Shown: in pieces, positions 1 through 64,000 of the stretch
Numbering within the stretch: the stretch's first letter is position 1
Layout: each line of letters starts with the position of its first letter
Assembly: GCA_965249275.1 (NCBI GenBank)
Contig: CBDFLQ010000006.1
Coordinates: forward strand, 640,434-704,433
Origin: Dehalococcoidia bacterium
GTDB taxonomy: Bacteria > Chloroflexota > Dehalococcoidia > Plut-88900
Direction of reading: 5' to 3'
DNA: 64,000 bases
The notes under the pieces: model-generated
What the model was told of the DNA's origin: nothing
Database searches by the model: none
The model's input: only the letters and a program-made list of their open reading frames with translations
Made by a program: the position numbers and the translations under genes

Positions 1-281
1 TCTTTCAAACTCCCAACCGCGCTCACCGAGACGATATGGGTCACTCCCAGGGTCTTCAGTGCAAATATGTTGGCTCGGGCCGGTATCTCCGTGGGGCTGA
101 TGCGGTGTCCCTTGCCGTGCCGAGGTAAAAACGCCACCGGACGCCCTTCCAGCGTCCCGACGGTTATCGCATCGCTGGGATTGCCGAACGGAGTCTCGAC
201 GTTGACCTCTTCTCTATCGAGAAGGGCCTCCATATCGTAGAGCCCGCTGCCTCCGATGATCCCTATAGATGCTTCAGTCAT
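1..281 (-). CDS. mtnP: 5'-methylthioadenosine phosphorylase. The start codon is at 281-279; the 3' end of the gene lies outside the window.
   Basis: The reverse-strand translation reads [93 protein letters not shown]. This has the classic MTAP N-terminal motifs ([23 protein letters not shown]). It lies 20 nt downstream of mtnA on the same strand. Confidence 0.8.
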
Positions 282-301
282 ATTGAATTTCTATTGAATG
301 C

Positions 302-1336
302 TCAGGCCCCGGTGCCCGAAAGCAGTTTCAGGGCCTCACTATAGGGCGCCCGAGCGATACCGTTCTCCGTGATGATAGCCGCCACGTAGCGCGAAGGCGT
401 GACGTCGAAGGCCGGGTGGGCCGCTTTGACACCCTCGGGCGCCACCCAGATACCTGCGTATTCCAGCACCTCCCTTGGGTCCCGCTCCTCGATAGGGATG
501 TCGTCCCCGGTTGTGAGGCTCAGATCGAAAGTGCTTATCGGTGCTGCTACGTAAAACGGCACCGAGTTCTCCTTGGCGAGCACAGCTATGGAGTAAGTCC
601 CAATCTTGTTAGCCACGTCGCCGTTGGCCGCGATCCTGTCCGCCCCGACCACCACGCAGTCAACGTCCCCCGACTTCAGGAAGTGCCCTGCCATCGAGTC
701 GGTTATGAGCGTAACGTCTATCTCGTCCTGGGAAAGCTCCCATGCGGTGAGTCTTGCTCCCTGGAGGAAGGGCCGGGTCTCGGTGGCCAGCACCCGGACG
801 GGAGTCCCGGATTCTATGGCGGAGCGGATGACCCCCAACGCGGTACCGTACCCCGCCGTGGCGAGGGCCCCGGCGTTGCAGTGGGTCATCACCATGCCCC
901 CACCTTGAATCAATGCCGCCCCATGCGCCCCGATACGGCGGTTGATTGCCTCGTCTTCTCGGTGAATTGTGATTGCCTCAGCGATAAGGGCGTCCTTGAC
1001 GGCTTCCGGGCTGCACTGTCCGTCGAAGACTCTCTGCATCCGGTCTACGGCCCACCTGAGGTTTACTGCGGTGGGCCGGGAGGCGGCTATCTCATCACAC
1101 ACAGGGCCCAGGCGGGCTTTGAAATCAACCATGTCCTGCGAGTCTATGGCCCGGGCCCCGAGGGCCACCCCGTAAGCAGCCGCCACCCCTATGGCCGGAG
1201 CGCCCCGGACACGCATCTCCTTTATGGCCCGCGCTACCTCACGGTAGTCGTCCAGTTCAAGGTAGACCTCCTGACGCGGAAGCAGGGTCTGGTCGAGGAG
1301 TATGAGTTTGCCGTCTCGCCACTCGATGCTGTTCAT
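302..1336 (-). CDS. mtnA: S-methyl-5-thioribose-1-phosphate isomerase (eIF-2B alpha/beta/delta family)
   Basis: 344 aa. The N-terminus is [60 protein letters not shown], a typical MtnA signature. Forms a methionine-salvage pair with mtnP. Confidence 0.85.
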
Positions 1337-1452
1337 GTCGGCTCTATGGTATTCACGTGTTTGTGGCTTCGGCCCGTGGCTCGGGTGCAGCCGGTAGATT
1401 ATAGGTTAAGCAGGGCCTCAGTACCATTGCCGGGGGTCAGCCGACGGGCATT

Positions 1453-1461
1453 TGTTATAAT
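1453..1461 (+). promoter_or_regulatory. Extended -10 element TGtTATAAT upstream of prfA, followed by the motif CGGCTC
   Basis: The sequence ttgttataatcggctcc sits about 58 nt upstream of the prfA GTG start. The same TGnTATAATCGGCTC string recurs at 23522. Confidence 0.4.
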
Positions 1462-1518
1462 CGGCTCCAGAGCCCCCTGACCTCGGGGGGGTTTCCATGA
1501 ACAGACCGGGGAGATAGA

Positions 1519-2610
1519 GTGGAGAAGTTTGACCGTTTGGAAGAGATGGAGCAGCGGTTTCAGGAGATCGAACAACTCCTGTCCGACCCCGAAATAGCCA
1601 GGAATCCCCAGCGAATCCAGTCCCTCTCTCGGGAGCGCGCATCCATCCAGGACATTGTAACGACCTACCGGGAGTTCAAGGACGTGGGTCAGGAGCTTGA
1701 TGAAAGCCGGTCTATGCTCGACGACAACCTGGACGAGGAGATGAAGTCCTTCGTCAAGGAAGAGATGGCTACGCTGGAACAGCGGCACGGTCGACTTTCT
1801 AGGGAGATCATTGAGGCCCTGGTCACGGGAGACCTGCGGGACAGCAAGGACGTGATCATGGAGATCAGGGCGGGCGCGGGAGGAGACGAAGCCGCACTCT
1901 TCGCCTCCGACCTCTATCGCATGTACGTCCGCTACGCCCAGACCCTTGGATTTCACAGTGAAGTCCTGAACACCAACGACATAGGAATCGGCGGCCTCAA
2001 GGAGGTCGTTTTCGGAATCAAGGGCAAGGGCGCATTTGGGAAGTTCAAATACGAAAGTGGCGTTCACCGGGTCCAGCGTGTCCCCGTCACCGAGTCCTCA
2101 GGTCGCATCCACACCTCCACCGTAACCGTCGCCGTCATGTCCGAAATGGAAGAGGTGGATGTCACAATCGACCCCGACGACCTGAAGATCGACATTTTCC
2201 ATGCCGGGGGCCACGGGGGCCAGAACGTCAACAAGGTCGCCACTGCCGTCAGGATCACTCATCTCCCAAGCGGCCTTGTCGCGGTATGCCAGGATGAACG
2301 CTCTCAGCTCAAGAACAAGACCAAAGCCATGTCCGTCATCCGGGCCCGGCTCTACGACATCGAGCACCGGAAACAGCAGGCAGAGGTAGCCGAGGCCCGC
2401 CGCTCCCAGGTCGGAACGGGTGACCGCTCCGAGAAAGTGCGCACCTATAACTTCCCCCAGGACCGCATCACCGATCATCGCATCGGCCTTTCCCTTCACA
2501 ATCTGCCCAGGGTCCTGGAAGGCGAGATGGGAGAGCTGGTACAGGCGTTGTCCGACAAAGAACGGGAAGAGAACCTGGTCAGGGCCGGGATAGGTTCCGG
2601 GGGCGCATAG
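1519..2610 (+). CDS. prfA: Peptide chain release factor 1
   Basis: 363 aa with a GTG start. Contains the GGQ motif (HAGGHGGQNVNKV) and an N-terminal RF1 coiled-coil region. Confidence 0.9.
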   Translation: MEKFDRLEEMEQRFQEIEQLLSDPEIARNPQRIQSLSRERASIQDIVTTYREFKDVGQELDESRSMLDDNLDEEMKSFVKEEMATLEQRHGRLSREIIEALVTGDLRDSKDVIMEIRAGAGGDEAALFASDLYRMYVRYAQTLGFHSEVLNTNDIGIGGLKEVVFGIKGKGAFGKFKYESGVHRVQRVPVTESSGRIHTSTVTVAVMSEMEEVDVTIDPDDLKIDIFHAGGHGGQNVNKVATAVRITHLPSGLVAVCQDERSQLKNKTKAMSVIRARLYDIEHRKQQAEVAEARRSQVGTGDRSEKVRTYNFPQDRITDHRIGLSLHNLPRVLEGEMGELVQALSDKEREENLVRAGIGSGGA

Positions 2611-2611
2611 A

Positions 2612-3490
2612 GTGCGGGTCAGGGACGCCCTCAGGCAGGCTCGGGAGAAGCTGCGGGCGTCGGGGGTGGAGGATGCAGGATTCGAGGCGGAATATCTCTT
2701 GCGGTCAGCCCTCGGGTGCACCAGAGAAAGTCTCCTAATAGGCCTAGACTCCGACATCTCATCCTCAGACCAACTCCGCTTCGACTCGGTAATCGATCGG
2801 CGGGCTGCTGGCGAACCCTCGGCATATATCACAGACCATAAAGAGTTCTACGGACTCGACTTCAAGGTCGACTCCCGGGCCCTGATCCCCCGCCCCGAAA
2901 CCGAGCTTCTTGTGGAGCTTGCCCTGGAATTCGCCGCCCGACATACAAGCCGGGGAGAGGGCCTCAACATCGCCGACGTGGGAGTTGGGTGTGGGGCTAT
3001 TACAATCGTGCTGGCAATAAATCTACCGAGGGCGAGGCTAGTGGCTACGGACATCTCACCGGCGGCGCTGAAACTTGCAAGCGAGAACATATCCAGGCAT
3101 CGAGTCGAAGACCGTGTAACGCTGCTGGAGGGAGACCTGCTCCAACCCGTCTCCGGCCCAATCGACATCCTGGTCTCAAACCCGCCCTACATTAAGTTGG
3201 GTGATTTCTCGAGTTTGGCGAGGGAAATACGGGACCACGAGCCCCCAGCAGCCCTGGACGGCGGAGAGCACGGCTTGGCCGTCATCGAGCGGCTAATCCA
3301 TCAGGCTAAGGACAAGCTCAGGCCAGGCGGAGCCATGTTCGTAGAAATAGGCTGGGACCTGGGAGAACGAGCCCTGGCCCGCTCCTTGGAACTCTGGCCA
3401 GAGTCCAAAGTTTCCATCACACCCGACCTCGCCGGCCTCGACAGAGTCCTAACCCTTCGTTCGCCCATCGGCGTGGCGCAGCCCGCATAA
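2612..3490 (+). CDS. prmC: Release-factor glutamine N5-methyltransferase (HemK/PrmC)
   Basis: 292 aa with a GTG start 2 nt after the prfA stop. Contains an NPPY motif (VSNPPYI) and a SAM-binding motif (DVGVGCGAI). prfA-prmC is a conserved operon. Confidence 0.85.
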   Translation: MRVRDALRQAREKLRASGVEDAGFEAEYLLRSALGCTRESLLIGLDSDISSSDQLRFDSVIDRRAAGEPSAYITDHKEFYGLDFKVDSRALIPRPETELLVELALEFAARHTSRGEGLNIADVGVGCGAITIVLAINLPRARLVATDISPAALKLASENISRHRVEDRVTLLEGDLLQPVSGPIDILVSNPPYIKLGDFSSLAREIRDHEPPAALDGGEHGLAVIERLIHQAKDKLRPGGAMFVEIGWDLGERALARSLELWPESKVSITPDLAGLDRVLTLRSPIGVAQPA

Positions 3491-3497
3491 GGAACAC

Positions 3498-3899
3498 ATG
3501 AACATCTTCTTCGATGTCGATGACACCCTTATCGCCTTCGACGGCAGCCTGCGGCCCCACGTCTACGAGGTCTTCCAAAAACTCCTGGACGATGGGCACG
3601 ACATCTACATATGGTCGGGGGTAGGTCTGCGGTGGGAAATCATCGAACGGCACAAGCTGCGCCCCTACATCCAGGACTGCTTCGTCAAGCCCACCGCTAA
3701 CTACCGGAAAGCCCTGGAGATTCTCGGAATTCCCGTCCACCCCGACTTCTGCGTCGACGACCACCCGGAGCTGATCAAATCTCTCGGTGGGGAGGCCGTC
3801 AAGCCCTACTATTGGGCCGACACAAGAGACAAAGAGATGCTCCGTATTTACGATGCCATCACCGAGTTTGCGAAGGCCGACGGAAACGCAGCGCCTTGA
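3498..3899 (+). CDS. Small HAD-superfamily hydrolase-like protein
   Basis: 133 aa. Motif I DxD (FFDVDDTL) is at the N-terminus. An AAGGA ribosome-binding site precedes the ATG. Confidence 0.55.
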   Translation: MNIFFDVDDTLIAFDGSLRPHVYEVFQKLLDDGHDIYIWSGVGLRWEIIERHKLRPYIQDCFVKPTANYRKALEILGIPVHPDFCVDDHPELIKSLGGEAVKPYYWADTRDKEMLRIYDAITEFAKADGNAAP

Positions 3900-4016
3900 C
3901 CCAAAAGCCATTCGCGTAATGTCCGGCCTTATACCATCCAGCCATGCCGTCATTCCTGCGGAGGCAGGAATCCAGAAGGAACTGCTCCATAAACCGAGTA
4001 CAGGGAGGCCCGAGAA

Positions 4017-5156
4017 ATGCCAAGGATCATAGACGCGGACAGCCACACCGTTGAGCCCCCTGACCTGTGGGTCAAAAACCTTGAACCCGAGTACAGGCAT
4101 CGCGCAATGCGCATCGCCGTCGATGAGGATGGCCTGGAATACCTGGAGATCGACGGCAAGAAGCCAAAGGGCTACCTGATCTCGGGCGGGATGTTCGGAA
4201 GGCCGAGCGGCATCGGCAAGGACGTAAAGGACCTGCTGACTCCCGGAAAGATCACTTACCAAGAAGGTCTCGAGCCCGGCGCGGTTGATCCCATAGAACG
4301 CCTTAAAGTGCTGGACTCGGAAGGGATAGAGGCAACGGTGCTATACCCGACAATGGGCCTCGCCTGGGAAGCCGAATGCCCCGACTACAAGCTGGCCGCG
4401 GCCTACTGCCGGGTCTACAACGATTGGATACTGGACTTCTGCCGCCCCAACCCCGACAGGCTCATTCCCATCTCCCATGTCTCGGTATCCGACGCGGAGG
4501 AAGGCGCCAGGGAGCTTGAAAGGACCGCCAAGCTCGGAGCCCGCGGGGTCTTCCTTAGCGGCTACCCCATCAATGGCATTTCCTACGGAGACCCGCGCCA
4601 CGATCGATTCTGGAGCCTGGCACAAGAGTCCGATCTCCCGGTCTCCCTTCATATCGCTGCCACCCCTCGGCAAGTCTTCGACAACCTGTACACCGGCGGC
4701 GTCCCCGAAAACACCTGGTGGAACTTCCTCACCCTGGCCAACGACACATTCATCGGCTTCGCCAGCCTTTTCAAGGGCGCTGTCTTTGATCGATTCCCGG
4801 ATATCAAGGTAATCATCCTGGAGACAGGCGCAGGGTTCATGCCCTACTGGCTTGACCGGATGGACGAGTTCTACGAAAAGTTCGGGTTCGCCACGGGAAT
4901 GCAGATGAAGCCCAGCGACTACTTCTACAAACAATGCTGGATATCCCTTGAGCCCGACGACGAAATGGCCGTCGCCACCATCAACACCCTCGGCGCGGAC
5001 AGGTTCATCTGGGGCGCAGACTACCCGCACTCGGACGGGCTTTACGGCGCCGTGGACGTCCTGAAGAACAACATCAGCCCCCTGTCGGAAGCCGACCAGT
5101 CCAAGGTGCTGGGGGAGAACGCCATAGACCTTTACAACATAGGTCCTGTCTCGTGA
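4017..5156 (+). CDS. Amidohydrolase-2 (ACMSD/LigI-like, PF04909) family metal-dependent hydrolase
   Basis: 379 aa. The N-terminus IIDADSHTVEP and the WGADYPH-type C-terminus are typical of Amidohydro_2. A GGGAGG ribosome-binding site is present. Confidence 0.7.
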   Translation: MPRIIDADSHTVEPPDLWVKNLEPEYRHRAMRIAVDEDGLEYLEIDGKKPKGYLISGGMFGRPSGIGKDVKDLLTPGKITYQEGLEPGAVDPIERLKVLDSEGIEATVLYPTMGLAWEAECPDYKLAAAYCRVYNDWILDFCRPNPDRLIPISHVSVSDAEEGARELERTAKLGARGVFLSGYPINGISYGDPRHDRFWSLAQESDLPVSLHIAATPRQVFDNLYTGGVPENTWWNFLTLANDTFIGFASLFKGAVFDRFPDIKVIILETGAGFMPYWLDRMDEFYEKFGFATGMQMKPSDYFYKQCWISLEPDDEMAVATINTLGADRFIWGADYPHSDGLYGAVDVLKNNISPLSEADQSKVLGENAIDLYNIGPVS

Positions 5157-5169
5157 GTGGGGAGGATTT

Positions 5170-6504
5170 ATGGAATTCGCAATAGTCCTCGGCGTGATCC
5201 TGGGTGTGGCCGTCGGGGTAGTGATGGGCGCTATCGGCGTACAGCTAAAGACGGGCAACGCCAGGTCCAGGTTGGAGTCGGAGGCCGCTCTGGTCAGGCA
5301 GCGTCTGGAAATTGCCGAGCGGGACAATGAGGGACTGAGGGCGCGAGAGTCGGGGTTGCAGGAGGAGGTTACCGCTCGAAGCCTTGAAGCAGGTACCCTC
5401 CGAGCCCAGCTCGAAGCCACCAACAAGCGTTTCGAAGAGCAGATGAACCTCGAAGCGATCATGGCTGACAAGTTCAAGGCGCTCTCCGCAGAAGCGATCT
5501 CCGACAACAGTGACAAGTTCCTCAAGGATGCCAACGAAAAGATAGGGACACTGGTCAAACCCCTTTCTGAAGAGCTGAAGCGTATCGAGACCGACCGCGC
5601 CAAGTCTCAAGGTAGCCTCACACAACAAATCGAGACTTTAGCCCAGAACAATAAAGCCCTGGAACAGGAGGCCCGAAACCTGTCCACCGCACTCAAGAGG
5701 CCCGAGGTGCGCGGCGCATGGGGCGAGATTCAACTAAGGCGAGTAGTCGAACTCGCCGGCATGACGGACTACTGCGACTTCGAGGAACAGGTGTCGATAC
5801 CCGCGCTTAACGGCGGTCAAGACCGCCCCGACATGGTCGTCCGAATGCCCAACAATCGCACTATTGTCATCGACGCCAAGACCCCCATGAACGCCTACCT
5901 CAGCGCCACCGAGTCCGAAACCGAGGATGAAAGAGAAAAGGCCCTTGTAAAGCACTCTGGACAGGTCAAGGAACGAGCCAAGAACCTGTCTCAAAAAAAG
6001 TACTGGCAAGCCTTCGATAGGTCGCCCGACTTCGTGGTCATGTTCCTTCCCGGCGAATTCCTGCTGCAACCTGCCTTGGAAAGAGAGCCGGACCTGATGG
6101 ATTGGGCCATGCAGAACAAGGTGGTCATAGCTACCCCCAACACCCTGATGGCGCTGTTAAAGACCGTAGAGATGGGCTGGCGGGAAGTGCGTTTAGCCAG
6201 GGACGCGGAGGAGGTGGGCAAGCTGGGGAGGCAGATCCACGAAAGGCTCCAGACCTGGGCCGATCACATGGTAAAGATGGGCAATTCTCTGAATCAGACC
6301 GTCAGGCACTTCAACAGCGGGGTCGGGTCCCTGGAATCGAGGGTTCTCACCTCGGCCCGCAGATTCAAGGAACTGGGCGTCGCGTCGAGTCAGGAAATTC
6401 CCGAAATCCCGACCATAGACACCCAGGTAAGGGAATTAAACAGCATTCCGTCCCAATCGGGATTACCCAGCCTAACCGCAGGCCGGGAAGACGATCAAGA
6501 CTAA
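5170..6504 (+). CDS. rmuC: DNA recombination protein RmuC
   Basis: 444 aa. It has an N-terminal TM helix, a long coiled coil, and a C-terminal RmuC nuclease-like domain (VVMFLPGEFLL, IATPNTLMALLKTV). Confidence 0.75.
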   Translation: MEFAIVLGVILGVAVGVVMGAIGVQLKTGNARSRLESEAALVRQRLEIAERDNEGLRARESGLQEEVTARSLEAGTLRAQLEATNKRFEEQMNLEAIMADKFKALSAEAISDNSDKFLKDANEKIGTLVKPLSEELKRIETDRAKSQGSLTQQIETLAQNNKALEQEARNLSTALKRPEVRGAWGEIQLRRVVELAGMTDYCDFEEQVSIPALNGGQDRPDMVVRMPNNRTIVIDAKTPMNAYLSATESETEDEREKALVKHSGQVKERAKNLSQKKYWQAFDRSPDFVVMFLPGEFLLQPALEREPDLMDWAMQNKVVIATPNTLMALLKTVEMGWREVRLARDAEEVGKLGRQIHERLQTWADHMVKMGNSLNQTVRHFNSGVGSLESRVLTSARRFKELGVASSQEIPEIPTIDTQVRELNSIPSQSGLPSLTAGREDDQD

Positions 6505-6573
6505 TCCCCACCCCTATGGTGTAAACTAGCCGTCAACAGACCCCTCCAAGCCATCTATGAGAGGTAATTCGAC

Positions 6574-7389
6574 ATGACCGGTATATGGCCTGGCCCTACT
6601 CAGTGCACCGTCAACCTCGGCTTCGACATCGATGCCCAGAGCAACTGGATCGGCAGAGACCCGGCTTTGCGGGACAGGCCGGTAATGATGACCGCCGCCG
6701 ACTACGGCCCGAAAGTCGGCGTGCCGAGGATACTCAACCTGATGGATGAATACGGGCTCAAGGCTTCTTTCTTCATCCCCGGTTTCACTGCCGAGCAGTA
6801 CCCCGACCTCGTGAAGGAGATCCTGGCCAGGGGCCACGAGGTGGCGGGCCACGGCTACATGCACCGCCGGCCTGCAGAGCTAACACTGGAAGGGGAGATA
6901 GAAGACCTGGACCGGGGCCTCGAGGCACTGGAAAAGGCCGCAGGGCAAAAGATCACCGGCTACCGGGTCCCGGGCGGTGACGCCAGCAACCGCACAATGT
7001 CTCTCCTCGCAGAGCGGGGCATCATCTACGACTCCAGCCTGATGGACGACGACGCCCCTTATATGATCGAGACGACAAACGGCAACGTTCTTCAGATCCC
7101 CTTCCACTGGCTCCTCGACGACTTTCCCTACTACGCCTATGCTCCCGCGGTGGGCATGCGGGGCCCGGGCTGCAGTCCCGCCTCGGTGGCCCGGACATGG
7201 ATCGCCGAGTTCGACGGCCTCTACCAGGAGGGCCGCTGCATGATTCTGGTCATGCACCCGCAGGTCACAGGCCACCCCGGTCATCTGGCGGGCCTGGAAA
7301 CTACCATCAAGCACATGCTTACCAAGCCCAACGTCGCCATCACCACCGCCGGTGATATCGCCGAGCAGTGGCTGGCTAAGAACTCGTAG
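6574..7389 (+). CDS. Polysaccharide deacetylase (NodB-homology) family protein, copy 1 of 3
   Basis: 271 aa. NodB motifs are present (NLGFDIDA, HGYMH, FFIPG). Confidence 0.7.
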   Translation: MTGIWPGPTQCTVNLGFDIDAQSNWIGRDPALRDRPVMMTAADYGPKVGVPRILNLMDEYGLKASFFIPGFTAEQYPDLVKEILARGHEVAGHGYMHRRPAELTLEGEIEDLDRGLEALEKAAGQKITGYRVPGGDASNRTMSLLAERGIIYDSSLMDDDAPYMIETTNGNVLQIPFHWLLDDFPYYAYAPAVGMRGPGCSPASVARTWIAEFDGLYQEGRCMILVMHPQVTGHPGHLAGLETTIKHMLTKPNVAITTAGDIAEQWLAKNS

Positions 7390-8208
7390 ATGGCCGGTCT
7401 CTGGAAAGACGGAGTCCAATGCGCGGTCAACATCGGCTTCGACGTTGATGGCGTCAGCTCGTGGCTGGGGCGCGACGGTGATTTCGCCAACAGGCCGGTC
7501 GCCATGACAATGGGCGAATACGGGCCCAAGGTCGGCGTGCCCAGGATTCTGGACCTGTTGGAAGAATACGGAATTAAAGGCAGCTTCTTCGTCCCGGGCC
7601 ACACCGCCGAGAACCACCCGAACATCGTCCCGGACCTCCTTGAACGCGGCCACGAGGTCGCCCACCACGGTTACATCCACGAACGACCCGCCGCCTTGGA
7701 CGAATCCGAGGAGCGGCGAGCAATTGAGACAGGCCTCGAGATTCTTGAGCGGCAGGCAGGCTTCCGAATAAGAGGCTACCGCTCGCCGTCATGGGATATC
7801 AGCTTAAAAACTCTCGGTCTCTTGGTGGAATACGGCTTCTCATACGATTCCAGCCTCATGGACGACGACGCCCCTTACGTTCACGATGTGGACGGGTCTC
7901 GGTTGGTGGAGCTTCCCGTGCAATGGCACCTGGACGACTTCCCTTACTGGGGTTACGCCCCCGCCGCCGGAGTCCGAGGACCGCTCTCCAGCCCGGAGGC
8001 CGTGACCCGCACCTGGACCGCAGATTTCGACACCCTCTACCGGGAGGGCAGGTGCTACATTCTGACCCTTCACCCCCAAGTCTCGGGGCACCCGAGCAGA
8101 TTGTCGTGCCTGGAGCGTACCATTCAGCACATTATGTCCCACCCCAAGGTCGCATTCATGCGCTGCGACGAAATCGCCCAGCATTGGATCGAGCGGGGCC
8201 TTTCCTAG
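7390..8208 (+). CDS. Polysaccharide deacetylase family protein, copy 2 of 3
   Basis: 272 aa paralog of the gene at 6574. Its ATG start directly abuts the upstream stop. Confidence 0.7.
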   Translation: MAGLWKDGVQCAVNIGFDVDGVSSWLGRDGDFANRPVAMTMGEYGPKVGVPRILDLLEEYGIKGSFFVPGHTAENHPNIVPDLLERGHEVAHHGYIHERPAALDESEERRAIETGLEILERQAGFRIRGYRSPSWDISLKTLGLLVEYGFSYDSSLMDDDAPYVHDVDGSRLVELPVQWHLDDFPYWGYAPAAGVRGPLSSPEAVTRTWTADFDTLYREGRCYILTLHPQVSGHPSRLSCLERTIQHIMSHPKVAFMRCDEIAQHWIERGLS

Positions 8209-8238
8209 ACCCGATCCCCAAGCATCAGGAGGAACACC

Positions 8239-9048
8239 ATGGCAGGCATATGGCCCGGAGACACCCAGTGCGTAGTAACCCTGGGATTCGACATCGACGG
8301 CGTCAGTTCGTGGATTGGCAGAAACCCCGACTTCGCCAACAGGCCCGGCCTGCTTTCCATGGCCGAGTATGGGCCCAAGCGAGGCGTGCCTCGCATCCTG
8401 AAATTGCTGGACGACTACGATATCAAGGCCACTTTCTACATCCCAGGCTACGTCGCCGAGAACTATGAGGACATGGTGAGGGATATCGTGAAGCGGGGCC
8501 ACGAGGTCGGGCACCACGGCTACATGCACGAGGCACTGGGGACCATGCCGCTGGACCAGGAAACCGAAATCCTCGAAAGGGGCATGGCAATCCTCGAACG
8601 GATTACCGGCATGAAGACCCTCGGGTATAGGGCCCCGTTCTTCGACACCAGCCTGGACACCATACGTCTGCTGGCCGAGCACGGCTTCGCCTACGACACA
8701 AGCATGCACGACAGCGACGTCCCCTATATCCACGAAGTCAGCGGGAAGAAGCTGGTGGAAGTCCCGGTCAAGTGGGTGCTGGACGACTACGGGTACTTCG
8801 CATTCGTGCCCCAGGCGGGTATGAGATCGGCGATGCAGGACCCCCAGAGCGTCTACGAGACCTATGCCGCTGAGTTCGACGGCGCCTACAAGTACGGCAA
8901 CGTGATGACCATGACGCTGCACCCCCAGGCCAGCGGAAGGCCCGCGCGGCTCACGTCGGTAGAGCGGCTGATACAGTACGCCAAGTCCCACCCGAACGTG
9001 GAGTTCTGGCGAGGCATAGATATCGCAGAGTACTGGCTAGGGCGGTAA
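8239..9048 (+). CDS. Polysaccharide deacetylase family protein, copy 3 of 3
   Basis: 269 aa paralog with the same motif set (TLGFDIDG, HGYMH). Confidence 0.7.
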   Translation: MAGIWPGDTQCVVTLGFDIDGVSSWIGRNPDFANRPGLLSMAEYGPKRGVPRILKLLDDYDIKATFYIPGYVAENYEDMVRDIVKRGHEVGHHGYMHEALGTMPLDQETEILERGMAILERITGMKTLGYRAPFFDTSLDTIRLLAEHGFAYDTSMHDSDVPYIHEVSGKKLVEVPVKWVLDDYGYFAFVPQAGMRSAMQDPQSVYETYAAEFDGAYKYGNVMTMTLHPQASGRPARLTSVERLIQYAKSHPNVEFWRGIDIAEYWLGR

Positions 9049-9100
9049 ACAAGAGTCTTAGGGATCAGGGGCAGAATTAGATTATCCCCCCTCCTTTTCT

Positions 9101-9526
9101 CTAACTCCGTCTACTTCGCCTGGATGTTTCGCGATTGTCGTCCCTTGCAAAGTCGATGTCGGCCTGTGAGGGAATTCGAAAAGAGAATTTCGTATCGCCT
9201 TCTGGGTGTGTAATCGCAAAATCTCCAAGCCCTATGATGTCCATTCCGATAAGCACATCGTAGCCTCTCAAGTTGCCTAAAATTACGCGAAGGCCTTGAA
9301 ACTCCACCTCGCTGGGCAGCTTAACGTTGACGGCATAGGACGGCACATCCTCCGCAGATCCCTGTACGTGGTTGACCTTGCGCGTACCGATACTCCGTAG
9401 CACGCAAGCTTCGACCACTCTCTGAGAGATGACGCTGCCAGTGGCTCCTGTGTCCCACAGGGCGGTAAACTGAAACATCTGAGGTTGGGGGCCACTATCT
9501 CCCGGACTCCAGGAGTCGGAGAGCAT
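9101..9526 (-). CDS. Retropepsin-like (clan AA) aspartic protease
   Basis: 141 aa. Contains the D-T-G-A active-site motif (LWDTGATGSVIS) and a downstream hydrophobic-hydrophobic-G motif (VLIGMDII). The local region is low-GC. Confidence 0.6.
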   Translation of the reverse strand: MLSDSWSPGDSGPQPQMFQFTALWDTGATGSVISQRVVEACVLRSIGTRKVNHVQGSAEDVPSYAVNVKLPSEVEFQGLRVILGNLRGYDVLIGMDIIGLGDFAITHPEGDTKFSFRIPSQADIDFARDDNRETSRRSRRS

Positions 9527-9597
9527 ACAGACGGTTCTGAGCGACCGCGCCCGGTTTGGGGTAACGGTCGTAAAGCTGAACGAATGTACTTGGCGAG

Positions 9598-9858
9598 CTA
9601 TGGAGGAAACCCCGGTGAGTGAATGGTTACGGTGTAGTCGTCTTCACCTTCACTGACCCTTTGGACCATGAAAGTGCCGGGTTCGTGCTCTTTCCTGGTC
9701 TCCATGATTGCATCTAGCTCGGTGTCATATGTTCCGAGGACTTCGTGGTTCTTTAGTACGATGACCTTGCCGTCATACTTCTTCACGAAGTCGTCTTGGT
9801 TGTCTAGGTAATAGCGGAATTCGTTATTGACAGTTTCGATGTCCTTGGTGAGTGCCAT
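9598..9858 (-). CDS. Hypothetical small protein (86 aa) upstream of and co-oriented with the retropepsin-like gene
   Basis: Clean ORF with low-GC composition matching the downstream gene. Family not recognised. Confidence 0.4.
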   Translation of the reverse strand: MALTKDIETVNNEFRYYLDNQDDFVKKYDGKVIVLKNHEVLGTYDTELDAIMETRKEHEPGTFMVQRVSEGEDDYTVTIHSPGFPP

Positions 9859-9946
9859 GATATCGGCCTCCTGTTTGAATGGAGTATTGCACGCGGAAAA
9901 GTAAGATGCAAAGAATATGCTATATATTATAGCTCGTAACTATCAT

Positions 9947-10726
9947 TCAAGTCCCCGCCGACACATCCACTATCTGCCCAGTCATCCCGCTCGAGTCCTC
10001 GGAGGCGAAGAACACGGCGCACTGCGCCACCTCCTCGGGTGTGACCATACGGCGTAGCGACGCCCGGCTCTCCAGCCGGGCCCGCACCTCATCGTAAGTA
10101 CGCTCCGAGCTTCCGACGAAGGCGTTAATCACCCTCTCTATCCGGTCTCCCTCCGTGGCGCCGGGACAGATGCAGTTGACCCGTATATTGTCGGGCCCGA
10201 CCTCTTGGGCCAAAGTCAGAGTGAACCCGTGCATTCCCCACTTGGAGGTAACGTAAGAGCTCCGCTTGGGGGTCACCCTCTTACCCGCCATCGAAGAAAT
10301 GTTGATGATGTTCCCCGACTTCCGGGGCCGCATATCTTTCAAGGCCTCTCGGCTGCAGAGCATCGTACCCGTTATGTTAACTGCAAGAACCTGGTTCCAG
10401 TCTGCCAGGTCCATGTTGGAAACGTCCAGAAACTGCCCCGGAATCCCCGAGTTATTCACCAGCACGTCTATCCTCCCGAACTTGGCGATGGTCTTGTTCA
10501 CCATCGCAATGACCTGGTCCTCGTCGGCGATGTCCACGGTGATGGGCAAGCATTGTCGCCCCAAGCCCCTTATCTTTGCCGCCACCCGTTCCAGGTTGGC
10601 AGTGTTCCGGGAGGCTATCGCCACGTCGGCGCCCTCCCGAGCGAAGGCCAAGGCTATCGACTCCCCGATCCCCACACCTCCGCCCGTAACCAGGGCCTTT
10701 TTGTTTTCTAATCTTTGTCCTGCCAT
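9947..10726 (-). CDS. SDR-family oxidoreductase
   Basis: 259 aa. Has the TGGGVGIG Rossmann motif and a YxxxK catalytic region. Confidence 0.8.
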   Translation of the reverse strand: MAGQRLENKKALVTGGGVGIGESIALAFAREGADVAIASRNTANLERVAAKIRGLGRQCLPITVDIADEDQVIAMVNKTIAKFGRIDVLVNNSGIPGQFLDVSNMDLADWNQVLAVNITGTMLCSREALKDMRPRKSGNIINISSMAGKRVTPKRSSYVTSKWGMHGFTLTLAQEVGPDNIRVNCICPGATEGDRIERVINAFVGSSERTYDEVRARLESRASLRRMVTPEEVAQCAVFFASEDSSGMTGQIVDVSAGT

Positions 10727-10731
10727 AGTCC

Positions 10732-11907
10732 TTACCTGACCGTCTTGCTGCTTCGTAATATTGCGATTTCCTCGCCTGAGTAACCGACCTCGCCCAGCAC
10801 CTCTTCCGTATGCTGCCCCAGGCCCGGGGCAGCCTTCTCCGACACACCGGGAGTTTTCGAGAAGATCGCGGGAGCGCCCCGCAGGGTTATGGGTCCCAGG
10901 TCCGGAGAGTCGTAGTCCACACTTAGGCCATTCCTCTTCATTTGCGGGTCGTCGTAGAGGTCAGAGACCTGCTGCACTAGGGAGCATGGGACTCGTTCCT
11001 TCTCCAGCCTCGAAATCCACTCGTCCGATGGAGCGGAGGCGAAGGTCTGGGCCAAAGACTCGGATTGCGCCTCGTAGGCAGAAGCCCCGTTTTCCATAAC
11101 CCTTGCCTTGTCGCCAAGAGCCCTGCTCAGCCGCCCCCACTCCTCCCCCGACCTCACACCCAAAAAGATCCACCCATCGGAGGTCTTGTAGAGCCGATAA
11201 CCGGGGCTTTCCCCAACATAGTCCGCCTCCCGGGCCCCGTTCGCGCCGCTCCTAACTACCACGTACCTCCCCGACTGCGTTGCCATGCAGGCCCGCAGCA
11301 GCGAAGTTTCGACCTTCCGGCCTTTCCCAGTCCGCACTCGTGCCAACAGTCCCAGGGAAACTCCGTAAGCCCCCAGGCACGCTGCCCCGTAGTCGGAAAT
11401 CGCCAACACAAGGAAAACTGGCGGCCTGGACGTCCCTCCCTGGAAAGCCATAGCCCCACTCCGAGCCTGGAGCAAGGGGTCAAAGCCCGGTTTGCTCCTG
11501 TACGGCCCTTCCTGCCCATAGGCCGACACCGAACAGTACACGAGGCGGGGGTTTATCTTGCTGAGCGTCTCATAGTCCGCCCCTAACCTCCGTGCGACTC
11601 CCGGCCGGTAGTTCTCCACCACCACGTCCGCCTCTTCGACTAGCCGATAGAGCGCCCCCCGCCCCTCCTCTGTTTTGAGGTCGACACATATGCTCCTCTT
11701 GCCCCGATTCCAGTCCTGGAATGTCGGCCCGAGGCTGCGAAAAGGGTCGCCGGAGAGCGATTCAACCTTGATTACGCTGGCCCCGAAGTCAGCCAGGAGT
11801 CCGGGGCACAGCGCGCCCGCTATGTAGCTGGACAGGTCTACCACCTTGACGTTGGAAAACGGGGAGGTCAGCAAATCAACGCCCCCGATTTCACCAGCTT
11901 GGCACAC
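10732..11907 (-). CDS. Family III CoA-transferase (CaiB/BaiF)
   Basis: 391 aa with the N-terminal VKVVDLSSYIAGALCPGLLADFGASVIKVE signature. The annotated start is GTG; a TTG at 11874 is an alternative. Confidence 0.75.
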   Translation of the reverse strand: MCQAGEIGGVDLLTSPFSNVKVVDLSSYIAGALCPGLLADFGASVIKVESLSGDPFRSLGPTFQDWNRGKRSICVDLKTEEGRGALYRLVEEADVVVENYRPGVARRLGADYETLSKINPRLVYCSVSAYGQEGPYRSKPGFDPLLQARSGAMAFQGGTSRPPVFLVLAISDYGAACLGAYGVSLGLLARVRTGKGRKVETSLLRACMATQSGRYVVVRSGANGAREADYVGESPGYRLYKTSDGWIFLGVRSGEEWGRLSRALGDKARVMENGASAYEAQSESLAQTFASAPSDEWISRLEKERVPCSLVQQVSDLYDDPQMKRNGLSVDYDSPDLGPITLRGAPAIFSKTPGVSEKAAPGLGQHTEEVLGEVGYSGEEIAILRSSKTVR

Positions 11908-13040
11908 TCCGCCTCGTCATATCCCAGTCCCGACAGCACATCCATCCCGTGCTCCCCGAGCCCCGGCGCCGGAGCGGGCACAGAGCCGTTCAACCCGGAA
12001 ACCGTCACCGGCGGCCCAAGCTGGGTCATGACGCCGAGCATCGGGTCGTCAATCTGGACTAGGATGTTGTCGGAGAGGACCTGTGGATCGACCAGGAAGT
12101 CGTCACGAGAGTCGGCGGGGGCTGCAGGGACGTCGTGCTCATCGAAATACTGCACCCAGTATGCCTGCGGTTCCTTGCTGATCTTATCTCCAATGGTCTT
12201 CTTGACCGCCTCATGGTCTTCCGGCGTAAATGACCACGGTGCGTCCCGGAACCGAGGGTTGACCGTGAACTCTTCCATGTCCAGGGCAATGCAGAGCTTG
12301 CCCCAGAAAGTATCGTTGCCACAGGCGATGAAGATCCACTTGCCATCGCTGCACGGGTAGAGGCGGTAGGCGGGCTTCACACCAAGAGGGTCTCGCTCCG
12401 GCCCTTCAGGGTCCCCGAGGCCCGGGCCCCGGATGAAGCCACTGCCTTGCATAGTGACTGAGCCGTTGAGAAGAGGGACCTCCACCTTCTGCCCGATACC
12501 CTCGGTCTCCCGCACGTAAAGTGCCGAAGTTATTGCGTAGGCCGCAAGGAAGGCCGACCCACAGCTCGGGCCGGGCACGGTGCTGAATTCCGGCATGCCA
12601 GCAGGACCATTCTGGTTGCCCATAAGGGCTGAATAGGCAGCAACAACGCCGTCGTTGGCCGGTTTATCGGCGAGAGGACCCTCCTCGCCAAAGGGAGGAA
12701 TTGCGCAGTAGACGAGAAGCGGGTTCAGATAACTCAGCGATTCGTAGTCCACTCCGCGCTCACGAGCCTCGCGGGGCAGATAGTCTTCCACAACCACGTC
12801 CGCCGATTTAACAATTGCCTCGAATACGCCCCGGGCCCCTTCCACCGAGAAGTTGAGGCCCACGCTCCGCTTGCCACGGTTCCAGTGATGGAATGGCGCG
12901 TCGCCTCTCCAGTCAGGGGCGTCTGGAGTCTCCACCTTGATCACCGAGGCCCCCATATCTCCCAGCAGCATACAGGCGTAGGCCCCAGCCATGTCTCGGG
13001 AGAGGTCTACAACGGTGTAGCCGGAAAGGACGGATTCCAT
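11868..13040 (-). CDS. Family III CoA-transferase (CaiB/BaiF), tandem paralog
   Basis: Signature VVDLSRDMAGAYACMLLGDMGASVIKVE. The start was moved to the internal ATG at 13040 (MESVLSGYTVVDLS), which has GAGG upstream; the longer 13115 start adds a non-conserved extension. Confidence 0.75.
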   Translation of the reverse strand: MESVLSGYTVVDLSRDMAGAYACMLLGDMGASVIKVETPDAPDWRGDAPFHHWNRGKRSVGLNFSVEGARGVFEAIVKSADVVVEDYLPREARERGVDYESLSYLNPLLVYCAIPPFGEEGPLADKPANDGVVAAYSALMGNQNGPAGMPEFSTVPGPSCGSAFLAAYAITSALYVRETEGIGQKVEVPLLNGSVTMQGSGFIRGPGLGDPEGPERDPLGVKPAYRLYPCSDGKWIFIACGNDTFWGKLCIALDMEEFTVNPRFRDAPWSFTPEDHEAVKKTIGDKISKEPQAYWVQYFDEHDVPAAPADSRDDFLVDPQVLSDNILVQIDDPMLGVMTQLGPPVTVSGLNGSVPAPAPGLGEHGMDVLSGLGYDEAECAKLVKSGALIC

Positions 13041-13171
13041 ATTCAGGATGCCTCGGGGGGAGTGAGCAGAGCTAGTTGTTTCAATAGGAATTGCCGCACG
13101 AAAAACCGGAAGCATTGTGCCATTGCATTTCTCGGAGTGTCAACGCGAGACAGTAGAAGAGCCAGGGTGAG

Positions 13172-13177
13172 TATAAT
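13172..13177 (+). promoter_or_regulatory. TATAAT -10 hexamer about 20 nt upstream of the fpg start
   Basis: Sequence gagtataatgcc, followed by an AGGAGG ribosome-binding site (13185-13190) and a GTG start at 13198. Confidence 0.3.
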
Positions 13178-13197
13178 GCCCCCCAGGAGGACCCCCC

Positions 13198-14007
13198 GTG
13201 CCCGAGATTCCCGACCTCGACAACATCGTCGCATTCCTCAACGGCAAAATCCCCGGCGTGAGGATCGACTCAGTGGTGCCCCGCATCCCCATCGTCATCC
13301 GGTTCCCCACGTCCGATGACCTTGCCAAGAGGCTTGCAGGGCAGACCCTGTCCGGCGTCAGCCGTAGGGGCAAGTTCCTGCTTTTCAAGACGGAGTCGGG
13401 AGACACGCTGGCCGTAAACCCCATGCTCACAGGCCGCTTTCAGTACGTCGAGCCCGAAACGAAAACCCACGCCAAGACCTGTTTCACACTGAAGCTCGGC
13501 GATGGGATGGACCTCCGCTACCACGATATGCGGGTCATGGGAAAGGTCTACTGCGTCGGGCCGGGTGAGGAATCTATAATCCCCAATTTTGAGCGCATGG
13601 GCCCCGACGCCCTTGATCCCGACCTCACTCTCGAAGTCTTCAAAACCCGGCTCCGCCGTTTCACCGGCCAGATAAAGCGCATCCTGGTCACCGATACCTT
13701 CCTTGCCGGAATCGGCAACGCCTACTCTGATGAAATCCTCTTCGATGCGGGCATCTACCCCTTCCGGCGCAGGACCACCCTTAGTGACGAGGAAGTCGAG
13801 AACCTGTACAACAGTATGCACTCGGTGCTCGCAGAGGCCACGAGGGTTGTTGGCGAGAGTATGGACGGGCGGATTGATCTGAAGATTAGGGACTTCCTGA
13901 AGATTCACCGCAAGGGTGGTCAGGACTGCCCCAACTGCGGAGGCAGGATCGGCGAGGTTAAGGCCAATCAGCGGATGACCAACTTCTGCCGCACCTGCCA
14001 GAAGTAG
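13198..14007 (+). CDS. Fpg/Nei-family DNA glycosylase/AP lyase
   Basis: 269 aa with a GTG start. Pro2 and Glu3 follow the initiator (MPEIPD). The C-terminus carries the zinc-finger motif CPNCGGRIGEVKANQRMTNFCRTCQ. Confidence 0.8.
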   Translation: MPEIPDLDNIVAFLNGKIPGVRIDSVVPRIPIVIRFPTSDDLAKRLAGQTLSGVSRRGKFLLFKTESGDTLAVNPMLTGRFQYVEPETKTHAKTCFTLKLGDGMDLRYHDMRVMGKVYCVGPGEESIIPNFERMGPDALDPDLTLEVFKTRLRRFTGQIKRILVTDTFLAGIGNAYSDEILFDAGIYPFRRRTTLSDEEVENLYNSMHSVLAEATRVVGESMDGRIDLKIRDFLKIHRKGGQDCPNCGGRIGEVKANQRMTNFCRTCQK

Positions 14008-14020
14008 CCGCGGGATTGGG

Positions 14021-14971
14021 TCAGAGGCCCAGGGCCTGTTCTGCGTAGGCCCCCAGCATCCCCTCCTTCTCCTCGTTGGAGAGCAATGGCAGGGCCATGA
14101 CCTGCTCGATAGTACGGTCCAGGTCGTACCAGGGGAAGTCGGATCCCATTAGCACACGGGATGCGCCGATGTCCCGGATGAGTTGGGCGAACTCGTCTTC
14201 ACTTGGAGCGTTGGTGGCCCCGCCGACCCACTCGATGATCTCGCAGCAGTCGAAATAGGCATTGGGATAGGCCTCGGCAAGCTCCCGAGCCTGGCCCCAG
14301 GTCCCTCCCCCCATGTGGGCTATGACGACCTTGAGGTCGGGGAACGCTGCAAGCATGGATGCAAACGCTCGGGGCTCGGCATACCCCGCACCCAGTTTGT
14401 CCGGCCCCGAGTGGGCCACAATCGGCATCCCCATCTCCTGGCAGCCGCTGTAGGCGGGCCACATCCGCTCATCGCTCATGTTGAATCCCTGCGCGGGCCC
14501 GTGCAGCTTCACGCCCCGTGCCCCGTGCTCCTCGACCATCTCCCGCAGATGGGATGCACCCTCTTCCCCAGGCATTGCTATGGCGTCCAGTGCGATGTAA
14601 GGGAACAGGTTATCGTGGTCCCTGATCCGCTCGCACGCGCCGATGTTGAACTCCCTAAGATCGTCGGCATACCCTGCCTCAACCCCCCTGATCGCGGCTT
14701 CCCGCTCCGATGCCGACATCCTACCCGGCATCTTGGCGACGGCTCGTTCCATCACGCCCCTGGTCGAGAACAGGTTAACGACGACTGCCTTGTGGACACC
14801 CGCAGCCTCCATCGCCTCCAGGGTGTCGGCCAGATCACCGTCGTATTCGCTGAACTTGACCCCGGGCTTCTCGCCATATTCCCAGATGCCGTAGTCCCCT
14901 TTTTCAAAAGCGCCAATGGCCTTGGTTTCGTAAAGGTGAAGGTGAGCATCTATCTTGAGAACGTCTGCCAT
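14021..14971 (-). CDS. Amidohydrolase-2 family hydrolase
   Basis: Start placed at the ATG at 14971 (MADVLKIDAHLHLY), which has a GAGGAG ribosome-binding site. The metal-binding HxH sits at the N-terminus. The longer ORF start at 15040 is probably an artefact. Confidence 0.7.
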   Translation of the reverse strand: MADVLKIDAHLHLYETKAIGAFEKGDYGIWEYGEKPGVKFSEYDGDLADTLEAMEAAGVHKAVVVNLFSTRGVMERAVAKMPGRMSASEREAAIRGVEAGYADDLREFNIGACERIRDHDNLFPYIALDAIAMPGEEGASHLREMVEEHGARGVKLHGPAQGFNMSDERMWPAYSGCQEMGMPIVAHSGPDKLGAGYAEPRAFASMLAAFPDLKVVIAHMGGGTWGQARELAEAYPNAYFDCCEIIEWVGGATNAPSEDEFAQLIRDIGASRVLMGSDFPWYDLDRTIEQVMALPLLSNEEKEGMLGAYAEQALGL

Positions 14972-15036
14972 ATCTTGCGTCTCCTCTTCGAATGTTAGGC
15001 AACCTCTGAAGTAGCCATCGCACGCCCCTAACCATG

Positions 15037-15070
15037 TCATCCCGATGCCCCGCGATGAATCTAAGGCGCT
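15037..15070. repeat. Intergenic repeat, family B (tcatcccgatgccccgcgatgaatctaaggcgc). A second copy is at 22487-22520.
   Basis: Both copies share a near-identical approximately 30 nt string. Flanking sequence also shares related motifs (ttccgtcatcc, gagtcc.at, ccatcc) with copies near 20190 and 22560. Confidence 0.45.
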
Positions 15071-15251
15071 TGCCCTTAGCCTTGTCCCCTATCGCCTCCC
15101 ACAAAACACTCCTATTTCCGTCATCCCACCCCTGCGAGTCCCATCCACGGACTTGTTCAGACTGTTCTTAGCTATCCCTGTGAGTGAAGTCCGTTCCCCA
15201 CGGTGCAACGCACCCGCCTCCCCGACAAGCCGACCCTTGCCACCCCCTGGG

Positions 15252-15713
15252 CTACTCAGCTTTCCAAACCTGATGATGCATTTGATCATCTCGGAGTTTG
15301 GTGAATGCCACGCTTTCAATGGAAATCGCGAAGCAGTGGAACTCAGGCTCTTCAGGCCGGAACCCGATCGCCGCAAATACAGCATTACCGAACCGACGCC
15401 GCTCATCGAGATCAGTGATGTCCACTGCGTGCCCATATACCTTGAACTCTCCTTCACTGCCCTTGCGGTCGACAACCGTGCTGTGTACCACACAACGCGG
15501 GTCGCGCAGCAAGTCCAGTGCTTTGCGCGATTTCCACATCATGCCCAGATACAGGTTTCCATCGACGATGAACGGTTCCACGGGCGAAATGCGCGGCCAG
15601 CCATCCCGCCGGAGCGTCCCGACCAATGCCAGGCCCGTCCGAGCAAGCTGCGCCTCACCCAGCGCCGCCAGCTCCGGCTCCCGCTCGGCGAACTGCCCCC
15701 AAGTTACCGCCAT
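15252..15713 (-). CDS. Pyridoxamine 5'-phosphate oxidase-like (FMN/F420-binding split-barrel) family protein
   Basis: 153 aa. The pattern LATVGRDGWPRISPVEPFIVDGNLYLGMMWKSRKALDLLRDPRCVV is typical of the PNPOx-like fold. Confidence 0.6.
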   Translation of the reverse strand: MAVTWGQFAEREPELAALGEAQLARTGLALVGTLRRDGWPRISPVEPFIVDGNLYLGMMWKSRKALDLLRDPRCVVHSTVVDRKGSEGEFKVYGHAVDITDLDERRRFGNAVFAAIGFRPEEPEFHCFAISIESVAFTKLRDDQMHHQVWKAE

Positions 15714-15819
15714 TGACCTCTCATCTTCATTGCTTCTCTATAACGGAATACTACAGACGCACGTGCCCTGCAGCAAACACAACCCCGCCTCCACCTGCTC
15801 CCGAGACTCTGGATATGCT

Positions 15820-16647
15820 ATGGTGTCGCGGCAATCGAATCACACCGGCAATAACGATGAAGGGGGTCCTGCATTGGCATCATCCATAGACCTGAGCGGA
15901 CAGATTGCGATAGTAACCGGCGGTTCGAGGGGCATTGGAGGAGCAATAGCCTTAGGGCTCGCACGGTCTGGGGCCGACGTAACCATCGCCGACCTCCCCC
16001 AACGTCGAGAGGACAGCTCCAAGACCCTCGCCCGCATCGAAGAGGCAGGCGGCGGCGGCCAGGCCCTTGACGTGGATGTCACCGACCCCGACCAAATCCG
16101 AAATGCAGTCTCCCAGACCGTTGCTGAAAAAGGCCGCCTGGACATTATGGTCAACAACGCCGGGATCACAATTCGCGGCTCTGCCCTGGACCTCACCCCC
16201 GAGCAGTGGGACCGCCTCCACAATGTCAACCTCAGGGGAGTGTTCTTCGGTTGCCAGGCCGCCGCCCGAGAGATGATGAAGACGGGAGGGGGCAGGATCG
16301 TCAACACCGCCTCGGAGCTCGCCTTTGTCGTTCCCAGGAGCCATATCTCGGCCACTTACATTGCGAGCAAGCACGGGGTGGTCGGCCTGACCAAGTCCCT
16401 GGCCGTGGAATGGGCACAGCAAGGGATCCGCGTCAACGCCATCTCCCCAGGCCCGACCAACACTGACATGATGGCCTCAACAGTCAACGACCCCGAACGC
16501 CTCGCCGTTACGGTAGCCGAGATTCCCATCGGCAGAATGGTCGAACCCCAGGACCTCGTCGGCGCTGTCCTATTCTTGGCCAGCGACCTTTCAGCCATGG
16601 TCACAGGTCATGTCATCCTCGTGGACGGAGGCCGAATACTGGTCTAA
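15820..16647 (+). CDS. SDR-family oxidoreductase
   Basis: Only the last 276 codons of ORF 15298..16647 look coding (IAIVTGGSRGIGGAIALGLA, NNAGI, YIASKHGVVGL). The N-terminal extension would overlap the PNPOx gene on the opposite strand. The ATG at 15820 was chosen as start. Confidence 0.75.
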   Translation: MVSRQSNHTGNNDEGGPALASSIDLSGQIAIVTGGSRGIGGAIALGLARSGADVTIADLPQRREDSSKTLARIEEAGGGGQALDVDVTDPDQIRNAVSQTVAEKGRLDIMVNNAGITIRGSALDLTPEQWDRLHNVNLRGVFFGCQAAAREMMKTGGGRIVNTASELAFVVPRSHISATYIASKHGVVGLTKSLAVEWAQQGIRVNAISPGPTNTDMMASTVNDPERLAVTVAEIPIGRMVEPQDLVGAVLFLASDLSAMVTGHVILVDGGRILV

Positions 16648-16649
16648 TG

Positions 16650-16745
16650 CCGCGGGGCATTCCGCTCGCCCTGTCGTAGATCCGCCGAGGCGGGAGCGGA
16701 GTCGAAGGGTCTCAAGAACGGAATTGGGGTAGGGAGGCGTCCCGT
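16650..16745. repeat. Intergenic repeat, family A copy (…ccgctcgccctgtcg…gccgaggcgg…gtcgaagggtctcaagaacggaattgggg)
   Basis: The core gtcgaagggtc at 16701 recurs at 20263, 20357 and 22413. Flanking strings are shared with the 20295-20400 copy. Confidence 0.5.
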
Positions 16746-16969
16746 CCCCTCTCCATTGACGAAACCTTTGCATAACCTATGTTGGAGGGGTCGGGGCCGC
16801 TCGTGCTGAGGCTCTCGAAGTATGAGCGGAGGTGGAAGTCGTGTCATCAGGATAGAACAACACGTGCAAGCCGCCGTTACTCAAAGGTCGCTTGACGGAA
16901 GAGGGCTGGGTCGAAGATTCGCTGAGGAGACTGAGGGTGATCCGGCTTCGGCGCACATTTAAGCAAAGA

Positions 16970-18505
16970 TCACTCAGCTACTATCGGCTGAGCCACAATC
17001 CACAGGCTGACCACCGTGTAGCCGACCATCAACACCACCATCGGGTACTGGCTTCTTATCGCCGCCCGTGAGCCCATCTTCCTCATCGATATTACGTGGG
17101 CCACGTACACCGCAATCACGTGTCCGATGACTATCGCCCCTACCCCCACAAACCACACCAGCCGAGCGCTGACTACGGATATCTGCACCTGCCAGTCCGC
17201 TGTGCCGAACAGGTCCCAGCCCCACCCGAATGGGTCCGAAATCTCCTTGACGATTAGCTGTCCCTGGATAGCGAGAAACGAGAAGAAGTGGGCCACGTTA
17301 TAGGCCAGCGCTATGGGTATAAGCGATGGTATGTACGCCCGAGCCGTCTCGCCCGTCGATCCCCCCTCCCCCGACGCCAGGTTGGAAATTCGGCAGGTCA
17401 ACAGGTAGGCGCCCATGAAAACAAGGGGCGCTGCGACCAGGACAAGAGTGGTGTTCAAGTCATTGCGGTAGAACTGGACGCCGGTCAGGAAGTACTCCTT
17501 GACGCTTTGCCAGGCCTCGGTCTCCTTAAACCCGTCCAGGGTCACGGTGGACAGCGCCAGGACTATGAATAATACCTCTGAGGTTCGAACGGCCAGGGGG
17601 TATGCGAGCCCGGCGCCCGGGGGCCGAAGGTTCAACTCCCGAGCCCCTTTTGCCCTCTCGAAACAGTCGTAGCAGTTAACGCATTCCTCGCCCGACTCTT
17701 CACAGGTAAGCCCGCACTGGGCGCACCCCTGGGGGTCCGTGGCACATACCTCGGTCACGGCAAACTTGGAGAGGAAGCGGTAGAGAACGGCAAAGGCCTC
17801 GCCGTACTGAAGCCAGGTGTGCTTGCCGAACAGGAACATCCCGCCGAGAGTAACGACGGTGTAGAAGACAATCATTATCCCGATATGGGTCGGGGCGCCG
17901 GCGTGAACGTACACGTTTTCGATCCATGCAAAGCCGAAGAATAGGACGATTGCCGGCGTGACCCCGAGCTCTTCCGGATACCGGAACCCGAGCCCCAACC
18001 TCCGGCCACCCGTGAGCCTCGCGTAGAGGGTCGCTGCCCACTCAAATACGACCTGCCAGGGATTGAGCAGCGCCCACAGGTTCCCTACAAGCGAGAACAC
18101 GTAGCCCAACCCCACCCACCACCCCACCCAGATGAACGCCACCGAGAAATTCAGTATCGAGGCAGGGTTCCCCCAGAAGGCCGTCGCTATCAACAGTCCC
18201 AGCGTCGCGACGGAAATCAACCGCAGGAGGGTCAACGTCAGTACGTTCTCCAGCACGGCCCGGAAGCCCAGCAGTCGATAGAGGTTGAAACGGGCCACGC
18301 CCCGCGCGCCTGGCCTGCCCCGAAGGAACATCCCTACGACAACGAATGAGACCAGCACCGTGGCCCCGGCCCCGTACAGGTAGAGCCACAGGGGCACCGG
18401 AAGATCGTACCGCTCCCCAAACCCGTGGGCGTAGGCAAGGCCAGGCTGAAACAATACGAGGGCCGCGAAGAACAACCCGCCTAGCAACAGGACTCGCGCC
18501 ATCAA
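16970..18505 (-). CDS. Polytopic membrane protein (about 12 TM helices). It has a cleavable signal peptide, mature N-terminus HGFGERYDLP, and a 7-Cys loop (CATDPQGCAQCGLTCEESGEECVNCYDC).
   Basis: 511 aa. The signal peptide ends …GLAYA then HGF. There are many hydrophobic spans and a Cys-rich hydrophilic loop around residues 263-291. Last gene of a three-gene minus-strand operon. Confidence 0.6.
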   Translation of the reverse strand: MMARVLLLGGLFFAALVLFQPGLAYAHGFGERYDLPVPLWLYLYGAGATVLVSFVVVGMFLRGRPGARGVARFNLYRLLGFRAVLENVLTLTLLRLISVATLGLLIATAFWGNPASILNFSVAFIWVGWWVGLGYVFSLVGNLWALLNPWQVVFEWAATLYARLTGGRRLGLGFRYPEELGVTPAIVLFFGFAWIENVYVHAGAPTHIGIMIVFYTVVTLGGMFLFGKHTWLQYGEAFAVLYRFLSKFAVTEVCATDPQGCAQCGLTCEESGEECVNCYDCFERAKGARELNLRPPGAGLAYPLAVRTSEVLFIVLALSTVTLDGFKETEAWQSVKEYFLTGVQFYRNDLNTTLVLVAAPLVFMGAYLLTCRISNLASGEGGSTGETARAYIPSLIPIALAYNVAHFFSFLAIQGQLIVKEISDPFGWGWDLFGTADWQVQISVVSARLVWFVGVGAIVIGHVIAVYVAHVISMRKMGSRAAIRSQYPMVVLMVGYTVVSLWIVAQPIVAE

Positions 18506-18547
18506 GTTGCGCCCTCTACGTCATTGGCAGAGATAAGGACCTCAACT

Positions 18548-19324
18548 CTACCTCGGCAGGACTTCCAGGAATCCAATTACGGTCTCTTCAGGAGCGGCCA
18601 CAGTACCCTCGCCACCGCTATCGTCCATGCTGTCGTCATCCGACTCCCCACTCAAGGTCACCGTGGTCATGGCAACAGTGCTGTAGTAGCAATGCTCAGT
18701 GTCCGACAGTCTGACCATAATGTCGTGCTCACCCGCAGACTCCACCGATACCTTTGCCCCAGGTACCAGGTACATTCCTCGAAACTCTCCATCAACGTAG
18801 AGATGCCAGTGACCCTCGGCTACTTCCCTTTCGGTATCGGTCAAGGTCAACTCGAAGTTCTCCAAGACAACCCCGACTTCGATTTCGCCCACATCGCTCC
18901 CCGGCTCCGCTTTCACCTGTACGGTCGGGGGTTCGGCGCCCTCGGGCAGGGGGACAACGTCGGCACAACCCGAGAGATCAGTTGCGTCATGCGAATGCCC
19001 GCCGGCCGAGCCGGGATGCATCGCCATCGCAAACCGACCCTCCAGGTTGGCGACAAACTCCATCCTGGTGACCCCTTCCTGGCCTAGTTCGTCCTCGAGG
19101 TCATACCCGTGAAGATGAAGTGTCCCGGCTTCATCTGAGGTGATAAAGAGGACAACGGTGTCGCCATTCTTGACCCTGAACACCGTCGCCTCCTGTTCCA
19201 GTACCCTGTCCCTGATATCGAGGTTGAACTCCACCGTCTCGGGCGCCGACCCCGAGCAGGCTGCTATTAACAGCAACCCTACGGCGGCTAGCCCCACGAC
19301 CAGAAAGCTCACGCTTCTAAACAT
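18548..19324 (-). CDS. Lipoprotein with a cupredoxin-like N-domain (HLHGYD…AMAMH) and a second His-containing beta domain (GHWHLYVDGE); putative metal-binding.
   Basis: 258 aa. It has a lipobox (LLIAAC), a His/Met-rich spacer (MHPGSAGGHSHDA) and an acidic C-terminal tail. Its ATG overlaps the upstream gene's stop. Confidence 0.6.
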   Translation of the reverse strand: MFRSVSFLVVGLAAVGLLLIAACSGSAPETVEFNLDIRDRVLEQEATVFRVKNGDTVVLFITSDEAGTLHLHGYDLEDELGQEGVTRMEFVANLEGRFAMAMHPGSAGGHSHDATDLSGCADVVPLPEGAEPPTVQVKAEPGSDVGEIEVGVVLENFELTLTDTEREVAEGHWHLYVDGEFRGMYLVPGAKVSVESAGEHDIMVRLSDTEHCYYSTVAMTTVTLSGESDDDSMDDSGGEGTVAAPEETVIGFLEVLPR

Positions 19325-19950
19325 CAGTTCTTATCCTGCTCCAGAGTGTCAGTGTCAATAACGTCTGACCCGCCGTTTTGTTGCGCTTTCTTCCTGCGCC
19401 GGTCCCAGCGTCTCCACGCTTCCAGCATGGCCAACAGCAATGGAAAAGCCAGTACTACTATGAGTATTGCAAAAATCTTGCTGGCTGGGCCCCGGACCTC
19501 GAGAGGAAAACTCGCCTCGGCGGTACCGAGGGGCCCGTCGATGGAAAGTCCCAAGATCCAAAGGCCTTCCGCGTCCATGTCGACGTTTACGTCGTACAGA
19601 TCGGGGTTTACGGTAGACCTGTTGATGCTGAAGGAGTTTGGCTCCAGTCCCGATTCTTCAGGTGGAGTAACAGAGAGCGCAAGCGCCGCTCCGGTGATGA
19701 TTTCTCGAGTAGCTGGGTCAGAGATGCTGAAGGTGAAGTGGACCAGGCCCGCTGTGGGGTTGCCGGGGGTGGAGGTCACAACGACCTGATACCCCTCGAC
19801 CTGCTCTTCGAAGATGGTACTGGCATCGACACCCCCATTCGCCAAGGCCCGAGGAGCGACAACCACCATCAGCGCGCCGAAGATGACCAGGATGCCGATG
19901 AATAGGGGCGCAGCTCTAGGACTCACACGAAGATGGGAAGGGAAGAACAA
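19324..19950 (-). CDS. Secreted beta-sandwich protein with a C-terminal TM anchor and basic tail (architecture resembles YcnI/FixH/YtkA)
   Basis: 208 aa. It has an N-terminal signal peptide, a soluble domain of about 130 aa, and a C-terminal hydrophobic helix (IFAILIVVLAFPLLLAML) followed by RRWDRRRKK. First gene of the operon. Confidence 0.55.
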   Translation of the reverse strand: MFFPSHLRVSPRAAPLFIGILVIFGALMVVVAPRALANGGVDASTIFEEQVEGYQVVVTSTPGNPTAGLVHFTFSISDPATREIITGAALALSVTPPEESGLEPNSFSINRSTVNPDLYDVNVDMDAEGLWILGLSIDGPLGTAEASFPLEVRGPASKIFAILIVVLAFPLLLAMLEAWRRWDRRRKKAQQNGGSDVIDTDTLEQDKN

Positions 19951-19962
19951 ACCAGGTACCGG

Positions 19963-20127
19963 TTATCCGTCGCTCAAGCCCGATACAATTGTGATCTCTT
20001 CAAGGGCCTTGCGGCAGTCGGGGCAGCGGCGTGTCTTGTACATCCGGATCGTAGCGTCGATGTCCATGTATTCCTTGTCCCGCGGGACCTTGCTCCAGAT
20101 CACGTCGCAGGAATTGCAGATCAACAC
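19963..20127 (-). CDS. Candidate small zinc-ribbon protein (about 54 aa, GTG start) upstream of the envelope operon
   Basis: Hand translation gives VLICNSCDVIWSKVPRDKEYMDIDATIRMYKTRRCPDCRKALEEITIVSGLSDG, with a CxxC…CxxC pattern. It is not in the ORF track because it has no ATG start. Confidence 0.3.
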   Translation of the reverse strand: MLICNSCDVIWSKVPRDKEYMDIDATIRMYKTRRCPDCRKALEEITIVSGLSDG

Positions 20128-20179
20128 GTTGGCATTCGCTGAATATTAGCCTCCCTAGTCGGCCCCGCGTAACAACTAA

Positions 20180-20400
20180 TTTTATCACACCCCTTTCCGT
20201 CATCCTCGAGTCCGATTTGGGATCCATCTCAGCGGGCGGGGGGCCGTTCGCCCTGAGCGTAGTCGAAGGGTCTCAAGAACGGAATGGGGCGGGGATTCCG
20301 CTCGCCCTATCGAAGATGCGCCGTGGCGTGAGCGCGCTGTAAGTCCGCCGAGGCGGATCGAAGGGTCTCAAGACCGGAATGGGGCGGGCCTCCCCCCGAC
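20180..20400. repeat. Intergenic repeat family A, two tandem copies, plus family-B-related flank
   Basis: Core gtcgaagggtctcaagaacggaatggggcgggg at 20263 and atcgaagggtctcaagaccggaatggggcgggcc at 20357. The string gattccgctcgccctatcg…gccgaggcgg is shared with the 16650 copy. Confidence 0.5.
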
Positions 20401-20463
20401 GCGCGAAACACGGGCCCGAGCTAAGCTCGGGCCCGTGTCCCAAACTTTGTGCCGAAAGTGCCT

Positions 20464-22260
20464 CTAAGGACTGTACCCCGAACCCCCGGAGCCGCCCTCA
20501 TAGCTGGGCAGCGTATTCACAAGGTAGGCCAGCACGTAGTCGAAATCGTTGTACGAGTCCAAGTAGGACAGACCCGACCTGAAAGACTCCAACCGACTCT
20601 TTAGCGCCCTCAAATCACTGCCTATTAGCGATGCCCCTTCTGCCTCCACGTACGGCAGGCTGCCGTAGCTATCGGAGGCCAGGGCCACTATCGACCCGAA
20701 CCGCAGCAAGTCGTCACCCGAGTCGTCAAATCGGATGTCGTTGTAACCCCGAATCTCCGCGTCCTGCTGCCTCGTTTCCCCGCTGATGGGAGTGACCCAC
20801 CTGACATGCACGTCTCCCAGCCTGATGGGCTGTCCACTCGGGGCTCCGGCCCTGTGAGTCAGCCGTATTTCGTAGAAGACGGTTGTCGCAGTGCCGGATG
20901 GAATCTCCGCAAACTCCTTCCGGTTCTCCTCGAAGGCCTGGTCGGGGGCTATCCGATTCTCGTACCCGACAAGCCGCCACGAATCAACCGACGCAGGGTC
21001 CCACTCCACCTGGGCTCGAGTCTGGTCGGCAAAGGGAGTCGAGATTGTGGTCCAGTTATCCCGGCTGAACGTGGCCCGGGCCTGGCTTGCATCATCCAGA
21101 TACCTGTACCATCCGTTGCCATACTGCGCCAGCTGCTCCAGCAGGTAGTCGTTGTAGTTCTCGATACCCACCCCGATAGTGATAAGCCGCAGCGGATTGT
21201 TGCTTTGCCGGTCGTCCGCCGTCCGCAGGATTGCAAAGGGGTCCGTCGCATCCACGTTGGCAACGCCGTCCGACATCAGGATCACGTAGTTGTAGGAGTC
21301 GGGGCGGTCATACCGCATCCGGTCGGCGATGCGTACGCCCAGGTTAAGTCCGGCCTGCACGTTGGTGCTGTTGTTGGGCCGAAGATTCCCTATGGAATTG
21401 GAGACCGCTCGGTCATCTGGCCTCCGGCTTTCAACCGTGTACCGGCCGATGATGTCATCCGAAAATTGGACGACGGATATGCGATCATTACTCCCAAGGC
21501 TATTTCTTATCGAGTCCGCCGCCGCCCGAGCTATTTCCACCCGGTTCCCACTCGACATTGACCCCGAGGCATCCAGCACCAGTGTTACGTTGAGGGGCCT
21601 GTTATCATCCCTCACGTCCGGGGCCTGGAACGTTATCCGGGCCAGGTGCATCTCGCTCTGCAGCGGGTGCTCCACCAGCGCCGAGGAGATTGCAAAGCTG
21701 TTGTTGTCTCTCGGCCGCGCGTACTGGTAGTTGAAAGCGTTGACCCATTCTTCCGCTCTCACTGAGTCCGGGTCGACCTGGTATCCTTCCCTCGCCCAGT
21801 TCAGAGCAAGCTGGAACGACGTGCGGTCGGTGTCCAGGCTGAACGTGGAAGTTCTGTCCCGAGATGTCGCAACCAACGGGCTGCGCCGGTAGTCCTGGAA
21901 AGTTGTCGCCGCAGGCACGGCGGTCGGGAACGGCGCTTCTGCACTGTCTGCGCCTGAACGGGCCCATGCAAACGGGGTTGGTTCCGGCATCGCCGTCGCC
22001 CCTACAGAATAGGATGAAGAGCTATCTTGACCGGAGTCGGCGCTTTCGGCCATCGCTGTCGGCTCTGGCATCGCCATCGCCGGCACCGCAGTTGATGTGG
22101 CCCTCACCTCGTACGAATCCGAGTCGGGCGTATAGGAAGTACTATCTTGTCGCTCCCTCATCGCCCCGGGCGTTGCCGTCGCACCTTCTGCACAAGCGAA
22201 CCCCACTATCGCCACCACCATTGTCAAAATCAGGGCCATTGCTAAATGTCTAAACAGCAT
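20464..22260 (-). CDS. Secreted von Willebrand factor A (VWA) domain protein, YfbK-like
   Basis: 598 aa. It has a signal peptide, low-complexity Ala/Thr/Pro repeats, and a MIDAS motif (LVLDASGSMSSGNR). VWA-interacting N-terminal and DUF3520-like C-terminal regions flank the VWA domain. Confidence 0.75.
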   Translation of the reverse strand: MLFRHLAMALILTMVVAIVGFACAEGATATPGAMRERQDSTSYTPDSDSYEVRATSTAVPAMAMPEPTAMAESADSGQDSSSSYSVGATAMPEPTPFAWARSGADSAEAPFPTAVPAATTFQDYRRSPLVATSRDRTSTFSLDTDRTSFQLALNWAREGYQVDPDSVRAEEWVNAFNYQYARPRDNNSFAISSALVEHPLQSEMHLARITFQAPDVRDDNRPLNVTLVLDASGSMSSGNRVEIARAAADSIRNSLGSNDRISVVQFSDDIIGRYTVESRRPDDRAVSNSIGNLRPNNSTNVQAGLNLGVRIADRMRYDRPDSYNYVILMSDGVANVDATDPFAILRTADDRQSNNPLRLITIGVGIENYNDYLLEQLAQYGNGWYRYLDDASQARATFSRDNWTTISTPFADQTRAQVEWDPASVDSWRLVGYENRIAPDQAFEENRKEFAEIPSGTATTVFYEIRLTHRAGAPSGQPIRLGDVHVRWVTPISGETRQQDAEIRGYNDIRFDDSGDDLLRFGSIVALASDSYGSLPYVEAEGASLIGSDLRALKSRLESFRSGLSYLDSYNDFDYVLAYLVNTLPSYEGGSGGSGYSP

Positions 22261-22339
22261 TTCTCGGACCTCCTTCTGGTCGTGTATAGACTGTTAGACG
22301 TTTAGCCCTTGTCTTTTGTTCCCTTCCGCTCCCACCTCT

Positions 22340-22430
22340 CCATCCATCATTCTCGTGCCCCGACACGGGAATCCACTCCCCAGGCGCGGGGCCGCTCACC
22401 CTGAGCGACGAGTCGAAGGGTCGAGCGAGG
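22340..22430. repeat. Intergenic repeat family A, partial copy (ccgctcaccctgagcgacgagtcgaagggtc)
   Basis: Near-identical to 20244-20273 (ccgttcgccctgagcgtagtcgaagggtc). Confidence 0.45.
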
Positions 22431-22620
22431 GGTGGCCCACCTTTGCCAATCCGTCGCCTGTGCCACCCCACCCACCCCCTACCCCTCCCGATGCCCCGCG
22501 AGGGATCTAAAGCGCCCGCCTGCACAACACAGATGCCTATCCGACCATCCTTGTCCCTCTTCCACCCCCTTCATTCCCGACTCCGATCGGGAATCCATCC
22601 CCCTCCCCCCAGTACTGAAT

Positions 22621-22670
22621 TAGAGGCCCACGTGCGTGCTCTGCACGCACGTGGGCCTCTATTCTTATCT
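22621..22670 (+). terminator. Strong orphan intrinsic-terminator-like hairpin: 19-bp perfect stem with a 3-nt loop, followed by TTCTTATCT
   Basis: tagaggcccacgtgcgtgc-tct-gcacgcacgtgggcctcta is a perfect inverted repeat, then a U-rich tract. No annotated plus-strand gene lies upstream. It is followed by a second 12-bp GC palindrome (22667-22704). Confidence 0.45.
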
Positions 22671-22704
22671 CCCCCTCTCCCTTAATGGCCCTAAGGGAGA
22701 GGGG
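22667..22704. repeat. GC-rich perfect palindrome: tccccctctccc-ttaatggccctaa-gggagaggggga
   Basis: 12-bp arms, read directly from the sequence. Confidence 0.4.
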
Positions 22705-23521
22705 GATCAAGGGGGTGAGGGTTCCCCTGTGGGGCTGGGGCGGTGTCCCCCCAAGTGTGACACGACCCCCTTGACCCGATATGAACATTAGTGCTATTCT
22801 CCCCACCGTTCGAACACCACCCTAACTATCTCAAGGAGGAACCAAAAACCCAGGGAAGCCCACCCGACCCACCCGAGGACTCAACGTCCCAGCCCATCCC
22901 AAAGGGCGGCCCACGCGCCGCCCCACGGCTCAAGCGAAAGCCGCCATCTCCTCATCCATAGGTCCCGGCCCACCCTTCCCCAACCCTGGCGATGGAAGAC
23001 GCCTTGGATTCGTAAAACTGAAGACTCCACCACCTCTTACCAGGTGGTCGAGAGCAGGTCTCCTCTCTTGTGAGTGAGGAGGTCTGAAAAGACCCGACGC
23101 CACCGTGCGAAGCGGGCAGGGCGCTCATTAAGTGCCCACGCGGAGGGGCCGGACCGAGCCGAGAAGTCCTCGGTGTCCCCCGTGTCTAAGTCGTTTCCGC
23201 CGTCGCTCCCGGCTCCCGGACGCTTCGGCAATGTTTGAATTACTACTCCTGTGGGGCCTACAGCTGGACCCGGCCCCCTTAGGCTGCTCTAAAGCAGTAC
23301 AGCCAACCCACGTGTAGGAGCCGTGTCGGACCGCCCGCCCCGGTCGAGTCCATGCAGCAGTCGAGCAAATGGGGCAGCGGCAGGTGCGTCCCCACCCCGG
23401 GACGCCCGAATCCCCGCTGTATCGCAACAGGGGCACCTTCCAAAGAGCGTCTTCCATCGCCAACCCACCAACCAAAAAACCCAAAGCAGTCCCAACCCCC
23501 CACAACTGAATCCCCCACCCC

Positions 23522-23530
23522 TGCTATAAT
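23522..23530 (+). promoter_or_regulatory. Extended -10 promoter TGcTATAAT followed by CGGCTC, 30 nt upstream of the amidohydrolase gene
   Basis: Sequence ctgctataatcggctcatcccctcccccGGAGGccacacATG. A GGAGG ribosome-binding site lies 7 nt from the ATG. Confidence 0.45.
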
Positions 23531-23559
23531 CGGCTCATCCCCTCCCCCGGAGGCCACAC

Positions 23560-24645
23560 ATGAGACCGCCATTTCAGGTCATAGACTCCGACGGCCACAT
23601 CAACGAGCCCGAAGAGATCATCGCTACCTACTTGCCGCCTCCCTACGACGCCTATCTCCACGCCTGGAAGCCCAATGCAGAGGGCGCCATCCACTACAAC
23701 AACACCTTGGTGCCCAAGCAGCCCGGCATGGACCCCACCATGGGCGGCACCCTGGGCACGAACGGCCCTGCAGGTTTCCCCTTCCCATCCGACTGGCTTG
23801 CAATCATGGACGAGGCCGGAGTTGAGAAGACCTACCTCTATCCCACCGCCTTCCTTCCCTACTCCATGATGGTCGACCCCGAATACACCGTCGCCGTGAC
23901 CCGGGCCTACAACTCCTTCATCCACGATCACTGGCTGCAGGTCAACGACAGGTTCGGCGCGGTCGCCGTCATGCCCCTGCTGGACGCCGAGGAGTCCGCC
24001 AAAGAGCTGCGAAGGTCGGTGACAGAGCTCGGTTTTGCGGGGGCATTCACACCCGCCGTGGGCTACGGACTTATCGGCAGGAAGCAGAACCACCCCTTCT
24101 TCGCCGAGGCCCAGGACCTCGACACCACCGTCGCCATCCACGGCGGCCACGCTACGGCCGAATACATCCCCTACACCCGGTTCATCCAGCGCCACGCCGT
24201 AGGATTCCCGGTTTCGCAGATCATCCAGATGACCAGCCTCGCCCTGGAGGGAATCTTCGAGCTATTCCCCACCCTCCGCGTCGCCTTTCTTGAAGCCGGA
24301 TGCACATGGGTGCCCTACATGCTCGACCGGCTCGACGAGGAATGGGAGCTCCGCGGCAAGGTCGAGGCCCCCAACTGCAAGCGCGCTCCCAGCGAGTACC
24401 TACGCGGCAACAACGTATTCGTCCACCTTGAACCCGACGAGAAACTCCTCCCTCAGACCATCGACATCCTCGGCGACGACGCCCTGGTCTACGCCTCCGA
24501 CTGGCCTCACTGGGACAACGACTTCCCCAACAGCATCGACCACATCTGGGGTAGGGAAGACATCACAGAAGGTCAGAAACGGGCCATCCTCAGGGACAAT
24601 CCCCTCGCCATGTACGGCATCAGTGACTCGGAAGGAGGCGTTTAA
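23560..24645 (+). CDS. Amidohydrolase-2 family hydrolase
   Basis: 361 aa. N-terminus VIDSDGHINEP and C-terminus SDWPHWD. Confidence 0.7.
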   Translation: MRPPFQVIDSDGHINEPEEIIATYLPPPYDAYLHAWKPNAEGAIHYNNTLVPKQPGMDPTMGGTLGTNGPAGFPFPSDWLAIMDEAGVEKTYLYPTAFLPYSMMVDPEYTVAVTRAYNSFIHDHWLQVNDRFGAVAVMPLLDAEESAKELRRSVTELGFAGAFTPAVGYGLIGRKQNHPFFAEAQDLDTTVAIHGGHATAEYIPYTRFIQRHAVGFPVSQIIQMTSLALEGIFELFPTLRVAFLEAGCTWVPYMLDRLDEEWELRGKVEAPNCKRAPSEYLRGNNVFVHLEPDEKLLPQTIDILGDDALVYASDWPHWDNDFPNSIDHIWGREDITEGQKRAILRDNPLAMYGISDSEGGV

Positions 24646-25079
24646 TGCCTCGATTCCCCTCTCTGGAATGGTTCGAGGAAGTCCGCCAGGTCTTCAACAG
24701 CGACGACGCCTTTCAGACCGCCGGCGGCGGCTCCTGCGACGCCATCGTCGGGCTCAAGATAGAGAATGAAATCTACGTCATCGTCTTCGAAGGTTTCGAG
24801 TGTAGCTCTGTCAGTCTGGCGGGAGAGGACGATCTCTACGAGGCCGACTTCTACCTCGAAATGACCAGCGACGAGTGGTCGGAAATGATCCTGAATATCT
24901 CCGAACATGGCTCAGCAGACCTGGACCATTCCCTAAACAGCCTGGACCTCAACAAGTCCCCCGACAGCCTCGCCCACTCTCTGAACGAAGACGGGTACCG
25001 CCTGGACTTCTTCTTCCGCTACAACCAGACCTTCCAGTACTTCTTCGACGCCTCCTCCCGCGTCGACACGCAGTTCTAG
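24645..25079 (+). CDS. SCP2-like (sterol carrier protein 2 fold) small protein, translationally coupled via ATGA overlap to the amidohydrolase
   Basis: 144 aa. The pattern LEWFEEV…GG…IVGLKIENEIYVIVFEG…ADFYLEMTSDEWSEMI matches SCP2 topology. Start and stop overlap (TAATG). Confidence 0.4.
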   Translation: MPRFPSLEWFEEVRQVFNSDDAFQTAGGGSCDAIVGLKIENEIYVIVFEGFECSSVSLAGEDDLYEADFYLEMTSDEWSEMILNISEHGSADLDHSLNSLDLNKSPDSLAHSLNEDGYRLDFFFRYNQTFQYFFDASSRVDTQF

Positions 25080-25156
25080 TTCTTCCGCCAACCGTCCACC
25101 TGTCCGGCCCCGGAGACAGTATTCTTGCCTCTTAGCTGTCGCCTCGCTAAACTGTG

Positions 25157-25176
25157 CCTCACAGAACCTGTGAGGC
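25157..25176. promoter_or_regulatory. Candidate operator: inverted repeat cctcacag-aac-ctgtgagg immediately upstream of vapB copy 1
   Basis: Perfect 8-bp inverted repeat overlapping a putative GAGG ribosome-binding site and promoter region. RHH antitoxins typically autoregulate via such palindromes. Confidence 0.35.
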
Positions 25177-25183
25177 TGTGACC

Positions 25184-25465
25184 ATGAAAAACATCACCCT
25201 ATCCATCGATGAACACACCCATCGGCAGGCGCGTATAAGAGCTGCGGAGTTGGGCACTTCGGTGTCCGCTCTGGTCAGAAGCTACCTCCAGTCACTGATA
25301 GCCCAGCCCATTGAAAAACCCGTAGCCAATGGACAGGACACAGAGACTCCCCTTGAGCGTCAACAGCGTCTCAAAGACTTCTTCGAGGGATTCGACGCCA
25401 GAGGCAGAGGAGTATCCGAGATTCTCCCTCGCGAAGCCATCTACGACCGCAATGCGCTTCGTTGA
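25184..25465 (+). CDS. vapB: Ribbon-helix-helix (CopG/VapB-like) antitoxin, copy 1
   Basis: MKNITLSIDEHTHRQARIRAAELGTSVSALVRSYLQSL fits the beta-strand plus two helices of the RHH fold. The start was placed at the internal ATG, which has a GAGG ribosome-binding site. Confidence 0.65.
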   Translation: MKNITLSIDEHTHRQARIRAAELGTSVSALVRSYLQSLIAQPIEKPVANGQDTETPLERQQRLKDFFEGFDARGRGVSEILPREAIYDRNALR

Positions 25466-25484
25466 TACCAACCAGAAACTGTGA
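25452..25484 (+). pseudogene. Vestigial vapC 5' end (MRFVDTNQKL-stop), overlapping the end of vapB copy 1
   Basis: atgcgcttcgttgataccaac… is nearly identical to the intact vapC start at 25769 (atgcgtttcgttgataccaac). It terminates after 10 codons at the duplication junction. Confidence 0.5.
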
Positions 25485-25491
25485 GGCTGTG

Positions 25492-25782
25492 ACCATGAAA
25501 AACATCACCCTATCCATCGATGAACACACCCATCGCCAAGCTCGTATAAGAGCTGCGGAGCTGGGCACTTCAGTGTCGGCGCTCGTCAGAAGCTACCTCC
25601 AGTCACTGATAGCCGAGCCCGTGGAGGAGAAGGTGACTGAAGAGGAGTCGGAGACGCCCATCGAACGTCGGCGCAGACTCCTGAAAGGGGCAGTTGACTC
25701 TATTACCGCAAACGGAGGGGGATTGCGCATGTCAGAGAATCTCCCCCGAGATGCCCTCTATGACCGCAATGCGTTTCGTTGA
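25492..25782 (+). CDS. vapB: RHH (VapB-like) antitoxin, copy 2
   Basis: The N-terminal 40 aa are identical to copy 1; the C-terminal half diverges. The stop overlaps the vapC start by 14 nt. Confidence 0.65.
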   Translation, partial: TMKNITLSIDEHTHRQARIRAAELGTSVSALVRSYLQSLIAEPVEEKVTEEESETPIERRRRLLKGAVDSITANGGGLRMSENLPRDALYDRNAFR

Positions 25783-26182
25783 TACCAACGTCCTGCTCTA
25801 CGCCGCTTGTGCTCTATCCGAGGAGGCTAACAAGCGCCATCGCGCCATCGACCTCCTAAAGGAAGGTGACTTAGCGTTGTCCGTACAGGTAATTCAGGAG
25901 TTCTACTACCAGTCAACTCGGGTGAGTCGTCAGGCACACATAACTCACGAACAAGCCATAAATTTCATTGGGAGCATGGACACCTTTCCGGTACAGCCCA
26001 TTAATCTCGACATCTTCCATGCAGCAGTGTCGATCTCCCAACGCTTCCAGTTGTCATACTGGGACGGTGCAATCCTCGCCGCCGCCCGAGCCCTCCGCTG
26101 TGACGCCGTCTACTCTGAAGATATGAGCTCAGAGCAGGACTACGACGGCCTCCGAGTCATAAACCCGTTCACCGCCCCATAA
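25769..26182 (+). CDS. vapC: PIN-domain ribonuclease toxin VapC
   Basis: MRFVDTNVLLYA…, with conserved acidic residues (D5, E in QEFYYQ, D in WDGAILAAA, D near the C-terminus). The start was chosen at the ATG at 25769, inside the longer ORF 25694. Confidence 0.75.
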   Translation: MRFVDTNVLLYAACALSEEANKRHRAIDLLKEGDLALSVQVIQEFYYQSTRVSRQAHITHEQAINFIGSMDTFPVQPINLDIFHAAVSISQRFQLSYWDGAILAAARALRCDAVYSEDMSSEQDYDGLRVINPFTAP

Positions 26183-26260
26183 CCCTCCCTTGACCCCACC
26201 CCCCACCCCACCCTAAACTCCCCCAAAATCAAGCGTCCCTATCCTTCCGGAGGCACACCC

Positions 26261-27589
26261 ATGTCCACTAACGAGTCCAGAAAATACGTCATAATCGGCG
26301 CGGGAATTCACGGTCTCAGCACCGCGTGGCACCTGGCAATGGACCTCAAGAGCCGTGGCCAAGGCTCCGGCAGGGACATACTGGTCCTCGAAAAGAGCCA
26401 TGTCGGAGCGGGGGCTACAGGCGTAGCCTGCGGCAACGTCCGAAACTTCTACATGACCGAGGCCCTGCACCCCATCCTCAAGCACAGCGTCGACGTCTGG
26501 ATGCACGACCCAATCAACTTCGGGTTTCAGCAGGTGGGATACGTCTCCTGCGGCGAGGCCAACCAGACCCCCGACTTCGAGAAGATGCACAAGTCTCACA
26601 ATTCGGTGGACTACACTTCCAACCTGTACGTCGGCAAGGAGGCCCGAGACTTCCTCACGTCCATCTGGCCCGACTTCAAGACCGATGGCATAGACGTGGC
26701 CCTGGACGAACGTCTTAGCGGTTACGTCGGCACCCGAAACGTTCTCCGCGGTCTGGTGGAGAAATGTGAGCAACACGGGGTCGAGATTCGCACGGGCGTC
26801 GAGGTCACGGGCTACGACACCCGGGCAGGTAGCGTCAAGGCAGTAACCACAAACCAGGGCGAAATCGACTGCGACGCGGTCATCTGGGCCCTCGGCGCCT
26901 GGACTCCCAAGCACTGGGCCATGCTCGGCAAGCCCTCCCACATCGACTGCTCCTACTCGGACGGCTCCATAATCAACAAGGACATGTGGACCTTCTGGAG
27001 ACTCCGGGAAGGCGAGGTCTACTTCGACGAACCCTACGTAACTCCGGAGGGCAAGAATCCCCCCATCCTCCACATCGAGAAGATGAGCACCCCCGTCTAC
27101 GACGAGAGCACTGGCGAGATGCTCCGGGACTACCTGTACGTATACTTCAAGAACGCCAACGAACGGATGGAGAGCCCCGGCCTCCAGGGCGGCATCACAC
27201 CCGTCAAGATTGGCCCCGACGCCGTTGTAGACCCCTACGGCCACTCCAACGAGCTCTACCAGGCCGAGCCCGAGTTCGCCGACTACTTCTGCGCCGCAAT
27301 GGGCGCCACAATGTCCCGTTTCGAAGGCATCAGGTCGTCCTTCAAGCAACGGCCCAACGGCGGCATCGGCGCTTTCACGCCCGACAACCTGCCCGTCCTC
27401 GACTGGGTGGCCCCCAACGTCTACATGATCGAAGACAGCAACCACGGCTTCAAGATGATCGGGATAGGTAAGCTGGTATCCAAGCTCCTGATGGGTGAGG
27501 ATGTCCCGGACCTGAAACCCTTCGCCTTCAGCCGCTACGCCGAGGGCAAGACCTTCGGCAGCAACAACAGCCATTCGCCGTGGGTGTAG
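26261..27589 (+). CDS. FAD-dependent oxidoreductase (DAO family; sarcosine-oxidase-beta/amine oxidase-like)
   Basis: 442 aa. It has the N-terminal dinucleotide-binding motif KYVIIGAGIHGLSTAW and a DAO-family C-terminus. Confidence 0.7.
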   Translation: MSTNESRKYVIIGAGIHGLSTAWHLAMDLKSRGQGSGRDILVLEKSHVGAGATGVACGNVRNFYMTEALHPILKHSVDVWMHDPINFGFQQVGYVSCGEANQTPDFEKMHKSHNSVDYTSNLYVGKEARDFLTSIWPDFKTDGIDVALDERLSGYVGTRNVLRGLVEKCEQHGVEIRTGVEVTGYDTRAGSVKAVTTNQGEIDCDAVIWALGAWTPKHWAMLGKPSHIDCSYSDGSIINKDMWTFWRLREGEVYFDEPYVTPEGKNPPILHIEKMSTPVYDESTGEMLRDYLYVYFKNANERMESPGLQGGITPVKIGPDAVVDPYGHSNELYQAEPEFADYFCAAMGATMSRFEGIRSSFKQRPNGGIGAFTPDNLPVLDWVAPNVYMIEDSNHGFKMIGIGKLVSKLLMGEDVPDLKPFAFSRYAEGKTFGSNNSHSPWV

Positions 27590-28530
27590 ACGGTCTACAG
27601 GCCCGATTGGACTCGGGACCCGTCCTGATATTGGACGGCGCAGTCGGCACTGAGCTCGAAAAAATGGGTGTGCCCATGCACGGGCAAGTCTGGTGTGCCT
27701 CTGCGCTGGACACCCATCCCGGCATCGTCCGCCAACTCCATGAGGACTACATCAACGCTGGCGCCGACATCATAACGTCCAACTCCTACGCGTCCTCGCC
27801 TCACAATCTGGAGTCCGCGGGCCTCGGGGACCGGGCCGTAGAACTGAATGCCCTGTCCATCAAGCTGGTCAGGGATGCAATCGCCAACACCGCTCCCGGC
27901 AGGCCCATATGGGTTGCCGGTTCCATGTCCAGCTTCGGGGTATACGCCTTCAGCCGGAGGGGACGCAGCCTTTTGCCGTTCCCCGTGCTTGAAGAGAGCT
28001 ACCGACTTCAGGCCCACGCTTTGGCAGATGCCGGCGCTGACTTCCTCCTCCTCGAAATGATTCGAGAGGCGGAACACGGCTCAGCACTCCTGAGAGCGGC
28101 CCTTGAGACCGGGCTCCCGGTGTGGGTCGGGCTCAGTTGCAGCCTTACCCCTGAGGGTGAAGTCCACATGCTCTCGGAGGTTGAGCCAACTGCACCCTCA
28201 GAGCTCGACTTCCTGGAAACCCTCGACGAGGTGATGTCAGTCGGCGGTTCCCTGCTGGCCGTAATGCACAGCGATGTGCCCTGCATCAGCCCCGCGCTGA
28301 GGGCTGCGCGCTCAAGTTGGAAAGGCCCCCTCGCCGCCTACGCCAACTCCGGCACCTATTTCATGGCATCCGGTTCCGACTTCGGGAAGGTCGTTCCCCC
28401 GGATACCTACCTGCAGCATGTGCAAGAGTGGGTAGACCTCGGCGCCCGAGTCGTAGGGGGCTGCTGCGGTGTGGGTAGGGAGCACATCCGCCTAATCAGC
28501 GAGGCTTTCGGCAGCGCATCGGTGAAATAG
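27580..28530 (+). CDS. Homocysteine S-methyltransferase family protein (Pfam S-methyl_trans)
   Basis: 316 aa with a GTG start overlapping the upstream stop. Contains LDGAVGTELE near the N-terminus, a Zn-binding GGCCG motif near the C-terminus, and NSY. Confidence 0.7.
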   Translation: MGVDGLQARLDSGPVLILDGAVGTELEKMGVPMHGQVWCASALDTHPGIVRQLHEDYINAGADIITSNSYASSPHNLESAGLGDRAVELNALSIKLVRDAIANTAPGRPIWVAGSMSSFGVYAFSRRGRSLLPFPVLEESYRLQAHALADAGADFLLLEMIREAEHGSALLRAALETGLPVWVGLSCSLTPEGEVHMLSEVEPTAPSELDFLETLDEVMSVGGSLLAVMHSDVPCISPALRAARSSWKGPLAAYANSGTYFMASGSDFGKVVPPDTYLQHVQEWVDLGARVVGGCCGVGREHIRLISEAFGSASVK

Positions 28531-28724
28531 TCAAAATCGCGGCGACTCCACGAAGCGCAACTCCGTGCGCCGCGGGTAGTTTCCCAGGTGAAGTGGTTGT
28601 TTGTACAATTGCTGTTCCGAATGATCTGTCATACTGATAGCAAGACAGCCGTTTTATTGCGGTAGTTGTGATTCCAAGGCCTGCCGTTACCCGCTGTTAG
28701 GCAGGAATGTTTGGGGGGTGAGCA

Positions 28725-29417
28725 ATGATAGCAAACACACTAGAACCAAAATCTTGCCCTACTTTTGACGGCATTTACGATATCCCTGAGGCGGCAAGAT
28801 ACCTAAAGGCCGCTACGCACGGAGACTCGATTTACCCGGTGAGTCCTGCCAAATTGATACGGTGGATTCGACGCGGGCTTGCATCTCTAGAACTTGTCGA
28901 TTTGTCTGGGCTTGAGCTGCTAATTGCTTTTGAGGACTTAGTCTCCATGCGTGTCATCGCTGCACTTAGAGCTGCGAGTGTTAGCTGGCCAGAAATATAC
29001 AAGACTGAGAACTGGCTGCGCGCCGAGACTGGTGTACAGCGACCATTTGCTACTGAACTAATATGGACTGGTCAAGGGCAGGTTTTCACCGAATGGACCG
29101 GCCGCTTGCTTTCCGCAAGTCGGCATGGTCAGTTAGCACTTGAATTACTGCGTAAATACCTAATCCCAGTGCATGGCCTAATCTTCGATGACTCATCCTT
29201 GGTTGCTACTTCTTGGGAGCCCGTATCAGGTGTAATACTTGAACCTAGAGTGCAATTCGGCACCCCGTGTATCAAAGGCACTCGCATCCCCACACGTACT
29301 ATCTCCGGCATGGTAGAGGCAGGCGACACGGTCAGATGGATCACTGCCGCATATGACCTTTCATCGAACGAGGTGCAGGCAGCTTGTGATTGGGAATCTC
29401 GAATCCGATCCGTATAG
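28725..29417 (+). CDS. HTH (excisionase-like) plus C-terminal DUF433 domain protein; putative antitoxin partner
   Basis: 230 aa. The N-terminus IYDIPEAARYL…LIRWIRRGL is HTH-like. The C-terminus GTPCIKGTRIPTRTISGMVEAGDTVRWITAAYDLSSNEVQAACDW matches the DUF433 pattern (GTRIPV…G.S.EEIL). Located in a low-GC islet. Confidence 0.5.
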   Translation: MIANTLEPKSCPTFDGIYDIPEAARYLKAATHGDSIYPVSPAKLIRWIRRGLASLELVDLSGLELLIAFEDLVSMRVIAALRAASVSWPEIYKTENWLRAETGVQRPFATELIWTGQGQVFTEWTGRLLSASRHGQLALELLRKYLIPVHGLIFDDSSLVATSWEPVSGVILEPRVQFGTPCIKGTRIPTRTISGMVEAGDTVRWITAAYDLSSNEVQAACDWESRIRSV

Positions 29418-29814
29418 CCAACGATTTCTGCTAGATGAGTCTTTAGTGCCTGTCGTAGCAAGAGCGCTTGAACTTGTAGGATATGCATTCGTTGACGCTG
29501 CCAGCGCCATGGGACGTAAGGGTGCCACCGACCCCGAAATTATCAAGTGGTGCAGAGACTACAATGCCGTTTGGGTCCATACCGATGATCGTGCCAAGAA
29601 ACAACACAAAGTCTTATTGGAAACCAATGCCATAAGGACCCTGTGGGTCTACAGAAGCGGCGGTAAAATGAGTGGCAAAGAACAATTACGCATTTTGTCG
29701 TTTGTTCTACCCAAACTTATAAGGAACTTTCAGGCTCGCCCCACGGATCGACACTACAGGGCAAACTCTGCCAATGAACAGGCCAAGATAAGCTTACGTC
29801 CGTTCCAGCTTTAG
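29386..29814 (+). CDS. DUF5615 (PIN-like, Mut7-C-like) family protein; putative toxin partner of the DUF433 protein
   Basis: QRFLLDESLVPVVARALELVGY… is the typical N-terminus for DUF5615 (…FLLDENL…). A GTG start at 29386 is proposed; ORF 29353 carries an N-terminal extension that overlaps the upstream gene. Confidence 0.5.
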   Translation: MIGNLESDPYSQRFLLDESLVPVVARALELVGYAFVDAASAMGRKGATDPEIIKWCRDYNAVWVHTDDRAKKQHKVLLETNAIRTLWVYRSGGKMSGKEQLRILSFVLPKLIRNFQARPTDRHYRANSANEQAKISLRPFQL

Positions 29815-29872
29815 CACTCAGCAAGCTTGGTTTTAGTCTTTTCAAGAACATCTGCATGACCGCAGTGCCCCC

Positions 29873-30685
29873 CTATCCCACCCCCCAGTCGATCCCATTA
29901 CGCAGAATCTGCACGTACTCCTCGACATCCCAGCTGGCCCTGAACGCAGCTGGCATCGACGCCGGGTCCTCGACAGTTTCGTCGAAGGCGTGGTTGGTCT
30001 GGCTGGCAGGAGAGTGGCAGTGTCCCAGCGCAACGTAGGCCACTCCGCCCTTGCCTATGTCCCTTGTATATCCCATGACCCGGGTCTTCCCGTCGGCCTG
30101 AAGTGACGTATCTTCGTCGTAGACAAACCCGTAGCCAGAGTGGTCCGGTCCCAACTCCGCCGACAGAATCACGTCGGTCTCATTCGGGTGCTGCACCTCG
30201 ATCATGTACGGTTCGTCGATTGTCATGAAGGAAGAGGGGAGCCCGCGTGTCAAAGGGTTGTCCGCCCCCGACACGTCCACGCGGAATCTCCGCGTCTGCG
30301 GGTGGCTGATGAAAAAGCTGCCGAGAGTGTCGTGGTGCTCGGTTTTGACCATGCGCCTTCGGGTCTCTCCCTCCACGCGCTTAGCCTTGCCTCCGCTGGT
30401 CCCGTGCAACCCGACCCACCGGCCCCCGTCCTCCATCCACCGCCGCACCAACTGGTTCTGATCACCGTCCAGGTGGGGCCCGGCAGTATAGGTGAGCATT
30501 AAGGCAGTGCCCGGGAGCCAGCGATGGATGTCGGTAAAGTCGTTGCCGACCGTAGCCTGCACACCCCTCTCTTCCAGCAACTCCAGGAGCCGGATACGGG
30601 CATAGTCCATGTCGTGTCCCGCCAACGCCCCAACCGGATAGCCCCCGGTAATCATGTGCACACGGCCCGGCTGAACTTCTCTCAT
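29873..30685 (-). CDS. ThuA-like (type-1 glutamine amidotransferase-like, trehalose-utilisation ThuA family) protein
   Basis: ThuA-like N-terminal region (VHMITGGYPVGALAGHDMDYARIRLLELLEERGVQATV) and WVGLHGTSGG. The start was placed at the ATG at 30685, which has an AAGGAG ribosome-binding site. Confidence 0.65.
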   Translation of the reverse strand: MREVQPGRVHMITGGYPVGALAGHDMDYARIRLLELLEERGVQATVGNDFTDIHRWLPGTALMLTYTAGPHLDGDQNQLVRRWMEDGGRWVGLHGTSGGKAKRVEGETRRRMVKTEHHDTLGSFFISHPQTRRFRVDVSGADNPLTRGLPSSFMTIDEPYMIEVQHPNETDVILSAELGPDHSGYGFVYDEDTSLQADGKTRVMGYTRDIGKGGVAYVALGHCHSPASQTNHAFDETVEDPASMPAAFRASWDVEEYVQILRNGIDWGVG

Positions 30686-30731
30686 TTCTCGCTCCTTACA
30701 CACTCACTTCTCTACTATGGATACCGTTCAC

Positions 30732-30947
30732 TTAGTCGGCCTTATTCACGTCCGCAAGCTCTAAATTCGACTGTTTAAGAAGGTTGGCAATGGCAACTCG
30801 AAGATACGCTTCCATCCGGATGCCCCGACGCCTGTGTGCCAGTTCCTGGAACAGCTCTGTCAGCAACTCTTCATCGGTACGAGGTATGCCGTCCGACATG
30901 ACCCATTGAATAAGGGACATCAACTGCCCCTGAGTGTACTCGGTCAC
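30732..30947 (-). CDS. Hypothetical 71-aa protein (GTG start), upstream of and co-oriented with ThuA
   Basis: ORF only; no recognisable family. Kept at low confidence. Confidence 0.25.
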   Translation of the reverse strand: MTEYTQGQLMSLIQWVMSDGIPRTDEELLTELFQELAHRRRGIRMEAYLRVAIANLLKQSNLELADVNKAD

Positions 30948-31113
30948 AGTCAGGCCTTGCCGTACCGGGGGCCTCGGCCCCCGAGGAACGCCCTGTTTGA
31001 TTGCTGGATCAGGTTGTTCGGGACTAGCTGAAGTTGCGATGATGAAACCCCGGTCCTGAGCGTGTCTTCTGTTACTTTGGGTCAGATATCCAGATGCCCA
31101 CGCCCTCTTACCC

Positions 31114-33018
31114 CTAGTCTTCCAGCGTCGTGATGTCTCCGGGGTCGAGGCCCAACTCCCGTGCCTTGAGCAGCCGACGCATGATCTTGCCCGACCGCGT
31201 CTTAGGCAGCACGGGCGTGAAGTCGATCTCCGTCGGAACGGCTATCGGGCCCAGTTCCTTACGCACGTGGAGCTTCAACGCCTTAACCATTTCATCCGAT
31301 CCCGACTCCCCCGCCCTCAGCGTCACGAACCCCTTGATCTGCTCGCCCTTTATCTCATCCGGCTTCCCGATTACCGCCGCCTCAGCCACCGCCGGGTGCG
31401 ATACCAGCGCACTCTCCACCTCCGCAGAACCTATCCGGTGTCCGGCCACGTTCAGTACGTCGTCGGCCCGCCCGACCACCATGTAATAGTTCTCCGCGTC
31501 CCGCAGTGCCACGTCTCCCGAGAAGTAGACGCCGGGGATGGTGTTCCAGTCCTTGTCGTATCGTGACGCGTCACCGTAGACGGTGCGGAAGAAGCTGGGG
31601 AAGGGCCGTTTGATTACAAGAAATCCACCCTTGTCGGGCTCCGTGATCGGCACGCCCTCCCTGTCCACAATATCCATCTCGACCCCCGGCAGCGGCCTCC
31701 CGACTCGGCCCGGCTTCACTTTCATGATCGGCATGGTCCCCAGGCACGGGCCGCCCGTCTCCGTCTGCCACCAGTTATCGACGATATAGCCCCACTCTCC
31801 ATTCCCGCACAGGTGCTCGTAGGCCCACTTCTGGGCCTCGGGGTTCAGGGGTTCGCCGGCACAGGTCAGCAGGCGAAGGGAGCGAAGGTCGTAGTTTTTG
31901 GCATAGTGCTCGCCGTAGCGCATCAACATCCTTAACACGGTGGGAGCGGTGAACATGACGTTGACGCCATATTTTTCGATGACGTTGTAGAAGGCGCCGG
32001 GGTCTGGGTAGTCGGGTGCCCCTTCCTTGAACACCGTAGTCGCCCCGTACAGAAGCGGCGCATACACGATGTAGCTGTGCCCCACAACCCACCCGATGTC
32101 CGACGTGCACCAGTAGACGTCGTCCTCTTTCATGTCCCAGAAGGCCCGGAAGTGGTAATACGTCCCGACCATGAAACCGCCGTGTACGTGGAGCACACCC
32201 TTGGGCTTCCCCGTAGTGCCGCTTGTGTAGAGGATGAAAAGGGGGTCTTCGGCGTTCATCACCTCGGGTTCGCAGTCGACACCCCCGCTGGCCAGAAGCT
32301 CATCGAAGTCGACCTCTTTCTCCATCAGGGGTGTGTCCTTCGTCTCCCGACGCCACACCACGATGTGCTTCAGATGGTCGATGTCTTTCGATGCTTCGTC
32401 GCTTATGCCTTTGAGGTCGACGGGCTTGCCACGCCTGTATCCGAAGTCCGCGGTTATCACTACCTTAGCCTCTGCATCTAGAATTCTCTGACGCAGCGCC
32501 CCGACGCTGAATCCCGCGTACACCACGCTATGCACCGCCCCAATCCGGGCGCAGGCCAGCATGGATATCGCTCCCTCGGAAGTCAGTGGCATGTATATGA
32601 TCACCTTGTCGCCCTTCCCGACCCCCAGGCTCCTCAGCCCATTGGCCATCCGGTTGACCAACTGGGCAAGCCGCCCGTAGGTGAGCACCTTCTCCGACCC
32701 GTCCTCCCCTATCCACACGAAGGCCGCCTTATTTTTGCGGCCGTCTTTCAGATGCCGGTCCAGGCAGTTGTAAGTTATGTTGCATTCGCCGTCCGGGAAC
32801 CACTTGAAGTTGGGGTAGTCCCATTCGAAAACCCGGGTCCAGGGTTTGTACCAGTCCAGCTCCGACGCCACCTCCGACCAGAACCCCTCAGGGTCTTCCG
32901 TGGAGCGTTTGTACTCGCTTTCGTAGTCCTGAATGTTGGCGTTTTCAACCAGCCAGGCAGGCGGCTCTATCTCGCTCGTCTCCTGCAGCAGATGGTCGAT
33001 CTGTCTTTGCTCTACCAC
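31114..33018 (-). CDS. acs: Acetyl-CoA synthetase (AMP-forming); a propionyl-CoA synthetase cannot be excluded
   Basis: 634 aa. The N-terminal region (…YKRSTEDPEGFWSEVASELDWYKPWTRVFEW…) and the motifs YTSGTTGKPKG and …GDVALRDAENYYMVVGRADDV are characteristic of Acs. Confidence 0.85.
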   Translation of the reverse strand: MVEQRQIDHLLQETSEIEPPAWLVENANIQDYESEYKRSTEDPEGFWSEVASELDWYKPWTRVFEWDYPNFKWFPDGECNITYNCLDRHLKDGRKNKAAFVWIGEDGSEKVLTYGRLAQLVNRMANGLRSLGVGKGDKVIIYMPLTSEGAISMLACARIGAVHSVVYAGFSVGALRQRILDAEAKVVITADFGYRRGKPVDLKGISDEASKDIDHLKHIVVWRRETKDTPLMEKEVDFDELLASGGVDCEPEVMNAEDPLFILYTSGTTGKPKGVLHVHGGFMVGTYYHFRAFWDMKEDDVYWCTSDIGWVVGHSYIVYAPLLYGATTVFKEGAPDYPDPGAFYNVIEKYGVNVMFTAPTVLRMLMRYGEHYAKNYDLRSLRLLTCAGEPLNPEAQKWAYEHLCGNGEWGYIVDNWWQTETGGPCLGTMPIMKVKPGRVGRPLPGVEMDIVDREGVPITEPDKGGFLVIKRPFPSFFRTVYGDASRYDKDWNTIPGVYFSGDVALRDAENYYMVVGRADDVLNVAGHRIGSAEVESALVSHPAVAEAAVIGKPDEIKGEQIKGFVTLRAGESGSDEMVKALKLHVRKELGPIAVPTEIDFTPVLPKTRSGKIMRRLLKARELGLDPGDITTLED

Positions 33019-33183
33019 AATCTCTCTCCCGTTCAGGCAGGATTAAAAGGGCCTTAAAAAGGCCGCAAAAGAGTCCGTGACATGTTAGCAGTTATCAGAG
33101 GTGCGCGAAACGGGCAGGACTACCGCCCCCCGCCCCACTACTGCTAATATGTCCCCGCAACCCAACAAATCCAGGAGACCGTA

Positions 33184-34140
33184 ATGACCAATAAAAACAT
33201 AGGAATTGTTAACGTACCCGGCGACCCCCGAGCTATCGTGGACGGCATCAAGGAACTCGAAAATGCCGGAATCCCCGCCATCTGGCTCACCACCGGCGCC
33301 CCCGGAGCCGACGCCCTTACCATCTTCTCCGCCGCCGCTGCCATCACTGACACCATAAAGATGGGCACTGCCATAACCCCCACCTGGGGCCAGCACCCGG
33401 TCTATTCCGTCCAACAGATCCAGGTCATCGCCAACCTGGCGCCCGGCAGGCTCCGGTTCGGAGTAGGGCCAAGCGGCAAGGGCGGGATGATCAAGACCTA
33501 CGGCGCCGACTTCCGGCAGCCCGTGACGAACATGCGGGAGTACATCCAGGTAGCCAAGTCGCTGCTTCAGAATGGAGAGGTCAATTTCGATGGAAGCCAG
33601 TACCGGGCCCGAGCCAGGATCAGCCCCTCCATACCAGACGTCCCGGTCATCGGCTCGGCCTTGGGCACGGGTGCATTCCGAGCCTGCGGAGAGGTCGCCG
33701 ACGGTGCGATAAGCTGGCTCTGCCCGCCTCCCTACCTCAAGAACTACGCCAGCCCAGCTCTCGAAGAAGGGGCCCGCAACGCAGGCCGCCCCACCCCACC
33801 CCTCTTCGCCCATTTCGTCACCTGCCTTCACGAAGACATCGACGAAGTGCGCGCCGCCGTCCGGCAGGACTTCACCTACTTCGCCTCCGCCGAGTTCTAC
33901 ATCAACATGTTCGCAGCCGCCGGGTTCCCGGGAATCAGCAGTGAGAGCGGCCTTTCGGACGAACTGATCGACTCCTTTACTTTCTACGGCGACCAGAACG
34001 CCATCGCATCCAGTATCCAAGGGCTATTTGATGACGGTGCCGACGAAGTCTACGCATCCATCGTCACCCCGGGCCCCGACGCCACAGCTTCCAGGCAGCG
34101 CACCGTCGCCGCCCTCAGCGAGATCAACAAGAGCCTATAG
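33184..34140 (+). CDS. LLM-class F420-dependent oxidoreductase
   Basis: 318 aa. The luciferase-like TIM-barrel pattern is present (IWLTTGAPGADALTIFSAAAAITDTIKMGTAITPT, LRFGVGPS). Confidence 0.75.
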   Translation: MTNKNIGIVNVPGDPRAIVDGIKELENAGIPAIWLTTGAPGADALTIFSAAAAITDTIKMGTAITPTWGQHPVYSVQQIQVIANLAPGRLRFGVGPSGKGGMIKTYGADFRQPVTNMREYIQVAKSLLQNGEVNFDGSQYRARARISPSIPDVPVIGSALGTGAFRACGEVADGAISWLCPPPYLKNYASPALEEGARNAGRPTPPLFAHFVTCLHEDIDEVRAAVRQDFTYFASAEFYINMFAAAGFPGISSESGLSDELIDSFTFYGDQNAIASSIQGLFDDGADEVYASIVTPGPDATASRQRTVAALSEINKSL

Positions 34141-34203
34141 ACGAGCCCGGTCAGATAACAGGCGGGAGTCGGGAGCCTAATCCACAGAGGAAGGAGGCAT
34201 CTC

Positions 34204-35859
34204 ATGGCCGAATCACCCATGAACATGCAGGACTACGAAGAGACCTACGCCTCCTTCCGACTGGACGTGCCGGAGTTCTACAACTTCGCCTTCGACGTGG
34301 TCGACAAGTGGGCCGAGGACCGCACCAAGCTCGCCCTTCTGACTATCGATTCCGAAGGCGAAACCGCCGAGCACCACACCTTCTGGGACCTGAAAGTGCA
34401 GTCCAACCGGTTCGCCAACATCCTCCGGGCCCAGGGTATTAAGAAAGGCGACCGTGCCTTCCTCATGCTCCCACGCAACCCCGAGTGGTACGTCGCGCTT
34501 CTCGGAATGATCAAGCTCGGGGTGCTGCCGATGCCCGCTACCACTATGTGCACCCCCAAGGACATCGAGTACCGGATCAACGCCTCCGACGCCGCCATAG
34601 TCATAACGGACGTCGAGAACGCTTCGAAGGTAGACCAGGTCGCCGGACAATGCCCTTCTCTCAAGTGCCTGATGACCACCCGCGGCAGTAGGACCGGCTG
34701 GCTCTCCTATGACGACGAGATGGCCCAGGCCTCACCTTATCTCGAAGATGTCAAGCCCACCCGCAGTGACGACCCGCTCATGGTCTATTTCACCTCCGGC
34801 ACCGTGGGCTACCCCAAGATGGTTCTCCACACCCAGGCTTCATACGGAATTGCCCACGTCATCACCGCCAAGTTCTGGCACGACCTCCGCTCCACCGACA
34901 TGCAGTGGACCATCTCCGACACCGGGTGGGCCAAGACCGCATATGGCAAGCTCTTCGGTCAGTGGACCCAGGGGGCGGCGGTAGTCCAGCATGACGCCAA
35001 GGGCCGCTTCGACCCCAAGGTGACCCTCAACATCCTCGGCAAGTTCGGCATCACCTCCTTCTGCGCCCCGCCGACGGTCTATCGCCTCCTGGTCCTCGAA
35101 GACCTGCAGAAGTACGACCTGTCCGGCCTGCGGCACTGCACCAGCGCCGGCGAGCCGCTTAACCCGGAGGTCATCAAGCAGTGGCAGGACGGCACGGGCC
35201 TCACCATCTACGACGGATATGGTCAGACCGAGTCGGTCCTTCTCGTCGGCAACTACCGGTGCATGCCCGTCATCCCCGGCTCGATGGGCAAGCCGACGCC
35301 CGGCTTCCTGGTTTCCATTGTCAACGAAGAGGGTGTCGAGCTTCCGACTGGAGAGGAAGGCCAAATAGCCGTGCGCGTCAAACCGGAACGACCCGTCGGG
35401 CTGTTCCGGGAGTACTGGCGCAACGAAGAGACCACCCGGGGCGTCTTCCTGGGAGACTGGTACTACACCGGAGACAAGGCCTACAAGGACGAGAACGGAT
35501 ACTACTATTTCGTAGGTCGGGCCGACGATGTGATAATCTCCGCCGGTTACCGCATCGGCCCCTTTGAGGTCGAGAGTGCGCTTATAGAGCATCCGGCAGT
35601 CGCAGAATCCGCGGTCGTGGCCAGTCCTCACCCCGTGCGCGGCGATATAGTCAAAGCCTTCGTAATCCTGAGCCCCGGCCACATCCCCTCCGACGAGCTG
35701 GTAATCAGCCTCCAGGACCACGTCAAGCAGTCCACCGCTCCCTATAAATATCCTCGTGAAATAGAGTTCGTCACCGAGCTTCCCAAGACCATCAGCGGCA
35801 AAATCCGCCGCGTCGAGCTCCGGCAACGTGAGCTCCAGCGCTATGCCAAAGATGCCTAG
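34204..35859 (+). CDS. AMP-binding acyl-CoA synthetase (medium-chain or aromatic acid-CoA ligase-like)
   Basis: 551 aa. Motifs FTSGTVGYPKMVLH, YGQTE, GDWYYTGDKAYKDENGYYYFVGRADD, and a C-terminal PKTISGKIRR. Confidence 0.8.
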   Translation: MAESPMNMQDYEETYASFRLDVPEFYNFAFDVVDKWAEDRTKLALLTIDSEGETAEHHTFWDLKVQSNRFANILRAQGIKKGDRAFLMLPRNPEWYVALLGMIKLGVLPMPATTMCTPKDIEYRINASDAAIVITDVENASKVDQVAGQCPSLKCLMTTRGSRTGWLSYDDEMAQASPYLEDVKPTRSDDPLMVYFTSGTVGYPKMVLHTQASYGIAHVITAKFWHDLRSTDMQWTISDTGWAKTAYGKLFGQWTQGAAVVQHDAKGRFDPKVTLNILGKFGITSFCAPPTVYRLLVLEDLQKYDLSGLRHCTSAGEPLNPEVIKQWQDGTGLTIYDGYGQTESVLLVGNYRCMPVIPGSMGKPTPGFLVSIVNEEGVELPTGEEGQIAVRVKPERPVGLFREYWRNEETTRGVFLGDWYYTGDKAYKDENGYYYFVGRADDVIISAGYRIGPFEVESALIEHPAVAESAVVASPHPVRGDIVKAFVILSPGHIPSDELVISLQDHVKQSTAPYKYPREIEFVTELPKTISGKIRRVELRQRELQRYAKDA

Positions 35860-35907
35860 CCTTCTAAATTGGCCCTATAGTCTCTTCGTGCAAGCCGGGA
35901 GAACAAC

Positions 35908-37155
35908 ATGACCTCCGACACCAGTCCCCTAGTGCCCGAGACTTTCGGCCCTCTCCAGGGCGTCAAGATCCTGTCCAGCGGCACCATCATTGCGCAGCCC
36001 TTCGCCGCCCTTCTCGCCGCCGAAATGGGCGCGGAGGTCATCCAGATAGAGCGCCCCGGCCAGGGAGACCTCGTGTGGCGCAACCTGGAATTCCCCATCG
36101 AAGGGCCCGGCGGGGCAAAGGTAGCCAGTGCATGGGTGCAGGAACGGCGCAACATGTTCCACGTCTCCCTGGACCTGTCACAGCCCAGGGGCAAGGAACT
36201 CTTTCTTCAGCTCGCCGCCCGGTCCGACATCTGGATGGAGTCCTCCAAGCCCGGCGCCTACCAGAAGTGGGGCCTGGACGACGAAACCGTTCTGAAGGCC
36301 AACCCGAAGCTCGTCATATGTCATGTGTCGGGCTATGGCCAAGAGGGTCATCCCGACTACCTAGGCCGCGCTTCCTATGACTTCGTTGGCCAGGGCTTCG
36401 GAGGCATGATGCACCTCACCGGATTCCCGGAACCCGAGCCTCCCGTCCGTGCCGTCCCCTGGACCGCCGACTACATCACCGCCGGCTTCTGTCTCTGGTC
36501 TTCCCTCGCTGGATACATCCACGCCCAGCGCACAGGGCAGGGGCAGGTTATCGACCTCGCCCAGTACGAGGCCATCCACAAGACCCTCGCAGGGACTATG
36601 GTCGCCTACTACGAGATGGGTCTGAACCGAGGCCGCTCCGGCAACAAGGCCGGCCTCTTCCAGCCATACGACGTGTTCCATGCCAAGGACGGCTGGGTCA
36701 TCATCGCCGCCGTGGGCACTCCCTACGACCGCGTGTGCGGCGTGCTGGGCCTCGACCCGAAAGAAGAGAAGTGGCAGAAGGCCCACCAGGGTGTCTACAC
36801 CCCCGAGGGCCTGGAGTTCGACGCCATCCTCCGCGCCTGGGCAGAAGAACGCACCGTCCAGCAGATAGTCGACACTATGAACGAGGCCCAGGTCGCTGCC
36901 TGTCCAATCATGACCCCCGAGGACACAGCCAAAGACCCTCACTACGAGTTGCGGGACATGCACGTGGAGTGGGAAGACGTTCAACTTGGCCGCAAGGTCA
37001 AGGGCACGGGGGTCGTGCCCAAATTCTCGGAGACGCCGGGCAAGATCTGGCGTGGGTCCGTGGGTCTGGGCCACGACAACGAGCTCATCTTCTCCAAGCT
37101 GCTGGACCTCAGTTCCGATGAAATTGCGGCCCTAAAACAGGAAGGTATAACTTAG
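35908..37155 (+). CDS. Family III CoA-transferase (CaiB/BaiF)
   Basis: 415 aa, with the N-terminal signature GVKILSSGTIIAQPFAALLAAEMGAEVIQIERP. Confidence 0.75.
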   Translation: MTSDTSPLVPETFGPLQGVKILSSGTIIAQPFAALLAAEMGAEVIQIERPGQGDLVWRNLEFPIEGPGGAKVASAWVQERRNMFHVSLDLSQPRGKELFLQLAARSDIWMESSKPGAYQKWGLDDETVLKANPKLVICHVSGYGQEGHPDYLGRASYDFVGQGFGGMMHLTGFPEPEPPVRAVPWTADYITAGFCLWSSLAGYIHAQRTGQGQVIDLAQYEAIHKTLAGTMVAYYEMGLNRGRSGNKAGLFQPYDVFHAKDGWVIIAAVGTPYDRVCGVLGLDPKEEKWQKAHQGVYTPEGLEFDAILRAWAEERTVQQIVDTMNEAQVAACPIMTPEDTAKDPHYELRDMHVEWEDVQLGRKVKGTGVVPKFSETPGKIWRGSVGLGHDNELIFSKLLDLSSDEIAALKQEGIT

Positions 37156-37163
37156 GACTTACC

Positions 37164-37925
37164 ATGCCGGACGCCACCCGACTCGACAATCAAGTTGCCA
37201 TAGTCACCGGCGCCGCCCGAGGCATAGGCCGGGGCATCGCCCTCGTCCTCGCCGAGGCCGGAGCTTCTATAGTCATCGGTGACCTTTTGGACTCCTCGGA
37301 GACCGTTCGCTTAGTTGAAGACCTCGAGGGAAAGGCTGTCTCCATGCAGATGGACACCAGCCGCCCTCAGGACGCTCAGGCCCTAGTAGACCTTGCCCTT
37401 AACACCTTCGGACGGCTGGACATTCTGGTCAACGACGCCGGCATCGACGCTCCAGACGGAAACGCCTGGGACCTCCCCGACGAGCAGTGGACGCGGGTCA
37501 TAGACGTGAATCTGAGCGGCGTCTTCTACTGCTCCAAGGCCGCCCTCCAACCCATGCTCAAAGCAGGCCAGGGCGCCATCGTCAACATCAGCTCCCAGTC
37601 GGCGCGCATCGGCTCCCAGGGCATGTCCCCCGCTTACAACACTTCAAAAGCGGGAGTGCTCGGCCTGACCATGGCCTTCTCCGCCCAAGTGGCCGACAAA
37701 GGAGTGCGGGTCAATGCGGTAACCCCCGGCCTCGTGCGTTCCAAAGAGTTTGGCTGGTCGAAAGAAGAGGACGATGGGAAGACCGCCGAATACCCCCTGG
37801 GCCTCGGAGCGCCGAAGGACATCGGCGAAGCGGTCAGATATCTGGCCAGCCCCGCGTCCCGATGGGTATCGGGGACTGCATTGCACATCTCGGGCGGATA
37901 TCAAAAAGGTTCTAGCTGGTTCTAG
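37164..37925 (+). CDS. SDR-family oxidoreductase
   Basis: 253 aa. Motifs VAIVTGAARGIGRGIA, NDAGI, YNTSKAG. Confidence 0.8.
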   Translation: MPDATRLDNQVAIVTGAARGIGRGIALVLAEAGASIVIGDLLDSSETVRLVEDLEGKAVSMQMDTSRPQDAQALVDLALNTFGRLDILVNDAGIDAPDGNAWDLPDEQWTRVIDVNLSGVFYCSKAALQPMLKAGQGAIVNISSQSARIGSQGMSPAYNTSKAGVLGLTMAFSAQVADKGVRVNAVTPGLVRSKEFGWSKEEDDGKTAEYPLGLGAPKDIGEAVRYLASPASRWVSGTALHISGGYQKGSSWF

Positions 37926-37954
37926 CCACTCCACACCACCAAGGAAATCACACC

Positions 37955-38929
37955 ATGACAACCTCGTTCCCTAGCAAGGACTCACTCCGCATCTGCTTCG
38001 CCCACGTCGCCTACGCCCTCTCCGAAACCCTCCAAAAGCGCAACACCGGTATCTCCAGCTTCCAGGTATGGGACGCTGACTCCCTCAAAGCCCGCTCCGA
38101 CTATGATGTTCTTGTAATCTCCGGACTCTGGAACAACGACATCCTGGCCACCGCCTCCTACCTCCGCTTCCTACAGTCCATAGGCGCGGGCTACGACCAG
38201 TTCCCGCTTGACGAGCTCCGCAGCCGGGGTATCCGACTAGCCAACGCCAGCGGCGTCAACAAGAACGCCGTCAGCGAGCACACCTTCTCCCTCATCCTGT
38301 CCCTGACCCGACACCTGAAGTCGGGAGCCAAGCACCAGCGGGACCACTTCTGGCGGGGCATGATCTCCGAGATTCCGAAACGGGAAGACGAGCTTGCGGG
38401 GAAGACAATGGGAATCGTCGGGATGGGGGCTATCGGGTCCCGGGTTGCCAAAATAGCCAAGGCTTTCGACATGACGGTGCTCGCCACCAAGCGAAACCCC
38501 GCCACCGCCCAGGGCCCCGCCGACAAGGTCGTCACCCCTGATCGAGTTGACGAACTCCTCTCCGAATCCGACTTTCTCGTGCTCACCTGCTCCCTGAACG
38601 ACCAAACCCGCGGCCTCATCAACGCCGACTCCCTCTCCCGCATGAAGCCCACAGCCTGTCTCATCAACATGGCCCGGGGTGGGTGTGTCGACGAAGGAGC
38701 CTTGGTGGACGCCCTGAATAGCGGCGTTATCGCCGGCGCAGGTCTGGACGTCGTTGACCAGGAACCCCTCCCCGACGATAGTCCCTTGTGGGACATGGAC
38801 AACGTGGTCCTCACTCCCCACACCGGCGGCGAGACCCAGGCCTACGAGGACAACGTCATCGACATCCTCCTCGAAAACGTCAACCGCCTCACCTCCGGCC
38901 AATCCAACCTCTTCAATCAAGTCCTTTAG
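37955..38929 (+). CDS. D-isomer-specific 2-hydroxyacid dehydrogenase family protein
   Basis: 324 aa with an NAD-binding motif (GIVGMGAIGSRVAKIAKAFDMTV) and a catalytic His region (LTPHTGG). Confidence 0.75.
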   Translation: MTTSFPSKDSLRICFAHVAYALSETLQKRNTGISSFQVWDADSLKARSDYDVLVISGLWNNDILATASYLRFLQSIGAGYDQFPLDELRSRGIRLANASGVNKNAVSEHTFSLILSLTRHLKSGAKHQRDHFWRGMISEIPKREDELAGKTMGIVGMGAIGSRVAKIAKAFDMTVLATKRNPATAQGPADKVVTPDRVDELLSESDFLVLTCSLNDQTRGLINADSLSRMKPTACLINMARGGCVDEGALVDALNSGVIAGAGLDVVDQEPLPDDSPLWDMDNVVLTPHTGGETQAYEDNVIDILLENVNRLTSGQSNLFNQVL

Positions 38930-38951
38930 CGTCCAACTGACCCAAAAGACA

Positions 38952-38988
38952 ATCGGGGCGTCGGCTTTGCCGACGCCCCGATTTTTTC
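38952..38988. terminator. Bidirectional rho-independent terminator between convergent genes
   Basis: atcggggcgtcgg-ctttg-ccgacgccccgat (13-bp stem) followed by TTTTTT on the plus strand. On the minus strand it is followed by uugucuuuu. Confidence 0.6.
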
Positions 38989-39011
38989 CTAAGAAGAGTG
39001 TCGTTCCTGGG

Positions 39012-39626
39012 TTACTGGACAGGCGAGAAGGCGGACGGGAGCATGAATTTGGTATTCATCCCAACAATGTGTCCTCCAATGGCCGGAGGCCAGTCTCCCG
39101 CTGCCACGGCCGCCGCCCGGGTCTCGGTCCGGTGGTTCATGTCGTTGTAGGGCCAGATGTGGATTAGCTTGTTGAGCAGGCCCATGTCCGTCGAACCGGC
39201 GAAGAACACGTCCGAATGCTTCCGTCTGTCCGGCAGCTTGGCCCTGAACGCTTCCATAATCTCCGGCATGGAGCCGGGCGTGGCGTCGTAGTAGCGCATT
39301 TCGTAGAGAGGGCCGTAGTTGCCGGGCTCTATCGGCTTCTGGAATGGTCCGGGCACGACAATCTCGCTCTCCATCTTGACTATCAGGTGGCTGCCCTTGG
39401 GGGGCCAGTTGGGATTCGCTGCAGCGGCGGCCCGAATCTCTGACCTCTGCTGCACGTCTTCATAGCCCCATACGTGAATAACCTGGTTCAGTGGCCCGAC
39501 CTCCGTGTGCCAGAAAGCAGCAAGCTTTGAATACTTCTCCCGATGGGGAAGTGCCTCGCCAAAGATTTCTTCGAACTTGGGGACACCCCCGGGCTTCAGG
39601 GTATAGGTGCGGAATTCGTAGATCAT
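39012..39626 (-). CDS. NIPSNAP-family protein (two NIPSNAP repeats), copy 1
   Basis: 204 aa. MIYEFRTYTLKPG… and a second internal repeat (LYEMRYYDATPG…). Confidence 0.65.
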   Translation of the reverse strand: MIYEFRTYTLKPGGVPKFEEIFGEALPHREKYSKLAAFWHTEVGPLNQVIHVWGYEDVQQRSEIRAAAAANPNWPPKGSHLIVKMESEIVVPGPFQKPIEPGNYGPLYEMRYYDATPGSMPEIMEAFRAKLPDRRKHSDVFFAGSTDMGLLNKLIHIWPYNDMNHRTETRAAAVAAGDWPPAIGGHIVGMNTKFMLPSAFSPVQ

Positions 39627-39756
39627 TTTCTCCTCCAGAACGTTAGGCTAACGACACAGTACGCTGGTAGTTTATCAGAGAGGAATGTAACCGGGCCGAG
39701 GGCCGTATCCTAGGTCCGACTCTTCTTCGATAATGCTTAGAAGCTTCGTCCAAACC

Positions 39757-40374
39757 CTAATGTGCAGGCGAGAAGGAGGATGGCACCATGATCTTGTTGT
39801 TCATGGTAACAAGGAACTTCCCTGTCGCCGGGGGCCAGTCCCCCGCCGCGACCGACGCCGCCCGGGTCTCGGATCGGTGATTCAGGTCGTTGTAGGGCCA
39901 AATGTGAATCAGCTTATTCAGCGACCCCATATCCGTGTACCCGCAGAAGAACAGCGGCGAATACTTCAGCCTTCCGGGAAGTTTGGCGCCCCAGATATCC
40001 ATGATCTCGGGCATGGATCCGGGCAGGGTGTCGTAGTAGCGCATCTCGTATACGTGGCCGTAGTTGCCGGGCTCTATAGGCTTCTGAAATGGCGCGGGGA
40101 TGACGATCTCGGTCTCCATCTTCACGATATATGCGTCGTCGCCTGCTGGAGGCCAGTTCGGGTCTGCGGCAGCAGCGGCCCGGACCTCGGCCCTGTGCTT
40201 CATGTCGTCGTAGCCCCAGACGTGGATGATCTGGTTCAGAGGCCCGATATCCGTGTGCCAGCAGGCAGTGAGCTTGGAATACTTCTCCCTGTGGGGCAGG
40301 GCATTGGCGAAACTCTCCTCGAACTTGCCCATGCTTCCGACGGTCAAGGTGTACGTGCGAAATTCGTAGATCAT
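39757..40374 (-). CDS. NIPSNAP-family protein, tandem paralog copy 2
   Basis: 205 aa, roughly 65% identical by eye to copy 1 with the same internal duplication. Confidence 0.65.
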   Translation of the reverse strand: MIYEFRTYTLTVGSMGKFEESFANALPHREKYSKLTACWHTDIGPLNQIIHVWGYDDMKHRAEVRAAAAADPNWPPAGDDAYIVKMETEIVIPAPFQKPIEPGNYGHVYEMRYYDTLPGSMPEIMDIWGAKLPGRLKYSPLFFCGYTDMGSLNKLIHIWPYNDLNHRSETRAASVAAGDWPPATGKFLVTMNNKIMVPSSFSPAH

Positions 40375-40488
40375 GGTTTCCTCCAGGGTGATTCGATAGA
40401 GACGCGTGACATGGGGAGTTTATCAGAAGGTGGCCTGGCTGGGCGGGTGGTAGAATCCGAGAATACGTAGCTAGTTTGGGAGAGATAT

Positions 40489-41259
40489 ATGTCCAAAGAC
40501 CTGTTTGACCTATCGGGTAGGGTGGCCATCGTTACTGGGGCGTCCTCGGGGCTGGGGGTGACATTCGCCGAGACCCTCGCCGAGGCAGGGGCCGACGTCG
40601 TCATCTGCGCTCGTCGCCTGGAGAAGCTTGAGGAGACGGGTCGTAAGGTGCGGGAGCTCAGTGCCAGGTGCCTCGTCGTCCAGACAGATGTCACCAAGGG
40701 CGAGCAGGTCGACAACCTCGTCGAACGCACTGTGGAGACCTTCGGCAAGATCGACATCCTTGTAAACAACGCCGGAGCCTTCTTCAAGGGCTCCAAAATC
40801 GCCGAAGACCTGGACTTCAATGCGGTACAAAAGGTGATGGAGGCGAACCTGACCAGCGCGGCCCTCTGCTCTCACCGTGCCGGACTGAAGATGCTCGACC
40901 AGGGCTACGGGCGGATCATCAACATCGCGTCGGTGCTGGGGGTGGTCGGGGGAGTGCCCGAGGACTACTCCTACGCGTATTCCATCTCGAAGCACGGGAT
41001 GGTGGGGCTGACCAAGGCCCTCGCCCTGCAATGGGCTAAGAAGGGGATCACAGCCAACGCCATCGGCCCCGCCTATTTCGAGACCGAGTTGACAGAGTTC
41101 CTCTCCGACGAGTTTGCCGGTCTCGCCGAACGCACGCCCATGGGCCGCATGGGCAAGCCCCAGGAACTCAAGACCGCACTGCTCTTCCTCGCCGCCGAGA
41201 CCTCCAGTTACATCACCGGCCAGACCATCCTAGTAGACGGCGGCTGGACGGTCTGGTAG
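40489..41259 (+). CDS. SDR-family oxidoreductase (FabG / gluconate-5-dehydrogenase-like)
   Basis: 256 aa. Motifs VAIVTGASSGLG, NNAGA, YSISKHGMVGLTKALA. Confidence 0.8.
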   Translation: MSKDLFDLSGRVAIVTGASSGLGVTFAETLAEAGADVVICARRLEKLEETGRKVRELSARCLVVQTDVTKGEQVDNLVERTVETFGKIDILVNNAGAFFKGSKIAEDLDFNAVQKVMEANLTSAALCSHRAGLKMLDQGYGRIINIASVLGVVGGVPEDYSYAYSISKHGMVGLTKALALQWAKKGITANAIGPAYFETELTEFLSDEFAGLAERTPMGRMGKPQELKTALLFLAAETSSYITGQTILVDGGWTVW

Positions 41260-41312
41260 GGGGAGATTACGGTGAAGCGGGACCGGAACACACCGGTTAG
41301 ATAGAACCTTCA

Positions 41313-41579
41313 CTAAAGGCGAGAGTTGACCAGAGCTCTCGACTCGTGTTCGAGAACGGCCTCCACCTGCCATCTCTCGACACCCGGGAACCACTCAAGA
41401 AAGTCATTCACAGAGGCTCCAGCCATCAGATTCTCAAAAAGGGCGTGTACCGGCACCCGAGTACCGCGGAATACCCAAGCCCCGCTGACCTTACCGCTGT
41501 GCCGCTCGACGGCAGCGCAAGATCCCCAATAATCGTTGGCAATTGCGTGAGTGGGCATTGTTTCATCGCCGTTCTTCAT
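41313..41579 (-). CDS. DUF433-domain small protein (solo)
   Basis: GAWVFRGTRVPVHALFENLMAGASVNDFLEWFPGVERWQVEAVLEH matches the DUF433 consensus. Start uncertain: ORF start 41636 is TTG, and in-frame ATGs are at 41627, 41579 and 41558. Confidence 0.45.
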   Translation of the reverse strand: MKNGDETMPTHAIANDYWGSCAAVERHSGKVSGAWVFRGTRVPVHALFENLMAGASVNDFLEWFPGVERWQVEAVLEHESRALVNSRL

Positions 41580-41717
41580 AAGACGATTATAGGTCGGTAA
41601 ATTTGCCAGGGTCAACGAAGTGCCCATGGCATGCAACTGGCATAAAGCCCGTTACAAAGAGGGTGGCCCCGTCTAGCGGTGGGGCCACCCTTCTTTATTT
41701 CTTATTAGAATGAGGCC

Positions 41718-42887
41718 CTACTGCCTAGGCAACCCCAGCCCCCGAGTTGCGATGATATTCATCTGTATCTCGTTGGTGCCGCCGGCTATGGTGCTGGAAC
41801 GGGAGAACAGGTAGTTCTTCTCGATAAAGCCCTTTAGAGGCGCGTGCTTCGAGCCTTCCGTTAGCTGCCCGTGCAACCCGAGCACCTGCATTGCGGTGTC
41901 GAAGGCACGCTGCTCGGTGGAGGAGCCGCACAGCTTGTCTATCGAGGCCTCTTTGTTCGGCACCTCTCCCTTGCTCTGGATGTGGACCACCTGGTAGGAG
42001 AGCATGTAGGCGATCTCCACCTCGATGGCCATCTCCGCCAGCTTGTTGCGTACCACCGGATGCTGGATCAGGGGCTTGCCCCCCACCATGGTTTCCGAGG
42101 CGAACTTCACCGTTTCGTCAAGGCAGCGCCGCGCCGACGCCGAGTGTGAAAGTGAGGACCGCTCAAAATCCAGCAACGTCATGCCCGCATACCAGCCCCG
42201 GTTGATCTCCCCTACCACGTTCTCCTTCGGAATACGCACGTTGTCGAAGAAAGTCTCGTTGAAGGGGTGCCCGCCCGACATATCGATGATGGGTCGGACT
42301 GATACCCCAGGCGTCTTCATGTCGGCGAGAAACATGGTGATTCCCCGGTGCTTGGGAGCCTCGGGGTCGGTACGAGCCAGCAGCAGTACCCAGTCCGAGT
42401 AGTGAGCCTGGCTGGTCCATATCTTCTGACCGTTTATCACCCACTCGTCGCCTTCGAGCACCGCCCGTGTCCCGAGCGAAGCCAGATCGGACCCCGACTC
42501 GGGCTCCGAGTAGCCCTGGCACCAGACCACCTCGCCGCGTGCGATCCCGCTCAAGTGTTGCTTCTTCTGCTCCTCCGTGCCGTGGACCATGATGGCCGGG
42601 CCTATGTAGCCTATGCCCTCGCCGTCGCGGCCGGGAGCATAGGCGTAGGACCATTCATCTGTGAAGATGGCCTGCTGCATGTGGGTCGCGCCCCCACCGC
42701 CGTACTCCTTCGGCCAGGAGAGTGCGAGCCAGCCCTGGTCGGCCAGCTTCTTGCGCATGGTCTTCTCCTCATCCCACCACTCCTCACTCCCCTCTACGGC
42801 GAATGTATCGTCGGCCCACTCCTTGGCGAGGAAGTCCTTAACCTCTTGCCTAAAGTCCTGCTCTTCTGCTGTGAATTGGTATTTCAT
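41718..42887 (-). CDS. Acyl-CoA dehydrogenase
   Basis: 389 aa. ACAD N-terminal, middle (WCQGYSEPESGSDLASLGTRA) and C-terminal domains are present. A hairpin at 41669-41700 may serve as its terminator. Confidence 0.8.
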   Translation of the reverse strand: MKYQFTAEEQDFRQEVKDFLAKEWADDTFAVEGSEEWWDEEKTMRKKLADQGWLALSWPKEYGGGGATHMQQAIFTDEWSYAYAPGRDGEGIGYIGPAIMVHGTEEQKKQHLSGIARGEVVWCQGYSEPESGSDLASLGTRAVLEGDEWVINGQKIWTSQAHYSDWVLLLARTDPEAPKHRGITMFLADMKTPGVSVRPIIDMSGGHPFNETFFDNVRIPKENVVGEINRGWYAGMTLLDFERSSLSHSASARRCLDETVKFASETMVGGKPLIQHPVVRNKLAEMAIEVEIAYMLSYQVVHIQSKGEVPNKEASIDKLCGSSTEQRAFDTAMQVLGLHGQLTEGSKHAPLKGFIEKNYLFSRSSTIAGGTNEIQMNIIATRGLGLPRQ

Positions 42888-42992
42888 GGTTCCCCCCTTG
42901 GACCGGCTGCCCTTTAACCCGTAACGCCTCCCATAGTATCATCGAATCCTCATTCATTCGACCAGCCAAGGAGCCTCGCCCTAATAGTCATT

Positions 42993-44288
42993 ATGAGACT
43001 TGAACTAGCCAACTACCCCGTGAAACAAATCATCCTGGGAGACGAGACCCGGTACCTGGACGGCGATCTCCACGTCAATCCCGACGAAGTCCGTGACATG
43101 ATGTTCGACGAAGAATTCTTCGAAGACATTTCAGTCCACGTTGCCCACCCCGGAGACTCGACTCGCATCATTCACGTCGTGGATGTGATTGAGCCCAGGC
43201 ATAAGCAGTCGGGTACTGGGTGTGTATTCCCTGGTGTGCTTGGCCCACCCGCGCAGGTCGGCAACGGACGAACGGCACGGCTGAGCGGAATGGCCGTCGT
43301 ATCAACTTCGACCCCTGCTGCGGGTGAGGGCTATTACTGGAGAGAAGCGATAATGGACATGTCGGGGCCGGGGACCCGGTATTCCCCCTTCTCCGAAAAT
43401 GCCAATCTGGTCCTGGAGTTATCCCCCAAGGACCCGGGCCCCGAGATTCCTGCGGAAGACGTAGAAATGATCAACACCATCCGAGGGTCGATATACAGCC
43501 AGAGGTTGAATCTGGCGCTCAGGAAAGCCCAGATGGGGCTGGCATCCTATCTCGCTGAAACGGTCTCGGGCTCCGCTCCGGCTTCCGTAGATACCTACGA
43601 GCTAACGGAGGTTGACCCGGGCCTGCCCAAAGTGGCCTACGCCTGTCAGGTAATGGGAGAAACACTCTACGGAGTCACGATAGGTTGGCAGCCGACCTTG
43701 CTCCACCCGAACGAGCTTATGGACGGCGCCATCTACCGTCCCTTCAATACCCCCGGCGCAGTAAGGACGACCATTTACCATCATCAGAACAATTCATTGA
43801 TGAATGACTTGTACCAACGGCACGGCAAGGACCTCAATTTTCTGGGCGTTCTCCTGGTGCCCGCGGGGCCAGAAAAGCTGAGCGAAAAGGAGCTGGGCAC
43901 GGGTTACGCCACCAAACTCCTCAAAATGTTGGACGCGGACGGTGTGGTCATCTCATGGATGGGTGGGGGGCACCTGGCAGTCGACCCCATGCTACTCATA
44001 AGAAACTGTGAACAGGCCGGGATTAGTGCATCACTCCTGAGTCCCGAGATGGCCCGCACTCCCGACGACTCGGGCTTCGTTTACTTCGCACAAGAGGCCG
44101 AGGCCATTGTCAGCACCGGCAACTACGAAGAACAGGTCACTCTCCCGGCCGTGGATCGTGTCATTGGCGGAGAATCGATCTTTGTGTCTGACGATGATCC
44201 AAAGGAAGAATTGACCATCCACATCACCCAGATCCTCGGGGCTACCCAAACATTTGGTCTGGGTAGACTGTCCGGGACTGCCTATTGA
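42993..44288 (+). CDS. Glycine/sarcosine/betaine reductase component-B proprotein family (GrdE/GrdG/GrdI-like, Pfam Gly_reductase), copy 1
   Basis: 431 aa. MRLELANYPVK…AHPGDSTRIIHVVDVIEPRHKQSGTGCVFPG…IMDMSGPGTRYSPFS…TTIYHHQNN resembles the GrdE-family conserved blocks as recalled (MRLE…ARPGESVRI…VIEPR.K..G…FPG…IDMSGEG.KY.PFS…TYHHLNN). Confidence 0.55.
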   Translation: MRLELANYPVKQIILGDETRYLDGDLHVNPDEVRDMMFDEEFFEDISVHVAHPGDSTRIIHVVDVIEPRHKQSGTGCVFPGVLGPPAQVGNGRTARLSGMAVVSTSTPAAGEGYYWREAIMDMSGPGTRYSPFSENANLVLELSPKDPGPEIPAEDVEMINTIRGSIYSQRLNLALRKAQMGLASYLAETVSGSAPASVDTYELTEVDPGLPKVAYACQVMGETLYGVTIGWQPTLLHPNELMDGAIYRPFNTPGAVRTTIYHHQNNSLMNDLYQRHGKDLNFLGVLLVPAGPEKLSEKELGTGYATKLLKMLDADGVVISWMGGGHLAVDPMLLIRNCEQAGISASLLSPEMARTPDDSGFVYFAQEAEAIVSTGNYEEQVTLPAVDRVIGGESIFVSDDDPKEELTIHITQILGATQTFGLGRLSGTAY

Positions 44289-44456
44289 GGGGCATGGGTA
44301 AGCTTCAACCGGGGGATCGGGTTTGATTCAGGTATTCCCAGGGCCTACGTCAGAGATATCGGCGCCAGCGCTCTCGGGCATGGGGTCGGGTGGAGTAGGT
44401 AAAGTGGGATTCCTCGGCACTACGACAAGCCTGGGCACGCTCCCCGAATTCCCATT

Positions 44457-45752
44457 ATGAAACTGGAGATTGCTAACTTCCCAGTAGAGCGCATCATCCT
44501 AGGAGACGAGACCCGGTACACCGACGGCGACCTACGGGTCAGCCCAGAGGCCGTTCGCTCCCGGATGTTCGACGGAGAGTTCTTCGACGACATTTCAGTC
44601 CACGTATCCCATCCCGGAGACTCGACCCGCCTCATCCATATCGTGGATGTAGTGGAGCCTCGATACAAGCAGTCGGGACCCGGGTGCGTTTTCCCAGGCG
44701 TCCTTGGGCCTCCGGTGCAGGTTGGAACCGGAAGAACGGCCCGGCTCAACGGCATGGCCGTAGTATCTACGTCCGGACCCGCCGCCGGAGAGAGCCAATA
44801 CTGGCGCGAGGCCATCCTCGACATGTCGGGGCCGGGGGCCCGGTATTCCCACTTCTCACAAACGGCCAACCTCGTCGTGGAGATGTCTCCCAAGGACCCG
44901 GGGCCCGAGACCCCGCCGGAAGACATCGAGACCCTGAACACGCTGCGGGGATCCGTTCACAGCCAGAGGATGAACGTGGCGCTGAGGAAAGCGCAAATAG
45001 CTCTCGCCTCGTATCTCGCCGAGACGGTCTCGGGCTTCTCGCCTGTCTCTGTAGATACATATGAGCTTACGGAAGTTGACTTCTCACTCCCGAAGGTAGT
45101 CTACGGTTGTCAGGTGGTGAGGGACCTGATCTACGGTATCCCCCCAGGATGGCAGCCGACCCTGCTTCACCCGAACGAGCTGATGGATGGCGCCGTCTTC
45201 CGTCTCTCCAATTACCTCGCCTCAGCTAGGACTACCATCTACGATCAGCAGAACCATCCCCTGGTAGAGGACCTGTATCAACGTCATGGCATTGACCTGA
45301 ATTTCCTGGGTGTGCTCCTGATTCCGGCGGGAGACGAAAAGCTGAGCGAGAAAGAGCTTTCCGCGGGGTACGCAGCCAAGCTTCTCAGGATGTTAGGGGC
45401 GAACGGGATCGTCCTTTCTTGGATGGGTGGAGGTCACCTGGCTATCGATCCCATGCTCTTGATTAGGAACTGCGCAAGGGCCGGTATAGGCACTTCGCTG
45501 CTGAGCCCCGAGATGGCCCGCACTCCCGACGACACCGGTTTCGTCTATTTCGCCCCCGAGGCGGAGGCAATCGTGAGTACGGGCAACTTCGAAGAGCAAG
45601 TCGTTTTGCCGCGTGTCGACCGAGTCATAGGCGGGAAAGCGCTTCTCATGTCCGGTGACGACTCACAGGGGGAGCTAACCGTTCGCATCGGGCAGATTCT
45701 CGGGGCCACCCATACCCTCGGGAAGGGCAAATTGTCCGGGATTGCATATTAA
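44457..45752 (+). CDS. GrdE-like proprotein-family protein, tandem paralog copy 2
   Basis: 431 aa, roughly 60% identical to copy 1 along the whole length. Confidence 0.55.
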   Translation: MKLEIANFPVERIILGDETRYTDGDLRVSPEAVRSRMFDGEFFDDISVHVSHPGDSTRLIHIVDVVEPRYKQSGPGCVFPGVLGPPVQVGTGRTARLNGMAVVSTSGPAAGESQYWREAILDMSGPGARYSHFSQTANLVVEMSPKDPGPETPPEDIETLNTLRGSVHSQRMNVALRKAQIALASYLAETVSGFSPVSVDTYELTEVDFSLPKVVYGCQVVRDLIYGIPPGWQPTLLHPNELMDGAVFRLSNYLASARTTIYDQQNHPLVEDLYQRHGIDLNFLGVLLIPAGDEKLSEKELSAGYAAKLLRMLGANGIVLSWMGGGHLAIDPMLLIRNCARAGIGTSLLSPEMARTPDDTGFVYFAPEAEAIVSTGNFEEQVVLPRVDRVIGGKALLMSGDDSQGELTVRIGQILGATHTLGKGKLSGIAY

Positions 45753-45846
45753 GCAGTATGGAGTAATATCGACATGTGAATCGGGTAGAATAGGGCCTCC
45801 AGCCTATTCACCGGATATTTCGGAATAGCCATATACGGGGGAGACC

Positions 45847-48138
45847 ATGACCACCACAGACTACGAGCCCAATGTCGTACTTGCCACGGTAGAGTTTGAC
45901 ACCATCGGGACCCGGCCCATCAGGCACGACGGCGTGGACAAGGTCACGGGTCGCGCCCAATACGGCGCCGACTTCCAGGCCAGCGATCTGCTCCACGGCA
46001 AGATCCTTCGAAGCCCCCACGCCCACGCTCGCATCATCTCCATCGACACATCCAAGGCGGAGGCCTACTCGGGCGTCAAGGCCGTGGTCACCGCCGCCGA
46101 CTTCCCCGCTGGCGAACAAGTGGGACAGATGCAGATGGGCGAGATCAGCATGAGCCTCCGCTTCATGCGGGACAACGTCCTAGCCAGCAAGAAGGTGTTG
46201 TACCCTGGACACCCCATAGTCGGGGTAGCGGCGGTGAACGCCCACGTGGCCGAGGAAGCCGTTAATCTCATCGACGTCGAATATGAGGTCCTCGAACCCG
46301 TGCCCACAGTCCTGGACGCTATCAGGGAAGGCGCACCTCTCCTGCACGATGACCTGATGACCGAAGAATTCGGTCAGAAGACGGACAAGGTGAGCAACGT
46401 AGCCAGCCACTTCCAGCACACGATGGGAGACGTGGAAAAGGCATTAGCCGAAGCGGACTACGTGGTCGAGCGTGAGTTCGACACCAAGACCGTTCACCAG
46501 GGCTACATCGAGCTCCACAACGCCACCGCGTTCTGGAACCGGGATGGTCGGGTCACGATCTGGTGCAGCACCCAGGGCCCATTCGAGGTTCGGGACGCAA
46601 CTGCCGGCATCCTGGGGCTGGACGTATCGCAGGTCAACCTGGTGCCCATGGAGATAGGCGGCGGGTTCGGGGGCAAGTTTGAGCCCTACGGCGACCCCGT
46701 AGCCGCCCTCCTTTCCAAGAAAACAGGCCACCCCGTCAAGATAGTCATGACTCGCCTGGAAGAGATCGAGAGTACGGGCCCGACCCCCGGCTCCTACATC
46801 AAGGTCAAGATGGGCGCCACCAAAGAGGGTAAACTCGTCGCGGCGCAGGCCTACATGGCATACGAAGCGGGGGCCTACCCCGGCTCTCCCATAGGCGCCG
46901 GTGCCCTGTGCATCTTCGGCCCCTACGACATCCCCAACGTCCTGATCGACGGGCTGGATGTCGTGGTTAATAAACCGAAGACCGCTGCCTACCGGGCCCC
47001 GGGCGCTACCAACGCCTCCTTCGCCTCGGAGACTATAGTCGACGAACTGGCGGCCATGGTGGGCATGGACCCCATCGACTTCCGCATGAACAACGCCTCC
47101 AAAGAAGGGACCAGAAGGGCCGACAGCGTACCCCACCCCAAGGTCGGCTGCATCGAGGTGCTCCAGGCTATGAAGGACCACCCCCACTGGAACGCCCCTC
47201 TGGAGGGCGAGAACCGGGGACGGGGTGTGGGGCTCGGGTTCTGGATGAACTTCGGCGGTCCGGCCAGCTGCACGATCAAGGTCAACGCCGACGGCACCGT
47301 GGCCCTCCGGGAAGGCTCCCCCGACATCGGAGGCACAAGGACGACGATCGCCATGCAGGCCGCCGAGGCGCTGGGCATATCGGCGGAGAGCGTGGTGCCG
47401 GGTGTCGTGGACACCGACTCGGTGGGCTACACCAACGGCACGGGCGGCAGCAGCGTCACCTTCAAGCAGGGGTTGGCCGCTCACGAGGCGGCCCAGCACG
47501 TCAAGCAGCAGATGATTGCCCGTGCCGCGACCATCTGGGCCATTGAGCCCGATTCTATCAAGTTCGAAAAGGGTGTCTTATTTTCCGAATCTGACCCCGA
47601 GCTGAGGATGACCTTCGCTGAGCTCGCCTCCAAGATTGAGGAGACGGGCGAGCCGATTGTCGGAGTCGGCAATGTCCAGGCCACCAAGGCCGGAGCCTCA
47701 TTCGCCGGCTCCATCGCCGACGTGGAGGTCGACCCGGAGACCGGCAAAGTTAAAATCTTGCGCTTCACCATGATCCAGGACGTGGGCAAGGCCGTACACC
47801 CCAGCTACGTCGAGGGACAGCTGCAAGGCGGCGGCGCTCAGGGCATCGGGTGGGCGATGAACGAGGAGTACTTCCTCAACGATAAGGGCCAGGTCCTCAA
47901 CTCCAGCCTGCTGGACTACCGCCTCCCCACAAGCCTCGACCTCCCGATGATCGACACCGTAATCGTCGAGGTCCCGAACCCCGGCCACCCATTCGGTGTG
48001 CGGGGCGTCGGCGAGGCGAACATCATCCCGCCTGCCGGGGCCTTGGGCAACGCCATCGCCAACGCAATCGGCGTCAGGATGGCGAACCTGCCGATGAATC
48101 CGCCAGCGATACGGGAAGCCATCGGGCGCAAGGGCTAG
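45847..48138 (+). CDS. Xanthine dehydrogenase/aldehyde oxidase-family molybdopterin-binding large subunit. No small or medium subunit gene is adjacent.
   Basis: 763 aa. MoCo-binding signature blocks are present (GGGFGGK, TAAYRAPGATNASFA, GVGEANIIPPAGALGNAIANAIG). AYRAPG resembles the generic AYRGAG rather than the CoxL form-I VAYRCSFR motif. Confidence 0.8.
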   Translation: MTTTDYEPNVVLATVEFDTIGTRPIRHDGVDKVTGRAQYGADFQASDLLHGKILRSPHAHARIISIDTSKAEAYSGVKAVVTAADFPAGEQVGQMQMGEISMSLRFMRDNVLASKKVLYPGHPIVGVAAVNAHVAEEAVNLIDVEYEVLEPVPTVLDAIREGAPLLHDDLMTEEFGQKTDKVSNVASHFQHTMGDVEKALAEADYVVEREFDTKTVHQGYIELHNATAFWNRDGRVTIWCSTQGPFEVRDATAGILGLDVSQVNLVPMEIGGGFGGKFEPYGDPVAALLSKKTGHPVKIVMTRLEEIESTGPTPGSYIKVKMGATKEGKLVAAQAYMAYEAGAYPGSPIGAGALCIFGPYDIPNVLIDGLDVVVNKPKTAAYRAPGATNASFASETIVDELAAMVGMDPIDFRMNNASKEGTRRADSVPHPKVGCIEVLQAMKDHPHWNAPLEGENRGRGVGLGFWMNFGGPASCTIKVNADGTVALREGSPDIGGTRTTIAMQAAEALGISAESVVPGVVDTDSVGYTNGTGGSSVTFKQGLAAHEAAQHVKQQMIARAATIWAIEPDSIKFEKGVLFSESDPELRMTFAELASKIEETGEPIVGVGNVQATKAGASFAGSIADVEVDPETGKVKILRFTMIQDVGKAVHPSYVEGQLQGGGAQGIGWAMNEEYFLNDKGQVLNSSLLDYRLPTSLDLPMIDTVIVEVPNPGHPFGVRGVGEANIIPPAGALGNAIANAIGVRMANLPMNPPAIREAIGRKG

Positions 48139-48152
48139 GAACGGCAATCGTC

Positions 48153-49340
48153 ATGCGATTCGACAGCAACGTCTTCTACCACCCTCTGCAGGTCTACCCC
48201 GTGGACCGGATGCTGGACGAGTGGCGGCAGACTGTGAAGCTCTACGATCAGACCGGTTTCACCGGAGTTTGGATCGGGGAGCACCACTTCTGGCACTCGG
48301 GGTTCCACGTGGCTGCACCGAGCCCCGTGCAGGTATGCACCCACCTGGCCTCGATCACCGAGCGGCTGCGCGTCGCCCAGAGCGCCTGCATCCTCCCCGA
48401 CTACCACCCCATCCGGCTGGCCGAGGAGCTGGCCATGCTCGACCAGATGACCAAGGGTCGGCTAGACGTGGGCGTGGCACGGGGCACCAACAGCCCCGCC
48501 TGCATCCAGTTCAATATCGACGCCGACCGCCGCAACAAGGATCGCAACTACGCCCTGTTCAAGGAGACCCTGGAAATCATGATCAAGGCGTGGACCGAAG
48601 ACGCCCTGGTCCACGAAGGCGAGTTCTATACGTTCCCTGTGCCCGGCTGGACTGAGAAAGACCCTCGCATCTACACCGGCGACACTTCGCACTACGGCCC
48701 CAACGGGGAACTCATTGGGCTAGGGGTCGTGCCCAAGCCTTACCAGAAACCCCACCCCCCGATTTACCAGGCAGCGGACTCCACCGAGTCCTATAGGTTC
48801 GCTGCTGAAAAGGGAATTTCGGTCACGGGATTCGGGCGCACTCTCGAGGGGTTGCGGGAGGCGTGGACGGCCTACCGGGACACGGCGTCACGCGTGTCCG
48901 GTCGTGAGATACCGATGGGTGAGACAGCCAACGGCGACACCCTGAACATCATGAGGATGTTCTACATGGCCGAGACCCAGGAACAGGCCGAACAGGAAGC
49001 CCGCGAGGGCATCAACGCCCACTACGAGATCACCTTCGGGCTGAGCCGGAACTGGGGGCGCACCGGGGCAATTGCCAAGGGCGAGGAGATCAGCGCCGAG
49101 CAGATGAACATGGACTGGTTCGACTTCGCCATGTCCAAAGATGTCATCCTCGTCGGCACACCCGAGACCGTCGCCGAGAAAATTGAGAGGCTGCAAAACG
49201 AGCTTAACTGTAGGCACGTCACCCTCTGGCCCAACCCCTCCTTCCTCCCATTCGAAAAGGTGTACCACAGCCTGGTGCTCTTCGCCGAGCGGGTAATCCC
49301 CTACTTTGAAAAGAAGCGGGCACCTGCCCCTGTGGGATAA
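48153..49340 (+). CDS. LLM-class flavin-dependent oxidoreductase (luciferase-like monooxygenase)
   Basis: 395 aa. GVWIGEHHFWHSGF…LDQMTKGRLDVGVARG is typical of the LLM TIM-barrel. Confidence 0.75.
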   Translation: MRFDSNVFYHPLQVYPVDRMLDEWRQTVKLYDQTGFTGVWIGEHHFWHSGFHVAAPSPVQVCTHLASITERLRVAQSACILPDYHPIRLAEELAMLDQMTKGRLDVGVARGTNSPACIQFNIDADRRNKDRNYALFKETLEIMIKAWTEDALVHEGEFYTFPVPGWTEKDPRIYTGDTSHYGPNGELIGLGVVPKPYQKPHPPIYQAADSTESYRFAAEKGISVTGFGRTLEGLREAWTAYRDTASRVSGREIPMGETANGDTLNIMRMFYMAETQEQAEQEAREGINAHYEITFGLSRNWGRTGAIAKGEEISAEQMNMDWFDFAMSKDVILVGTPETVAEKIERLQNELNCRHVTLWPNPSFLPFEKVYHSLVLFAERVIPYFEKKRAPAPVG

Positions 49341-49412
49341 ACCTGCAAATCAACACCGCCAAATATTTGTTAGAGACAACTTAGAAAATCTGGAAAAGGG
49401 AGACCAAAGTTC

Positions 49413-50411
49413 ATGGCTGACGATCGAGTCCTGATAGTAGACGGAGCACAGCACCACAAGTGGACCCAAGAGACCTTTGAGGACATCCGCCAAGGCGACA
49501 TCAGCGCGGTCAACATCACGCTTGCCATCTGGGAAAACGCCCGCGAGACCCTCGCCGAGATCGGGCAATGGTACCGCCGCTTCGACCAGTTCTCGGACCT
49601 CATAATGCCCGTCTACACCTCGGACGACATTAGGGCTGCCTATAAGGCCAAGAAAACCGGAATACTCTTCGGCTTTCAGAACACCTCTCCCCTCGAAGAC
49701 AACATCGAGTTTGTAGCAGTCTTCGCCAAGCTCGGCGTCCGGGTTATGCAGCTCACCTATAACACTCAGAACCTGATCGGCTGCGGTTGCTACGAGCCCA
49801 ACGACAGCGGTCTCACCTACTTCGGAGCGGACGTGATCGCCGAGATGAACCGGCACGGCGTCGTCATTGACCTCTCCCACACCGGCGAACGGACTTCAAT
49901 GGACGCCATCGAGGCCTCTACGCAGCCGGTGGCCATCACCCACGCCAACCCGACCTGGTGGAAGGACGTCCAGCGCAACAAGTCGGATGACATGATGAGG
50001 GCCCTTGCTGAGAACGGCGGCGTGATGGGCCTGGGCACCTACCCAAACCTCTTCGCCCCCGATGGAACCCTGGAGCAGTTCTGCGACATGGTCGCCCGCA
50101 CCGTCGACTTCATGGGCATCGACCATGTGGGTCTCGGCAGCGACCACAACACAGGCTTCCTCCCCGACGAAAAGCGCTACTGGGCCCGTGGCCGCTGGTC
50201 GCGGGAAGTGCCAAAGTTCATGAGCGCCAAGGGCTTCCACAGCCCCAAGTGGCCCCAGGTCGACTGGCCCGAATGGTGTGAGAAACCCTCGGGCATCGGG
50301 CTCATCCCCAATGGCCTCCGGGAGCACGGCTTCAACAATGAAGAGGTCTCCAAGATCATGGGCGGCAACTACCTGCGGGTGTTCGACCAGGTATCCGCAG
50401 CCGCGAGCTAG
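49413..50411 (+). CDS. Membrane (renal) dipeptidase, peptidase family M19
   Basis: 332 aa. M19 blocks FGFQNTSPLE, VMQLTYNTQNLIGCGC, VVIDLSHTGERTSMDA and HVGLGSDHN are present. Confidence 0.75.
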   Translation: MADDRVLIVDGAQHHKWTQETFEDIRQGDISAVNITLAIWENARETLAEIGQWYRRFDQFSDLIMPVYTSDDIRAAYKAKKTGILFGFQNTSPLEDNIEFVAVFAKLGVRVMQLTYNTQNLIGCGCYEPNDSGLTYFGADVIAEMNRHGVVIDLSHTGERTSMDAIEASTQPVAITHANPTWWKDVQRNKSDDMMRALAENGGVMGLGTYPNLFAPDGTLEQFCDMVARTVDFMGIDHVGLGSDHNTGFLPDEKRYWARGRWSREVPKFMSAKGFHSPKWPQVDWPEWCEKPSGIGLIPNGLREHGFNNEEVSKIMGGNYLRVFDQVSAAAS

Positions 50412-50537
50412 CGGTTTTCGGGTGACGGTAGGTCAGGTAGGGAACGTGCCTGTCCACCGCGACCGGCGGGACTTCGTCATCCAGCCCGGTGACTCCGGCA
50501 AGCCGGAGGACTATCCGGTGAACCCAGCTTATCGAAA

Positions 50538-51608
50538 TTGACCTATCCAGGGGATGCTATGGCTGACAGTATTAGCTTGATGGCCCATTTAGTTCCACGA
50601 CTAACTATACAAGTCGAGAATGCCGCTACCGACGCATTGGCCTATATCCTGAACAACTCCACCCAGTGTATGCAGGCGTTGAACGACCTGCTCCAAGAAG
50701 ATGGCTTTGACATTAAGCCGGTTGCCAGGGTGGAAACCCAGGTAACCTACGAGGGTGGTTATCGGCCTGACATGGCAGGCTACGACAAGACCAATGTAGC
50801 ACGCCTCCTTGTCGAGGCGAAGTTCTGGACCGCACTCGATGAAGGCCAAGCCAGCGGTTACGCCCAACTGTTCGAACAACCCGGCCTGGCGGCACTCCTG
50901 TTCATCGGGCCCGAAATCAGAATTCCGACGCTGTGGGCTGAGATAGAGCGGCAGATGGCAAAGGAGAGCAGACTGGAACCCGTCGAATCACCTCCGGGAG
51001 TCCGGAGGGCCAGGGTGACTTGGACGGAACCGAGTGACACGGAACTACATTTAGTGCTGGTAAGCTGGGTCCGATTGCTTGACAGGATGGACGCTCTCGC
51101 TAACGGTGATGATGTCAAATCGGATATACGACAACTTCGAGGCCTCGCCCATGAGCAGGGCGATCAACTCTTCCTGCCGATTCGTTCCGAAGAGCTGAGC
51201 CCCAGCCTTGCGCGCCGTGTAGTTTGGTACAGGCGGCTTGTCGACGATACCGTCGATGCCCGAGGTGTCTCAGAAGGCTGGATGGATATCAAAGGCCTAC
51301 GTGCAACGGCGCAGTGGTTCGGGTACGGGCGGTGGATCCGCTTCTCCGGTGTGGAAAGTAATTTCTGGTTCGGAGTCAACCATGAACGGTGGGCTGGGAA
51401 CGGGGACACTCCTCTATGGCTCTCCGTTTCTGACAGGAATCATGTGAGCATGGATGAGATCGGCAGGGAACTAGGGGTGCGAATTCACAACGAGTGGGTC
51501 CCAATCCATCTCAAAACGGGCGTAGAGTACGACAAGGTCCTGGATGATGTGGTATCGCAGCTGAAGATGATAGCTAAGATTGCAGGGGTTCATCAAACCA
51601 GTGAGTAA
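50538..51608 (+). CDS. Hypothetical protein with an N-terminal PD-(D/E)XK nuclease-fold motif set; orphan, lower GC
   Basis: 356 aa. Residues about 66-96 read VETQVTYEGGYRPDMAGYDKTNVARLLVEAKFW, giving E…PD…EAK in canonical spacing. The C-terminal 230 aa are unrecognised. GC is about 55%, against about 63% in flanking genes. Confidence 0.45.
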   Translation: MTYPGDAMADSISLMAHLVPRLTIQVENAATDALAYILNNSTQCMQALNDLLQEDGFDIKPVARVETQVTYEGGYRPDMAGYDKTNVARLLVEAKFWTALDEGQASGYAQLFEQPGLAALLFIGPEIRIPTLWAEIERQMAKESRLEPVESPPGVRRARVTWTEPSDTELHLVLVSWVRLLDRMDALANGDDVKSDIRQLRGLAHEQGDQLFLPIRSEELSPSLARRVVWYRRLVDDTVDARGVSEGWMDIKGLRATAQWFGYGRWIRFSGVESNFWFGVNHERWAGNGDTPLWLSVSDRNHVSMDEIGRELGVRIHNEWVPIHLKTGVEYDKVLDDVVSQLKMIAKIAGVHQTSE

Positions 51609-51676
51609 CCGCCTACCGGATCGGGCCCCGGAGATTAGGCCCGTATGACATCTCTCCGTGAAGGAATCCCCATACC

Positions 51677-52852
51677 TTGAGGTTCGACGGCAACGTCTAC
51701 TACCACCTTCTCGAGCGGTACCCGCCCGACCTGCTGATGGAGGAGTGGCGGGAAGAGGCCACTCTCTTCGACCAGGCGGGCTTCACAACGATATGGATCG
51801 GGGAACAGCACTTCTGGATTGCGGCCCCCAATCCCATCCTCATCAATACGCACCTGGCGACTCACACCAGGCGGCTCAGGGTCGGGCAGAGCGCCTGCGT
51901 CCTCCCCGACTGGCATCCCATCCGCCTCGCCGAGGACCTTGCCCTCCTGGACAACATGACCCGCGGCAGGCTGGACGTCGGCATCGCCCGGGGCGTGAAC
52001 ACCTTGGCCGGGATCACCTTCAACGCCGACGCTGACCGCCGAGACCAGGCTCGGAACTACGCCCTGTTCAGCGAGACCCTGGACGTGCTAATCAAGGCCT
52101 GGACCGAGGTCGCTTTTGTTCATCAAGGCCGGTTCTACAACTTCCCTCCCTCGGGATGGAAAGAGCAAGGACCGCGTATATACTCGGACGATCCGGCGCA
52201 CTACGCGCCGGATGGCGAGATTATCGCCCTCCCCGTGCGCCCGAAGCCCTACCAGAAGCCCCACCCTCCCATCTGGCAGGCCGCCGACTCCACCGCCTCC
52301 TATGCCTTCGCCGCAGAACGAGGCCACGCTACTACCTGTCTCAGCCGCTCCTTCGAAGGTGTCAGGGAAGCCTGGAACACCTACAAGGAAACAGCTTCCC
52401 GCGTCTGGGGTCGGGATGTACCCATGGGCCGAAGCGCCGACGGCAAGACCCTCAACGTCATGCGCACCTGCTACGTCGCCGAGACCCAGGAGCAGGCAGA
52501 ACGCGAGGCCCGAGAAGGAATCAATCGCTGGTACGACGTTACGGTCGGGCTGAACGCCAGCCGGGGGAAGCAGTCGTGTGTAGCATCCTGGGAGACCTTG
52601 CAGGACCGGGACCTCAACGCCGAGTGGTTCGATTTCCTTATGGAGAAAGAGATCATCTGGGTCGGGTCTCCTGAGTACGTAGCCGAGAGAATCGACCACC
52701 TCCGCACCGAGCTTAACTGCGCCCACGTCACCATCTGGCCCAATCCAGTGGGCCTGCCCTATAAAAAAGTGATGCACAGCCTGGAACTCTTCGCCGACCG
52801 GGTCATCCCGATGGTTGAGTCACAGGAGCCCGTGCCCACAACGTCACAATAG
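51677..52852 (+). CDS. LLM-class flavin-dependent oxidoreductase, paralog of the gene at 48153
   Basis: 391 aa with the same block structure (TIWIGEQHFW…LDNMTRGRLDVGIARG). Confidence 0.75.
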   Translation: MRFDGNVYYHLLERYPPDLLMEEWREEATLFDQAGFTTIWIGEQHFWIAAPNPILINTHLATHTRRLRVGQSACVLPDWHPIRLAEDLALLDNMTRGRLDVGIARGVNTLAGITFNADADRRDQARNYALFSETLDVLIKAWTEVAFVHQGRFYNFPPSGWKEQGPRIYSDDPAHYAPDGEIIALPVRPKPYQKPHPPIWQAADSTASYAFAAERGHATTCLSRSFEGVREAWNTYKETASRVWGRDVPMGRSADGKTLNVMRTCYVAETQEQAEREAREGINRWYDVTVGLNASRGKQSCVASWETLQDRDLNAEWFDFLMEKEIIWVGSPEYVAERIDHLRTELNCAHVTIWPNPVGLPYKKVMHSLELFADRVIPMVESQEPVPTTSQ

Positions 52853-52874
52853 TCATAGCAAGAGGTATTGGGAA

Positions 52875-53816
52875 ATGAGCATGGGTACTATAGGCGTAGA
52901 GGTATCGGGGCGGAACGCAACCGAAATCGTCGGACAAATACAACGGCTCGAAGATCTGGGCGTCAAGGCTGCCTGGGCCACCTCGGGCGGGGACGCAGAC
53001 CCGATCACCTTGCTTGCCGTAGCGGCCGTGCAGACCGAGTCCATACTCCTCGGCACATCCATCGTCCCAACCTGGCCCCGCCACCCGATTACCACCGCCC
53101 AGCAGGCAAACGTGCTCGCCAATCTGGCTCCGGGTCGCTTCCGCCTCGGCATCGGGCCAAGCCACTACTCGGAAATGTACGAGCCCTTCCGTTTCAACTT
53201 TCGAAAGCCCCTTACCAACCTGCGGGAATACCTTCGAATCGTGAAACCCTTGATCCAAAAGGGCTCCGTAGACTTCGACGGTGAACAGTACCACGCACAC
53301 GTCGCCGCCTCTGATGCGTTCCCAGGCATGCCCGTCATGGCCTCGGCGCTAAGACCGAAATCCTTTCAGCTCTGCGGTGAGGAAGCCGATGGCGCTATCA
53401 GTTGGGTCTGCCCACTTGCTTACTTGCGAGACACAGCGCTCCCGGCCATGAGGGAAGCAGCCGAAGCCGCCGGACGCCCGACACCCCCGCTAATAGCTCA
53501 CGCTGTCGTCTCGGTCCACGAAAACTACGACGAAGTCAAAGAGGCTGCCCTGGAAGAGATGGCGTACTATCCCACAGCACCCTTCTACCAGCAGATGTTC
53601 GCACTGGCCGGGTACCCCGAGGCCGAGGAGCTTAATGGCTGGAGCGACCGGATGCTCAAGGAGATCGTGGTATCCGGCCCCGAGGATGAAGTCGCACCAA
53701 GGCTGGAACAGTTCTTCGACGCAGGCGCCGGAGAGGTGCTTGTCTCCATCATCCCCGCAGGCCCCGACAAGCGAGCCTCGTGGGAGCGGACGGCCAGACT
53801 CCTGGCGGGTCTTTAG
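52875..53816 (+). CDS. LLM-class F420-dependent oxidoreductase, paralog of the gene at 33184
   Basis: Start placed at the ATG at 52875 (MSMGTIG…), which has an AGAGG ribosome-binding site. RFRLGIGPS and an LLM C-terminus are present. Its stop overlaps the convergent M24 gene end by 4 nt. Confidence 0.75.
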   Translation: MSMGTIGVEVSGRNATEIVGQIQRLEDLGVKAAWATSGGDADPITLLAVAAVQTESILLGTSIVPTWPRHPITTAQQANVLANLAPGRFRLGIGPSHYSEMYEPFRFNFRKPLTNLREYLRIVKPLIQKGSVDFDGEQYHAHVAASDAFPGMPVMASALRPKSFQLCGEEADGAISWVCPLAYLRDTALPAMREAAEAAGRPTPPLIAHAVVSVHENYDEVKEAALEEMAYYPTAPFYQQMFALAGYPEAEELNGWSDRMLKEIVVSGPEDEVAPRLEQFFDAGAGEVLVSIIPAGPDKRASWERTARLLAGL

Positions 53817-54997
53817 TCTTCCCAGTAGGGCGTGTAGCCGGCCGTGGTGAGTCGGTCAAGGCCCGTGGCCGTAACCTGGTACATGTCCTCGACTTTGACG
53901 ACTACTGTTTCCCCGTTCACCTCCACCGAGGTCTCAGGCTCCAGGCAGATCACCATCCCCTCTTCAAGCTGCGCGTCAACCATCATCATGTCCGGGCGAT
54001 AGATGATGGGAAGCTCGCAGGCCCGGAGCCCGGTCCCATGGCCCAGGGAGTAGGGCGTAGTCGGGTAGCCGGACTTTGCCAGCAGGTCGTTGACCGTACG
54101 GTCCAGGTGGGAGACTCGGACGCCGGGCTTGGCCTCGGCCTCCGTGGCCCGGTGAGATTCCATCAGCACCTTCCAGGCCTTCTGCACGAGCGCGGGAGGC
54201 TCACCCACGAAACCCGTCCTGCACATGTCGGAGCCGTACCCGCCTTTTACGTAGCACCCCCAGTCGAACGCCATCGTTCCGCCTTCCTCCATCTTGCTCC
54301 CCCTCGGGAACCAGCCGGCCGTAAGCTGGCTTTCACCCTTGATGCAAACGTTATGGGTGATGAATTCGGCGCCTTGGGCACGCATCGTGCCGTCAATGGC
54401 GGAAAGCACCTCAAAGTCCAGCGCTCCCTCCTGCATCGCCTCCAGTCCAGCGTCCCCTCCCATAGATGCAATCTCCGCGCTGGAGCGGATCAGCTTGATC
54501 TCCTCCGAGTGCTTCACCTGCCGAGCCATGGCCAGCGGCATATAGGCGTCCAAGAAAGTGGCCTCCGACATCATCCGTTTCATCCCGTCCCACAGCTGGA
54601 ACGGCATCGCGTCGACCCCCACCCGCCGTGCCCCGAGGCTCCGTAGCTTGCGCGAAAGAATATCGACCCAGATCTCGGCCTGGGTGATACTGGACACCCA
54701 TGAGGGCGTCGGTACGAACTCCTTGATCCAGGGCAGGTCGGGCATCGGCTTGTCTACCACCCGGTCGACATAGGGAATGTAGAGGTAAGCCTCGCCTTCC
54801 TGCGTCACAATTGCCGCGAACCAGTCGTAGGATTCGCAGATCAGGAAGACACCGAAGTCCGTGGCATAGCGGATGTTATCGTGGCCCATGAGGACGAGGG
54901 CGTCAACGTTGGCGTCCTTCATCACCTGGGCGACCCTCTCGGTGCGGTACTTGCGAAGGCCGTCCCAATCGATATCCGGGTAAGAGTACATGCTCAC
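53813..54997 (-). CDS. M24-family metallopeptidase (creatinase/prolidase-like, Xaa-Pro dipeptidase/aminopeptidase)
   Basis: 394 aa. It has a creatinase-type N-terminal domain and a pita-bread C-domain with metal ligands (DWGCYVKGGYGSDMCRT, HGTGLRACE, EPETS). Confidence 0.75.
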   Translation of the reverse strand: MSMYSYPDIDWDGLRKYRTERVAQVMKDANVDALVLMGHDNIRYATDFGVFLICESYDWFAAIVTQEGEAYLYIPYVDRVVDKPMPDLPWIKEFVPTPSWVSSITQAEIWVDILSRKLRSLGARRVGVDAMPFQLWDGMKRMMSEATFLDAYMPLAMARQVKHSEEIKLIRSSAEIASMGGDAGLEAMQEGALDFEVLSAIDGTMRAQGAEFITHNVCIKGESQLTAGWFPRGSKMEEGGTMAFDWGCYVKGGYGSDMCRTGFVGEPPALVQKAWKVLMESHRATEAEAKPGVRVSHLDRTVNDLLAKSGYPTTPYSLGHGTGLRACELPIIYRPDMMMVDAQLEEGMVICLEPETSVEVNGETVVVKVEDMYQVTATGLDRLTTAGYTPYWED

Positions 54998-55115
54998 CTC
55001 CCGCCAAGTCTTTCTGCCGCTATTCTATGGCTTTTCGACGCCGGAGGGCTAGGCGCGCGGTGATACACTAGCCCCCGAGACCGGTGCGATACCAAAAGCG
55101 CTAAGGAGCATCCAA

Positions 55116-56120
55116 TTGAGCATGGAGGAGCGGGCCCAGAGCATCTACAACGACGCCATCGCCATCGATGGGCTGAACATCAGCAACTGGGAGAGCCCGG
55201 CTGTTTATCAAAGCCTGAGCAACGGCAACCTCACGGCCATCAACGCCACCATCGCCGTCTGGGAGGGTTTCGAGGAGACCATGGACCACGTGGCAGGCTG
55301 GAAGCGCCGTTTCCGAGAGATGCCCGACACCCTCTCCCAGGTCCGGTCGGTGGACGACATATTGCGCGCCAAGGATGAGGGCAAGGTGGGGATAATCCTC
55401 GGGTTTCAGAACGCCTCACCCATCGAGAACAAGCTCGACAGGCTGGAGCTCTTTCACGACTTGGGAGTAAGGGTGATTCAGGTCACATATAACGAAAGAA
55501 ACCTGCTCGGCAACGGCTGCTGGGAACGCACAGACGAGGGTCTTAGCAACTTTGGGGAAGACGCCGTGCGGGAGATGAACCGGCTGGGCATACTCATTGA
55601 CCTCTCCCACGTCGGGGACCGGACCACCCTGGAAACGGCAGAGTTGTCGGATAAGCCGGTTTCGGCCACCCACGCCAATGCCCGCTCCCACTTCGAGCAC
55701 GTCCGCAACAAGACCGACGATGCGCTAAAGCTCATCGCCGAGAAGGGTGGCGTTGTCGGGGCCAACGCGTTCCCGCCCTTCCTGCCCAAGAGCTTCGAGT
55801 CGACCCTATCCGACTACGTGGACGCAATAGACGACCTCGTGGACAGAATAGGAATCGACCACGTTGCCATTGGCACCGACTACACCCAGGACCAATCCAA
55901 CTCCTTCTTCGATTGGCTGTTCTCGCAGCAGGGCACCAAGATTCGTCCCCGCCCCGTTCCCTACCCCTCGCCCCTCCTACACCCCAAGGGCATGGAAACT
56001 CCCGACCGCTTCTCCAACATCGCGCTTGAGCTTCTGAACCGCGGCTACGGCGAAGAGGACATCAGGAAGGTACTGGGTGGTAACTGGGTACGCCTGCTGC
56101 GGGAAGTGTGGGCTGATTAA
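55116..56120 (+). CDS. M19 dipeptidase, paralog of the gene at 49413
   Basis: 334 aa with the same M19 blocks (LGFQNASPIE, VIQVTYNERNLLGNGC, ILIDLSHVGDRTTLE, HVAIGTDY). Confidence 0.75.
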   Translation: MSMEERAQSIYNDAIAIDGLNISNWESPAVYQSLSNGNLTAINATIAVWEGFEETMDHVAGWKRRFREMPDTLSQVRSVDDILRAKDEGKVGIILGFQNASPIENKLDRLELFHDLGVRVIQVTYNERNLLGNGCWERTDEGLSNFGEDAVREMNRLGILIDLSHVGDRTTLETAELSDKPVSATHANARSHFEHVRNKTDDALKLIAEKGGVVGANAFPPFLPKSFESTLSDYVDAIDDLVDRIGIDHVAIGTDYTQDQSNSFFDWLFSQQGTKIRPRPVPYPSPLLHPKGMETPDRFSNIALELLNRGYGEEDIRKVLGGNWVRLLREVWAD

Positions 56121-56290
56121 GCCATAATCGCCGGGCGTGACGCGTTTCGGGCCCCAGGGTCCGCTGACACGGACCGCGAAGGGGATTAGGCCCAGATGAT
56201 GTACTGCCGCCGAGCCAGGCGCAGGCGACGGCGGCAATCTAGTCCGAATCGGTAAATAAGCCGGTACTATACCTCTTAGGCGGTCCACAT

Positions 56291-57520
56291 TTGAACCAAA
56301 ACGCTCCACCCACCGGGCGGCGCTTGCTCGTGATCGGCTCCCTGACCTCGGGCCACGCCATCAGCTTCTCCACGATAATCACCATTGGGCTGCTGCTACC
56401 CTATATTGCCTCAGACCTGGACCTGTCTCCCTTGGAACAGGGTGTGCTGGGCGCCTCGGCAACCCTGGCGGTTCTCTTCCTGAACATACCAACGGCCTGG
56501 ATTGCATCCCGATACCGGCCCTGGAGAGTCGCTAGCCTGGGGTTGATGATCGTGGCCGGGTTCACGTTGTTGCAAGGCTGGGCCCCGGGCTTCGTTCTCC
56601 TCCTCTTGGGAAGGTTCGGCATGTCCATTGCCTTTGCCCAAACTGAGGCCGCTACCGCCTTGTTGGTGCAGCAATGGTCGACCCGCAGGCAGGTTGCCCC
56701 GACTAACGGCATGATGATCTCCGGCGGAGACATAGTAATCGGCATCGCATTGCTGATGACGCCTTATCTCATCGATTGGCTGGGCGGATGGCGAAACGTC
56801 ATGTACATGTGGGCGGGCCTTAGCTTTCTCGCCGCGGCCTCCTGGATGGTGCTGGGAGGAGAACGGCAGACCCCCGATTACGTCGAGCGGTTCCGTTCTC
56901 AACAGGGAAACCCTCTTGCCAGCATTGTCAAATACAAGGAGCTTTGGATCTTGGGCGTGGGTATGGCGGGTGGGTTGGCCATGGAGAGCGCTTACACCAT
57001 ATTCTGGCCGACCTTCGCACAGCAGGAAATGTCGGTCGACCCAAAGATTGTCGGGCTTGGGATGGGCTTGTACATGTTCGCCGCCGCTCCCGCCGAGCTG
57101 CTTGTCGTGTCCCTGCGCTTTCTTCAGAACAGGCAACTGACAGTGATGGCGGTGACCGGGGTGGTGACGATGGGCACACACATGGCCTTACTCTTCACCG
57201 GGTCGGAGGTACTGATAGTCCTCATCAACATATTCCGTGGGTTTTCCATCTGCTACTTCCCGGTAATCGTCACTATGGTCTACCAGTTGCCCGGCATCCG
57301 GCCCCGAGAAGTGGCCATAGGACTGGCTTTCATCTACACCGTGATGAACGCGGGCTCAGCCATAGGGCCCCTGATCGTCGGCGGTATCGTGCAGGTAACT
57401 GGCGATCTGCAGATGGCCCTCTTCGTCACAACGCTGCTCCCCTTGTCTCTCGTAATGTCAGCCTTGCTGCTGAAACCGAGGATCGGCCGCCACTTAAGCG
57501 AGGAATCCGCGTTGACGTAG
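56291..57520 (+). CDS. MFS transporter
   Basis: 409 aa with about 12 predicted TM spans. The ORF begins at TTG and the true start is uncertain. Confidence 0.7.
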   Translation: MNQNAPPTGRRLLVIGSLTSGHAISFSTIITIGLLLPYIASDLDLSPLEQGVLGASATLAVLFLNIPTAWIASRYRPWRVASLGLMIVAGFTLLQGWAPGFVLLLLGRFGMSIAFAQTEAATALLVQQWSTRRQVAPTNGMMISGGDIVIGIALLMTPYLIDWLGGWRNVMYMWAGLSFLAAASWMVLGGERQTPDYVERFRSQQGNPLASIVKYKELWILGVGMAGGLAMESAYTIFWPTFAQQEMSVDPKIVGLGMGLYMFAAAPAELLVVSLRFLQNRQLTVMAVTGVVTMGTHMALLFTGSEVLIVLINIFRGFSICYFPVIVTMVYQLPGIRPREVAIGLAFIYTVMNAGSAIGPLIVGGIVQVTGDLQMALFVTTLLPLSLVMSALLLKPRIGRHLSEESALT

Positions 57521-57599
57521 GTGAGCCGGGGCAATTCCGCTCCCGTGCGTGGTATAGTCACCCCTCTGACCCACCCATTTTCGCTTTCGGAGGCGCGCC

Positions 57600-57998
57600 A
57601 TGAATGATATCGACAAAGTGCTGGAAACGTGCAAGACCGTCGCCGTGGTGGGCCTCTCCCCCCGCCCCGAACGGGATAGCAACGGCGTAGCGGCATACAT
57701 TCAGGAGCATGGGTACAGGATAATACCTGTGAATCCCGCTACCCAGGAGATTCTCGGAGAGAAATGCTACCCTGACCTCGCCTCCATCCCGGAACCCGTG
57801 GACGTGGTCGACATCTTCCGCCGCTCCGAAGAGGTGCCAACCATCGTCGCCGATGCCATCAAGATCGGGGCCCGGGCCGTATGGATGCAGAAGGGCGTGA
57901 TCAGCGAAGAAGGCGCCTCGGCAGCGCGGGCCGCAGGCCTCACGGTAGTCATGAACGAATGCATTGAATGCGAAGTGCGGGCTCGGGCGGGGGGATGA
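57600..57998 (+). CDS. CoA-binding domain protein (YccU/YneT-like, CoA_binding_2)
   Basis: 132 aa. KTVAVVGLSPRPERDSNGVAAYIQEHGYRIIPVNP and the following …VDVVDIFRRSE… region are typical. Confidence 0.65.
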   Translation: MNDIDKVLETCKTVAVVGLSPRPERDSNGVAAYIQEHGYRIIPVNPATQEILGEKCYPDLASIPEPVDVVDIFRRSEEVPTIVADAIKIGARAVWMQKGVISEEGASAARAAGLTVVMNECIECEVRARAGG

Positions 57999-58027
57999 AT
58001 TGTCGGCAGGTAGGCTTTGCTATAATC

Positions 58028-58036
58028 CTGACTGGG
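58028..58036 (+). promoter_or_regulatory. Extended -10 promoter TGcTATAAT, 42 nt upstream of the 58078 gene
   Basis: Sequence ggctttgctataatcctg. Confidence 0.4.
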
Positions 58037-58077
58037 AATTGGTGCCGGGTGCCTCTGATTAAGGTAGCGAGGTAATT

Positions 58078-58650
58078 ATGCCAAAAGTAATGTTTGACAA
58101 CACTGAGTTTGACAGCTTCCACGAAGCGGTATGTGCCGCTCTATTCGAAAGGTATGGATGGAAATGGGAAAAACCCAGGAAAGCATTGGCGGGATGGTTC
58201 CCTGATTTTCTTCTAAAGGGCGATTCTACCGTATACGTTGAATGTAAAGGGAGTGTTCAATGGGACGAGATTCAATCGCTACCATTGCAAAAATACGAAG
58301 ACGCAATAGGCGGACAACCGTGTGAAGTTCTTCTGATTCTTCAGTCCCCACGGAGGGAGAAGAACACAAGGGGTTTTGTGAATAGCTTCCTTGGGTATCT
58401 ATACGATGGGGATACTTGGTCGTATGCCGCCCTTGGTAGGTGGTCAGGAAGCGTAGGATTTTGCCACAATGCTAACGGTTGGAAAGACCGCATGTCTGGG
58501 CAAAATATCCATGGCTCAATAGGAGATGGGCAAAGACCTGACGTCGATCGGGACTGGCGTGCTGCAACCCATCTAGTGAACGGCAAACGGGTTTCTTTCT
58601 TCAAGCGGGACGTTGATTCAGACATAGAGGAGTGGGAACTCCCCTCTTAG
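58078..58650 (+). CDS. Small orphan protein with a PD-(D/E)XK-like motif set, in a low-GC islet
   Basis: 190 aa. HEAVCAALFERYGW … FPDFLL … VYVECKG gives E…PD…ExK in canonical order and spacing. GC is about 45-48%. Confidence 0.4.
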   Translation: MPKVMFDNTEFDSFHEAVCAALFERYGWKWEKPRKALAGWFPDFLLKGDSTVYVECKGSVQWDEIQSLPLQKYEDAIGGQPCEVLLILQSPRREKNTRGFVNSFLGYLYDGDTWSYAALGRWSGSVGFCHNANGWKDRMSGQNIHGSIGDGQRPDVDRDWRAATHLVNGKRVSFFKRDVDSDIEEWELPS

Positions 58651-58668
58651 TCATCTAATTCGTTTCTA

Positions 58669-58872
58669 TCACTTCGGCAGCCCTCGCTCATCGTACAAAA
58701 AGTCCCCGTGTTCAACAGCCGACGGACCATCGCACAACTGTGCGGCGCAGCGTTGCCCTATCTCGTGTAACTCCTGGATTCGGGCTTCAACGATTCTCTG
58801 ACGCTCCATACTCTCCTTGTGTCCAACCTCACAAGGGGTCTCTTCATTATTCGCTTCAAAACTCACGGGCAT
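58669..58872 (-). CDS. Hypothetical small ORF (67 aa from the ATG at 58872), convergent with the 58078 gene
   Basis: ORF only, in the same low-GC islet. Carries three Cys residues. Confidence 0.2.
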   Translation of the reverse strand: MPVSFEANNEETPCEVGHKESMERQRIVEARIQELHEIGQRCAAQLCDGPSAVEHGDFLYDERGLPK

Positions 58873-59041
58873 TTCTCCAAAGTCCAAGCTTTCTAGGCAA
58901 GTCTACTAGATTCTCCAGATTCCCGTTGGACACTATTCGAGTATTTTATGGGCGTTAACCCCACCCCCCAATTGACACCACCACCCCGCTAAAGGTATGT
59001 TTTGTGCCGTTTCCGGCCCGTGCCCCGGGGACGACCTAGCC

Positions 59042-60703
59042 ATGCCTCAAGTAGACGTCATATTCCACAACGGCCCGATTTTAACCGTCGACGCACAGGA
59101 CACGGTCTCCGGGGCCGCGGCGGTGATTGGCAACAAGATCTCCGCCGTAGGTCATGCGGAAGAAGTGCTGGCGTCCAAGGGTGATGGTACCCTCGTCGTA
59201 GACTTGGCCGGGCGAGCCCTCGTCCCCGGCTTCAACGACGCCCACACCCACCTGGAACTCACGAGCCTGGGCCTCGGGCTCGCCGTCAGTTGCCACACCC
59301 CACCCCACGAGAGTATTAAGGACATCCTCACCACCCTGAGTGAGCACGCCGCGGGTGTGCCCAAAGGCGACTGGATCATCGCCCAGGGCAGCCTCTTTCA
59401 GGACATGCGCCTCCGGGAAAAGCGCTACCCCGACCGGCACGATCTGGACCGCGTCAGCGTCGATCATCCCATCCTGTTCAAGACCAGCTACCACATGGTG
59501 ATAGTCAACAGTAAGGTGTTGGAGATCGCAGGTATAACCTCGGATACCCCCGACCCCCAGGGCGGCATCATCGAAAGAGACTCCTCCGGCGAGCCCACGG
59601 GCCGCATGAAGGACATGTATCACCGGCTCCCAGTCCCTATGCCCGACTACGAAACGGTCAAGGACGCCATCCGACGCACCGTCCACGACCGTTTCCTGGC
59701 CAACGGCGTCACCACCGTCCAGGAGATGTCCGAGACCGTGTCGGGCCTCGGGGCCATGCGGGAGCTCATAGACTCCGGCGAGATGCCCCTCAGACTGAGC
59801 GTCTATATCCACGTGCCCGGCACCCTGCCTCTGGACAACGTGCTGAATAACGAGATCGGAGACTTCGAATTCGACGACGCGTGGCTCAGGCTCGGCGGGG
59901 TCAAGTTGTTCATTGACGGCGGGTTTTCCGCAAGGGCCGCCGCCCTCCGGGACCCCTACGAAGGCTACCCCGACATCACCGGCAAGCTCGGATACGAGGA
60001 CCGGGAGCTCAGGAGGATCGTGCGCAAGGTGCACCGGGCCGGACTCCAGCTGCGCATGCATACCAACGGCGACCGAGCCATCAAGCAGCTCATTGATGCC
60101 TTCGAGACGGTGTTCGGAATTCCGGCGGGTGTCGGAGAGGACTGGCCCTACCGACACCGCGCCGAGCACGTAGGCAACGTTCTCCTACGCGACGACCTGA
60201 CCATCTCGCGGCTGGCAAGCGCCAAGATTCTGCCGGTACCCAACCCTGCATTCATCTACAGCGTCGCCGAGTTTGTTGCCCCATATCTCGGCCCGGAGCG
60301 GAGCCATCCATCCTTCCGATTCAGGACCCTTTTGGACGCCGGGTTCCGAGTTCCGGGCAGCTCGGACTGCACGGGCACCGACCCGTGGCTCGTCAACCCC
60401 ATGTTCGGCATCTGGTGCATGGTCAACCGTCGCACCTACTCCGGAGACCTGTTGGAACCCGAGGAAAAGGTCTCCGTCGCCGAGGCCATACGCATTTACA
60501 CCTACAATTCCGCCTACGCCGAATTCCAGGAAGAGGTCAAAGGGTCCATCGAGGAAGGGAAGCTGGCCGACCTCGTGGTGCTTGACCGTGACCCGATCAC
60601 CGCGCCGGAAGAGACGTTGAAGGACATACGCGTCGACCAAACATGGGTAGACGGCAAGCTAGTTTTCAGTAGAGACCCGAATGAGGAGAGCAGCAATGGG
60701 TGA
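59042..60703 (+). CDS. Amidohydrolase-3 (PF07969) family metal-dependent hydrolase
   Basis: About 553 aa. The N-terminal HxH (FNDAHTHLE) and an Amidohydro_3 C-terminus are present. An upstream in-frame ATG at 58997 is an alternative start. Confidence 0.7.
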   Translation: MPQVDVIFHNGPILTVDAQDTVSGAAAVIGNKISAVGHAEEVLASKGDGTLVVDLAGRALVPGFNDAHTHLELTSLGLGLAVSCHTPPHESIKDILTTLSEHAAGVPKGDWIIAQGSLFQDMRLREKRYPDRHDLDRVSVDHPILFKTSYHMVIVNSKVLEIAGITSDTPDPQGGIIERDSSGEPTGRMKDMYHRLPVPMPDYETVKDAIRRTVHDRFLANGVTTVQEMSETVSGLGAMRELIDSGEMPLRLSVYIHVPGTLPLDNVLNNEIGDFEFDDAWLRLGGVKLFIDGGFSARAAALRDPYEGYPDITGKLGYEDRELRRIVRKVHRAGLQLRMHTNGDRAIKQLIDAFETVFGIPAGVGEDWPYRHRAEHVGNVLLRDDLTISRLASAKILPVPNPAFIYSVAEFVAPYLGPERSHPSFRFRTLLDAGFRVPGSSDCTGTDPWLVNPMFGIWCMVNRRTYSGDLLEPEEKVSVAEAIRIYTYNSAYAEFQEEVKGSIEEGKLADLVVLDRDPITAPEETLKDIRVDQTWVDGKLVFSRDPNEESSNG

Positions 60704-61118
60704 TCAAGAGGAACGAGGCCCCAACCACATCAAGAACTATGCGCTCGGACCCATGCAGCCCTACGGCAACTATCCCCAATCTCTACTGGACACGTTCAGA
60801 GTTAAATCGCTCCTGAGCCCCGGCGCTCACCTAAAGACAGAGGACGCCCACGCCGGCCTGCTCGAAATAGCCCCGGGCACCGACTACGCGGCTCACACTC
60901 ACGCTTGGCCCGAGGCCTACTTTATCATCAAAGGGACCGCGGATTGCGTCTGGGGCGAGGACTCGTTCACCGCAGGCCCCGGCACCATGATTTACGGCGG
61001 GCCCTTTACATCCCACGCCATGGTCATCACCAGTGAAGAACCTCTCCTGACCCTCATTTTCAGCTGGGCCCCGGGCGGCGACAGAAGTGTCTTCGATGAA
61101 GATGGAAAACTAATCTAA
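60696..61118 (+). CDS. Cupin-domain protein
   Basis: About 140 aa. HTHAWPEAYFIIKGTADCVWGE is a cupin motif 1. An ATGGGTGA overlap couples it to the upstream amidohydrolase. Confidence 0.6.
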   Translation: MGDQEERGPNHIKNYALGPMQPYGNYPQSLLDTFRVKSLLSPGAHLKTEDAHAGLLEIAPGTDYAAHTHAWPEAYFIIKGTADCVWGEDSFTAGPGTMIYGGPFTSHAMVITSEEPLLTLIFSWAPGGDRSVFDEDGKLI

Positions 61119-61142
61119 CCAACCTGGAAAAGTAATCGACAA

Positions 61143-62162
61143 ATGAAATTCAGCTACTACCTGCCCTGCTACTACACGGACAAGTCCAAACCCGCTTCCG
61201 AGCTCTACTCCGAGGCCGAATACCAGGCCCAATACGCCGAAGAACTCGGTTACGACGCCATCGTCATACCCGAGCACTATTTCATGAACTACCTGGCCTG
61301 CCCGAACTTGCTTATGTTCGCGGTCAGGATCTCGCAGCTGGTGAAGCTGCGGATCATGTCGGCGGTCATACCCATCCCCTTGTACCATCCGCTTAGGCTT
61401 GCCCAGGACATCGCCTTCGCCGACGTGCTGTCGGGAGGCAGGCTGGAGATCGGTCTGGGACGCGGGGCCTTCGTCCACGAGTTTGAGCGGCTGCAGATAC
61501 CCCGTGACCAGAACCGGGCAATGTTCAACGAATGCCTCGAAATCATGATCAAGGCCTGGACCTCGGAGAATGACTTCTCATACGAGGGAGACTTCTGGCA
61601 ATTCCCGGAGACTACCGTCCTCCCCCGACCCCTCCAGCAGCCCCACCCCCCGATCTGGATGTCGGGCCAGTCCGACCTCTCGGTCCAGTACGCCGTGTCC
61701 CACGGTTACAAGCTGATGAATACCCCATTGCGGAGCGGGTTCGAGGCACTGGAGGAAACCTACGAGGTCTACTCAGATGCGCTCGAAGAGCGGGGCAGAA
61801 CGGAAGAGGAGTGCCCACTCCTGATTCTTCGTAACGCCTTCGTCTCCGAGGACAAGGATGTCCTCGAACGGCAGGCTCAGAACCTGCACCTTAACCACCA
61901 GCAATTCGTGACCGTGTACACAGGCCCGAGCGTCGTAAAGGAAGGCATGATTGAGCCGCAGAACGTCCCCTACGAGCCGTGGGAGGTGTTTGACAACGTC
62001 ATAAGCGGCACTCCCGACGAGGCGATTCAGAAGGTCGAGCAGTACCGAGACCTGGGGATCAAGTATCTCTGCGTGAACATGGGCTTTGGCGGCAGCCACG
62101 AGGAAGTGATGGAATCCATGCGCCTCTTCTCAGAACAGGTGATGCCCCACTTCCCGGACTAA
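61143..62162 (+). CDS. LLM-class flavin-dependent oxidoreductase
   Basis: 339 aa. DAIVIPEHYFMNYLACPNLLMF…GRLEIGLGRGAFVHE is LLM-like. Confidence 0.75.
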   Translation: MKFSYYLPCYYTDKSKPASELYSEAEYQAQYAEELGYDAIVIPEHYFMNYLACPNLLMFAVRISQLVKLRIMSAVIPIPLYHPLRLAQDIAFADVLSGGRLEIGLGRGAFVHEFERLQIPRDQNRAMFNECLEIMIKAWTSENDFSYEGDFWQFPETTVLPRPLQQPHPPIWMSGQSDLSVQYAVSHGYKLMNTPLRSGFEALEETYEVYSDALEERGRTEEECPLLILRNAFVSEDKDVLERQAQNLHLNHQQFVTVYTGPSVVKEGMIEPQNVPYEPWEVFDNVISGTPDEAIQKVEQYRDLGIKYLCVNMGFGGSHEEVMESMRLFSEQVMPHFPD

Positions 62163-62540
62163 GCTCTGTTAACTCCCAGACCCAACCGCCTAAGGGCACA
62201 ATCCCATTATTTCGCATACGCCCTGTTCGATCCACAAAGCAAAATGCTTGGGTCGAGCTGAACGACCGGCGCAAGAGGCCCGACGCTCTCCTCGGTAACT
62301 CCGTAGGCGATGGGGAAGGTGAGTTCCTCTTCTTCAGCCATCCGAGCCGCCGTCTCACGGTCCTCTATCGTCGCCCCGATTACTCATATTCCCAGCTGGT
62401 CCAACTCCTCGCGGCTTCTCTCGTAGGAGGCTAACTACATCCTGCTTTAGGTTCACCTCTCGCCCATATAGAACAGCAGGGCAATCTAAACTCCAAATCA
62501 AGGCCCCAGAACCGGAATGAAATCCCAATATCAACACAAC

Positions 62541-62567
62541 TTGGTAATGAGGCTGGTCGTGTATAAT
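62541..62567 (+). promoter_or_regulatory. Candidate sigma70-type promoter (TTGGTA-N15-TATAAT) upstream of the grdB-like gene
   Basis: Sequence cttggtaatgaggctggtcgtgtataatgcc. A GAGGGA ribosome-binding site lies about 9 nt upstream of the ATG at 62609. Confidence 0.35.
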
Positions 62568-62608
62568 GCCAACCGGAAGCCGAGCCCCGGAATGGGTGTA
62601 TTTCAAGC

Positions 62609-63937
62609 GTGACGAGGGAGCAGGCCATGACAAATTTGAAGGTAGTCCACTATCTGAACCAGTTCTTCGCCGGTGTGGGTGGTGAAGAGAAGGCCGACGT
62701 TGGCCCCGGAGCCCGGGAAGGCGCAGTCGGACCCGGCATGGCGCTGAACCAGGCCCTTGGAGACGCCGGTGAGGTCATCGGCACCGTCTACTGCGGCGAC
62801 AACCACATCTCCGAAAACCCCGAAACGGCGACCCAGGAGGTCGTCGAGCTTATATCTCAGTTCAAACCCGATATCGTGATTGCCGGGCCGGGATTCGGCT
62901 CCGGACGGTACGGATTGGCCTGTGGTCAGGTATGCCTGGCAGTTAAAGAGAATCTCAAAATCCCTGCCCTTACCGGCGTCCACAAGGAGAGCCCCGCTGC
63001 CGAGACCTACAAGGGTAAAGTCCTGATGGCCTCCACCAAGGACTCGGCTGCCGGTATGGTCGAGGCAATGACTGTAATCGCACGGCTCGCCTCCAAGCTG
63101 GCCGACAAAGAAGAGTTGGGTCCGGCCATGGAAGAAGGCTACCTACCCACCGGACGACGCGTTAACCGATTCTCCGACAAGACTGCTGCGGAGCGGGCGG
63201 TGGACATGTTGATGCGCAAGCTCCGTGGCGAAGACCCGAAGACCGAATGGCCCCTCCCCAAGTACGAGCAAGTTGCTCCCGCTGCGGCCCTCGCCAGTGC
63301 CGGGAACGCCACCATAGCCATCGTCACAGAGGGCGGAATCGTACACCGTGGAAACCCAGAGAAGCTGGAATCGGGCTGGGCCACCAAGTGGGTCAAGTTC
63401 GACACGGCGGAAGAGCCGGAGATGACCCCCGACAAGTTCCAGAGTATCCACGGCGGTTTCGACACCACCACCGCCAGCGCCGAGCCCAACCGCATGGTTC
63501 CACTGGATGCCGCCCGCGAGATGGAGTCCGAGGGGACAATCGGCAAGCTGCACGACTACGTCTACAGCACCACGGGCAACATGGGGCCAATTGCCAGCTT
63601 TAAGCAGTTCGGGGAGGAGATAGCCGCCGAGCTAACCTCGGCGGGCGTCCAGGGAGTGATTCTAACCGCAACCTGAGGCACCGGAACGCGTAGCGGCGCT
63701 ACGCTTCAGAAAGAGCTTGAGAGGGCTGGCCTCCCGACCGCTCTCGTAACCACCCTGTTCAATCTCGCAGAGGGAGTCGGGGCCAGCCGTATCGTCAAAG
63801 GCAAGGCTATCCCACACCCTCTCGGAGACCCGAGCCAGACCTACGAGGGCGAAAAGCAACTGCGTAAGGAGATGCTGAAGAAGGCCCTGGAGGCCCTGGA
63901 GACCGAGGTCGCATCCCCCACGGTTTTCACTACCTAG
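62609..63937 (+). CDS. Glycine/sarcosine/betaine/D-proline reductase selenoprotein B family (GrdB/GrdF/GrdH-like). The in-frame TGA at 63674-63676 is read as selenocysteine (residue 356 of 442).
   Basis: The N-terminus KVVHYLNQFFAGVGGEEKADVGPGAREGAVGPGMA matches the GrdB-family start as recalled. Translation continues in frame after the TGA for 86 codons of clearly protein-like sequence (UGTGTRSGATLQKELERAGLPTALVTT…IPHPLGDP…) to the TAG at 63935-63937. A hairpin begins 11 nt after the TGA. Confidence 0.6.
63688..63704 (+). promoter_or_regulatory. Candidate bacterial SECIS hairpin (gcgtagc-GGC-gctacgc) beginning 11 nt downstream of the UGA
   Basis: 7-bp perfect stem with a 3-nt G-containing apical loop at the position expected for a bSECIS. 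Confidence 0.4.
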
Positions 63938-64000
63938 CAACTACATCTGTATGACTACCCAATCCCCCGCATTCACAAGCAACGGCCAGGACTCACCACC

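Follow-up and report, generated by a model that had tools for sequence, protein, structure and literature searches.

A stretch of 64 kb from a Dehalococcoidia (SAR202-like) bacterium, hereafter the window, contains near its 3' end a gene resembling grdB, which encodes the selenocysteine (Sec) subunit of protein B in reductases of the glycine, sarcosine and betaine type. The CxxC motif that follows Sec in GrdB-type proteins has so far been treated as required, and the window gene appears to lack it. The question raised by this locus is whether such a gene encodes a working selenoprotein and, if so, of which kind of enzyme. In the reading that we favour (probability of about 0.7), the product would be the Sec subunit of protein B in a glycine/sarcosine/betaine-reductase-type complex, acting by the mechanism proposed below. 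As the clade to which it belongs has lost the Cys residues flanking Sec, glycine is probably not the substrate of the enzyme.

The reading frame and its start

62627..63937, + strand: gene for a GrdB-like selenoprotein B; 436 codons with that of Sec350, closed by TAG; matches to Pfam GRDB and TIGR01918
63674..63676, + strand: in-frame TGA, assigned to Sec350; TGA at the aligned position in 80/80 genome homologues
62562..62567, + strand: TATAAT hexamer, possible -10 element about 60 nt before the start (sequence only)

The listed open reading frame (62609-63676) closes at the TGA at 63674-63676, and the same frame stays open up to the TAG at 63935-63937. The sequence-only reading had described this continuation as 86 codons of protein-like sequence, and it is indeed composed of 86 sense codons (GTGTRSGATLQKELERAG...TVFTT), which the TIGR01918 match and the alignment identify as a GrdB C-terminus. 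The chance of an open stretch of 86 codons at 59% GC is by itself just mildly low. The start is likely the ATG at 62627 rather than the GTG at 62609, because the sequence GAGGGAG (62614-62620) lies 6 nt upstream of this ATG and because it agrees with the start of the called homologues, which begin with MTNLKVV and are annotated at 349 aa. The grdB-like frame thus goes from the ATG at 62627 through the TGA to the TAG at 63935-63937. The product of 442 residues with Sec at position 356 that had been put forward is correct if translation begins at the GTG; the likelier ATG gives 436 residues and Sec350. The annotation of every database match seen ends these proteins at 349 residues, i.e. before the TGA. 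An exact look-up of the window products of 349 and 355 aa matched no contig, and two close homologues, P0002 and P0003, took their place.

Upstream of the gene, the TATAAT hexamer is found at the same position in the related loci L001 and L002. As a scan of positions 62100-64000 gave no full consensus promoter (nor any terminator), this hexamer is only a weak candidate for a -10 element. The Rfam scan of the whole window returned no match, so that no known riboswitch or other RNA is found upstream of grdB.

Decoding of the internal UGA

63688..63704, + strand: SECIS-type hairpin GCGUAGC-GGC-GCUACGC; 7-bp stem 63688-63694 / 63698-63704, loop GGC 63695-63697

Comparison of homologues strongly supports that the UGA at 63674-63676 is read as Sec, with the help of a hairpin situated 11 nt downstream. 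At the Sec position, all 80 genome homologues have TGA and none has TAA, TAG or a sense codon. The values of dN/dS after the TGA range from 0.01 to 0.17 (dS up to 1.2) and are comparable to those of the 349 codons before it. The tail is also unbroken over 77-110 codons in 109 metagenome contigs; since the 120 contigs of this set were fetched with a DNA pattern starting at the Sec TGA, they gauge the frequency of the variant but give no independent evidence on the codon. A genome-wide reassignment of TGA is ruled out by the other genes of the window, 8 of 38 of which use TGA as a normal stop, and a scan for other genes read through a TGA in the window gave no convincing candidate except grdB.

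The hairpin had been placed exactly 11 nt past the TGA, and this position is confirmed; the comparison of 76 sequences indicates that the hairpin acts as a conserved SECIS-type element. Across these sequences 94.5% of the hairpin cells are paired. The covariation score is 0.245 versus 0.072 in shuffled alignments (reached by none of 500 shuffles) and 0.013-0.084 in slid controls. Compensatory changes are seen in the pairs 22-30 (UA:57, AU:17, GC:1), 18-34 (UA:34, GC:21) and 21-31 (UA:68, CG:8), and the change of a Cys codon to a Ser codon in the 5' arm (UGC>AGC) is offset by a change in an Ala codon on the opposite arm (GCA>GCU). The support for the hairpin is comparative and does not come from folding energy, as the minimum free energy of the 73-nt TGA region of the single window sequence is no more favourable than that of shuffles (z = 0.27, not significant). 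As for the decoding machinery, neither selA, selB, selD nor tRNA-Sec (sought with ARAGORN) was detected in the 64-kb window, nor in the 20 related loci examined. That the organism decodes Sec is supported indirectly by a second Sec gene (grdA) in relatives and by the 46-49 selenoproteins reported for related Dehalococcoidia MAGs (PMC13326102).

Family membership of the window protein

The family assigned to the gene in the sequence-only reading was verified with profile searches. The protein obtains 509 bits with NCBIfam TIGR01918 (GrdB/GrdF/GrdH/PrdB; cut-off 65), residues 5-434 covering positions 1-430 of the 431 of the model, and 451 bits with Pfam PF07355 (GRDB; cut-off 22). In the alignment, the window TGA falls on the Sec of canonical GrdB proteins. 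On this basis the window gene is predicted to encode the subunit in the 'GrdB' position, bearing Sec, of a glycine-reductase-type enzyme. The scores with the equivalog models all remain below the cut-offs: 510 for 800 with GrdF (NF040794), 472 for 602 with GrdB (TIGR01917) and 435 for 775 with GrdH (NF040795); homology thus does not identify a substrate. The PrdB model (TIGR04483; cut-off 300) gives 85 bits over residues 227-426. A phmmer search of the PDB returned no match; the predicted structure of a canonical homologue (P0024, pLDDT 85) retrieved from the PDB with Foldseek generic alpha/beta matches alone, with a TM of about 0.2. No solved structural relative exists.

The missing cysteines define a clade

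63674..63694, + strand: U-G-T-G-T-R-S motif, where canonical proteins have U-G-T-C-T-R-C (alignment with homologues)
63749..63751, + strand: codon of Thr375 (U+25); a third Cys stands here in 87% of canonical GrdB proteins

The motif U-x-x-C-x-x-C, given earlier for the GrdB family, is right for GrdB, GrdF and GrdH according to our alignment and to the statement in PMC6778437 that cites Wagner 1999. The two partner Cys are replaced in the window protein by Gly353 and Ser356, as had been noticed. These two residues are conserved at 100% in the clade described below, and Cys is conserved at 84% and 100% at the same positions in canonical proteins. The description of a divergent variant with Sec only stands and can be made stronger, as the third conserved Cys (U+25) is also lost: its place is taken by Thr in every genome variant and in 106 of the 109 variants from metagenomes. 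The only Cys of the window protein are residues 56, 99 and 103, and there is none in the segment bearing Sec. The chemistry may be altered, as the sequence-only reading had suggested. In addition, the clade has consistent replacements at 11 or more positions that canonical GrdB proteins conserve.

U-G-T-G-T-R-S is found in Dehalococcoidia, with two paralogues per genome, in Acidimicrobiia and in at least 120 metagenome contigs. In a neighbour-joining tree, the UGTGTRS proteins of Dehalococcoidia and Acidimicrobiia all group together. Judged from these sequences, the motif is a feature of a distinct and widespread clade and not a one-off. A literature search for the variant in SAR202, sponge symbionts and Dehalococcoidia found no description of it. 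Two published cases touch on it: a copy without UxxCxxC in strain DCMF was considered 'likely a pseudogene' (PMC6778437), and FarB is a GrdB homologue without CxxC (PMC10838667). In the large UGTGTRS clade, Sec is strongly maintained by purifying selection, and an entire branch of the family can therefore do without CxxC.

Partner genes

42993..44288, + strand: grdE/G/I-like gene 1, without the Asn-Cys cleavage site; PF09338, 308 bits
44457..45752, + strand: grdE/G/I-like gene 2, without the cleavage Cys; PF09338, 294 bits
63951..64000, + strand: 5' end of grdC (component C beta subunit), first 16 codons, MTTQSPAFTSNGQDSP; the gene is cut by the end of the window

Two grdE-like genes overlooked in the sequence-only reading (42993-44288 and 44457-45752) are present in the window. 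They are tandem paralogues, 74% identical, and their divergence is greatest at the former pyruvoyl loop, which reads FNTPGAVRT in gene 1 and SNYLASART in gene 2, versus GNCVSACDK in canonical GrdE. The best NCBIfam match of gene 1 is GrdG, with 221 bits for a cut-off of 780; the FarE equivalog model NF053623 (cut-off 675) gives 131 and 113 bits for the two products. The cleavage Cys of the partner is present at 43 of 47 canonical loci and at none of the UGTGTRS loci (0/10 in genomes and 0/45 in metagenomes, thus 0/55 in the clade). Because these GrdE-like partners have no pyruvoyl-forming Cys, the UGTGTRS enzyme is probably pyruvoyl-independent, as are betaine reductase or FarB/FarE. The presence of two paralogues suggests that one GrdB may serve two related substrates. 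In the window, 16.9 kb separate the pair from grdB, and the three genes are not necessarily expressed together.

Directly 3' of grdB, the 16 codons MTTQSPAFTSNGQDSP agree with the N-terminus of the GrdC of L001, which obtains 668 bits with NF040746 (cut-off 450). It had been stated that the window holds no grdA, no grdC/D and no thioredoxin genes; this does not quite hold for grdC, the start of which occupies 63951-64000, and is correct for grdD and thioredoxin reductase. For grdA it holds because the window stops short of the place where this gene lies in relatives. In L001 and L002, whose grdB is 97% and 90% identical, grdB is directly followed by grdC and then by a grdA containing Sec. A grdA with the sequence QCFV-TGA-TAAGAMD (C-x-x-U) is found two genes past grdB in L001-L005 (orthologues 72-97% identical), and the short-spaced order grdB-grdC-grdA occurs in at least five genomes of the window lineage. 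L084, with an orthologue at 72%, has one contiguous cluster made of two grdE-like genes, grdB, grdC and grdA. The locus L209, encoding a U-G-S-C-S-R-G protein 53% identical to that of the window, has the order MFS-grdC-trxA-grdA-grdE-like-grdB. Many UGTGTRS loci consist of grdE-like and grdB genes only, with no grdC or grdA within several kb, and the second UGTGTRS paralogue of the same genomes stands alone. With tblastn and two GrdD queries, 28 canonical loci were positive for GrdD, the component C alpha subunit of the step that forms acetyl phosphate. In the window and in the 8-10 kb around each UGTGTRS locus, neither GrdD nor a thioredoxin reductase (TrxB) homologue was found.

Proposed mechanism and alternatives

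In the mechanism that we propose for the complex, the pair GrdE-like/GrdB would bind a carboxymethyl compound X-CH2-COO-, the leaving group X of which would depart without activation as a Schiff base, like trimethylamine in GrdHI or fluoride in FarBE. The selenolate of Sec350 would attack the alpha-carbon and expel X, and the carboxymethyl group would be handed to the Sec of GrdA (CxxU). A Cys of GrdA would then resolve the selenoether, GrdC would carry the acetyl unit to an energy-rich acetyl product, and a system of the thioredoxin type, with its genes at another place in the genome, would return the oxidised GrdA to its reduced state. In canonical GrdB, an internal Se-S bond is proposed to protect or park Sec; with no Cys near Sec350, the window GrdB could not make such a bond.

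The alternative that survives best, though unlikely, is that of an ordinary protein B of glycine (or sarcosine) reductase, in which the losses of Cys are neutral and the substrate is still held as a Schiff base. The top NCBIfam scores, with GrdF (510 bits) and GrdB (472 bits), fit this view, as do the linkage of grdC and grdA, the FTHFS gene near the cluster in relatives, and the neighbouring creatinase-like, dipeptidase and amidohydrolase genes, which could supply sarcosine or glycine. The same two scores are however far under their equivalog cut-offs, the Asn-Cys needed for a Schiff-base pyruvoyl group is missing in both partners and at 55 of 55 loci of the clade, and the at least 11 canonical GrdB positions mentioned above are systematically replaced.

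It is improbable that the window protein is a stand-alone enzyme resembling PrdB, where Sec attacks the substrate and an external thiol or reductant brings about the release, with neither GrdA/GrdC nor energy conservation, the linked grdC-grdA serving other B modules. This would account for the many loci reduced to grdE-like and grdB, for the solitary second paralogue and for the lack of linked GrdD at every UGTGTRS locus, and PrdB is homologous (TIGR04483, 85 bits). However, at least five genomes of the window lineage have grdC and grdA immediately 3' of grdB, behind short spacers, and PrdB-type chemistry requires a resolving Cys beside Sec, of which the Sec domain of the window has none. Several B modules acting on one A/C set are moreover a known arrangement (PMC10838667).

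A decaying or truncated gene, whose TGA would be a true stop giving a 349-residue product followed by a relic frame, agrees with the 349 aa called in all databases, with the 'likely a pseudogene' of PMC6778437 and with the ordinary folding energy of the region (z = 0.27), but it can be dismissed as pseudogene status is effectively refuted by the dN/dS of 0.01-0.17 past the TGA (dS up to 1.2), the intact tails of 77-110 codons in 109 metagenome contigs, the compensatory changes that maintain the hairpin and the TGA of 80/80 genome homologues.

Beyond the protein B-type complex that we favour, a wider proposal is possible but tentative. The UGTGTRS proteins and their uncleaved GrdE-like partners may form a large family of pyruvoyl-independent selenoenzymes that reductively cleave carboxymethyl-X compounds distinct from glycine, sarcosine and betaine (for example sulfonio- or other onium-acetates, or haloacetates) with a Sec deprived of a neighbouring thiol, in oxygen-exposed marine, sponge-associated and other environmental hosts, the acetyl group being delivered, with GrdC present but no GrdD, by another route than the classical acetyl-phosphate step, e.g. 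to CoA.

Comparison with known systems

A close parallel is FarB/FarE, the fluoroacetate reductase of Cloacibacillus porcorum MFA1 (Synergistota), an anaerobic rumen bacterium in which fluoroacetate induces the far operon about 5000-fold (PMC10838667). FarB, as described, keeps Sec without CxxC like the window GrdB, and FarE, which has neither Cys, is not a proprotein and is 'similar to grdI', lacks the pyruvoyl-forming Cys like the window GrdE-like proteins (PMC10838667). FarB/FarE are thought to feed GrdA/GrdC (PMC10838667), and an MFS transporter is often nearby, as here. The two systems differ in that the FarE model (cut-off 675) gives no more than 131 and 113 bits for the window GrdE-like proteins, which obtain higher scores with the GrdG model, and that no radical-SAM farC gene is present near the window grdB. 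Moreover, the UGTGTRS hosts are Dehalococcoidia and Acidimicrobiia with an aerobic-type gene content, whereas that of FarB/FarE is anaerobic.

GrdH/GrdI of Eubacterium acidaminophilum also combine a B subunit containing Sec with an unprocessed partner free of pyruvoyl, and are described as using GrdA and protein C with no Schiff base for the leaving group, in what PMC10838667 cites from Meyer et al. 1995. GrdH, however, reportedly retains UxxCxxC (PMC6778437), and the window protein obtains 435 bits with the GrdH model for a cut-off of 775. Since this betaine reductase subunit is reported to keep the motif, the loss of pyruvoyl alone does not explain that of CxxC. The two losses co-occur in the clade, and this suggests a testable tie between the first Cys and Schiff-base chemistry.

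With GrdB/GrdE of glycine reductase and GrdF/GrdG of sarcosine reductase (Wagner et al. 1999; Andreesen 2004; PMC6778437, PMC13188914), the window system shares TIGR01918 and PF07355, the position of Sec and of the SECIS-type hairpin, and the linked grdC and grdA (CxxU). The canonical GrdB and GrdF have U-G-T-C-T-R-C and the Cys at U+25, and the window protein has neither. Canonical GrdE is a proprotein cut at Asn-Cys to give the pyruvoyl group, and the window GrdE-like proteins have no such site; likewise grdD, trxB and trxA, present in the canonical operon, are absent at the window locus.

PrdB of D-proline reductase, a selenoprotein performing a reductive C-N cleavage, is distantly related to the window protein, over its C-terminal half. 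With about 240 aa it is much shorter than the window GrdB; it pairs with the pyruvoyl-containing PrdA and works without GrdA/GrdC.

Genomic setting and significance

Judged from the surrounding genes, among them luciferase-like monooxygenases, the host seems to use oxygen, an unusual situation for Grd enzymes. The locus puts reductive selenoenzymes of the Grd type into the catabolic islands, rich in monooxygenases, that are typical of SAR202-like bacteria, and hints at a route so far overlooked for carboxymethyl compounds, osmolyte-like or other, in the ocean and in other environments. Creatinase-like, dipeptidase and amidohydrolase genes lie near the grdB cluster, and FTHFS near the cluster in relatives. 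The MFS transporters found beside different clusters are not orthologous and so give no shared substrate clue. In practical terms, every database match seen carries a wrong gene call for these UGTGTRS genes, with a protein of 349 residues.

Reading frame and family assignment

The ORF list ends the grdB-like gene at the TGA at 63674-63676, and the same frame adds 86 sense codons up to the TAG at 63935-63937. The codons following the TGA (GGC ACC GGA ACG CGT AGC) give the motif U-G-T-G-T-R-S. The sequence-only reading had described this frame, its TGA, the motif and a hairpin, and all were found at the same positions. ATG 62627 is a more probable start than GTG 62609: GAGGGAG stands 6 nt before the ATG, and every called homologue opens with MTNLKVV. 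Counted from this ATG, selenocysteine (Sec) is residue 350 of 436.

The protein belongs to the GrdB family of selenoproteins, as had been proposed: it matches Pfam GRDB with 451 bits and NCBIfam TIGR01918 ('glycine/betaine/sarcosine/D-proline family reductase selenoprotein B') with 509 bits (cut-off 65), residues 5-434 being aligned on model positions 1-430 of 431. The alignment extends through residue 434, and the 86 post-TGA codons therefore represent the true C-terminus of the family. The scores are under every equivalog cut-off (GrdF 510/800, GrdB 472/602 and GrdH 435/775 bits), and the protein is placed as a family member whose specificity is not fixed by these models. The U-x-x-C-x-x-C motif, given in the sequence-only reading, is stated for GrdB, GrdF and GrdH (PMC6778437 citing Wagner et al. 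1999; also PMC13188914) and is borne out by full-length database relatives, which carry LTSTWGTCTRCGATMVKEIERAG (W is the TGA as translated by the source). The GrdB gene family was known before, together with its Sec and SECIS, and NCBI names relatives at family level.

Decoding of the in-frame TGA

Four independent lines of evidence agree in predicting that the TGA is decoded as Sec. The aligned codon is TGA in 80 of 80 homologous loci from species-representative genomes. Among orthologues 72-97% identical, dN/dS over 84 post-TGA codons is 0.00-0.17 versus 0.04-0.15 before the TGA (dS up to 1.2-1.5). The TGA is followed by a SECIS-type hairpin:

63688-63704: GCGUAGC-GGC-GCUACGC, perfect 7-bp stem starting 11 nt after the TGA

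The position of the hairpin is kept in 76 non-identical sequences, with 94.5% of cells paired. Double changes are observed in three of the seven pairs (22-30: UA 57, AU 17, GC 1; 18-34: UA 34, GC 21; 21-31: UA 68, CG 8). The covariation score is 0.245 versus 0.072 +/- 0.011 after shuffling, a value reached by 0 of 500 shuffles, and slid-partner controls gave 0.013-0.084. The folding energy of the TGA region alone is unremarkable (z = 0.27). The second Cys codon of the motif sits in the 5' arm, where the change from Cys UGC to Ser AGC is compensated by a synonymous change from Ala GCA to GCU in the 3' arm; one lineage has Gly (GGC) at this site and GCC as the opposite-arm codon.

Among the 38 Pfam-supported ORFs of the window (416-62162), 19 stop at TAG, 11 at TAA and 8 at TGA, so a global reassignment of TGA is ruled out. 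For a genome of 59% GC, TAG stops are unexpectedly frequent and TGA stops unexpectedly scarce, a skew that may be related to the lineage relying heavily on UGA as a Sec codon. Dehalococcoidia MAGs have been listed with 46-49 selenoproteins, and one of them shares its isolate-code naming style with relatives found here (PMC13326102). Neither tRNA-Sec nor sel genes were detected within the window or across the 20 related loci scanned.

Distribution of the cysteine-less motif

Among the 80 genome loci, U-G-T-G-T-R-S is found in three groups. The first comprises the window gene's orthologues from Dehalococcoidia MAGs, at 72-91% identity; the second is a further paralogue that these genomes carry, at about 55% identity; the third is Acidimicrobiia ('Candidatus Spongiisociaceae' and relatives). 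One Thermodesulfobacteriota sequence carries U-G-S-G-T-R-S, and the intermediate motifs U-G-T-G-T-R-C, U-G-T-S-T-R-C, U-G-T-D-T-R-C and U-G-S-C-S-R-G were also seen. The neighbour-joining tree places the UGTGTRS proteins of Dehalococcoidia and Acidimicrobiia in a single group adjoining the U-G-S-C-S-R-G sequence. Judged from these sequences, the missing cysteines are a character of the clade. The DNA pattern of the variant motif matches at least 120 metagenome contigs; all those listed encode T-U-G-T-G-T-R-S-G-[A/S]-T, and the post-Sec tail is complete (77-110 codons) in 109 of 120 contigs among the matches listed. A 62% identical relative is present on Tara Oceans marine contigs under the NCBI name 'SAR202 cluster bacterium'.

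A column comparison reveals a third loss: 25 residues after Sec (U+25), Cys is present in 87% of canonical (U-G-T-C-T-R-C) proteins and is replaced by Thr throughout the clade. One residue further, U+26 is Cys in 80 of the 109 metagenome variants (L086-L205, among the matches listed) but Thr, Ala or Ser in the window's lineage; the subclades therefore differ in whether a thiol is left near Sec. The window protein contains three Cys (56, 99 and 103), all far from Sec in sequence. For a canonical relative, the AlphaFold model (pLDDT 85) has Sec350 capping the N-terminus of helix 352-366, downstream of strand 343-348; C353 and C356 are on the first turns of this helix, and C375 ends the next strand (371-375). 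This modelled placement suggests that canonical enzymes have the three thiols arranged around the selenol.

The second UGTGTRS paralogue (loci L083:10001-11056, L006-L012 and L014) is usually alone, with no grdE, grdC or grdA nearby; its neighbours are an amine-oxidase-like flavoprotein and zinc alcohol dehydrogenases.

Linked genes and partner subunit

The grdB gene of the window does not stand alone. L001 and L002, two contigs with GrdB proteins 97% and 90% identical to that of the window, continue after grdB with grdC (NF040746, 668 bits, cut-off 450) and grdA, which is split by its own TGA and displays the canonical Q-C-F-V-U-T-A-A-G-A-M-D. The window itself contains:

42993-44288: grdE/G/I-like gene 1 (PF09338, 308 bits)
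44457-45752: grdE/G/I-like gene 2, in tandem (PF09338, 294 bits)
63951-64000: 5' end of grdC (first 16 residues), last 50 bases of the window

The earlier remark that no grdA, grdC, grdD or thioredoxin genes are visible in the window is thus not strictly correct for grdC. No homologue of GrdD or thioredoxin reductase was detected in the window or near any UGTGTRS locus. The two grdE/G/I-like copies are 74% identical. The contig of L084, an orthologue with 72% identity, carries an unbroken series of genes (MFS, two grdE-like genes, grdB, grdC, grdA(U), flavoprotein, amidohydrolase). On metagenome contigs, grdB usually comes after a grdE-like gene, in some cases with grdC and grdA behind it, and the locus encoding the U-G-S-C-S-R-G protein (L209) reads MFS-grdC-trxA-grdA-grdE-like-grdB.

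In canonical GrdE, an Asn-Cys is the self-cleavage site giving the pyruvoyl group (Bednarski et al. 2001, cited in PMC10838667), within SG-N-C-V-S-A-C-D-K. The window partners read FNTPGAVRT and SNYLASART at this site, so the partner subunit has lost it.

Presence of the cleavage Cys in the partner, by GrdB motif
U-G-T-C-T-R-C (canonical): 43 of 47 loci
U-G-T-G-T-R-C: 0 of 8
U-G-T-G-T-R-S, genomes: 0 of 10
U-G-T-G-T-R-S, metagenome contigs among the matches listed: 0 of 45

The two paralogues diverge maximally in the former pyruvoyl loop (residues about 240-265; approx. 43710-43790 and 45175-45255), as expected if this loop lines the substrate pocket, which suggests that they serve two substrate specificities.

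A stand-alone reductase of the PrdB type is possible for the lone paralogues and fits the window gene poorly, since grdC and grdA directly follow window-type grdB and the resolving Cys is not present in the protein. The gene is unlikely to encode an ordinary glycine or sarcosine reductase, given the absent pyruvoyl site and the failed equivalog scores. A pseudogene or shortened product is excluded by the selection on the tail, its conservation and the hairpin compensation.

Proposed reaction

Sequence comparison shows that the genes encode a Sec-containing B subunit, an unprocessed partner, and linked GrdC and GrdA. We infer that the substrate of this module is a carboxymethyl compound able to release its leaving group with no need for activation as a Schiff base; in this respect the module would resemble the betaine reductase GrdHI and FarBE, itself a proposed fluoroacetate reductase. 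Sec350 would attack the alpha-carbon, the carboxymethyl group would pass to the Sec of GrdA, a Cys of GrdA would resolve the adduct, GrdC would take up the acetyl unit and a thioredoxin-type system would re-reduce GrdA. The window partners are not orthologues of FarE (131 and 113 bits, cut-off 675), and therefore no substrate is fixed by this likeness. The gene neighbourhood assigns no substrate but gives a hint of osmolyte-type compounds rich in nitrogen, since it includes dipeptidases, a creatinase/ectoine-hydrolase-like M24 protein, a homocysteine S-methyltransferase and, downstream in relatives, EutA-like racemase-family proteins.

One CxxC-less GrdB member with an unprocessed partner has been published (FarB/FarE, PMC10838667). 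Four features appear to have no description in the literature searched: how large the clade is and how far it extends phylogenetically, the absence of all three cysteines of the active site, the compensatory change in the SECIS, and the strict joint loss of the pyruvoyl Cys in the partner.

Genomic surroundings

The grd genes are contiguous at L084:7204-11050, unlike in the window, where about 16.9 kb separate the grdE-like pair from grdB. The intervening block (45847-62162) encodes a molybdopterin hydroxylase subunit, four luciferase-like monooxygenases, two M19 dipeptidases, a creatinase/prolidase-like M24 protein, an MFS transporter, a CoA-binding protein, an amidohydrolase and a cupin; it is either an insertion into the grd operon or a functionally linked catabolic island. 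Within it, a 190-aa ORF (58078-58650) has low GC3 (0.47) and no family match, and at the corresponding place relatives have a PIN/PSK toxin-antitoxin pair (L001:5598-6238), which points to local replacement by foreign DNA. The spacer upstream of grdB (62163-62626, 464 nt) is 84% identical to that of L001 and measures only 83 nt in the related loci L002 and L003. It contains only a low-GC3 minus-strand ORF (62355-62633), gave no Rfam match and could be what is left of a gene, or else a regulatory region of unknown kind.

In Bacillota-type operons, grdD always follows grdC. Outside them, adjacent grdD is absent from many loci despite grdE, grdB, grdC and grdA (L042, L050, L053, L056, L068, L077, L051, L062 and others), some having canonical UGTCTRC and canonical GrdE. 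In the close relatives, two EutA/arylmalonate-decarboxylase-like proteins (Asp/Glu racemase superfamily) and an Amidohydro_2 protein directly follow grdA (L001:13527-16414, L002:13380-15036) and may belong to the same pathway. Finally, the homocysteine S-methyltransferase domain protein at 27580-28530 (PF02574, 175 bits) is possibly a betaine-homocysteine methyltransferase, an identity that would agree with a role of the region in methylated-amine metabolism.
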